Positions 1 through 32,000 of a stretch of 32,000 nt of DNA are shown piece by piece. The translations under genes and the position numbers were made by a program. This DNA comes from Nitrosococcus oceani ATCC 19707. GTDB lineage: Bacteria > Pseudomonadota > Gammaproteobacteria > Nitrosococcales > Nitrosococcaceae. The notes under the pieces are model-generated. The model was not told where the DNA came from. It was given only the letters and a program-made list of their open reading frames with translations, and searched no databases. Position 1 is the stretch's first letter; every line of letters starts with the position of its first letter. The stretch covers positions 1,410,001-1,442,000 of the forward strand of contig NC_007484.1 in assembly GCF_000012805.1 (NCBI RefSeq). Reading direction: 5' to 3'.

Positions 1-361
1 AATCCCGGAAGGGTGGTTCAGCAAAGGGATCGATGCCCAGCAGTCGCAAGGGTTGGTCATTGTTATCAGGCAGGTAAATACTGCCTTCCACAACGGGGGC
101 GGAAGGGAATATCCCATGATTCAAGCGCAAACGGAGATAAATCTCCTCCGGTAACCCATCGGGTCCGCCTATAATCCGGTGAGTAGCTCGGCCCGTCACG
201 CTTTCCGTGGCAACGGTAAAAGCCCGATTGGCGCTACTGTTAGCAAGGTCAATGGCCACTACCACGGCAACCCCGAGTGCAATACCTAGCAGCGCCAAGG
301 CGATTTGCCAGGGATGCCGTCTTAAGCTTCGCCAATTAGCCCGCCACAATACTGGCGTCAT
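1..361 (-). CDS. ABC transporter permease, FtsX/MacB-YbbP-like (N-terminal part; gene runs off the left edge)
   Basis: Absent from the ORF track because it is open at the window edge. ATG at 361-359 overlaps the TGA of the upstream ATPase gene (ATGA). My translation is [66 protein letters not shown]... This gives a basic N-terminus, one TM helix, then an extracytoplasmic loop, as in FtsX-type permeases. Confidence 0.6.
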   Translation of the reverse strand, partial: MTPVLWRANWRSLRRHPWQIALALLGIALGVAVVVAIDLANSSANRAFTVATESVTGRATHRIIGGPDGLPEEIYLRLRLNHGIFPSAPVVEGSIYLPDNNDQPLRLLGIDPFAEPPFRD

Positions 362-1047
362 TGGGGGAGTTCCTCGGCGACCAACCCCTCGGGACGTAGC
401 CGCAGGATGCGGTCTGCTTGTCCAACTACTTCTGGGCTATGAGTGACCATGATGAGGGTTTTACCCTGTTGTTTGGTCAGGCGGTCTAGGAGAGCCAGAA
501 CCCGGCGGCCGGTTTCCAGATCCAGGTTTCCTGTTGGTTCATCGGCCAGCACCAGCAAGGGATCGTGGACCAGGGCGCGGGCAATGGCAACGCGCTGTTG
601 CTCGCCCCCAGAGAGTTCATCAGGAAAGCTATGGGCACGTTCCAGTAGGCCAACTTCCTGGAGCAAACTCTGAGCGTGAGCGTGTTCAGTGGGATTATTG
701 CGGCCGTTAAGTTCTAGGGGCAGCAACAAATTTTCCTCTACGGTAAGCGTGGGAATAAGATTGAAGAACTGAAAAATAAAGCCAATATAACGCCGGCGCA
801 GCAGGGTGCGATCTTCCTCGGAGAGCTGAGTCAAGGATATCCCATTGATGTTCACCTCGCCGGCACTCGGGAAATCGATACCCGCAATGAGGTTAAGGAG
901 GGTGGATTTGCCTGAGCCACTACGCCCGAGCAGTACTATACATTCACCCTTTTGGATCGTGGCGGTGAGATTATGGAGCACCCGGTGCTCGGTTTCACTT
1001 TCCCAGTAAGACTTACTAAGGCTGAGGAGTTCTAGTACCGGCGTCAT
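358..1047 (-). CDS. ABC transporter ATP-binding protein (LolD/MacB-type ATPase)
   Basis: Walker [13 protein letters not shown] signature [15 protein letters not shown], Walker [15 protein letters not shown]-loop MVTHS. ATG confirmed at 1047-1045. Confidence 0.9.
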
Positions 1048-1176
1048 TTGATAAGAGACCTAGAGGCTTACTAACGAGGCATTATTTTCTATCATATTAA
1101 CAGTAAACGAGACTGATGGTGACTGGGTTTTTTGGAAGTGTCTGCTGGATGGTAGTGGGTCAATGGGAGAAGTGGT

Positions 1177-1644
1177 ATGAATGCAAGGTTCATGGCGGAG
1201 GCGATTAGCCTGGCTAGCGAGGGTATGGCTGATGGTCTTGGAGGACCTTTTGGCGCTGTGGTGGTGCGCGATGGAGAAATACTTGGGCGGGCCTGCAATG
1301 ATGTTATTGCATTGCGTGATCCTACTGCCCATGCGGAAGTTCAAGCTATTCGCATGGCTTGCAGGAATTTTAATGATTTTCATCTGGAAGGTTGCGCTCT
1401 GTATTGTAGCTGTGAGCCTTGTCCTATGTGTTTGGGGGCTGCCTATTGGGCTCGGATTGGGTGGATCTATTAGGCCGCTGGCCAGGAAGATGCGGCCCAT
1501 ATCGGCTTCGACGATGGGGCCATTTATAGCTAGTTATCTCTTGAACCAGGCAGGCGTCGGATCCCCATGTTTCAGCTCATGCGGAATGAGATTCTGGAGG
1601 TTTTTGCACGTTGGCAGGAAAAAACAGATCGGGTTCTTTACTGA
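1177..1644 (+). pseudogene. Guanine deaminase / CMP-dCMP (cytidine-deaminase-fold) zinc deaminase, interrupted by two in-frame TAG codons
   Basis: The N-terminal 98 codons carry the zinc motifs HAE (..DPTAHAEVQAIR..) and PCPMC (..SCEPCPMCLGA..). The same frame continues past TAG 1471-1473 and TAG 1531-1533 as AAGQEDAAHIGFDDGAIYS*LSLEPGRRRIPMFQLMRNEILEVFARWQEKTDRVLY, ending at TGA 1642-1644. Total length is 155 codons, the size of the Bacillus GuaD-type enzyme as I recall it. Confidence 0.75.
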
Positions 1645-1794
1645 GCAGCAGCGCGTTGAGTGACTCCGACATACGCATAAAAACTTGCCCAATTGAGCGG
1701 GGAGTAGCGGTATTTAACTTGTTTTCTGGAAAAGCCCCGTTTCCCACCCCTGGGAGGATATCGCACTTCCTTGTGCTTCTCCAACTAGGTTGGG

Positions 1795-3567
1795 TTACTT
1801 ATTGCCTTCTCTGTTATTGTCCGTTGTTTCCATTTCTTCAGGGGGTACGGCCATTTTGGGCACAGACATTTCTCCAGGGGGATGAATGATGAGTTCCTTG
1901 GTTTCCCCCCTGTTGCCCGCGGGTATAGCGATTCCCTGGATGGATTGAGTGAGATCATCATACTGCTCACTATATCTGCCATCATTGCTCGTCGGGGCAT
2001 CGATTCCCCCAACGGGTTGGGGCTTGCCAAGGTCGTTATATTGAAGAACGCCGAAGGGTTGTATCTGTTCGTCGGTAGGCAGTTGTTCGCGGTTCCAGCC
2101 TCCGCCAAGGGCCCGGACGAGCTCAACCGAGGATTTCATCAGCTCGGCTTTACCCCTAACTACCTCGATGCGTGCATCCAGAGTGTTGATTTGCGCGAAC
2201 AGAAGATCAAGACTGGTCGCCAGTCCCCCTTGATAGAGGTTGACGGTCAGATTTTGTGTTTCAAGGGCGGCTTCGACCGAGGTTATCAGTTTTTCGACTT
2301 GGGCGGAGATTAAATTCGTTCTGCTCAAACCGTTCTCGACTTCACGAAAGGCATTGAGCACCGTCGAACGGTAATCGTCTACCGTTTCGCGATAAACGGA
2401 CCAAGCTTGTTGCAATCGGGCGCGGCGATGTCCACCTTGGAAAATTGGAAGCCTAACCTCCAATCCGTAGGACCAGAAACTCTTGGCCAAATCGAATAGG
2501 CCGGTACCTCCTTCAAATCCGCTGCCGGCCCCGAAAGAGATATGGGGGTAAAAGGCGGCGCGGGCGATGCCGATAGTGCGGTTCGCTTGGGCCATCTTGC
2601 GCTCCATGGCGGCGATGTCGGGCCGGCGCTCCAGTAAGGTCGATGGAATTTCTACCGGTAATTGGAACTTAGCCATGGGAAACTCATCAAGCGGCTCGAT
2701 TTTAAAGCTGCTCGCCGACCGGTTGACGAGCACGGCGAGCGCATGTTCTATGACTTGTCGTTGGGCCTGAATATTAAGTAGTCTCGCCTCGGTGCTGAAT
2801 AACAGAAATTGAGTACGGGTAACGTCAATTTTTGGCGAAATAGCGCCATTGAAACGGTCTTCAACGACACCTAGCAAGTCTTTGTAGTAGTTGACTGATT
2901 GACTCAGGATCGCCGCTTGCCCATCCAGGCTGCGCAATGTGTAGTAATTGGTTGCAACTTCTGCTTGCAGGCTGAGCCGGGCGAGTATATATTCAGCGGC
3001 CCGTTGCTCGGCGCGGTAGATTTTCATGCGGGTTCTATTGCGGATTCTTGACCAGAAATCTGGCTCCCAGGAAGCAAGTCCCCCGAACTCAAGCGTCGTT
3101 TCCCGGTCCGGCTCGCCAAGGCCGCGGAATAGCCGCTCTTCCGACTGTTTATTGTTGGAAGCGCCGAATCCTACTCCCAGCTGGGGAATGAGACGCGAGC
3201 GGACCTTCATCATGATGGCGCGAGCCTGGATGAACCGCTCGGCGGCGGCATGGAGGTCGGGGTTGGCTTCCATCGCCTGTTTTTCAAGTTCATTCAAAAC
3301 TGGGTCATCATAAAGCTTCCACCAATCCGGGCGTAGTTCGCCTTCCGATGGATTCGCTTTAGCAAATGGCCCCGACCCGCGCCATGAGTCGGGGAGAATA
3401 AATTGTTCCGGCTGATAGTCGGGCGTCAGATCGATGGCGGGACCTCCCATGCAAGCAGACAAAGCGAGCGTTAATAGGGAAACGCAACCGCTTCGGGCGC
3501 GGCGAACAAACACGCGGGCATGGCTCTTTCGGTATGCCCCCTTACCGATAGTGTTGTGCTTGATCAT
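1795..3567 (-). CDS. RND efflux outer-membrane factor lipoprotein (NodT/OprM family) with a long C-terminal extension
   Basis: Lipobox LALSAC near the N-terminus, two OEP-type repeats, and the family-typical ...VRALGGGW. About 110 further residues follow, ending in a Met/Pro/Glu-rich tail (HPPGEMSVPKMAVPPEEMETTD). ATG confirmed at 3567. Confidence 0.85.
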   Translation of the reverse strand: MIKHNTIGKGAYRKSHARVFVRRARSGCVSLLTLALSACMGGPAIDLTPDYQPEQFILPDSWRGSGPFAKANPSEGELRPDWWKLYDDPVLNELEKQAMEANPDLHAAAERFIQARAIMMKVRSRLIPQLGVGFGASNNKQSEERLFRGLGEPDRETTLEFGGLASWEPDFWSRIRNRTRMKIYRAEQRAAEYILARLSLQAEVATNYYTLRSLDGQAAILSQSVNYYKDLLGVVEDRFNGAISPKIDVTRTQFLLFSTEARLLNIQAQRQVIEHALAVLVNRSASSFKIEPLDEFPMAKFQLPVEIPSTLLERRPDIAAMERKMAQANRTIGIARAAFYPHISFGAGSGFEGGTGLFDLAKSFWSYGLEVRLPIFQGGHRRARLQQAWSVYRETVDDYRSTVLNAFREVENGLSRTNLISAQVEKLITSVEAALETQNLTVNLYQGGLATSLDLLFAQINTLDARIEVVRGKAELMKSSVELVRALGGGWNREQLPTDEQIQPFGVLQYNDLGKPQPVGGIDAPTSNDGRYSEQYDDLTQSIQGIAIPAGNRGETKELIIHPPGEMSVPKMAVPPEEMETTDNNREGNK

Positions 3568-3620
3568 AATTTTTATTGATTTATTTAGAAAAGCTGTTGT
3601 CGGGATGACGGCGCGACATT

Positions 3621-3660
3621 CCCAGTAAGGATGATGGGCTCGCCCATCATCCTTACTGGG
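3621..3660. repeat. Perfect 18-bp-stem hairpin between the MFP and OMP genes
   Basis: cccagtaaggatgatggg-ctcg-cccatcatccttactggg. No T-run follows on either strand. Confidence 0.7.
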
Positions 3661-3675
3661 AAACGGGCGAGTTGG

Positions 3676-5337
3676 CTAAGGATTGTCTCTCATAGCCAAC
3701 TCGCCGTGGCCGGTGGCCATATTCAGCACTGCCTTCTGCTTGGGGGTGTCGGCCGCTTCGAACCAGAGCGTTAACGACCAATCGCCTACCCTAGGTAAGT
3801 CAAGCGATCCACCGTAAATACCGGGTTTCACCTCTCTCACCTTGGCTGGAATCTCCCTTGCCGATTGGGAGCCCTCTGCCGATATTTTAGCAACCGCATC
3901 AACTTCAGCATTCCGGATAGGTTGTCCCTGCTGATCTCGAAGGTAAATCACCAATATATTTTTGCCCACCACGGGTTTTTTAGGCTCTAGGGTGACATCG
4001 AATTGATAGGGGCCCGCCCTGTAAGGCAACGTGCGGTTATTATCAGTGTGTTTTTTACCTGCCGCCTCTTGAGGCGGCTGCGCGCCGGATTCAGAGGGAG
4101 TTTTACTGGTCGTCTTCTGGGCCGGTAAATCAGATTCGGTCGCTTCATAGGGCGATTTTATATACCCTTTCGCTGGCTTATCAATGATGCGCACCTGGTC
4201 TCCTTCGAGCAAGGCGGCGCTTGGATTGTCCACGATGCGGTCGGTTGTGGAGATACCCGCCACTTCCAGAGTCCTGGCGCGAATTCTTCTCACTTCAATC
4301 GGCTTGAAGTGAATACGGTTATCCGCGGTTACTAGGGCCGCAGTCGCCCCCTCTTCCTCAAACACCAAGGAAGTAGTCGGAATCGAAACCGCGCCGCGCT
4401 CAACCGGCGCCGTGATATGGACCGAGGCGTAGGAGCCAGGCCAGAGCACCCCATCCTCATTTTCGATTACAAATTCGGTCACCGCGGTCCGCGTGCTCAC
4501 ATCAAATCCCCCGGCGACGGTCAGGAAATGGGCGGTGAAACGGCGCTTAGGGAACTGGGGCACAGTGACCTCGGCTGTCAGACCGGGCTTGAGAAAGGGT
4601 CCGAACGATTCCGGCACGCTGACAAAAAGGCGCATCTTACTGGTGTCGGCTACGGTGAACATATTGGCTTCTTCTGCTCCTTTCAGGCTAAGGCTGCCCG
4701 TCTCATTGACGTAATCACCGACATTAACGTTACGCTCTATCACCACCCCATCGAAGGGGGCGATGATGTGTCTGAAGCTTCTCTTCGCCTCGATGTTTTT
4801 AAGTTCTTGTTTCGCCTTGTTGAGTTCCGCATTTTTCACTCTTTCATTGGCTGTTTTCACCGAGACCGACTGTGTGGAAACCGCTTTGGTATCGCCTAAA
4901 TTTACCCAGCGGCCCTTGGTTACCACGGCAAGTTTATATTCAGCCTCTTTAGCCACGACTTGCGCCTGGGCCATTCTATATTCAGCGTTGATCATAGGCG
5001 TGTTGAGCTCGGCGAGAAGATCGCCTTTTTTTACCTTGGCGCCGTAGTCTGAGTACCACATGTCCACATAGCCCGATACCCGTGCGTAGATGGGCGCTTG
5101 ATGCCAGGCCACGAAATTCCCGGGAAGGTCAATGCTCCGATTTGCCTCCAACTCCCTGGGGTATAGGACCGTTACCGCTGGAATAGCCCTCTCCAGCGTT
5201 TCCTCCCGTATTGCGGTGGCGTTGTGCTTGCTTTCGTAGGCTCGGTAGCCTAAATAAAGCCCGACAACAACCACGATAACGACGATCAGCAGGGCGCTTC
5301 CGCGCCAGGATTTTTTACGATGCAAGTTCTCGTTCAT
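3676..5337 (-). CDS. RND efflux periplasmic adaptor (MFP/HlyD family) fused to a C-terminal YtkA/FixH-like domain
   Basis: N-terminal TM anchor, lipoyl-like and beta-barrel MFP motifs (..VKKGDLLAELN.., ..IIAPFDGVV..). An additional roughly 110-aa C-terminal module (QFDVTLEPKKPVVGKNILVIYLRDQQGQPIRNAEVDAV...PGIYGGSLDLPRVGDWSLTLWF) resembles YtkA/FixH-type Ig-like domains. The start overlaps the RND stop (ATGA at 5334-5337). Confidence 0.85.
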   Translation of the reverse strand: MNENLHRKKSWRGSALLIVVIVVVVGLYLGYRAYESKHNATAIREETLERAIPAVTVLYPRELEANRSIDLPGNFVAWHQAPIYARVSGYVDMWYSDYGAKVKKGDLLAELNTPMINAEYRMAQAQVVAKEAEYKLAVVTKGRWVNLGDTKAVSTQSVSVKTANERVKNAELNKAKQELKNIEAKRSFRHIIAPFDGVVIERNVNVGDYVNETGSLSLKGAEEANMFTVADTSKMRLFVSVPESFGPFLKPGLTAEVTVPQFPKRRFTAHFLTVAGGFDVSTRTAVTEFVIENEDGVLWPGSYASVHITAPVERGAVSIPTTSLVFEEEGATAALVTADNRIHFKPIEVRRIRARTLEVAGISTTDRIVDNPSAALLEGDQVRIIDKPAKGYIKSPYEATESDLPAQKTTSKTPSESGAQPPQEAAGKKHTDNNRTLPYRAGPYQFDVTLEPKKPVVGKNILVIYLRDQQGQPIRNAEVDAVAKISAEGSQSAREIPAKVREVKPGIYGGSLDLPRVGDWSLTLWFEAADTPKQKAVLNMATGHGELAMRDNP

Positions 5338-8300
5338 GAACTACTCTCCGGTTGAGCAACGGTCCGCTTCTGACGCCGATTGTAGATAATGGCGTACACG
5401 CACGGCACGAAAATCAAGGTGAATATGGTGGCCACTATCAGGCCGCCCATGACGGCGCGTCCAAGCGGCGCGTTCTGGGAATTGCCGAGCGACATCGGCA
5501 ACATACCGAATATCATGGCCGCAGCGGTCATTAGCACTGGGCGGAAGCGGGCAATCCCGGCTTCAATGGCCGCCCGCAATGCTTCGCCGTGCATTTCGAT
5601 ACGCTCGCGGGCATAGGCGACGACTAGAATAGAATTGGCGGTGGCCGTTCCCATGGTCATGACGGCGCCGGTCAGGGCAGGCACGGAAATATTGGTATGG
5701 GTGAGGAACAACATCCAGGCAATGCCCGCCAAGGCGCCGGGCAAGGCCGTGATGATGATGAAAGGATCGATCCAGGACTGGAAATTGACGACGATCAGCA
5801 AATAAATCAGCGCGATTGCAGCGATAAGGCCGATGATCATCTCCACATAGGCGTCCTCCATGAGGCTGGCCTGGCCGTGAATTTCCACTACCGCGCTGTG
5901 GGGCACTTGATCTTCCATCTCATGGATGACTTGCCTGACATCTGCCAATACTGCCCCTAGGTCCCGTCCTTCTGGAGAGACATAAATATCGAATAGGGGC
6001 ATGATGTCGGCGTGGGTGACAACGCCTGGAGTGCCGATTGGAGTTACCGTGCCGACATTGCCAAGCAATTGCAGCTTGTTGCTTGAACCCTCGCCTCCTT
6101 CATTGCTTTGAATGGGCATGGTCAGCAGTTGATCAACCGTTTTGAGCTCCGACTGAGGAATGCGGACATTAATGGGGTAGGTCATGCCGGTTGCCCGATC
6201 CAGCCAGAAGTTCAGATCGATCTGATAGCTGCCAGCAGTGGCTACTAGCATATTGTGGCCGAAGTTCTTTTGGTTAATATCGACGCCCAGCCCGAAGGGC
6301 CGATCGGATTCGACCAAAAGGGTTGGTGTGTTCATGGTCTGCTGGATGACCACATCCCTGGCACCTGGAATCTTGCTTAGCCGGCCGCGCAATTTGCGGG
6401 CGAACACGAAGTTGTCAACCGGATCCGGGCCGTTAATTTGCACGTCGATGGGGGCGGGAGAGCCAAAATTGAGAATCTTCGCAGTCAAATCAGAGGCCTG
6501 GAAGGTAAAGTCAGTGCCTGGGTAGAGTTCTTTCAAACCTTTGCGGAGGGTTTCCCGATAATCCCAGACCGGCGATTCTTTATTTTTCAAAGTGATGGTG
6601 ATGTCGCAGTCCTGGGAGCCGATGGTAGGGGTCGGAATAAAGGCCAGGTTATGGGGGCCAACTGGCAGGCCGCAATTATTGATGACATCTACAACCTGTC
6701 CGGGCAGCAGCCGCCTGATGTCATGTTCCACCAAGGAGGCAATACGGCTTGAGACCTCGATGCGTGTACCCAGAGGCGCCCGCATATGCATCTGCATGAT
6801 GTCGGATTTAATTTCGGGGAAAAAATTACGGCCGTTGAAATAGTACAAGACTCCGGAAAGCAGCGCCATTGCCAGCATGACGATGACGACAAGTCCGCGG
6901 CGGTCAACTGCCCGTTCAAGGACACCACCATAGCCATCGCGAAAGCGATTGAACCCGCGTTCAAAACCTTGCTGAAAACGGCTGAAAAAGGATGGTTTCT
7001 TCGCTTCATGCTTCTCCCCATATTCCCCCTCCGGCACGGGCACCGCAAAATGGGTGCCGCCGATGTCACTATTATGTAAGGCCTCTTCCTCGGCCTCCCG
7101 CTCGGTCAGATCGTAGGTTTTCTGGGCGGAGCGGTCGATTTCCGGATGATCCGGATGGGGATGGTCGCTGGGGGCGTTAGGATCGTGCAGAATGTATTTC
7201 GCCATCGTCGGCAGCAAGGTATAGGACAGAAAGAAGGAAGCGATCATGGCGAAAATGATGGCTTTTGCCATGGGCCCGAACAGAAAGCCGGACACCCCGG
7301 TGAGTCCAAACAAGGGGAACCAGACGATGGCAATGGCTAATGTAGCAACAAAGGTGGGCAGAAGGATTTGTCTGGAGCCATCTAGGATGGCGGTCTCCAG
7401 AGGCTTACCCATGTGAATATGGGTATCGATGTTTTCGATTACCACGGTCGCGTTATCCACCAACACCCCTACCGCCAAGGCCAACCCGCCTAGAGTCATG
7501 ACATTGATCGTCTCTTCGGAGGCGTGCAGGGCAATTAGCGAGCACAGAATGGACAGGGGAATGGTGGTGATGATGATTGCTGTGGGCCGCCAGGAACCAA
7601 GCAGTAGCAGCACGATCAGGCCGACCAAGGCCGCGGCGATGAGAATTTCATGCACCACCTCCTCGATCGAGTGCTCCACGAAGCCGGAGGCATCGTTGAC
7701 GACCTTGAGTTTCACGCTTTCAGGCACGACTTTCTCGATCCGTGGGATCATCTCCTTGACTCCTTCCACCACCTCCAGGGTTGAGGCCTCGCTGCTTTTC
7801 ATGACCACAATCATGACTGCTTGCTTGCCTTCCACCAGCACCGGGTTCTTTATCACTCGGCCCATGAGGTTGACATCGGCGACATCGCGCAGATAAATGT
7901 AATTATTGCCCTCTCTTTTGATGGGAATATTTTCGTAATCTTCGACTTTCAGCACGGAGGAGTTGGTCAGAACGACCCAATCGTAGGAGTAGATTTTCAT
8001 GTCCCCCCCCGGCAGTACGAGATTTTGCCGGTTGACCGCTTCGTGGACCTCCTCGGGGGTGAGGTGACGGGCCAACAACTTTTCCCGGTCAATCATGATT
8101 CCAATCTGCATGTCCTGTCCGCCGTAAGGATGGGGCAGAATTGCTCCCTCCACGGTGACCAACAGGGGGCGGATGCGCATGATGGAAAGATTATACAGTT
8201 CCCCTGGCGTCAGCTCATCGGAGGTCACTTGCAGCGTGGCCACCGGCACCGACGAGGGCGCAAGCTTCATGATCATGGGGGGAGCAATGTCCGGCGGTAA

Positions 8301-8663
8301 GAAATTGACCACCGTCTGAGCAATCGCGGTGATATCGGCTTCGGCTTGGGCAGGGTCAACACCGTGTTCTTGCAAAAAGATATTGATGATGCTGCTGCCA
8401 AAGTAGGAATGGCTGTGGATATACTTGATGCCTTCGACCGTCGAGGTCAAAAATCGCTCGAACATATAGGTGATCCGCCCCTCTATGTCTTGCGGCAGCA
8501 TGCCATCGTAGGCCCAGACTACCGAGGTGACGGGGATTCGGATACTCGGAAAGATATCGGTCGCTGCGTTGCGCACCGACTGAAATCCCAGTATCACAAT
8601 AAGAATGGAAAGAACGACGAAAGTGTAAGGCTTTCGTAGGGCAATAACGACGAGCTCGTTCAT
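5334..8663 (-). CDS. RND efflux permease (AcrB/CusA superfamily), 1109 aa
   Basis: 12-TM RND architecture with TM4 motif GVLVDNATVVIENI. An acidic and His-rich insert lies in the central cytoplasmic loop (HDPNAPSDHPHPDHPEIDRS...EEEALHNSD). ATG confirmed at 8663. Confidence 0.9.
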   Translation of the reverse strand: MNELVVIALRKPYTFVVLSILIVILGFQSVRNAATDIFPSIRIPVTSVVWAYDGMLPQDIEGRITYMFERFLTSTVEGIKYIHSHSYFGSSIINIFLQEHGVDPAQAEADITAIAQTVVNFLPPDIAPPMIMKLAPSSVPVATLQVTSDELTPGELYNLSIMRIRPLLVTVEGAILPHPYGGQDMQIGIMIDREKLLARHLTPEEVHEAVNRQNLVLPGGDMKIYSYDWVVLTNSSVLKVEDYENIPIKREGNNYIYLRDVADVNLMGRVIKNPVLVEGKQAVMIVVMKSSEASTLEVVEGVKEMIPRIEKVVPESVKLKVVNDASGFVEHSIEEVVHEILIAAALVGLIVLLLLGSWRPTAIIITTIPLSILCSLIALHASEETINVMTLGGLALAVGVLVDNATVVIENIDTHIHMGKPLETAILDGSRQILLPTFVATLAIAIVWFPLFGLTGVSGFLFGPMAKAIIFAMIASFFLSYTLLPTMAKYILHDPNAPSDHPHPDHPEIDRSAQKTYDLTEREAEEEALHNSDIGGTHFAVPVPEGEYGEKHEAKKPSFFSRFQQGFERGFNRFRDGYGGVLERAVDRRGLVVIVMLAMALLSGVLYYFNGRNFFPEIKSDIMQMHMRAPLGTRIEVSSRIASLVEHDIRRLLPGQVVDVINNCGLPVGPHNLAFIPTPTIGSQDCDITITLKNKESPVWDYRETLRKGLKELYPGTDFTFQASDLTAKILNFGSPAPIDVQINGPDPVDNFVFARKLRGRLSKIPGARDVVIQQTMNTPTLLVESDRPFGLGVDINQKNFGHNMLVATAGSYQIDLNFWLDRATGMTYPINVRIPQSELKTVDQLLTMPIQSNEGGEGSSNKLQLLGNVGTVTPIGTPGVVTHADIMPLFDIYVSPEGRDLGAVLADVRQVIHEMEDQVPHSAVVEIHGQASLMEDAYVEMIIGLIAAIALIYLLIVVNFQSWIDPFIIITALPGALAGIAWMLFLTHTNISVPALTGAVMTMGTATANSILVVAYARERIEMHGEALRAAIEAGIARFRPVLMTAAAMIFGMLPMSLGNSQNAPLGRAVMGGLIVATIFTLIFVPCVYAIIYNRRQKRTVAQPESSS

Positions 8664-8680
8664 AATAATTTACCATGGAT

Positions 8681-8701
8681 GTTAATCAGGAGATGATTAA
8701 C
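8681..8701. promoter_or_regulatory. 8-bp inverted repeat (GTTAATCA-N5-TGATTAAC), candidate operator just upstream of the RND operon
   Basis: gttaatca ggaga tgattaac lies 18-38 nt upstream of the RND start codon. The function is inferred from position only. Confidence 0.35.
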
Positions 8702-8829
8702 AATCATGCATCATCAATGCCATTTTTTTTATGCTTATAAAAATCAATAGTCTAAATGAGATTGGAATCAACGTGCTGGTTTAAATCATCCGCGTTGGAG
8801 ATGGAGGGTAGGTGAAAACCACCATATTT

Positions 8830-8858
8830 TTGAACACTGCCGCATTTTTAACTATGTT
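8830..8858 (+). promoter_or_regulatory. Candidate sigma70 promoter copy 1 inside repeat unit 1 (TTGAAC-17-TATGTT)
   Basis: The hexamers and the 17-nt spacer were read directly. It is oriented toward the 9126 gene. Confidence 0.3.
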
Positions 8859-8999
8859 TTAACCATTAGAGTGGGATACGTTATCAATGCCATTTTATTT
8901 ACGCTTATAAGAATCACGAACCTAAATGAGATTGAGATCAACGTGCTGGTTTAAATCATCCGCGTTGGAGATCGAGGATAGGTGAAAACCACCATATTT

Positions 9000-9028
9000 T
9001 TGAATACTGCCGCATTTTTAACTATGTT
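9000..9028 (+). promoter_or_regulatory. Candidate sigma70 promoter copy 2 inside repeat unit 2 (TTGAAT-17-TATGTT)
   Basis: Same element 170 bp downstream. The -10 hexamer ends about 98 nt before the ATG at 9126. Confidence 0.35.
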
Positions 9029-9125
9029 TTAACTATTTAGCGTTGGATACATTTCATAGGGTCGGTTGAGTCGTATAAAACTGGCCCCATTCTTTTCCAA
9101 ATTCGGATAGGGAGGTAGAGAAATT

Positions 9126-9656
9126 ATGGGCGGATCATTATCAAGCAATGATGCAAAAGTACGGGATCAGGAGCGAGGCGAGATGCTTGCGGATTACTGG
9201 CCCTTGATCTCCCTAGTAGGCGGCTCTGCACTGGCAGCGTGGGCAATTGCTGATGGTTTTGCCAGTGTTGATATGCGCACCTTTATGCATGCTTATATGG
9301 GTGTATTTTTGCTTGTATTCGCGTTATTGAAGATTTTTAACTTAAACGGCTTTCAGGACGGATTTGTGATGTATGACCTGTTGGCCAAGCGGGTCAGAGC
9401 CTACGGCTATGTTTATCCTTTTATTGAGCTGGCCCTTGCCATTATGTACCTTAACTTCATGGCGCCTGAGTTTACCTACTGGGCTACCGTGGGGGTTTTT
9501 AGCTTTGGTGCGATTGGCGTCGTAATAGCGTTGCGGCAGGGACTTGATATCAATTGCCCCTGTATGGGCAGCGTGCTTTCGGTTCCTCTCTCTACCGTAA
9601 CCCTAACGGAAGATATCGGCATGCTGGTAATGGCGCTATTGTTATTGTTCGTTTAG
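9126..9656 (+). CDS. MauE/DoxX-like small integral membrane protein with an intramembrane CPC motif
   Basis: Four predicted TM helices. The motif DINCPCMGSVLSVPLSTVTLTEDIGMLVMA resembles the CxC-containing helix of MauE-family proteins. The SD gggagg lies upstream of the ATG. Confidence 0.5.
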   Translation: MGGSLSSNDAKVRDQERGEMLADYWPLISLVGGSALAAWAIADGFASVDMRTFMHAYMGVFLLVFALLKIFNLNGFQDGFVMYDLLAKRVRAYGYVYPFIELALAIMYLNFMAPEFTYWATVGVFSFGAIGVVIALRQGLDINCPCMGSVLSVPLSTVTLTEDIGMLVMALLLLFV

Positions 9657-9675
9657 TAGCCGTTTCCCGAGTACA

Positions 9676-11373
9676 CTACAATATGAGAGAGCCGAATAAC
9701 AGGAGAGCAATCGTCAAGAATAGGAGGCCAAAGTTCTTCCAACGCCGCAAGACTGTTTCCAGATAGGCTGAGGCCGTGGGGAGATCCCATTGTCCCGATA
9801 ACCGCTGGGGTAGAGTAAAGATTTGAGACCGGAGCTGAAGGGTTTGATAAATTATCCCATTAGCCCCGCGAGCAAGGAAGCTAAACCATCGTTCGATCAG
9901 AATCAAAATATCGCCGCCAGGAATAAACCAACTCATTCTAAGCCGGTGGCATAGTAAGCTTCCTAATATAAAAAAAGCGATGCCCAAGAGAACACCCCAC
10001 CCTCCGCTTTTGATAGCGGTTAATGTAAGGGAAGCTGCGGCGGCTTGCTCGGCGGCAGGCCAAAGCCAGGTAGCGAAGTTAACAGCAAATAAAAGCACTA
10101 CGGCAGGTAGCCACATTCCTGGAGGTAGGCGGCCCCCTAAGTCTTTAGGCCAGGTGAGGTTAATAAATCGCGCCATGAGCAAAGTCGTTCCCAGACTGGA
10201 GGCAAACAAAAGGCCAGGCAACCCATCACTCCACGGCGGAACAGTTAAAGGACTTAGGGATTTTAAGGCTGTTTTGGCAATGATTCCGCTGGTAAAAGGG
10301 GCGCCCGCTAGGACAAGCGCCGGAAACAAAAGGGTCAGGCGTACCAAAATTCCGCCGCTATGGCGGGTTAGTCCTACGGCCAGGAACAATATGCCTTTAG
10401 CTAGAGCATGATGAAGGGCAAAGAGGGTAAGGATGGTGAGTACCAGAGGCCAGTGGGCGGGCGCCCCTAAACCAACGCCGACTCCGAAGGTCATGAGCCC
10501 TATTTGGCTAATACTGGAATAGGCCAGAAGAATTTTGGGCTCCCGCTGGGTTAGGCCCACCAGCATGCCATAGAAAGCAGCGGCAAAGCCGGCTATCATC
10601 AATCCATTGCCCCACTGGGGAAGGGCCATTTCTCCCAAGGGCAAAAATCGTAGCCAGCCGAGCAGTCCGGCATTAATCATGGCCCCCCCTAAGACCGCAC
10701 CCCCTGGCACGGGGGCTGTCCCATAGGCCAGGGGTAAGGAGAAATGTAGAGGCAGGAGTCCCAATTTAATGCCAAAACCTATCAACAACAGGGTTAAAAC
10801 CACCGGACCGTAGATTGAGGGAGAGGAATGACTCATCTCTACGGTGCCTGTTTTGACAGCCAATAATATAAGGGCGGAGAGCAAACAGGCTTCACCGATG
10901 ATAACCAGGGTTAAATACACACGTCCGGCCCGTCTTGCTTCTTCGCTCCCTGGATGGACGATTAAACCGTAGGCGGCCATGCTCATTAAAGCAAACAAGA
11001 ACAGAAAGCTCGCCGTATCCTGAGCCAGGATCAGCCCTAGATTGCCAGTCATGGTGAGGAGATAGAAGAAAAAGAACCGCTCTCGGTGAGGATCTTTGGC
11101 CTGGTAGCAAAGGCCATAAAGGCCGGCCAGCCACCACAGCAAGGCAGTAAAAGAAAGAAAGAGAGCGCCGGTAGAATCTAGACCCAAGCGTGTCTCTAAA
11201 AGTAGCCACGGAATCTGAATTTCAGTGCCCACCGGCAACCAGTAGCTGGCTACTAACGCCGGAAGAGCGGCCCAAGGAGTGAGCCGAGTGATAAGCGGAC
11301 GCAAAGCGGGTATTGACCAGGCCAAGGCCAAGCCTAGGGGCAGAAGCAGGATGAGGGGTAGCACTAGACTCAT
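9676..11373 (-). CDS. Mrp/Mnh antiporter subunit D-like (NuoL/M/N, HyfB-like proton-pumping subunit), paralog 3
   Basis: Polytopic ND2/4/5-type sequence. I trimmed the 621-aa track ORF to the ATG at 11373-11371 (MSLVLPLILLL...), which overlaps the upstream stop as ATGA. Confidence 0.8.
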   Translation of the reverse strand: MSLVLPLILLLPLGLALAWSIPALRPLITRLTPWAALPALVASYWLPVGTEIQIPWLLLETRLGLDSTGALFLSFTALLWWLAGLYGLCYQAKDPHRERFFFFYLLTMTGNLGLILAQDTASFLFLFALMSMAAYGLIVHPGSEEARRAGRVYLTLVIIGEACLLSALILLAVKTGTVEMSHSSPSIYGPVVLTLLLIGFGIKLGLLPLHFSLPLAYGTAPVPGGAVLGGAMINAGLLGWLRFLPLGEMALPQWGNGLMIAGFAAAFYGMLVGLTQREPKILLAYSSISQIGLMTFGVGVGLGAPAHWPLVLTILTLFALHHALAKGILFLAVGLTRHSGGILVRLTLLFPALVLAGAPFTSGIIAKTALKSLSPLTVPPWSDGLPGLLFASSLGTTLLMARFINLTWPKDLGGRLPPGMWLPAVVLLFAVNFATWLWPAAEQAAAASLTLTAIKSGGWGVLLGIAFFILGSLLCHRLRMSWFIPGGDILILIERWFSFLARGANGIIYQTLQLRSQIFTLPQRLSGQWDLPTASAYLETVLRRWKNFGLLFLTIALLLFGSLIL

Positions 11374-12872
11374 CAGGGGGAGGGGTATTCCCGGACGGCA
11401 ATAAGGCGGGCCCATTCGGCGGGGCTGAAGGGGGCATGGGCCAGAAGACCAGCGCCTAGAGCCATGGCCGCGGTGATGAGGGGCGGCAGGAGTAGCATCC
11501 AGTGCGTCTCTAAGCGGCCACGGGATGTTTCCTCGGGCCAAGGATTTTTCTGGGGACTGAACCAGGCCCTATAAAGAATGGGTAGGAAATAGGCGGCATT
11601 CAATACACTGCTAAGAGCCAGTATCCCCAATACCCATTCGGCCTCCGCCAAGACAGCGCCATACCCCAAGTACCATTTACTGATAAAGCCGGCCAGGGGC
11701 GGGACGCCAATCATCCCCAAGGCGCCCAGGGTAAAAGCAGTCATGGTCCAGGGCATGCGCCGTCCCACGCCAGCCATCTCGCTAATACGGTGGATGCCGA
11801 GAGTTTGGGCCAGATTGCCGGCACAAAAAAACAAGGTGATCTTCATGAGCCCCTGATGTACTAGATGGGCCATGGCCCCAATGGTGGCAACTGGATTTAA
11901 AAGGGCGATCCCCAGGGCAATATAAGAGACTTGACTGATGGTGGAATAGGCTAGGCGGCGTTTGAGATCATCTTGAAACAGGGCCCGTACCGAGCCGTAA
12001 ATAATCGTAAAGGAAGCCAGCCAAGCCAGGGGTGCGGCCACGCCTAGCTTGGCAACAAATTCGACCCCAAAGACGTTGTCCACGATTCGGACGATACCGA
12101 AAGCGCCTGCTTTGACCACCGCGACCGCGTGCAAGAGGGCGCTGACGGGTGCGGGCGCTACCATGGCTTGGGGAAGCCAACCATGCAAAGGTACAAGGGC
12201 AGCTTTGACGCCTACACCGGCGATGAGCAGTGTAAAGATGATGGTCAAGGTTTGGGGATCGATGGGAGGAGCCTCGGCCAGTAGTCCTCCCTCGGTGAAG
12301 CTAAGCGGTCCCGCCAGCGTTTGCAGCCAGGCCATGCCCGTTAGCAGCAGCACACCTCCCATTAAGGTATAGCCCAGATAAATTTTACCCGCGCGCAAGG
12401 ACTTCTTTGTCCCTCGGTGAGTCACTAGGGGATAAGTGGAGAGGGTTAGCATTTCGTAAAAGATAAAGAAGGTTATCAGGTTACCGGCAAGGGCAATCCC
12501 TACCGTGGCGCTTACGCACAGACTGAAAAAGCCGAAAAAGCGGCTTCGATGAGGGGAGGCTTCCAAATAACCTATGGCATAAAGCGTAGTAAAAAACCAC
12601 AAAATCGAAGAGAGGGTGATGAATAACACCGATAGGGTATCTGCCCGGAGCAACAAATCCATCTCCGGTAGTAGAGGCAGCCGGGTCTCGTAGCTTTGGT
12701 GGTGGAAAACCCCCCAGACTAAAGCCGCCACGAGCAGCAATTTGAGGGTTGCCGCCGCCATATTGAGGGTAGTACGGGTCCTATAGGCACGTTGGGGGAG
12801 AAAAAAGATCACAATTCCGGCTCCCAAAGAACTCAATAGGATAAGCACTGGCAGCCAGAAGCTCCAATTCAT
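11373..12872 (-). CDS. Mrp/Mnh antiporter subunit D-like (NuoN/ND2-type), paralog 2
   Basis: ND2/4/5-type motifs (..AYSTISQVSYIALG.., ..HLVHQGLMKITLFFCAG..). ATGA overlap with the upstream gene at 12869-12872. Confidence 0.85.
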   Translation of the reverse strand: MNWSFWLPVLILLSSLGAGIVIFFLPQRAYRTRTTLNMAAATLKLLLVAALVWGVFHHQSYETRLPLLPEMDLLLRADTLSVLFITLSSILWFFTTLYAIGYLEASPHRSRFFGFFSLCVSATVGIALAGNLITFFIFYEMLTLSTYPLVTHRGTKKSLRAGKIYLGYTLMGGVLLLTGMAWLQTLAGPLSFTEGGLLAEAPPIDPQTLTIIFTLLIAGVGVKAALVPLHGWLPQAMVAPAPVSALLHAVAVVKAGAFGIVRIVDNVFGVEFVAKLGVAAPLAWLASFTIIYGSVRALFQDDLKRRLAYSTISQVSYIALGIALLNPVATIGAMAHLVHQGLMKITLFFCAGNLAQTLGIHRISEMAGVGRRMPWTMTAFTLGALGMIGVPPLAGFISKWYLGYGAVLAEAEWVLGILALSSVLNAAYFLPILYRAWFSPQKNPWPEETSRGRLETHWMLLLPPLITAAMALGAGLLAHAPFSPAEWARLIAVREYPSP

Positions 12873-14350
12873 GGCAGCAAATATTGGTAAGACATAGGGG
12901 CGCCGATCTCAATGAGAGTCAGGGGTGTCTGGGTGATAAAACCAAGGCAGATGGCCATCAGGGCGAGCAGGAGTGCCGGCCATTCCATCAACCAGGGAAC
13001 GGGACGGTAATGGGCTTTGCTTGGGGCTTGCATGAAAACGTAGGACAATACTCGAAAAACGTAGCCAGCGGCGAGCAAACCGCCCAGTACAATAATGATT
13101 GCCCACCCCCACTGGCCGTTGGCAATGGCGGCGGTAAGCAAAGACCACTTGGCTAGAAAACCCGCACTTGGCGGCAATCCCATGAGGCTAACCCCCGCTA
13201 ATCCAAAGGCAAAGGCGGTGACGGGTAGGTGCCGGCTGATTCCGTTTAGGTTTTGAATGCGATCTTGTTGCAAGGCGTAAAATATGGTGCCAGCGGCTAA
13301 AAACATGCCTCCTTTTGCTAGGCCGTGGGCGAGGGTGTAATAAAGCGCGCCGCTCCAAGCGGTGGATGCCGCCATGCTATCTTGGGTCAAAGGAAAAACC
13401 AGAAACAGATAGCCCAACTGGGCCACGGTGGAATACGCCACCAGGAGTTTGAGACGTTGGGTCTGCAAAGCCTGAATGGAACCCCAAAGAATGGCAATGG
13501 CGCCTAGTAGCCCTAGCAGGTTAGCCGCCGCCCCAGTGGTGCTATCGGGAAAAACAGTAAACCATAGCCGTAGCAAGAGATAAAAGGGAGCTTTGACTAC
13601 CAACGCCGAGAGGGCGCTGCTGACCGGTGTAGGCGCATTGGCATGGGCTGGAGGCAGCCAAAAATGGAGGGGGAAAAGGGCGGTTTTTAAGAGCAGCCCC
13701 ACCCCCATCAAGGTAAGTGCTGTCCTTGGCAAGGGTCCGGCCTGGGCTGCTTGGCCCAAGGAAGCCATATCAACGGTGTGGTAGCCAGCATACAACAAGC
13801 CGACACCCAATAGATAAAATAGGGAGCCTAACAATCCTACCAGCAGATAACGCATAGCGGCGTTCAGGGCCGACGCCTGGCCTGAAAGCCCCACCAGCGC
13901 CACGGAAGCCAGCCCAATTAATTCTAGGGTAACATAGGCATTAAAAATATCGGCGGTAAGAAAAAGGCCGTTTAGGGCGGTCCACAAGAAGAGCCATAGG
14001 GGCCAAAAATAACCGGAGCCATGGTTGTGTTGGCGAAACCCAGCGTAGCCCACGCCATAAAAACTAACAAAAAACCCTACGGCGGCTGTCAGCAGGAGCA
14101 TAAGCGTACTGAGGCCGTCCACATAGAGATCAATCCCGAGGGGAGCGCCCCAACCCCCGATGGAATAACGTTGGGGGCCCTCTGTAAGCACTTTTTGCGC
14201 AAGCGCGATCACGCTCCATAGTATCCCCATGGCCGTTATGAGGCCGATAAGATTTTGGTAGCGATATATGGCGAAAGTCAGGAGTGCCCCCGTTAGGGGT
14301 AGGACCATGAGCCACACGGGCCAGTGGATGCTTTGCTCGAAGATTGCCAT
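12869..14350 (-). CDS. Mrp/Mnh antiporter subunit D-like (NuoN/ND2-type), paralog 1
   Basis: ND2/4/5-type motifs (..VAYSTVAQLGYLFL.., ..TLAHGLAKGGMFLAAG..). ATG confirmed at 14350. Confidence 0.85.
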   Translation of the reverse strand: MAIFEQSIHWPVWLMVLPLTGALLTFAIYRYQNLIGLITAMGILWSVIALAQKVLTEGPQRYSIGGWGAPLGIDLYVDGLSTLMLLLTAAVGFFVSFYGVGYAGFRQHNHGSGYFWPLWLFLWTALNGLFLTADIFNAYVTLELIGLASVALVGLSGQASALNAAMRYLLVGLLGSLFYLLGVGLLYAGYHTVDMASLGQAAQAGPLPRTALTLMGVGLLLKTALFPLHFWLPPAHANAPTPVSSALSALVVKAPFYLLLRLWFTVFPDSTTGAAANLLGLLGAIAILWGSIQALQTQRLKLLVAYSTVAQLGYLFLVFPLTQDSMAASTAWSGALYYTLAHGLAKGGMFLAAGTIFYALQQDRIQNLNGISRHLPVTAFAFGLAGVSLMGLPPSAGFLAKWSLLTAAIANGQWGWAIIIVLGGLLAAGYVFRVLSYVFMQAPSKAHYRPVPWLMEWPALLLALMAICLGFITQTPLTLIEIGAPMSYQYLLP

Positions 14351-14387
14351 GAAATCCTGGGATAGGAGGGTAGTGTTTTTTTAAGGG

Positions 14388-14705
14388 TTATTCCGAGGGA
14401 GAACCATCATCGAGTTCCGTCCGCCCCGTTTTTGCTTTGACTCGAGCCGCGAGGGCTAATCCGAGCAACATGGAAGCTGAGGCCACTACAATTCCCGTCA
14501 GTACCATCGCTTGAGGGACCGGATCGGAGATCGCTTCCGGGCTGCGGTAAGCTGCGGCCACATAGACTAAAAAAACCCCGCTAGCCATGATGTTGAGGGC
14601 CAGAATTTTACGCAGCAGATGGGAATGGACGAACAGGGCGTAGAGGCCCAGGATGAACAATCCAATTCCCGTTAGGATATAAAGTAAAGCGGGCGTGAAT
14701 ATCAT
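14388..14705 (-). CDS. mnhC: Mrp/Mnh antiporter subunit C (NuoK-like), 105 aa
   Basis: Trimmed from the 252-aa track ORF to MIFTPALLYILTGIGLF... (ATG 14705-14703, ATGA overlap with the mnhB-like stop). Three TM helices of NuoK-like size. Confidence 0.8.
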   Translation of the reverse strand: MIFTPALLYILTGIGLFILGLYALFVHSHLLRKILALNIMASGVFLVYVAAAYRSPEAISDPVPQAMVLTGIVVASASMLLGLALAARVKAKTGRTELDDGSPSE

Positions 14706-15412
14706 GGCTGGTTGTTGGTATGTCTGCGAGGTTGGCCACCCGCAAAAAGGGCGGCTAGGATTACCCCAATGGAAAGAGCGGCGGGAAACTCCAACCACAA
14801 AATCTTGGTTTTCATCCACTGGGGAGAAACCGCCAACAGCAGATCCCCGCCCACAAGGGGAATCATGGCTACGGTGAGAAAAATGGCGATGCCTAGCGCC
14901 GCGGCAAGGCGTAGCCAGATTTCCGGGGGGAGAGGAATCTCCGAAAGATTGGAGAGGCGAAAAAGTGCCCCTATTGTGCCCAACATGGCTCCGCCCTGGA
15001 AGGCGCCGCCAGCAGCGCTTCCCCCTGCCCAGACTAGATAAAAGAAAGCGAGGGCCATGAGGGGAAGCACCAGCCGCAGAAAATCGAGCAAGATAGGACC
15101 AGGAGGACTCGGGGAGGGGGGGGGAGGGGCTTCCCCGAAGGACCATACGCCAATGAGGGCTAGGAGTAACACAGCCAATTCCAGCAAGGTATCGTAATCG
15201 CGAAAGAGCAACAGTACCGCCGTCACTGGACTGATTTCCCCGCCCGGCTCCTTAGCGGCAAAGACCATTGGCCCCAAGCCCGTTGCAATGGGAGCAAGAT
15301 CCATGACTCCCCGGATCAGAATAGCCATGAGCACTAATAGCAGGGATAGCAGTACGATCCTATAGGGATCTATCATGGTTGTGGTTGCTAATCGAGACTT
15401 ATTGGGGGTCAT
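14702..15412 (-). CDS. mnhB: Mrp/Mnh antiporter subunit B-like membrane protein
   Basis: The MnhB-type core (..VTAVLLLFRDYDTLLELAVL.., ..GGAFQGGAMLG..) carries a Pro-rich insert (EAPPPPSPSPPGP). The start is uncertain: ATG at 15412 (MTPNK..) or ATG at 15376 (MIDPY..). Confidence 0.7.
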   Translation of the reverse strand: MTPNKSRLATTTMIDPYRIVLLSLLLVLMAILIRGVMDLAPIATGLGPMVFAAKEPGGEISPVTAVLLLFRDYDTLLELAVLLLALIGVWSFGEAPPPPSPSPPGPILLDFLRLVLPLMALAFFYLVWAGGSAAGGAFQGGAMLGTIGALFRLSNLSEIPLPPEIWLRLAAALGIAIFLTVAMIPLVGGDLLLAVSPQWMKTKILWLEFPAALSIGVILAALFAGGQPRRHTNNQP

Positions 15413-15689
15413 GGTGGTCGGGATTCGGTTTGCTTTGCCTAGGCTGGCCATTACTCATTCGGCGCCAGGTCACCAGCAAGGCGGTGCCCGACAGACCCGC
15501 GCCGATAGCTGCCTCGGCGAGAGCAATATCGACGGCGGCTAGCCGCACCCAGGCTACTGCCATGATGAAGCTAAAGGCAACAAATAGCACGAGGGCTCGG
15601 AACAAATCTTGGCCGGCGAGCATCCGCCAGGCTAGCCAAAGTAGGGTAAGTGCCAGCAACCCATCGATGCTCCACTGCCAGAAATTCAT
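15399..15689 (-). CDS. DUF4040 / MbhD-like protein (equivalent to the MrpA C-terminal module)
   Basis: 96 aa, three TM helices, ..AVDIALAEAAIGAGLSG.. motif. ATGA overlap with the mnhG stop at 15686-15689. Confidence 0.65.
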   Translation of the reverse strand: MNFWQWSIDGLLALTLLWLAWRMLAGQDLFRALVLFVAFSFIMAVAWVRLAAVDIALAEAAIGAGLSGTALLVTWRRMSNGQPRQSKPNPDHHDPQ

Positions 15690-16000
15690 GGCTTATCCTT
15701 GGGCTGAATGCCCTGCTCTAATGTGGTTCGGGCAATGAGAAAGCTGGTAGTAGCGCTAGTAACTATCACCAATAGCCAGATCAAAATCAATTTGAGCGCG
15801 CTACTCAAAGTATCGGCCTGTAGCGCCAATCCAGCGACGAGAAGCCCAAGCCCCAGGTTATCCGCTTTGGTGAGGGCATGGAGACGGCTGTAGATATCGG
15901 GAAACCGCAGCAAGCCGAGGGTACCCACGATAAAGAAGAAGGTTCCCGACACGGTCAATACCGCACTTAACCACTGGCTGATAGACACCGGATTAGTCAT
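15686..16000 (-). CDS. mnhG: Mrp/Mnh antiporter subunit G
   Basis: Trimmed to MTNPVSISQWL... (ATG at 16000). Family motif GLLRFPDIYSRLHALTKADNLG. Confidence 0.75.
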   Translation of the reverse strand: MTNPVSISQWLSAVLTVSGTFFFIVGTLGLLRFPDIYSRLHALTKADNLGLGLLVAGLALQADTLSSALKLILIWLLVIVTSATTSFLIARTTLEQGIQPKDKP

Positions 16001-16265
16001 CGCTCTGGGGTGATGCGCTCCAGATATGCCGGATGAAGGCGATGGTGGCAACAGCCGCCAGCAAGGCAAGTACTAAGGCGACATTCTGTAGGGAAGGTGC
16101 CTGCATTGCTTCGGCCAATAACAATAAAACAGCCACGCTGGTGGTGCCAAAAAGTTGCGCGGCGAGCATCCGGTCTGCCGCCGTAGGTCCTCGCAGCACC
16201 CGAATGAGGCCCATCATAATGGTGGCGATGAGAATAAGCGCTAATCCTAAATTAAGAGATGTCAT
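15993..16265 (-). CDS. mnhF: Mrp/Mnh antiporter subunit F
   Basis: Trimmed to MTSLNLGLALILIATIMMGLIRVLRGPTAADRMLAAQLFGT..., which is MnhF/PhaF-like. About 90 aa. Confidence 0.7.
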   Translation of the reverse strand: MTSLNLGLALILIATIMMGLIRVLRGPTAADRMLAAQLFGTTSVAVLLLLAEAMQAPSLQNVALVLALLAAVATIAFIRHIWSASPQSDD

Positions 16266-16806
16266 TCCCGATTTTCTCATGATTGCTGCTATTAGTGTGC
16301 GGCAATCGAAACAGAGCTGCAATACGTGTTTCAAGGGCTTGGGCTTCGGCGGCAATCGGAGCCTGGGTATCCAAGACATGGAGGGTAAGGCTATGGCGGC
16401 GGATGCGCGTCACCAGGGTGCCAGGCAAAAGGTTAATCGCATTAACAAGCAAGGTATGGGCCGGCGTACCTGGAGACAATTGGGTTGGGAATTCCACCAG
16501 ACCAAGATTAAGGGGTAAACGGGGTTGAAGCACCCGTTTTGCCACATCGATGCCAGCACGCAATGATTGCCAGCAAAAAAATAGGATAAAGGATAACAGA
16601 CTAAGGTAATCCAATTTAAAAGGGATCGCCCGCGAAAAGCGCAGGCTAATGTAACTTGCTATTAGTATAGCGGGTACGCCTACACTCCAGGAAGCAGGAG
16701 TACCTCCCGTCAGAATCCACCATAGGCAGGCAAAGAGAAGTATTCGCACCAGGATAGGGCGCCAGGAAATTTGTAAGAACTGTTGGGTAGACGGGGATTT
16801 CAACAA
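16252..16806 (-). CDS. mnhE: Mrp/Mnh antiporter subunit E
   Basis: Two N-terminal TM helices plus an MnhE-like core (..SLRAGIDVAKRVLQP.., ..NAINLLPGTLV..). The track start at 16806 is TTG, so the exact start is uncertain. Confidence 0.65.
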   Translation of the reverse strand: MLKSPSTQQFLQISWRPILVRILLFACLWWILTGGTPASWSVGVPAILIASYISLRFSRAIPFKLDYLSLLSFILFFCWQSLRAGIDVAKRVLQPRLPLNLGLVEFPTQLSPGTPAHTLLVNAINLLPGTLVTRIRRHSLTLHVLDTQAPIAAEAQALETRIAALFRLPHTNSSNHEKIGNDIS

Positions 16807-16996
16807 GATTTTTCTCTCTTAACTTGGTCATTTGGTAGCTATGGTGGAGTTGTGAATAGGAGATAGTCTTATGATTTAAGAGTCCTCCTCCGGGCGTTTA
16901 TTATTTTCCCCCCATGCAAAAGTAAGTCAAGGATGGTCTATACTTAGTATTAAGAATAGTTTACTAAACAAATGATTAGCAAGCGGGTTAAGCAGT

Positions 16997-17929
16997 ATGA
17001 AAGAAATCAAGAATATCCTTCTGGCCCTTGATGGTAAATATCAGCGGCAGGCACTGATAGCCCAAGTGGCCGCAGTAGCAGAAAGCAGGGGCGCGCGGGT
17101 AACGCTATTGAGCGTTTTGGAATCACCGCCCAGCAAGCAGGAGGTAGGGATAGCGTCGTCGGAACTCCAGCAACTTATGACTGAAGAGCGGGCTGAACGG
17201 CTACAGTCTATCGCCTCGGAGCTTGAACAACATGGCGTCCAAGTAACAGTTAAGGTTGTCCACGGAAAAGCTTTTATGGAAATCATTCGTGAAGCTTTAA
17301 AAGGCAAGTATGATTTAGTCATGAAGCCCGCTGAGAGCGAGTCAAGCATAAGAAGTATTTTATTTGGCAGCACGGATATGCAGCTTTTGCGTATGTGTCC
17401 CGCTCCGGTTTGGGTTATTAAGCCCACTCACCATCCTCAGGTGAGTAAGATCATGATAGCAGTAGATCTATTGCCCCCTGATGAAGAAAAAACCGCCCTT
17501 GCTGACAGTGTGATGCAGTGGGGAAAAGTCATTGCTCACTTAGCTGGTGTCGAACTTGATGTGCTTCATGTGTGGGATCTGTATGGAGAAACCACCCTGC
17601 GAGGGAGAACGGTGCTGGCGGATACCGTTGATAATCTGGTGCAAAATGAGGAGCAACGCCACCGCCAGTGGCTGGATGAATCCCTTTCAAAAAACGGGTT
17701 AGCGCCAGAAAAAGTACGGATACACTTTTATAAAGGCGAAGCGAAAGAACTGATTCCTGCTGTAGCCAACCAAATGGAAACGGATCTATTGGTCATGGGG
17801 ACGGTGGGGCGGACCGGAATACCGGGTTTTTTTATCGGCAATACAGCTGATTCGGTGCTTCAGCAGGTGGATTGTTCCGTGCTTGCTATCAAGCCAGAGG
17901 GCTTTGTCACGCCAGTTAAAATCGATTAG
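16997..17929 (+). CDS. Universal stress protein, tandem USP domains (UspE-like)
   Basis: Two USP domains. The second carries the ATP-binding-type motif VMGTVGRTGIPGFFIGNTADSVLQQVDCSVLAIKP. ATG confirmed at 16997. Confidence 0.85.
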   Translation: MKEIKNILLALDGKYQRQALIAQVAAVAESRGARVTLLSVLESPPSKQEVGIASSELQQLMTEERAERLQSIASELEQHGVQVTVKVVHGKAFMEIIREALKGKYDLVMKPAESESSIRSILFGSTDMQLLRMCPAPVWVIKPTHHPQVSKIMIAVDLLPPDEEKTALADSVMQWGKVIAHLAGVELDVLHVWDLYGETTLRGRTVLADTVDNLVQNEEQRHRQWLDESLSKNGLAPEKVRIHFYKGEAKELIPAVANQMETDLLVMGTVGRTGIPGFFIGNTADSVLQQVDCSVLAIKPEGFVTPVKID

Positions 17930-18082
17930 GGCTCTCCTTGTGCCTGATGGAAGGGTGCTGAAGGTTCATTCGGCGCCAGGGAAGGGGGGCTGATTCCCAA
18001 AAAGATGCTCGCTGCTGCCGACTGCCAGAAGGCGGGATGCGCTTTCGCTTTCCCGCCCTACGTGCTATAGCTAAATCTATAA

Positions 18083-18607
18083 TTACTGATACGCTGCAAC
18101 GATATTCTCAAGGGTTTCATGTTCGTTGTATTCTCTGATTTTTTTGATATTTCCGAAGTCTTTTTCTATGGGGTTAAAGTCAGGGGAATAAGGGGGGAGG
18201 AATAAAATTCCCGCCCCTGTTTTTTTGATGATTTCACGTGAAGAAACGGCTTTGTGGAACGGAGCATTATCCATGATGACAATGTGGTTGCTGTTGAGCA
18301 AGGGGCAAAGCTCTTTTTCCAGCCATGCATTGAACACAGCCGTGTTACAGGTTCCCTCAAATAGAAACGGCGCTTCAAAGCCTTCATCCATACGGGCGGC
18401 CAATAAAGAGGTTCGCGGTCTGCGATGACCGGAGATCAGACCATAAACACGCCGCCCCTTTGGAGCGTAAGCGTAACGACGGGAAACCTCCGGCTCAAAA
18501 CCGCTTTCATCAAGATAGACAAATCTTTTGCCGCGGCGGCGATAGCGTTCACGAAGGCGAAGAAAGCTCTTTCTTTTCATATTACAGCGCTGCGTGTACC
18601 CCGTCAT
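18083..18607 (-). CDS. IS630-family transposase, DDE catalytic part (orfB), in the +1 frame relative to orfA
   Basis: DDE triad context: VYLDESGF, IVIMDNAPFHK, LPPYSPDFNPIEKDF. It overlaps orfA at an A8 run (T8 on the plus strand, 18607-18614). Confidence 0.8.
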   Translation of the reverse strand: MTGYTQRCNMKRKSFLRLRERYRRRGKRFVYLDESGFEPEVSRRYAYAPKGRRVYGLISGHRRPRTSLLAARMDEGFEAPFLFEGTCNTAVFNAWLEKELCPLLNSNHIVIMDNAPFHKAVSSREIIKKTGAGILFLPPYSPDFNPIEKDFGNIKKIREYNEHETLENIVAAYQ

Positions 18608-18914
18608 TTTTTTTACGGGTTAACCCCATTTTGTGCATCGCATGCCAAATACAGTAATACGAAACGCCAAAATGCCGGGCGCGTTCTTTATAGGTGAGAG
18701 CAGCCTTGTCTTCCACATGGACCCGTAAAGCCTCCCAGTCCAGCTTGTGTGAACGGCGAGGGCCGGGACGCTCGTAACACAGCGCATCATCCTGCGACAA
18801 CCAGCGATAAATGCTCGCGCGGCCTACCTGAAATCTCCGGGCCGCTTCCGCCTTGCTTCCACCGCCCCTTACAAAATCGATTACTCGTTTGCGCAAATCA
18901 ATTGAACATCTCAT
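18582..18914 (-). CDS. IS630-family transposase, N-terminal HTH part (orfA)
   Basis: MRCSIDLRKRVIDFVRGGGSKAEAARRFQVGRASIYRW... is a helix-turn-helix. It ends shortly after the A8 run. Confidence 0.8.
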   Translation of the reverse strand: MRCSIDLRKRVIDFVRGGGSKAEAARRFQVGRASIYRWLSQDDALCYERPGPRRSHKLDWEALRVHVEDKAALTYKERARHFGVSYYCIWHAMHKMGLTRKKNDGVHAAL

Positions 18915-19012
18915 CACAACAGTATGAATGAATATAACACAAATGTCTCAATATTTATAAATTTAGATATAACGCCCCTCACGGCAGGCGTTAGACCTCG
19001 TATCTAGGGGGC

Positions 19013-19051
19013 GTAACCTACAAGGTTACATACCGTAACCTCAGCGGTTAC
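19013..19051. promoter_or_regulatory. Two tandem palindromes GTAACC-N5-GGTTAC directly upstream of higB (candidate HigA operators)
   Basis: O1 at 19013-19029 is gtaacc tacaa ggttac. O2 at 19035-19051 is gtaacc tcagc ggttac. O2 ends 8 nt before the higB ATG. Confidence 0.5.
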
Positions 19052-19059
19052 AATTCTTA

Positions 19060-19231
19060 ATGATTAGGAGTTTTGCTCACAAAGGCATGGAACGGTTTTA
19101 CCAAGCTAGTGGCAAGTCGGGCACTCAGGCGAAACATGCTACGCGACTGCGGCTAATCCTCTCTAACCTGGATGACGTTTCGCTTTGTGGGCCGTGATGC
19201 AGAAACTGTGAATTACGAAGATTACCACTGA
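19060..19231 (+). pseudogene. higB: higB (RelE/ParE-superfamily killer protein) with an internal deletion plus frameshift
   Basis: The N-terminal 39 codons MIRSFAHKGMERFYQASGKSGTQAKHATRLRLILSNLDD run into a stop at 19195-19197. The +1 frame then reads TFRFVGRDAETVNYEDYH* (stop 19229-19231), the typical HigB C-terminus. The middle third of a roughly 92-aa HigB is missing. Confidence 0.7.
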
Positions 19232-19243
19232 CGAGGTTGGCTC

Positions 19244-19540
19244 ATGAATATGCATAATCCCGCTCATCCAGGCGAGATTCTAAGAGAACTGGTAATTGAG
19301 CCTTTGGGGCTATCGGTCACTGAGGCTGCCCGTCATTTGGGCATAAGCCGAAAGACCCTTTCTAAGGTACTCAACGGTCGTGGTGTAATTACGCCGGAGA
19401 TGGCGTTGCGGCTTGAAATGGTATTCGGCAAGCCGAATGCAGCACACTGGCTCAGGCTGCAGAACGCCTATGATCTCTGGCAAACCCGTCAGCATTGCGC
19501 CGATATGCACGTTACGCCTGTGAAAACCCATGTTGCTTAA
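19244..19540 (+). CDS. higA: HigA antitoxin (XRE-family HTH, VapI-like)
   Basis: [55 protein letters not shown] is the canonical HigA/VapI HTH. Confidence 0.85.
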
Positions 19541-19552
19541 TGCTTATGTTTG

Positions 19553-19613
19553 GCCTAACTCGGCGCTCCAGCCGACGCTGCTAAAGCGGCGTGGCTGAGC
19601 TTGGTCGATAGGT
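19553..19613 (+). other. attC-like recombination site (61 bp) after higA
   Basis: GCCTAAC-tcggc-gctccagcc-[gacgctgc taaa gcggcgt]-ggctgagc-ttggtc-GATAGGT. The R'' box fits RYYYAAC, and the L''/L' boxes pair with one extra base in L''. The R' box reads GAT instead of GTT. Confidence 0.55.
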
Positions 19614-20001
19614 CGGCGCATCGTCGAATTTGCCAAAGAGATCGGATACCCGACGATTGCGGTAGAAGAGCTTGGCGGTATTCGTAAGGGGCGCAAACTG
19701 CGAAAAAAGCAGCGCACGGATTTGAACCGCTGGGCCTTTTATGAGCTGGAACAGTTTATCCGCTATAAAGCAAAACACCTTCGGTATGGCGGTCATCGGG
19801 ATTGACCCGAAGTACACCAGCCAAGGGTGTAGCCGCTGCGGACATACTGAGAAGGCTAATCGACATCAACATTATTTTCTCTGTAAAGCGTGTGGCTATG
19901 AGTTGCACGCTGATTTAAACGCTTCTCGTAATATTCGCCTGAGAGGTGTCCTTGCGAGGCAAGCTCTTTGCCAGGATGCGGCGCTGTCATGCATCGCTTA
20001 A
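19614..20001 (+). pseudogene. tnpB: tnpB (IS200/IS605-family OrfB, RuvC-like nuclease) remnant, 5'-truncated and frameshifted
   Basis: Frame A reads ..RRIVEFAKEIGYPTIAVEELGGIRKGRKLRKKQRTDLNRWAFYELEQFIRYKAKH and stops at 19803-19805. Frame B (track ORF 19741-20001) continues FGMAVIGIDPKYTSQGCSRCGHTEKANRHQHYFLCKACGYELHADLNASRNI. This covers the RuvC E and D motifs and the zinc finger. Only about the last third of a TnpB is present. Confidence 0.75.
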
Positions 20002-20075
20002 GCACAGGACGTTGATCCAGGCTCGAACCTTGGGGAGTTCATGGGCAAGCCGCCTGCTTTAGCTGGCGGTACATG

Positions 20076-20285
20076 ACTATCCAATGATAATAGTTGCTTA
20101 TCTGGCAATAGGGATACACAACCCCGTTAAAACAGTTGCAGATAGCGCCAACAAATTCCTACTAAGATTCTCTATCCTCATCCTCCAGATAGATGTCCCC
20201 GCGCCTATTATTTCCTCTCAAGGTTACCGGATACAGCACACTCGCAAAACCCGATAGCAGACCCTTTCTCTCCTTATTCCGTGCG
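20076..20285 (-). pseudogene. RAYT / IS200-like Y1 transposase (COG1943-type) fragment with stops and a frameshift
   Basis: My minus-strand translation gives ..GLLSGFASVLYPVTLRGNNRRGDIYLEDEDRES**, matching the family N-terminal block (HV..RGNNR..IF..DEDR). A second frame gives ..FNGVVYPYCQISNYYHWIV, matching the family block AYcLMsNHyHLlv but with a degraded HUH motif. Confidence 0.5.
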
Positions 20286-20366
20286 GATGCTATAGTGCCT
20301 GAGACGAATAGCCTCCCGCACTTGATCGAGGAGCTTAGGCGGGGACTTGGGCTTTGAGATATTCAT
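20274..20366 (-). pseudogene. 5' stub (30 codons) of a tyrosine recombinase with an integron-integrase-like N-terminus
   Basis: MNISKPKSPPKLLDQVREAIRLRHYSIRTE*. The block LLDQVRExIRxRHYSxRTE(QAY) is the start of the SAM-like N-terminal domain typical of IntI-type integrases. It is followed immediately by the RAYT fragment. Confidence 0.5.
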
Positions 20367-20380
20367 GCGTATATCACCGA

Positions 20381-20410
20381 TTGGCAAAACTCAATAACTT
20401 CAGTTATAGA
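20381..20410 (+). promoter_or_regulatory. Candidate outward promoter (TTGGCA-17/18-TTATAGA) between the integrase stub and the first rightward cassette
   Basis: Hexamers read directly. The position is analogous to a cassette promoter, and there is no other support. Confidence 0.25.
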
Positions 20411-20668
20411 TATGATATGGGTTATTTTGTTCTCCATTTAAGAGAGGGGAGGTGTCTTATAAGACGCAGGTCGCAAAACGAATAGAGAAATAAGACGGAG
20501 GTGCGCATTAGCCAAAACCCATATACGCTGCCGGGATGAGCAATTATTTGATGTAAGGATAGAAATAGGGATTGGTCGGTGGTCGGTTGCGTGTAAAAAG
20601 GCGCAACTTAGTCAGTCTATTTTATGTTGGGCGTTTAATATAACGAAATAGATAAAGAGAGGTTAACT

Positions 20669-20890
20669 ATGAATAGAAAACTAACCGCCATCATTGAAAG
20701 GGAAGACGATGGCTATGTAGCACTTTGTCCAGAGGTGGATGTGGCTAGTCAAGGCGATACTATTGGCGAGGCTAGAAATAACTTGAAAGAAGCGTTGGAA
20801 TTATTTTTCGAGGTCGCATCCCCTGAGGAAGTAACGTCACGGCTACATGAAGAAGTTTATGTTACTTATGTGGATATAGCAGTTGGGTAA
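20669..20890 (+). CDS. hicB: HicB-family antitoxin (UPF0150)
   Basis: MNRKLTAIIEREDDGYVALCPEVDVASQGDTIGEARNNLKEALELFFE is the typical HicB N-terminal fold sequence. SD agagagg lies upstream. Confidence 0.8.
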   Translation: MNRKLTAIIEREDDGYVALCPEVDVASQGDTIGEARNNLKEALELFFEVASPEEVTSRLHEEVYVTYVDIAVG

Positions 20891-21101
20891 GCTTAAAGTC
20901 TTCTCCGGTAAAGAGGTCTGTCAAATACTGGAAGCCCACGGTTTTGAGAAAGTGAGGCAACGTGGAAGTCATATAGTTATGCAAAAACAGATATCGGGAA
21001 GCACAGTTACCGTACCAGTTCCAGATCATAAAGAAATCAGGGCAGGCACGCTGATGTCTATCATCCGACAGTCAGGTCTTCAACGCAGTGAGTTTGAATA
21101 A
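20883..21101 (+). CDS. hicA: HicA-family mRNA interferase toxin (YcfA-like)
   Basis: ..SGKEVCQILEAHGFEKVRQRGSHIVMQK.. is the HicA dsRBD-like core with the catalytic His context. The TTG start at 20883 overlaps the hicB end by 8 nt. Confidence 0.8.
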   Translation: MGKLKVFSGKEVCQILEAHGFEKVRQRGSHIVMQKQISGSTVTVPVPDHKEIRAGTLMSIIRQSGLQRSEFE

Positions 21102-21110
21102 GCGAAAATC

Positions 21111-21182
21111 GCCCAACAATGCGCTGCACCTGACCGCTTCGTCGCTATGCTCCTCAGCAGCAGGTGAGCTTGGTCGTTAGGC
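21111..21182 (+). other. attC-like recombination site (72 bp) after hicA
   Basis: GCCCAAC-aatgc-gctGcacctg-...-caggtgagc-ttggtc-GTTAGGC. Both R boxes fit the consensus (RYYYAAC and GTTRRRY). L'' carries one extrahelical G relative to L'. Confidence 0.65.
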
Positions 21183-21218
21183 ATTTGTACTTGTGACACC
21201 GTGCTAGGAGGAAAAGCA

Positions 21219-21431
21219 ATGAGAATATTAAATGCGTTAACCACAGTAGTGGTCTTAACTCTGTGGTCATTTTCTGCATCAGCAACCTCGATCTACACGA
21301 TAACGGAGAGTGGGGACATGCTTTTCTATAAGTATGCTGGTTATAACGACGGATCAGCCAATTGGCCTATACAGGCGAAGAAGATAGGCAATGGCTGGAA
21401 TTTCCGAGAGGTCTTTGCTAGCGGTACCTAA
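21219..21431 (+). CDS. Small secreted protein, single beta-propeller-blade-like fragment
   Basis: SD aggagg lies 8 nt upstream of the ATG at 21219. Signal peptide MRILNALTTVVVLTLWSFSASA. The mature part, IYTITESGDMLFYKYAGYNDGSANWPIQAKKIGNGWNFREVFASG, looks like one tachylectin/tectonin-type repeat. The 5' extension in the track (GTG 21201) was not used. Confidence 0.5.
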   Translation: MRILNALTTVVVLTLWSFSASATSIYTITESGDMLFYKYAGYNDGSANWPIQAKKIGNGWNFREVFASGT

Positions 21432-21533
21432 AGGTATTGCCGAAAAATTCAGTGAACACGGACCCATAAGGCGACGCGCCTTCCTCTACGCTACAAGGCG
21501 AACGGAAAAAGGCTAGGCTCGATCAACGGCGAT

Positions 21534-21589
21534 GCCTAACGAGGCGCTGGAGAGGGACGCCGCAAAAAGCGCGGCGCCCCTCGTTAGAT
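21534..21589 (+). other. attC-like recombination site (56 bp) preceding the 491-aa ORF
   Basis: GCCTAAC-gaggcgc...cgccgc aaaaa gcgcggcg-cccctc-GTTAGAT. Both R boxes fit the consensus. The ATG of the next ORF overlaps the last bases of R' (gttagATG). Confidence 0.65.
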
Positions 21590-23063
21590 GAGCCGAATAA
21601 ATGAACTCTCGGCGAAAAATATAGGAAGAGAAATGACCGATATAGTTTCAAAGAATACTCATACCGAGCTTATTGAACCTCAAGCTCAAAGGGTCGTAGA
21701 TTTTTTAGAGCAAATTGGACTCCCAGCGGACAATATCATAGCCGAACAATCGGAGCGTTCGATAATTGGTCAAACTCTTCCTGCTTACATCGAGTCTTTA
21801 TCTCCTAAAATTAAAAGAGATGCACGCTACCTCTCGAAGTTCGTCGTTGGCGCTGGGTTTGGTCTTTTTGATTATTCTTTAAACGCCATTTGGAATGAGG
21901 TGGTTTTAGATTTACGAAAAAAAGCAATAACATATGGGATAGATATATTTTTCGATTCTGCCGTTGGAGGGGGTAAAAATAGGGAGTTCTACAAGACTGA
22001 AGATGACCTTGGCTCATTGAAAGATGCGGTGCTACTCGATACCTGTCGAAAGTTAGAACTAATTTCTGATACGACATATAAAAAGCTCAAGCATATATTG
22101 GATATGAGAAATGACATTGGAATTTCTCATCCAACCACTTACACAATCAACGCATTTGAATTGCTTGGTTGGTTACAAACCTGTATACAGGACGTTTTAA
22201 ATGATCGGCCTACCGAGGCGGCATTACAAGTCCAAGTCTTCATAAAAAATTTGAAGTCTTATAACGCGCCAATTGATGCTGCTAGGCAGCGCCAGATTGA
22301 ATCGAAAATATCTGAACTGCCAAGCCATCACCTCGCGAGTATTCTTAGAACCACTTTCGGAATTTATGTCTCTCCAGAAACAGACCCGCAAGTCAGAAAA
22401 AATATATCTGTGATAGCGCCAACGATATGGGCTAACTGCTTAGATGAACCAAGATATAAACTGGGAATAATTCTTGAAGGTTACAATACTAATCTTCACC
22501 GCGAAAAATATGAGTTAGGAGAGCAGTTCTTTCAGGTTGTCGGGGGAAACCCATTTAGATCTCCCAATGAACGGGTAATAAACGTAGATACGCTGCTTGA
22601 TCAACTTCTTGAAAAGCATAATGGCTGGGATAATTTTCATCATGAAGCGCCTGTTGCAGATTCAGTCGCGTCCTATATTCAGGAACAAAATGGCATCCTT
22701 CTAAATAATGCCGAGAAGCTAGTGAAGGTAATAATGATGTGTCGAATTGGCAGAGGAGTTACTTATTGCAATGGGGTTTCGCCGAGAGGTAGGGATTATT
22801 ATGACCATATACTGTCTCAGCTAGGTGACAAATACGCGCCTCACGCAATGGCAATTCTCACTCATTACGAGATTCAGAGAAAATTGGAAGCTTCTGTTTG
22901 TAGAGAGCAGGCCAAGCAAGCATTGGAAATGATTAAGCAAAGCGTTGTAAATGCACGCCTAATTGAATGCCTGGATTACTTGATCTCAAAAATAGAAAAT
23001 AATGGTAAATGTGCCTTGGACAGCGAGTTTAAAAAGTTATCGACGCAGTATATAAGCTGGTAA
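21588..23063 (+). CDS. Uncharacterised 491-aa protein with an N-terminal-half HEPN-like domain (R-N-x5-H) and an unknown alpha-helical C-terminal half
   Basis: It is the only long ORF in a visibly AT-rich segment. The motif ..TYKKLKHILDMRNDIGISHPT.. fits the HEPN Rx4-6H signature with a polar residue after Arg. The preceding helix pattern is like DUF4145/Abi-type HEPN domains. No recognisable motif is seen after about residue 210. An alternative start is Met16 (21633). Confidence 0.55.
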   Translation: MSRINELSAKNIGREMTDIVSKNTHTELIEPQAQRVVDFLEQIGLPADNIIAEQSERSIIGQTLPAYIESLSPKIKRDARYLSKFVVGAGFGLFDYSLNAIWNEVVLDLRKKAITYGIDIFFDSAVGGGKNREFYKTEDDLGSLKDAVLLDTCRKLELISDTTYKKLKHILDMRNDIGISHPTTYTINAFELLGWLQTCIQDVLNDRPTEAALQVQVFIKNLKSYNAPIDAARQRQIESKISELPSHHLASILRTTFGIYVSPETDPQVRKNISVIAPTIWANCLDEPRYKLGIILEGYNTNLHREKYELGEQFFQVVGGNPFRSPNERVINVDTLLDQLLEKHNGWDNFHHEAPVADSVASYIQEQNGILLNNAEKLVKVIMMCRIGRGVTYCNGVSPRGRDYYDHILSQLGDKYAPHAMAILTHYEIQRKLEASVCREQAKQALEMIKQSVVNARLIECLDYLISKIENNGKCALDSEFKKLSTQYISW

Positions 23064-23065
23064 TC

Positions 23066-23182
23066 ATCTAACAATTTGCTGCACGCGGACACATACTGCT
23101 ACGCTCGTTTCTGTGTGTCGCCGCGCTCCATTTTACACAAAAACGCTCTTCGCAGTATGTGCCGGTGAGCAAGGCGATAGGT
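23066..23182 (+). other. attC-like recombination site (117 bp) after the 491-aa ORF, with a degenerate R' box
   Basis: ATCTAAC-aatttgctgcac...cacatactgc (23090-23099) pairs with gcagtatgtg (23152-23161). It ends ...ccggtgagcaaggc-GATAGGT. The ends are homologous to the 21111-21182 site (aacaatNNgctgcac / ggtgagc...taggN). Confidence 0.5.
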
Positions 23183-23203
23183 CGGCGCGAAGCGCCGACC
23201 TAT
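23177..23203. repeat. REP-like perfect palindrome ATAGGTCGGCGC-GAA-GCGCCGACCTAT
   Basis: 12-bp arms with a 3-nt loop. Its first 12 nt (ataggtcggcgc) also occur at 19608-19619, at the attC/tnpB junction. Confidence 0.75.
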
Positions 23204-23230
23204 CGGGTCGAAGTTGAACCCCCGGTCGCC

Positions 23231-23254
23231 ATGGCGGCGCAAAGCGCCGCCTAT
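23231..23254. repeat. REP-like palindrome ATGGCGGCGC-AAA-GCGCCGCCTAT (related, shortened 5' arm)
   Basis: 8-bp perfect stem ggcggcgc/gcgccgcc, lying 27 nt after the first copy. Confidence 0.65.
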
Positions 23255-23696
23255 CTCCCGTTGGAGCGGACACCGCTTCGCGGCTTCGCCCCCTTGGTTG
23301 GGAAAATGAGGGTCCAAAATCAGCTTCTTTTAAGCGTATATTACGCAGCAAAAGACTACTAACTCCGAAGAAGGAATGAACCCACATTTGCTCAAGTCGG
23401 GGGTGCCGCTCAACTTCGACCCGTTGGGCGTCAGAGCAACGCCGTAGATTCTGGTGACGTCTAGGAGTTGAGAGCTAGTGATATCAATTTTCGGTAAAAG
23501 TGACACTTCTATCTGGGTTCCAGTCGCAAAAGGCAAAGGTGGCGGTCCGGCTAGGGCGTTTCTGCCATTCAATTCGTTGCAGCGGACACTTGACCCGCCA
23601 CCCATTTTTGCTGCCGCAAAAACGGGTGGCGCCTCAAATGCCGCTGAACTCAGGCGTTCGGCGCCGCAAGATTATAAGAGTGGGGAAGATATTTGC

Positions 23697-24692
23697 ATGA
23701 GTGATCAGAAAATATTCGATAGTTCACTCCCGGCGGATAGCCCACGCTCTCTGCCGTACTGTGCGTATCCTCGGGCACGGGAGGTTACACAGCATGGGGT
23801 ACAAGTGCTACCGGCAGTCTTGCCTCTCGTGGATTTCACGCAGGCGCAGCCCTATCGCAGCATACAGTACAAGGCGATTGAAGCCGCACGACTACTCCCA
23901 GCCCAGGTGATGCAGATGGCACGAGTTGTGGCAACGGCGTTTGCACGGCGCGAACCCCAGATCCGCCACCTCCAGCCCCCCAAATCTCCGCCGACGGGGC
24001 TGCTGAACGCACGGCATATCGATCCCTTCGGCACAGACGCCTTCGGTCTATGGACCCCGGAAAACCTGGTCTACTGGGCCATCCGGCTCCTGATACTCAC
24101 TGATCCCACCAGCCCGAAGGGCACCATGCAGATCAACGACGAGGCATTGGCGCAATCGCTCGCCATCGTTGATAGGACAGGGCAGGTGATTGGTGGCGCG
24201 TTCAACAAAACCATGCTTTCCCTCGATGAGCCACCGCCATTTCGCCAAGACGACCTCTTTCTGAGTGCTGTCTTGTCGTTTTTGCAGCCAATCTTCACCC
24301 TCTTACAGACCCAGGAGATCGAAGGACTCTCGGCGTTGTGTGCCCAGTTTCCGGCATTTCAGCACGCCTATGCACAGGAGAAGGTTGGCCACCATTTCAT
24401 GGTGGCACGGTCCGATGCGCTCCCCAAGGAGGAGGCGTTTGAACTCGTGGCGGCTAGCGCCGCGCATTATCAGGCCCTCGGGTATGCATATATGGTGACT
24501 GAAGCGAGCAATCAATGGACCGGAGCCGCGTGCGAGGTGCTCGGTGGGGTACGTGTACACTTTGCGCCCTACCAGGCGCGTCACACGGTACACCAGAGCC
24601 CAGAGCCGTTGGAAGGCATCGTGACAAGCCCAAACGGGTGGCTGTCGAACAAAGACAGTGGCAGTATGTTCTACGTGCTCAGTCTCGCGTAA
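23697..24692 (+). CDS. GC-rich orphan protein, 331 aa (possible degenerate GNAT-like fold; function unknown)
   Basis: I trimmed the 404-aa track ORF to the ATG at 23697 (MSDQKIFDSS...) with ggggaag upstream. The extension is low-complexity and overlaps structured repeats. ..ARVVATAFARREPQ.. and ..GYAYMVTEASNQWTGAACEVLGG.. are only weakly reminiscent of acetyltransferase folds. Confidence 0.55.
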   Translation: MSDQKIFDSSLPADSPRSLPYCAYPRAREVTQHGVQVLPAVLPLVDFTQAQPYRSIQYKAIEAARLLPAQVMQMARVVATAFARREPQIRHLQPPKSPPTGLLNARHIDPFGTDAFGLWTPENLVYWAIRLLILTDPTSPKGTMQINDEALAQSLAIVDRTGQVIGGAFNKTMLSLDEPPPFRQDDLFLSAVLSFLQPIFTLLQTQEIEGLSALCAQFPAFQHAYAQEKVGHHFMVARSDALPKEEAFELVAASAAHYQALGYAYMVTEASNQWTGAACEVLGGVRVHFAPYQARHTVHQSPEPLEGIVTSPNGWLSNKDSGSMFYVLSLA

Positions 24693-24781
24693 GGGTTGGT
24701 CAACACACCGAGCGGCTGGAGAAGGGGAAAGGAGCAGACAATTCGGGCTTTCTCCCCGTGTCCCCAGCCGAACATAGAGAT

Positions 24782-24804
24782 GTAGGCGCTTCGCGCCGAC
24801 CTAC
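24782..24804. repeat. REP-like palindrome GTAGGCGC-TTC-GCGCCGACCTAC (inverted copy of the 23177 element, one arm 3 nt shorter)
   Basis: The reverse complement reads gtaggtcggcgc gaa gcgcctac. A further relative, gcgagcg-N15-cgctcgcctat, lies at 24840-24872. Confidence 0.65.
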
Positions 24805-24990
24805 GGTGCCTTGCGCTGGAAAGCGAACACGCAAGAACTGCGAGCGCGGCTCGACTCGGCCCGCTCGCCTATCCAGCAGCGGAGGATGAACTTCGGCGAA
24901 CCTGAGGGGTTGCCCGATCCGGTTTAGCGATACTTTAGTATATAAAGTCACAATTTAATCTGACGGTTACGAATTATCGGCCAGCCGGCG

Positions 24991-26259
24991 CTACTTGGGG
25001 CGCGATCTTGATAGGGCGTAGACAACGAGGATTAGTACACAAAAACCTCCTATTCCAGTAAGCGCGATAAAAAGGTCGAGGTTATCCAATTCCTTTGAAG
25101 AGCCATGCTGGCTAGCAAGAAAGAGGCCCAAAGTCGCCCCAATTCCTAGGCTGCGCTTGGCGATACCAAGCAATGATAGGGCCGTGGCGCGCAGGCCCCC
25201 CACTGCGTAATCTAGCATCCAGGATTTAACGAGAGGTGGCAGGGCCAGCAGGATTGACTGCGCCAGGCCCAACAAGAGAGGGATAGCAGGCGAGGGGCCA
25301 GTTATTGCCGCAGCGCCCAGGCTGAGAGACAGGCAAAGCGCGGCCGCAATGAGGAATGCACGTTGCTTAGGAGTTAGCTTCTCGGTGGGGAAACGCCAAG
25401 CCAGATAGGCCCCTAGAGCGCTTACCATCAACACCACGGTGAGGTTGAAAGCGAAGATGTTCAACGCGCGGTCGGCAATGGTGCTGCCAGGTAAAAGCTT
25501 GGCGGGCGCCAGGTAGTCGATGTACTGAAACAATAAATTGGTGCAGGCACCTATGGTGACCGCAACCAAAAGACCTGTGCGCCCGTACCGCAGCACCGCC
25601 AGGTACTCCCGGAGGGGAAAGGCGAGAAGTTTCCGTGGATCAGGGTGCTGGATACTTAGATTCGGCAGCCGGGGAGGGCGTAGTAGAATCGCGCCACCGG
25701 CTAGCCCCAGGGCGAGCAAATAGGGGGCAAAGCTGGTATTTGCCAGGCCAGGGAGATCCAGGGAGGCATTCCAAGGCGGGCCGTAGAGTAGGGGAAAAGC
25801 CAGGGTCGCGGCCCCAAGATAACCTAGATTATAGAGCAAATAGCCCTCGGTAAGATGGCGATCCGTAGCTGGAAGCCCGTCAGTCTTTTGGCTCCAGGCT
25901 TCATCCAGCCAGGCATCCAAGGAGGCGTGGTAGAGTCCCAGTCCGATACCGAAGGCCAGTCCAGCGGCATAAAGCAGGGAGGGTGCGTTCCCGGCAATCC
26001 CGCCTATTGTCAGCAGGGCCCAACAGCCCTGCGCCCCGGCGGCGGCGGTGATGGCGGCTGAGCGGTTGTAATGATCGGAAACTTGGGGCGCAGCCACCTC
26101 CCCCAGCAGCATCCCAATAAAGCTGGCAGCCACAAGTATCAGAACGGCGCTATCCTCGGGCGCCAGGCGAGTTAATACCCAAACGTCCAAGGTATAGCGC
26201 AGACCCACCAAGGCGCCAAACAGGGCGCAGAGCAGGAGATAGCGCGCCCGAATACCCAT
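24991..26259 (-). CDS. MFS-like 12-TM transporter
   Basis: 422 aa, almost entirely hydrophobic, with about 12 helices in two halves separated by a basic loop (..LRPPRLPNLSIQHPDPRK..). ATG confirmed at 26259, 16 nt after the upstream stop. Confidence 0.7.
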   Translation of the reverse strand: MGIRARYLLLCALFGALVGLRYTLDVWVLTRLAPEDSAVLILVAASFIGMLLGEVAAPQVSDHYNRSAAITAAAGAQGCWALLTIGGIAGNAPSLLYAAGLAFGIGLGLYHASLDAWLDEAWSQKTDGLPATDRHLTEGYLLYNLGYLGAATLAFPLLYGPPWNASLDLPGLANTSFAPYLLALGLAGGAILLRPPRLPNLSIQHPDPRKLLAFPLREYLAVLRYGRTGLLVAVTIGACTNLLFQYIDYLAPAKLLPGSTIADRALNIFAFNLTVVLMVSALGAYLAWRFPTEKLTPKQRAFLIAAALCLSLSLGAAAITGPSPAIPLLLGLAQSILLALPPLVKSWMLDYAVGGLRATALSLLGIAKRSLGIGATLGLFLASQHGSSKELDNLDLFIALTGIGGFCVLILVVYALSRSRPK

Positions 26260-26275
26260 GGATAGGGTTGCCTCT

Positions 26276-27652
26276 CTACCTCCGCAGTAGCATCATGGAA
26301 GCATAACGGGCATCTTCAAGGTGATAGGCTTTGAAGTTTTCCTCTTTTATTAAATGGTACGCTTCGGCCAGGGTGGGGGCGCCGGTGGCGTTCTCAAAGG
26401 CGCCACGAACTGCCTCGACGAGGTTCCGTACGGGTGAGTCGCCGATTTGATCATTGGCCAGGGACACGTCTAGGGTCTCGAGCCAAGGGATAATTCTATT
26501 GTGTACTTTCTGGGCTGCTTCCACGTCCGCTCCCCGCACTTTTTGGAACACCAGTGGAACCTCGATATGCTCTTCGTTGGAAGTTGATGAAATGATGCGC
26601 TTCAGGAACAGAGGCGGCTGTATTTGCCAAAAGCTGCTTGCGTTAATGGGGTGGATCTCATCCAGGCTGACCGCCGCCAGATCGATGCGCCCAGAAAGGT
26701 CATTGGAGAAGCGCTTCAGGTTGACGATCAAATAATCCTCTTGGACAACATCGTCATAGTAAGCGAGGATTAGACAGTCCACCGGATTCTCCGAAATCTC
26801 TTCGTAATAACCCTTATAGGAGCTATTAGAAGAGAAACGCTTCATTCTCCGTAGTATTCCGGTATTTTTATCGCTATCGCCCACGAAGATTACCGAGGCG
26901 GTTTTCGCACCAGACTCGGTCCCATGGGATTCGAAGCGGATATAGGTATTTTCCCCTTCCCGCAGGCCCGTGATGCGTTGCACCTTGATGACCACTTTCT
27001 CAAAATAGAAAAACACCGTGGTGATATGAGGTTCCCCTAGCATGGCTAGCGGTTTGCCATCCGATTTGCGGGTTTCATAGAGACCGCCTAGCAAGTTACG
27101 CAGGGTCGTGGGCTCTTCCTCGTCAAAAATCTCATCTACGGTATCCTGGTCTTTCTTCCACTCTGTGTAGGTGCTCCAGTTGAATTCCCGCTTCATCACT
27201 TGGGTGACGATATCGCCGAATTTCTCGAGGGTGAGGGGGCGCTCAAGGGGATCCTTTGGCGGAAACAGCGTTGCCGGTGGTATGAGGTAAAAGAACAGCA
27301 GCATACCACTAAACCACAGGGCGACAGGTCCCGCGACCGCCACGGTCAGGCCCATTAGGGTGCCGCCAATGCGAGTGGAGTTGACAAACAGCAGCGAGTT
27401 CGCGGTAGAAAGGGCAAAGAACATGAGCACGATGACCACGACAAAACTGGGGAGCGTCCAATCGTTAGGGTTAATGAAGAAAAGGTAGAAGGTGGTGGCA
27501 CCGAGCGCTACTAAGGTGATCACGGTAGCCACGGCGAAAATATGCTTGGGATTGATGCGCTCCAGGGTTGCGGCGCGATGGTTCGGAGTCTCGTTCTGGA
27601 ATTCGTCTGGTTCTGGAGCGGTTTGTGTGCTATCTACCCTCGGTTCTTCCAT
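26276..27652 (-). CDS. Uncharacterised membrane protein: about 4 N-terminal TM helices plus a roughly 330-aa cytoplasmic domain with no recognisable motif
   Basis: Trimmed to the ATG at 27652 (MEEPRVDSTQ...), because the track start at 27706 is TTG. TM block FAVATVITLVALGATTFYLFF...GMLLFFYLIPP. Confidence 0.65.
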   Translation of the reverse strand: MEEPRVDSTQTAPEPDEFQNETPNHRAATLERINPKHIFAVATVITLVALGATTFYLFFINPNDWTLPSFVVVIVLMFFALSTANSLLFVNSTRIGGTLMGLTVAVAGPVALWFSGMLLFFYLIPPATLFPPKDPLERPLTLEKFGDIVTQVMKREFNWSTYTEWKKDQDTVDEIFDEEEPTTLRNLLGGLYETRKSDGKPLAMLGEPHITTVFFYFEKVVIKVQRITGLREGENTYIRFESHGTESGAKTASVIFVGDSDKNTGILRRMKRFSSNSSYKGYYEEISENPVDCLILAYYDDVVQEDYLIVNLKRFSNDLSGRIDLAAVSLDEIHPINASSFWQIQPPLFLKRIISSTSNEEHIEVPLVFQKVRGADVEAAQKVHNRIIPWLETLDVSLANDQIGDSPVRNLVEAVRGAFENATGAPTLAEAYHLIKEENFKAYHLEDARYASMMLLRR

Positions 27653-27746
27653 TGAATTACACCGCCTTCGGCGCTTCGGCCCGTGGATACTCGTTATGAA
27701 AAACAATTAATCATTAGTTTAGTCTAAGGGAGGTAAGGGCGATGTG

Positions 27747-27775
27747 AAAATTTTACTTTATTAAAGTAAAATTTT
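27747..27775. promoter_or_regulatory. 29-bp perfect palindrome (14-bp arms, 1-nt centre) in a divergent intergenic region
   Basis: aaaattttacttta-t-taaagtaaaatttt, located between the 26276-27652 operon (minus) and yajD (plus). Confidence 0.55.
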
Positions 27776-27955
27776 ACCGATGATATAGGGAGCAATTTTT
27801 ATTGCCCGCGGCTATTGCCCGAAGTCAATAATTGAGAGTGGATTTTGCTCTGGTATTGTCAGTGTCCGCCGTTCCCTAACCGCCTATTATAAAGTAAGGG
27901 TGTTACCTTTGAAGAGTGGAAGTGAAACAGGATTAAATATAGGAGCAAGTGACTA

Positions 27956-28333
27956 ATGAAAAAGACGCCATCAAGCACCAATAAACTGGATGAGATTGTT
28001 GCCGAGGCCCAGCGTAACCGGGCCAAGCGGGAACAGGGTTATAGAGAGAAGTCGCTGCGGATGTATCCTTGGATTTGTGGCCGGTGCAGGCGGGAGTTCA
28101 CTCGCGCCACGGTGCATGAGCTTACCGTGCATCATAGGGATCATAATCACGACAATAATCCTGCTGACGGCAGCAATTGGGAACTATTGTGCCTTTATTG
28201 CCATGATAATGAACATGCCCGCTTTATTGATGGGGCAGGCACTGGAGCCTTGGATTCTCCTGCTGGAGAAAACCAGGCCGCCGGTTATAAAGCTTTCGCC
28301 GGGCTGGGAGAATTGTTGAAAAAGAAGGAGTGA
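27956..28333 (+). CDS. yajD: YajD-family HNH endonuclease
   Basis: ..CGRCRREF....LTVHHRDHNHDNNPADGSNWELLCLYCHDNEH is the HNH motif in YajD arrangement. SD aggag lies upstream. Confidence 0.85.
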   Translation: MKKTPSSTNKLDEIVAEAQRNRAKREQGYREKSLRMYPWICGRCRREFTRATVHELTVHHRDHNHDNNPADGSNWELLCLYCHDNEHARFIDGAGTGALDSPAGENQAAGYKAFAGLGELLKKKE

Positions 28334-28365
28334 GAAGGCGGCGGGTCTTATTAGATTAACCCCTC

Positions 28366-28854
28366 CTATTTAGACTTTCCGCAGCAACGCTTGTATTTCT
28401 TGCCGCTGCCACAAGGGCAAGGCGCGTTTTTCCCCCTATTGGTTTGTTGACCTACCTTGGCAATGGATTTGACTGCGCCATCCAGGTAATACCACCGTCC
28501 CTGCCCTTTGCGAAAACGGCTGATTTCATTGACAGCATATTCTTCACCTTCCAGTAGATAATAGGCTTTAAATTCAACGATTCCTTTAGTGTCTTGACTG
28601 CCCCCTTTTTTCTTTTCCACAATCTCCAGGCGCTTCCACTGAGTGCCCTTTTTCGGAAAATTTACCCTTAATGGCCGCTTTGCGGGTTCCCAGGTTTCCA
28701 GTATATAGGCTTCGTTTTCCATAGCAAATGCCGTAAAGCGGGTACGCATAAGTATTTCTGCAGTAGGAGCATTTTTTTTACCGGAATGGTAAAGTCCGCA
28801 GCATTCTGTATAGGGTATACCAGAGCCGCAGATACAATTAGTAAGTTGTTCCAA
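28366..28854 (-). CDS. ychJ: YchJ-family protein (UPF0225) with N- and C-terminal SEC-C zinc motifs
   Basis: CICGSGIPYTECCG at the N-terminus and CPCGSGKKYKRCCGK at the C-terminus. The start is TTG at 28854, preceded by aggaa. Confidence 0.85.
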   Translation of the reverse strand: MEQLTNCICGSGIPYTECCGLYHSGKKNAPTAEILMRTRFTAFAMENEAYILETWEPAKRPLRVNFPKKGTQWKRLEIVEKKKGGSQDTKGIVEFKAYYLLEGEEYAVNEISRFRKGQGRWYYLDGAVKSIAKVGQQTNRGKNAPCPCGSGKKYKRCCGKSK

Positions 28855-28865
28855 TTTGGTTTCCT

Positions 28866-31010
28866 TTACTTCCCTGGATTGAAGCGGCGGGCATTCATGA
28901 TGCCGGGAAGTCCGGTGAGACGTTTGAGTAAGCTGTTTAGCTGCTCGGTATCACTTACTTCAATGGTCAATCGCATATGGGCCTGTCCAGAGGTGCGATC
29001 GCTGACCGTATTGATGGCGAGAATGTTAGTATCCTTTTTCGCCAGAAGGCGGGTGATGTCCTGTAGTAATCCTTTACGATCTTCCGCCTGAATTGAGATA
29101 TCCATGGAGTGGGCCTCTCCCGTTGGGTGGCGCCAAGCCACCTCTACCAGACGGTTTTGACGCTCTTGCGAGAGCTTAATAATATTGGGGCAATCGCGGC
29201 GGTGGATGGCTACTCCACTCCCCTGGGTGATATAGCCTGTAATCGGGTCACCGGGGATAGGGCTGCAGCAACGGGCGAGGCGCGATAGCAAATCGCTGAC
29301 TCCTAGTACGTGGATAGCATTTTCAGCTCTTGAGGAGGTCATGGGGGGTGGGTCTACCCCAGGCGTTGGCAGGGAGGGTTCCGGCTGTTGTTCTCGGAGT
29401 GCTGTATTTAGCTGACCAAGACTGATATCTCCACGGCCCAGCGATGCCAGCAAGCTATCCGGGCGGGGGTGACGAAACCGCTTGAGTAGTGGCGCTAAAT
29501 CCACTTCCGCAAGCTTGAGCCGTTGCCGCTCCCGGTCCAGCAGGGTTCGGCCCCGGGCTGCATGGAGGCTATGATCTTGCTGCTTAAACCAGCGTTGAAT
29601 CTTGGCTCGAGCGCTTGGGGTATGGAGGTAACCTAAGCGCAGATTAAGCCAGTCCCGGCTGGGGGCGCCTTCCCGGGTGGTGAGAATCTCTACTTCCTGA
29701 CCGCTGGCTAGTGGTTGGGTTAAGGCCACCATGACCCCGTTTACTTTGGCGCCCCGGCAGCGATGGCCGACTTCAGTATGAATGGCATAAGCAAAGTCCA
29801 GGGGAGTTGCTTTTTCTGGTAAGTCGATAACTCGTCCTCGAGGCGTTAGCGCGTAGATGCGGTCATGGAAGGCTTTGGATTTGAATTGCTCAATGAGATC
29901 AGTGCTACTGGAGCCGGTCTCCTTCCGGTCCAGAAAGCTTCGAAGCCAGGCAATGCGCTGCTCAAAACCCGTATCCAGCTCTGTCCCTTCCTTATAGCGC
30001 CAGTGAGAGGCGACCCCCAGTTCGGCTTCCCCGTGCATCTGCAAGGAGCGGATCTGAATCTCCATGGGTTTTCCCGCTGAGTCAAAAACCGCGGTATGCA
30101 GGGAACGATAACCATTGGGTTTGGGGTGGGCAATATAATCGTCAAATTCCTCAGGGATGGGTGTCCAGAGCGTGTGTACCAGGCTTAGGGCCGCATAGCA
30201 ATCCCTCACATCCACCACAATGACCCGAAAGGCATGGACATCAAATAGTTGATGGAAGTCTAGGTTTTTAGCCTGCATCTTCTTCCAGATGCTGTAAAGA
30301 TGTTTAGGGCGACCGCTGATTTGACCTTGGATGCCTGCCTGGGCAAGTGCTTCTTTGATCTGTTCTTTTACCTTGATAATATATCGCTCACGGTCTATCT
30401 GCCGCTTATTCAGCGCTTTGGTTAGCCGTTGGTAAGTCTGGGGCTCCAGATAGCGCAAGGCTAAATCTTCCAGTTCCCATTTGAGTTGCCAGATACCCAG
30501 GCGATTAGCCAGAGGGGCGAAGATATCCAGAGTTTCTTGGGCTAAAGTTTGGCGAGTCGCTGCGGTTTCATTGTTAGCATTGCGCAGGCGATAGAGGTGA
30601 TCAGCCAAGCGTACGAGGACGACCCGGGGGTCTTCCACAATAGCCAGTAACATCTTACGTAGTTTTTCGGCTTGAATCGGATCTTTTTCGTTATTAGTAC
30701 GGTAGTGTTTTAGCACCGCCAGGCGCTCAGCGCCTTGGAGTAGCCGAGTAATTGTTGGAGCTAAATTTCTGGTGATAATTTCCTGTTTAAGCAGCCCTGC
30801 TTCCATCGCTGGCAACAATAGTCCAGCAATTTGGGTCTCGGTATCTACTTGCAACTTTGCCAGCAACTCCACAATGGCGTCTCCCTGGACGATCAAAGAC
30901 ATCACTTGGCTCTTATCATCAATTTGATCTGCTAGAAGCTCCCGGGCTTCTTCCAATTGGGAGGCAGACTGAGGCGATAAATGATCAGCGTGGTGTTGAG
31001 TTGAAATCAT
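28866..31010 (-). CDS. relA: GTP pyrophosphokinase RelA ((p)ppGpp synthetase I)
   Basis: The RelA/SpoT synthetase core (..GRPKHLYSIWKKM.., ..DVHAFRVIV.., ..YRSLHTAV..) is followed by TGS and ACT-like C-terminal domains. The N-terminal pseudo-hydrolase region lacks the HD motif, so this is RelA rather than SpoT. Confidence 0.9.
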   Translation of the reverse strand: MISTQHHADHLSPQSASQLEEARELLADQIDDKSQVMSLIVQGDAIVELLAKLQVDTETQIAGLLLPAMEAGLLKQEIITRNLAPTITRLLQGAERLAVLKHYRTNNEKDPIQAEKLRKMLLAIVEDPRVVLVRLADHLYRLRNANNETAATRQTLAQETLDIFAPLANRLGIWQLKWELEDLALRYLEPQTYQRLTKALNKRQIDRERYIIKVKEQIKEALAQAGIQGQISGRPKHLYSIWKKMQAKNLDFHQLFDVHAFRVIVVDVRDCYAALSLVHTLWTPIPEEFDDYIAHPKPNGYRSLHTAVFDSAGKPMEIQIRSLQMHGEAELGVASHWRYKEGTELDTGFEQRIAWLRSFLDRKETGSSSTDLIEQFKSKAFHDRIYALTPRGRVIDLPEKATPLDFAYAIHTEVGHRCRGAKVNGVMVALTQPLASGQEVEILTTREGAPSRDWLNLRLGYLHTPSARAKIQRWFKQQDHSLHAARGRTLLDRERQRLKLAEVDLAPLLKRFRHPRPDSLLASLGRGDISLGQLNTALREQQPEPSLPTPGVDPPPMTSSRAENAIHVLGVSDLLSRLARCCSPIPGDPITGYITQGSGVAIHRRDCPNIIKLSQERQNRLVEVAWRHPTGEAHSMDISIQAEDRKGLLQDITRLLAKKDTNILAINTVSDRTSGQAHMRLTIEVSDTEQLNSLLKRLTGLPGIMNARRFNPGK

Positions 31011-31032
31011 AGAGCGATATTTGGGGTTTTAA

Positions 31033-32000
31033 TTAAATCTCTTTCCATTGAGCGGCTAACCGCTTAGGGGAGACTGGGCGCTTGGTCCCCAGTTCCTGGG
31101 CAAAAAGGGAGATCCGGTATTCTTCCAACATCCAGCGATAAGTTTCCAGGGCGGGTACTACGCCGTCTTCCTGGTGCTGTATTTCCATTCTTTTTTGATA
31201 AGCTTGCCATAAAGGGGTGATTTCTGCCTGCCGTTGCTGATCTCGGCGGGGGTTCTCCTGCAATTTTGCAAGCCGCAGTTTTATCCCTTTGAGATAACGG
31301 GGAAGATGAATGAGCCATATTGGTGACGTCTGGTTGATAAAGCCATGATAGACCAAATGGGTTAGTTGTTCCTTCATATCACGAATGGAGTTTAGCCATG
31401 CAAAAGGAAGATTGCCCTTTAGCTGCCTGACGACCTCGTGATATTCGGTCAGAATTTCCTCTATGAGACGGCAAAATTCATTGGCGGTGCTCATCAGTTC
31501 GCCGCAGCCTTTTTCCTTACGGGCCATGAATTTTTCCCCGTTGCGAACGGGGGGGTGGTCGAGGATAAAAGTGCGGTCTATGATTCCCTGAATCAAGGCG
31601 TCTTTGAGGCTTTCGCAAGAGGATTGGGAGGGGGCACTGTCTCCCCACGGCATGGCCGGGAGGCTAGTGTAGTGCAAGCACATTTTTTGAATGCCCGGCA
31701 GATTTTTTCTTAAATATTTAATCTGCTGAGTTAATGCTAGCATAAATAAGCGCCGCAATCCCAGATGGGTAATCTCCTGTGCCGCCTCGGCTGAATCCAT
31801 AATGACCAGGGAAACTGCGGTTTCTGTATCCTGCAGCGCGGGATAACCCTTGAGTTTAAGCCCCTGGCGTTCTAATTCAATCCGTTCTGGCAATTCGCCA
31901 AAATCCCATTGGGTGATTCCTTCACGGGTTAGCTCGCTATTATCCCAGCCTCGAAAGCTGCGCTGGGCTTTGCTGGCCCACTGTCGTTGCAGGATGGCTA
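31033..32000 (-). CDS. hrpA: ATP-dependent RNA helicase HrpA, C-terminal (DUF3418) part; gene continues beyond the right edge
   Basis: The track ORF starts at an internal TTG (31893). The same frame stays open to position 32000 (..ILQRQWASKAQRSFRGWDNSELTREGITQWDFGELPERIELERQGLKLKGYPALQD..), matching the HrpA C-terminal region. Confidence 0.8.
   Translation of the reverse strand, partial: AILQRQWASKAQRSFRGWDNSELTREGITQWDFGELPERIELERQGLKLKGYPALQDTETAVSLVIMDSAEAAQEITHLGLRRLFMLALTQQIKYLRKNLPGIQKMCLHYTSLPAMPWGDSAPSQSSCESLKDALIQGIIDRTFILDHPPVRNGEKFMARKEKGCGELMSTANEFCRLIEEILTEYHEVVRQLKGNLPFAWLNSIRDMKEQLTHLVYHGFINQTSPIWLIHLPRYLKGIKLRLAKLQENPRRDQQRQAEITPLWQAYQKRMEIQHQEDGVVPALETYRWMLEEYRISLFAQELGTKRPVSPKRLAAQWKEI

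Follow-up and report, generated by a model that had tools for sequence, protein, structure and literature searches.

Within the 32-kb window, our term for the whole stretch of Nitrosococcus oceani DNA analysed here, the block at 18065-25006 is very probably a degenerate chromosomal integron of this species. Operationally, the locus is supported as a CALIN (cluster of attC sites lacking an integron integrase), a known, common and previously described kind of relic, and it is no longer capable of autonomous recombination. We regard it as a decayed cassette array because independent attC models give five clustered matches in one orientation that are placed at gene ends, and as a decayed integron because its integrase stub matches only integron integrase, the block is missing from a sister species and strains differ at a G/TT junction (slash, point of cleavage). 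The array would once have been built and edited by its integrase or, alternatively, by an integrase acting in trans. Attested by the attC models, the stub and synteny, this reading agrees with the first-pass annotation, which had described a decayed integron-type array, a CALIN, with an intI remnant and IS, tnpB and RayT debris. In a single orientation, the cassette row runs from a higB'A pair through a hicBA pair, a 76-aa ORF, a 476-aa ORF and two ORF-less units to a 331-aa ORF (Table 1).

Table 1. Features of the N. oceani island, in window coordinates
Feature	Position	Strand	Basis
N. oceani-specific island, whole	18065-25006		N. watsonii alignment gap
IS630-family insertion sequence, frameshifted transposase	18068-18969	-	Pfam DDE_3 4.9e-41, HTH_Tnp_IS630 8.4e-24
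Island left end, cassette junction G/TTAGAC	18972-18996	+	R''-like (G)CTAAC, 16 nt, R' GTTAGAC (18990-18996)
higBA toxin-antitoxin cassette	19060-19540	+	translations; Pfam
attC site 1, 61 nt	19553-19613	+	R1 26.1 bits (E 3e-4), R2 37.2 bits (E 1.5e-6), full length
REP-like palindrome left arm, CGATAGGTCGGCGC	19606-19619	+	14-nt direct repeat with 23175-23188
tnpB (IS200/IS605 OrfB) remnant, 5'-truncated, frameshifted, with right-end hairpin	19615-20077	+	Pfam Cas12f1-like_TNB 2.7e-18
RayT-type (Y1/HUH, IS200-like) transposase pseudogene	20063-20270	-	weak: tblastn with RayT-family protein P0179
intI stub, 30 codons then stop, MNISKPKSPPKLLDQVREAIRLRHYSIRTE	20274-20366	-	IntI1, NCBIfam, Pfam matches
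Putative attI and promoter region	20367-20632	+	position only, between intI start and first cassette
hicBA toxin-antitoxin cassette, GC about 41-46%	20669-21101	+	hicB 20669-20890, hicA 20883-21101
attC site 2, 72 nt	21111-21182	+	R1 44.0 bits (E 1.5e-8), R2 55.6 bits (E 8e-11)
Small cassette ORF, 76 aa, hydrophobic N-terminus	21201-21431	+	sequence; Pfam
Possible degenerate attC	21534-21589	+	R boxes only; below significance
Cassette ORF, about 40% GC	21633-23063	+	476 aa from ATG 21633
attC site 3 (fourth palindrome of the first-pass annotation), 117 nt	23066-23182	+	R1 29.9 bits (E 3.8e-5), R2 26.7 bits (E 3.8e-4), full length
Perfect 14-bp-stem palindrome CGATAGGTCGGCGC-GAA-GCGCCGACCTATCG	23175-23205		inverted-repeat search
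attC site 4, 181 nt, ORF-less	23249-23429	+	R1 23.3 bits (partial), R2 32.5 bits (E 1.8e-5, full length)
attC site 5, 99 nt	23564-23662	+	R1 28.9 bits (E 6.4e-5), R2 32.1 bits (E 2.1e-5)
Last cassette-like ORF, 331 aa, about 58-60% GC	23697-24692	+	from ATG 23697
Hairpin, then imperfect REP-like palindrome	24698-24805	+	no covariance-model match

Sites of the attC type are imperfect palindromes. Their bottom strand folds so that the R boxes pair in one stem and the L boxes, with extrahelical bases, in another, the two being separated by an unpaired spacer; in this folded form the strand is acted on by the integron integrase, which cleaves it at G/TT. Two covariance models were built without any sequence from the window, R1 from 17 class-1 cassette attC sites on plasmids and R2 from 30 sites, with three metagenomic arrays added; both are home-made and were calibrated briefly, making their E-values rough. 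Across both strands of the window they identify five significant attC sites, all on the plus strand and within 4.1 kb (19553-23662), with E<=1.5e-3 across both models and E<=4e-4 with R2, while the rest of the window (64 kb searched, counting both strands) gives nothing below E 0.4, the next best match lying at E about 0.45-0.95. The regions around this usp gene in N. watsonii and N. wardiae, 42 kb in all, contain no attC match at E<=1. Throughout 94 kb of control loci, all matches at E<=0.01 lie on the cassette strand, and three class-1 array sites left out of training, each positioned in a row with the known cassette sites, score 29-40 bits with R1, the same range as the window matches. A crude rule-based scan finds 3 sites, compared with an expectation of 0.37 from shuffles. 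The palindrome sequences quoted in the first-pass annotation are all present where it had placed them, and the shared orientation it described holds for every validated site. Among its four main palindromes, sites 1, 2 and 3 emerge as significant, full-length matches from a covariance scan of the kind it had proposed, but the one at 21534-21589 does not (E about 1), and its list was incomplete, having overlooked sites 4 and 5.

Site 2 is fully canonical (R'' GCCCAAC, L'' GCT-G-CACCTG, L' CAGGTGAGC, R' GTTAGGC); in its bottom-strand fold the R stem is 8 bp long, the spacer stays unpaired and two single-base bulges interrupt the L stem. Site 1 combines R'' GCCTAAC, L'' GCT-C-CAGCC and L' GGCTGAGC with an R' box, GATAGGT, that has A at position 2; in its bottom-strand fold, an unpaired spacer of 5 nt separates the R stem from a bulged L stem. 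Site 3 (R'' ATCTAAC, L'' GCT-G-CAC.., L' ..GGTGAGC, R' GATAGGT) folds with one-sided single-base bulges (z = -3.6), and its ends are like those of the attC after an esterase gene, here termed estX. Site 4 (R'' GCCTATC, L'' GTT-G-GAGCGG, L' CCGCTCAAC, R' GTTGGGC) sits within a larger palindrome, an inverted repeat in which 23199-23217 pairs with 23410-23428. Site 5 (degenerate R'' GCCATTC, L'' GTT-G-CAGCGG, L' CCGCTGAAC, R' GTTCGGC; fold z = -5.3) falls in the annotated N-terminus of a '404-aa' ORF. Atypical boxes thus comprise GATAGGT instead of GTTRRRY at two validated sites and a degenerate R'' at one.

All five matches have one extra base in L'', and its place in the model coincides with that in the training sites; this bears out the earlier remark that the L boxes pair with one extra base on one side. 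Bottom-strand folding, likewise suggested there, reveals bulges at sites 1, 2 and 3. When the seven distinct attC sites of N. oceani are compared, pairing in the L helix is complete (100%), 4 of its 8 pairs show compensatory changes, the covariation score is 0.368 versus 0.153 in shuffles (reached by 0 of 500 shuffles), and sliding the helix partners by 1-3 columns leaves only 22-41% of cells paired. Four of the five validated sites begin within 12 nt of the end of a gene unit or adjoin it, the distance from the upstream stop codon being 12 nt for higA, 9 nt for hicA and 2 nt for the 476-aa ORF.

Other candidates, among them the three weaker ones of the first-pass annotation, are not validated as complete attC sites. 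The palindrome at 21534-21589 has perfect R boxes (R'' GCCTAAC, R' GTTAGAT) and a stable stem (z = -4.3), with an architecture unlike that of attC; it gives no R1 match at E<=10 and 11.5 bits with R2 (E 1.2), which matches it on the minus strand as well as on the plus strand. We rejected it as a validated attC, as it fails both models and lacks the L' box and 3' spacer. GTTAGAC at 18990, a weaker candidate of the first-pass annotation, is sub-threshold as a complete attC (R1 10.2 bits, E 2.2; R2 10.6 bits, E 1.9) but is a true cassette junction with an incomplete attC, since it is the exact point at which a sister strain diverges. GGTCAAC...GTAGGCG at 24698-24790, proposed as another site, has no match with R1 or R2 and an insignificant fold (z = -1.5), and is likewise not validated. 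The attC models thus miss one boundary that would be expected (21534-21589) as well as the last one.

The 30-residue stub at 20274-20366 was said to have an IntI-like N-terminus, and this description is borne out within its short length: it is identical to IntI1 residues 10-34 at 15 of 25 positions (60%; E 1e-7, pairwise BLASTP), NF011946, integron integrase, is the sole NCBIfam family that it matches (positions 13-34, E 0.002), and Pfam Phage_int_SAM_4 matches positions 1-19 (E 0.018). A SAM-like N-terminus is common to other tyrosine recombinases too. As far as 30 residues allow, its sequence points to an intI remnant, which faces away from the right-hand cassettes. Between the two lies a putative attI region of about 260 bp that contains the tandem GGTCGGT GGTCGGT (20575-20588) and ends in GTTGGGC (20626-20632), 18 nt downstream of GCGCAAC; this junction opens the hicBA cassette. 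Sites of the attI kind show no conservation between integron classes. The suggestion that a RAYT/tnpB/IS insertion inactivated the integron is right in that such debris is present, but intI did not undergo a simple interruption: codons 1-30 alone survive, the last of them joined directly to an N-terminally truncated RayT pseudogene, and no more of the gene is left.

Comparison with relatives delimits the island. N. watsonii aligns to the window up to 17972, at 18028-18064 and from 25007 onwards, with nothing between; it has usp, the same 37-bp hairpin and the 422-aa gene, and the whole 6.9-kb block is absent. The island is thus flanked by the 3' ends of usp and of the minus-strand 422-aa gene, which is uncharacterised, has no family match and had been labelled MFS in the first-pass annotation. 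A contig of another N. oceani sample, L065, is identical to the window over 19463-23288 and collinear with it from 18989 rightwards; in that sample, the same 422-aa gene forms the right-hand flank. Left of G/TTAGAC (18990) L065 is unrelated, bearing brnTA, a second hicAB, a 153-aa ORF and vapBC together with three more plus-strand attC matches (48, 36 and 17 bits). The synteny comparison envisaged in the first-pass annotation therefore finds that cassette content varies between N. oceani strains at the G/TT junction at 18990. Since the sister strain has different cassettes left of that junction, higBA belongs to a longer same-orientation array with the stub inside it. The puzzle that higBA lies on the wrong side of the stub, correctly stated as to its plus orientation, is thereby eased. 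The stub does stand mid-array among cassettes of one orientation, a placement that a simple integron does not predict. We suggest that the stub-bearing segment 19620-23174 (3.56 kb), with a copy of the 14-nt direct repeat CGATAGGTCGGCGC on either side, may have been inserted into an older array in circular form, by recombination at G/AT.

Mobile-element debris marks both the island edge and the region around the stub. The IS630 element, with terminal inverted repeats and a TA target duplication (18066-67, 18970-71), is inserted at the TA of the R''-like CTAAC at the left edge of the island, and contigs of other assemblies break there. The right end of the tnpB element, ...GGTACATGAC (20077), recurs in an 80%-identical tnpB remnant in L020, and its hairpin is common to an N. 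watsonii tnpB element. The RayT pseudogene has no direct Pfam or NCBIfam match; it aligns collinearly with P0179 through the HUH motif (34% identity over 62 aa, E 0.016, tblastn) and with the RayT of the metagenomic cassette array L046 (pairwise E 3e-4). It retains only the N-terminal half, with two in-frame stops and no start codon, and the right end of tnpB truncates it. The odd GATAGGT R' boxes of sites 1 and 3 belong to the left arm of a REP-like palindrome, present as a 13-14 nt arm at 19606 and as a full copy at 23175. This full copy reads as an R'-like box, 15 nt and an R''-like box, and L046 carries an identical 29-nt copy of it; a third, imperfect palindrome of opposite sense, GTAGGCGC-TTC-GCGCCGACCTAC, lies at 24783-24805. 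RayT transposase genes and a 29-nt palindrome turn up repeatedly in cassette arrays.

It is rather unlikely, though conceivable, that one integron decayed in place and that higBA was moved by local IS/RayT transposition or duplication, with no circle integrated. IS630, tnpB and RayT debris does lie between higBA and the stub, where every junction is truncated. Yet the sister strain has at least four further same-orientation cassettes upstream of higBA, so that the left part constitutes a separate array; moreover, an inversion would have flipped this part, whose orientation is not flipped, and the 14-nt direct repeat around 19620-23174 fits site-specific integration. Improbable, too, is a locus that was never a resident integron, in which an integrase from elsewhere put cassettes at attG/GWT sites and the stub is an unrelated or passively carried fragment. 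Integron integrases do place cassettes at GWT sites in genomes; CALINs, most of which have no recognizable intI pseudogene, are ascribed to intI loss or rearrangement (bioRxiv 10.1101/2022.09.11.507474; PMC4889954). Here, two attC sites end in G/AT rather than G/TT, the left edge of the island meets chromosomal DNA at an R''-16 nt-R' remnant and the stub lies within the array, not at its end, all of which would suit such an origin. However, the stub is collinear with the IntI1 N-terminus, has integron integrase as its sole family match and diverges from the cassettes as expected of intI, and an unrelated fragment would lie about 260 bp from the GTTGGGC junction that opens hicBA only by chance.

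We consider it very improbable that these palindromes are common REP elements dispersed through the genome, or terminator hairpins at gene ends, with a superficial likeness to attC. The REP-like palindrome, of which GATAGGTCGGCGC is part, does occur in three to four copies in the region, and the AFC27 scaffold is mis-joined at it to a lepA fragment, which suggests that the genome has further copies; there is also a RayT pseudogene close by, and site 4 is inside a larger palindromic repeat also found in L046. Nevertheless, plasmid-trained attC models match over the full length, L boxes and extrahelical base included, and find nothing of the kind in the window's other 25 kb or in the 42 kb from sister genomes; the sites vary in sequence yet keep their pairing, unlike REP families, and the sister strain swaps cassettes at a G/TT junction.

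GC content varies between the cassettes from ~40% to ~60%. The 331-aa ORF has no family, PADLOC or PDB match, and the 476-aa ORF, for which an alternative start at ATG 21588 gives 491 aa and overlaps an R' box, has no Pfam, NCBIfam, PADLOC or PDB match. The 76-aa ORF matches tachylectin-like PF14517 (7.7e-5) under the Pfam cut-off. Within the higBA cassette, higA (19244-19540) is intact (HTH_3 5.9e-10), and an internal deletion or frameshift makes higB (19060-19233) a pseudogene. In the hicBA cassette, hicA matches HicA_toxin (Pfam, 2.5e-20) and hicB has weak HicB-like matches under the Pfam cut-off (E 2e-4 to 6e-3); this intact pair may plausibly help keep the array in the genome.

Our covariance-model searches find five attC sites in the window, all on the + strand. 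The first model, R1, was trained on 17 attC sites from seven annotated class-1 integron arrays, located by their position after known cassette genes, with the canonical structure (R stem of 7 bp, spacer of 5 nt, L stem of 3+5 bp carrying one bulged base); the aadA1 attC, used as a query, gave 1,962 plasmid records at ≥99% identity. Run with filters off, R1 yields five matches in the 32-kb window at E ≤ 1.5e-3, the next best standing at E = 0.95, and a second model, R2, built from 30 sites that include attC from three metagenomic arrays and none from the window, recovers the identical five, every one at full length. The E values of these sites, 8e-11 to 1.5e-3, come from home-made models with short calibration, and their scores of 23–56 bits compare with 42–78 bits for the training sites, while three class-1 array sites outside the R1 training set score 29–40 bits. 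In control loci totalling 94 kb, 30 of 30 matches at E ≤ 0.01 fall on the cassette strand, and 42 kb of N. watsonii and N. wardiae DNA surrounding usp contain no attC match at E ≤ 1. A crude rule-based scan gave three sites against 0.37 expected in shuffles, and Rfam at gathering thresholds has no match in the whole window, attC sites included. Outside the island, the N. oceani-specific block at 18065-25006, the rule-based scan also picked out sub-threshold attC-like R-box pairs at 29631-29720 and 29825-29851 (covariance-model E about 1), most likely chance matches.

attC sites recognized in the window by both covariance models, and copies of the associated palindrome
Feature	Position	Strand	R1	R2	Remark
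attC	19553-19613	+	26.1 bits, E 3.2e-4	37.2 bits	
attC	21111-21182	+	44.0 bits, E 1.5e-8	55.6 bits	
attC	23066-23182	+	29.9 bits, E 3.8e-5	26.7 bits	
attC	23249-23429	+	23.3 bits, E 1.5e-3	32.5 bits	R1 match 23259-23420
attC	23564-23662	+	28.9 bits, E 6.4e-5	32.1 bits	R1 match 23570-23656
Palindrome, 13-nt left arm	19607-19619				
Palindrome, complete copy	23175-23205				GATAGGT-15 nt-ACCTATC
Palindrome, imperfect copy	24783-24805				opposite sense

The first-pass annotation had proposed four main palindromes as attC sites, and all the sequences it quoted were found where it had placed them. Three of the four (19553-19613, 21111-21182 and 23066-23182) are recovered by these independent models, which add two same-strand sites that it had overlooked, 23249-23429 and 23564-23662. 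The fourth, 21534-21589, does not hold as an intact site: it scores 11.5 bits with R2 (E 1.2), matches on both strands and is missing the L' box and the 3' spacer. With its perfect R boxes and highly stable stem (z = -4.3), it is possibly a degenerate attC site. A weaker candidate at 24698-24790 goes undetected by the models and has an unremarkable fold; both it and 21534-21589 lack the inner L''/L' stem architecture with an extrahelical base.

An integron integrase recombines attC as a folded bottom strand. When the bottom strands of 19553-19613 and 21111-21182 are folded, they give the textbook attC structure, in which a spacer left unpaired separates the R stem from an L stem interrupted by single-base bulges, and the single extra base noted earlier between the L boxes is seen in all five sites, which align to R2 over their full length and place the bulged base at model position 16. 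The R boxes of 21111-21182 fit RYYYAAC/GTTRRRY perfectly, those of 19553-19613 and 23066-23182 carry one mismatch (GATAGGT), the 181-nt site 23249-23429 has R'' GCCTATC, and 23564-23662 has a degenerate R'', GCCATTC. Across seven distinct N. oceani sites, the five of the window and two from a sister strain, aligned by fitting to the model, the L helix is 100% paired, with compensatory changes in four of its eight pairs, and the R helix is 80% paired. Over all cells, pairing reaches 90.5% versus 79% in shuffles, 0 of 500 shuffles attaining the observed value, the covariation score is 0.368 versus 0.153 in shuffles, and sliding the partners by 1–3 columns drops pairing to 22–41% of cells. The alignment indicates that it is the structure of these sites, not their sequence, that is conserved.

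Compared with the attC of class-1 cassettes (cmlA1, estX, aadA1), the window sites share the R''-5 nt-L''(3+1+5)...L'(5+3)-5/6 nt-R' architecture; 21111-21182 resembles the cmlA1 attC, and 23066-23182 resembles at both ends the attC of an esterase gene, here called estX. They differ in having GATAGGT in two sites and GCCTATC in one, with T and A swapped at the second or sixth box position, in the length of one site and the degenerate R'' of another, and in scores lower than those of the training sites.

Three of the attC sites follow their genes closely, starting 12, 9 and 2 nt 3' of the stop codons of higA, hicA and the 476-aa ORF, respectively. In both HicAB and HigBA, small toxin and antitoxin genes bearing family domains lie side by side, as in type II toxin-antitoxin cassettes: hicA is intact (HicA_toxin, 2.5e-20) and hicB matches HicB-like weakly, below the Pfam cut-off, whereas higB is a pseudogene whose HigA-like partner matches HTH_3. 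The 76-aa, 476-aa and 331-aa ORFs match no Pfam, NCBIfam or PADLOC family, and PDB gave nothing usable for them. Cassette GC content ranges from about 40% (hicBA and the 476-aa ORF) up to about 60% (the 331-aa ORF). Two start codons deserve comment. The publicly called 404-aa ORF, beginning at GTG 23478, runs through attC 23564-23662, and its true start is probably ATG 23697, giving 331 aa; similarly, a 491-aa ORF would begin at an ATG inside an R' box, and ATG 21633, preceded by the ribosome-binding-like motif GGAAGAG, is probably the true start.

The IntI-like N-terminus proposed earlier for a 30-codon stub is upheld by sequence comparisons. The ORF at 20366-20274 (-), which reads MNISKPKSPPKLLDQVREAIRLRHYSIRTE and then stops, has 15 of 25 identities to IntI1 residues 10-34, and among 18,950 NCBIfam models its sole match is the integron integrase NF011946 (positions 13-34, E 0.002); Pfam adds Phage_int_SAM_4 at positions 1-19 (E 0.018), and a PDB search with the stub gave spurious matches only. 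Because 30 residues cannot reveal the IntI-specific domain, we call the stub IntI-like, short of a proven IntI. Codons 1-30 (20274-20366) are all that is left of intI, the ORF list for 15000-28000 containing no further intI-like ORF, and the locus lacks the intI with an IntI-specific additional domain that a complete integron has. The stub is oriented away from hicBA, and a candidate attI junction, GTTGGGC, lies 260 bp upstream of the stub start, with GCGCAAC 18 nt before the junction and a tandem GGTCGGT. The sequences of attI sites are class-specific, and no model of them exists. A consensus scan of 20250-20700 found no rightward promoter as a candidate Pc for the array.

Directly 3' of stub codon 30, in another frame, lies the N-terminal half of a RayT-type Y1 transposase (20063-20270, -), a pseudogene with its start codon missing and two in-frame stops. 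Against a RayT-family protein this fragment aligns at 34% identity across 62 aa (E 0.016), with collinearity extending through the HUH motif, and it has no direct Pfam or NCBIfam match. A tnpB (IS200/IS605 OrfB) remnant, whose right end cuts the fragment at 20077, is itself 5'-truncated at a half palindrome copy abutting attC 19553-19613; the repaired tnpB C-terminus, used as a query, returned fragments only and no full-length copy. These truncations and the absence of the rest of intI indicate that the damage arose by a series of insertions and deletions, not by one clean insertion. Further left, an IS630 element at 18068-18969 sits, with TA duplication, inside the TA of an R''-like CTAAC; a search with its OrfA found no locus besides the window's own. 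We rejected the idea that it splits an attC with a left half at 17995-18064, since that DNA is conserved in N. watsonii and is thus ancestral chromosome, not part of a cassette site.

The synteny comparison proposed earlier shows both that cassette content varies between N. oceani strains and that the block is absent from N. watsonii. Three NCBI assemblies and several sequencing runs contain an identical usp protein (16997-17929), with homologues at 94% identity in N. watsonii and 81% in N. wardiae, and the window tnpB fragment is named N. oceani. The locus is flanked upstream by an mrp/mnh antiporter operon and downstream by two uncharacterised (-) genes, of 422 and 476 aa, and an HNH gene. 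In N. watsonii the order is usp, an unrelated 2.2-kb insert, a 37-bp hairpin (97% identical to 18028-18064) and the orthologue of the 422-aa gene, with nothing matching 18065-25006; in N. wardiae synteny stops after usp. The 6.9-kb block is therefore N. oceani-specific. Within the species it is present in every assembly retrieved (AFC27 and many Logan runs), a set that constitutes no defined pan-genome. In GCA_000155655.1, one of the three assemblies with the identical usp protein and that of N. oceani strain AFC27, a 2.0-Mb scaffold is ~100% identical to window 6997-27366 except for a 620-bp piece; we rejected this piece as strain variation, because it is a scaffolding join, at the palindrome, to a lepA fragment and a run of N. 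The join (16205-16825 of the AFC27 scaffold, matching window 23203-23258) suggests a similar palindrome upstream of lepA elsewhere in the N. oceani genome.

A sister-strain contig of 7.3 kb (L065, from SRR9437462) bears directly on the history of the array. It is 100% identical to the window over 19463-23288, its higBA cassette differs by six substitutions and one 28-nt deletion, and in SRR9437462, as in the window, the 422-aa gene follows the 331/404-aa ORF. Left of G|TTAGAC (18990), the contig is unrelated to the window and carries brnTA, a second hicAB, a 153-aa ORF and vapBC, with three + strand attC matches (48, 36 and 17 bits). The motif GTTAGAC, a weak candidate in the first-pass annotation, thus stands as a cassette junction, since the strains diverge there, although no complete attC is left beside it in the window strain. 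A strain difference at the canonical crossover position is a signature of integrase-type recombination, and the comparison gives direct evidence of fairly recent array editing by site-specific recombination. It also recasts an earlier puzzle, that the higBA unit lies on the wrong side of the integrase stub. Far from being isolated, higBA closes an upstream array that is oriented the same way. The stub, the likely attI and the hicBA to 476-aa cassettes lie within a longer array.

How the stub came to lie inside the array may be reflected in a 14-nt direct repeat, CGATAGGTCGGCGC, whose copies at 19606-19619 and 23175-23188 bracket a 3.56-kb segment (19620-23174) and both start at the G of an attC R' box. 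If this segment had entered as a circular molecule via recombination at G|AT, it would have left such a bracketing repeat, and integron integrases have been reported to use GWT sites (bioRxiv 10.1101/2022.09.11.507474). We infer such a circle integration, as well as the order of the IS events; no strain with an ‘empty site’ at attC 19553-19613 was found.

By definition, a CALIN is a cluster of two or more same-strand attC separated by less than 4 kb and lacking a functional intI in the vicinity (PMC4889954). The N. oceani locus has five + strand sites, a largest gap of ~1.9 kb and an intI reduced to the 30-codon stub, which bears out the earlier classification as a CALIN. Like CALINs described previously, it is a small array (five validated sites here, against a CALIN average of 5), its cassettes mostly lack an assigned function and include toxin-antitoxin pairs, and IS elements lie nearby (PMC4889954); unlike them, it still has an identifiable stub of the intI N-terminus together with a likely attI region, and the stub is inside the array instead of at its end. 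The published screen for intI pseudogenes used a C-terminal IntI profile at >50% coverage and found 95% of CALINs without an intI remnant (PMC4889954). Such a screen would miss the N. oceani stub and score the locus as remnant-free, and some of those 95% may likewise be in-place wrecks. The array's five to eight attC compare with a sedentary chromosomal integron criterion of >19, or presence in all genomes of the species.

Our literature search turned up no published account of an integron in N. oceani. Elements of this kind are well known, and the locus is a new, modestly instructive example of them: it documents a decayed integron in a marine ammonia oxidiser, with modest practical value, and serves as a worked example of CALIN formation in which the integrase has been cut down to its 30 N-terminal codons. 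Xanthomonas, too, has chromosomal integrons whose intI is inactivated. The N. oceani locus resembles these in being chromosomal and in occupying one fixed position in the species, with a decayed integrase and strain-variable cassettes; it differs in that its intI is almost wholly deleted and its array is small, and its absence from N. watsonii shows that the integron locus is not ancient in the genus.

The R' box GATAGGT of two attC sites is also the left arm of a REP-like palindrome, CGATAGGTCGGCGC-GAA-GCGCCGACCTATCG. Each copy of this palindrome follows a G at the expected R' position, in two validated attC and in one unvalidated hairpin; the three to four copies in 32 kb all fall within the island, with none elsewhere in the window or in the sister-species loci. 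Scanning metagenome contigs with the palindrome core gave 39 loci, 38 of them generic GC hairpins or terminators, and only one relevant, an unrelated metagenomic cassette array (L046) with three attC matches. There the identical 29-nt palindrome, GATAGGTCGGCGCGAAGCGCCGACCTATC, occurs once (1151-1179), flanked on one side by an attC-like hairpin that ends in G and on the other by a full-length attC that has the right arm ACCTATC as its R''. Both copies, in the window and in L046, sit between two attC-type hairpins. The ~110 nt beside it are about 72% similar between window and L046, in opposite orientation. A second R'-hairpin-R'' unit of analogous design and different sequence lies at L046 299-325.

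The L046 contig ends in a RayT gene (Y1_Tnp, E 0.003; 2399-2590), and of three other contigs with RayT homologues, L061 and L063 carry an attC array (four and two matches, respectively) immediately ahead of RayT, the genes lying at the downstream ends of the arrays at L061 7158-7388 and L063 7396-7703. These are metagenomic or MAG contigs, L061 and L046 coming from one metagenome. The third, L062, combines RayT genes with toxin-antitoxin pairs and has no attC match. Many RayT homologues are fragments that break off where the contig ends, a pattern suggestive of multi-copy elements.

attC sites are known to host mobile elements, namely IS1111-attC insertion sequences and group IIC-attC introns. 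The N. oceani case is like them in having foreign elements at or beside attC, with the palindrome at R' positions and RayT genes in four arrays, and unlike them in that the resident, a candidate for attC targeting, is a Y1/HUH RayT-type gene with a short palindrome, neither an IS110-family element nor an intron. A GC-rich palindrome with an (A/G)TAG head beside a RayT-type gene recalls the REPtrons (PMC8266576, PMC3733652). A REPtron has an intact RayT, with HUH motif and catalytic Tyr, between inverted REPs, and its REPs are present in many copies across the genome; at the window locus, however, RayT is a truncated pseudogene with two stops and the palindrome copies number only three to four in 32 kb, the palindrome arms double as attC R' and R'' boxes, and the palindrome recurs identically in an unrelated metagenomic array. 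One could posit that RayT-type Y1/HUH genes are regular residents of cassette arrays, travelling with a palindrome that mimics attC R'/R'' boxes and, in REP/RAYT-like fashion, landing on or supplying single-stranded attC hairpins; we consider this improbable. If true, it would represent a third kind of attC-associated mobile element, and possibly an integrase-free route for cassette-array rearrangement. We treat the association as an unexplained lead that leaves the verdict on the integron unaffected.

Several minor features were seen alongside. At L046 1963-2367, a 27-nt direct repeat, GATACTGGGGTCAGACTTGTTTATTGA, brackets ~380 bp of GC-rich DNA without a long ORF, inserted into a 242-aa cassette ORF at its 3' end, a short way upstream of the RayT gene; the bracketed piece may be a small mobile or RNA-coding element. 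The N. watsonii locus (L018) carries, near mnhE/mnhF, a complete 1.24-kb tnpB-only element of IS200/IS605 type (8030-9268) that is absent from N. oceani (16265/16266); its right-end hairpin resembles that of the window tnpB remnant, and its left end is a different one. The 2.2-kb insertion in N. watsonii (L018 10976-13138) holds a 554-aa gene without a Pfam match, in the spacer between usp and the 422-aa gene; with separate insertions in the two species, this convergent-gene spacer is an insertion hot spot in each. Two adjacent 174-bp copies, 89.7% identical (8713-8886 and 8883-9056), lie upstream of the antiporter operon. A perfect palindrome with a 20-bp stem at 3619-3662, and an AT-rich palindrome with a 13-bp stem at 27747-27775, conserved in N. 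watsonii (L018 15981-16009), are probably terminators or operators.
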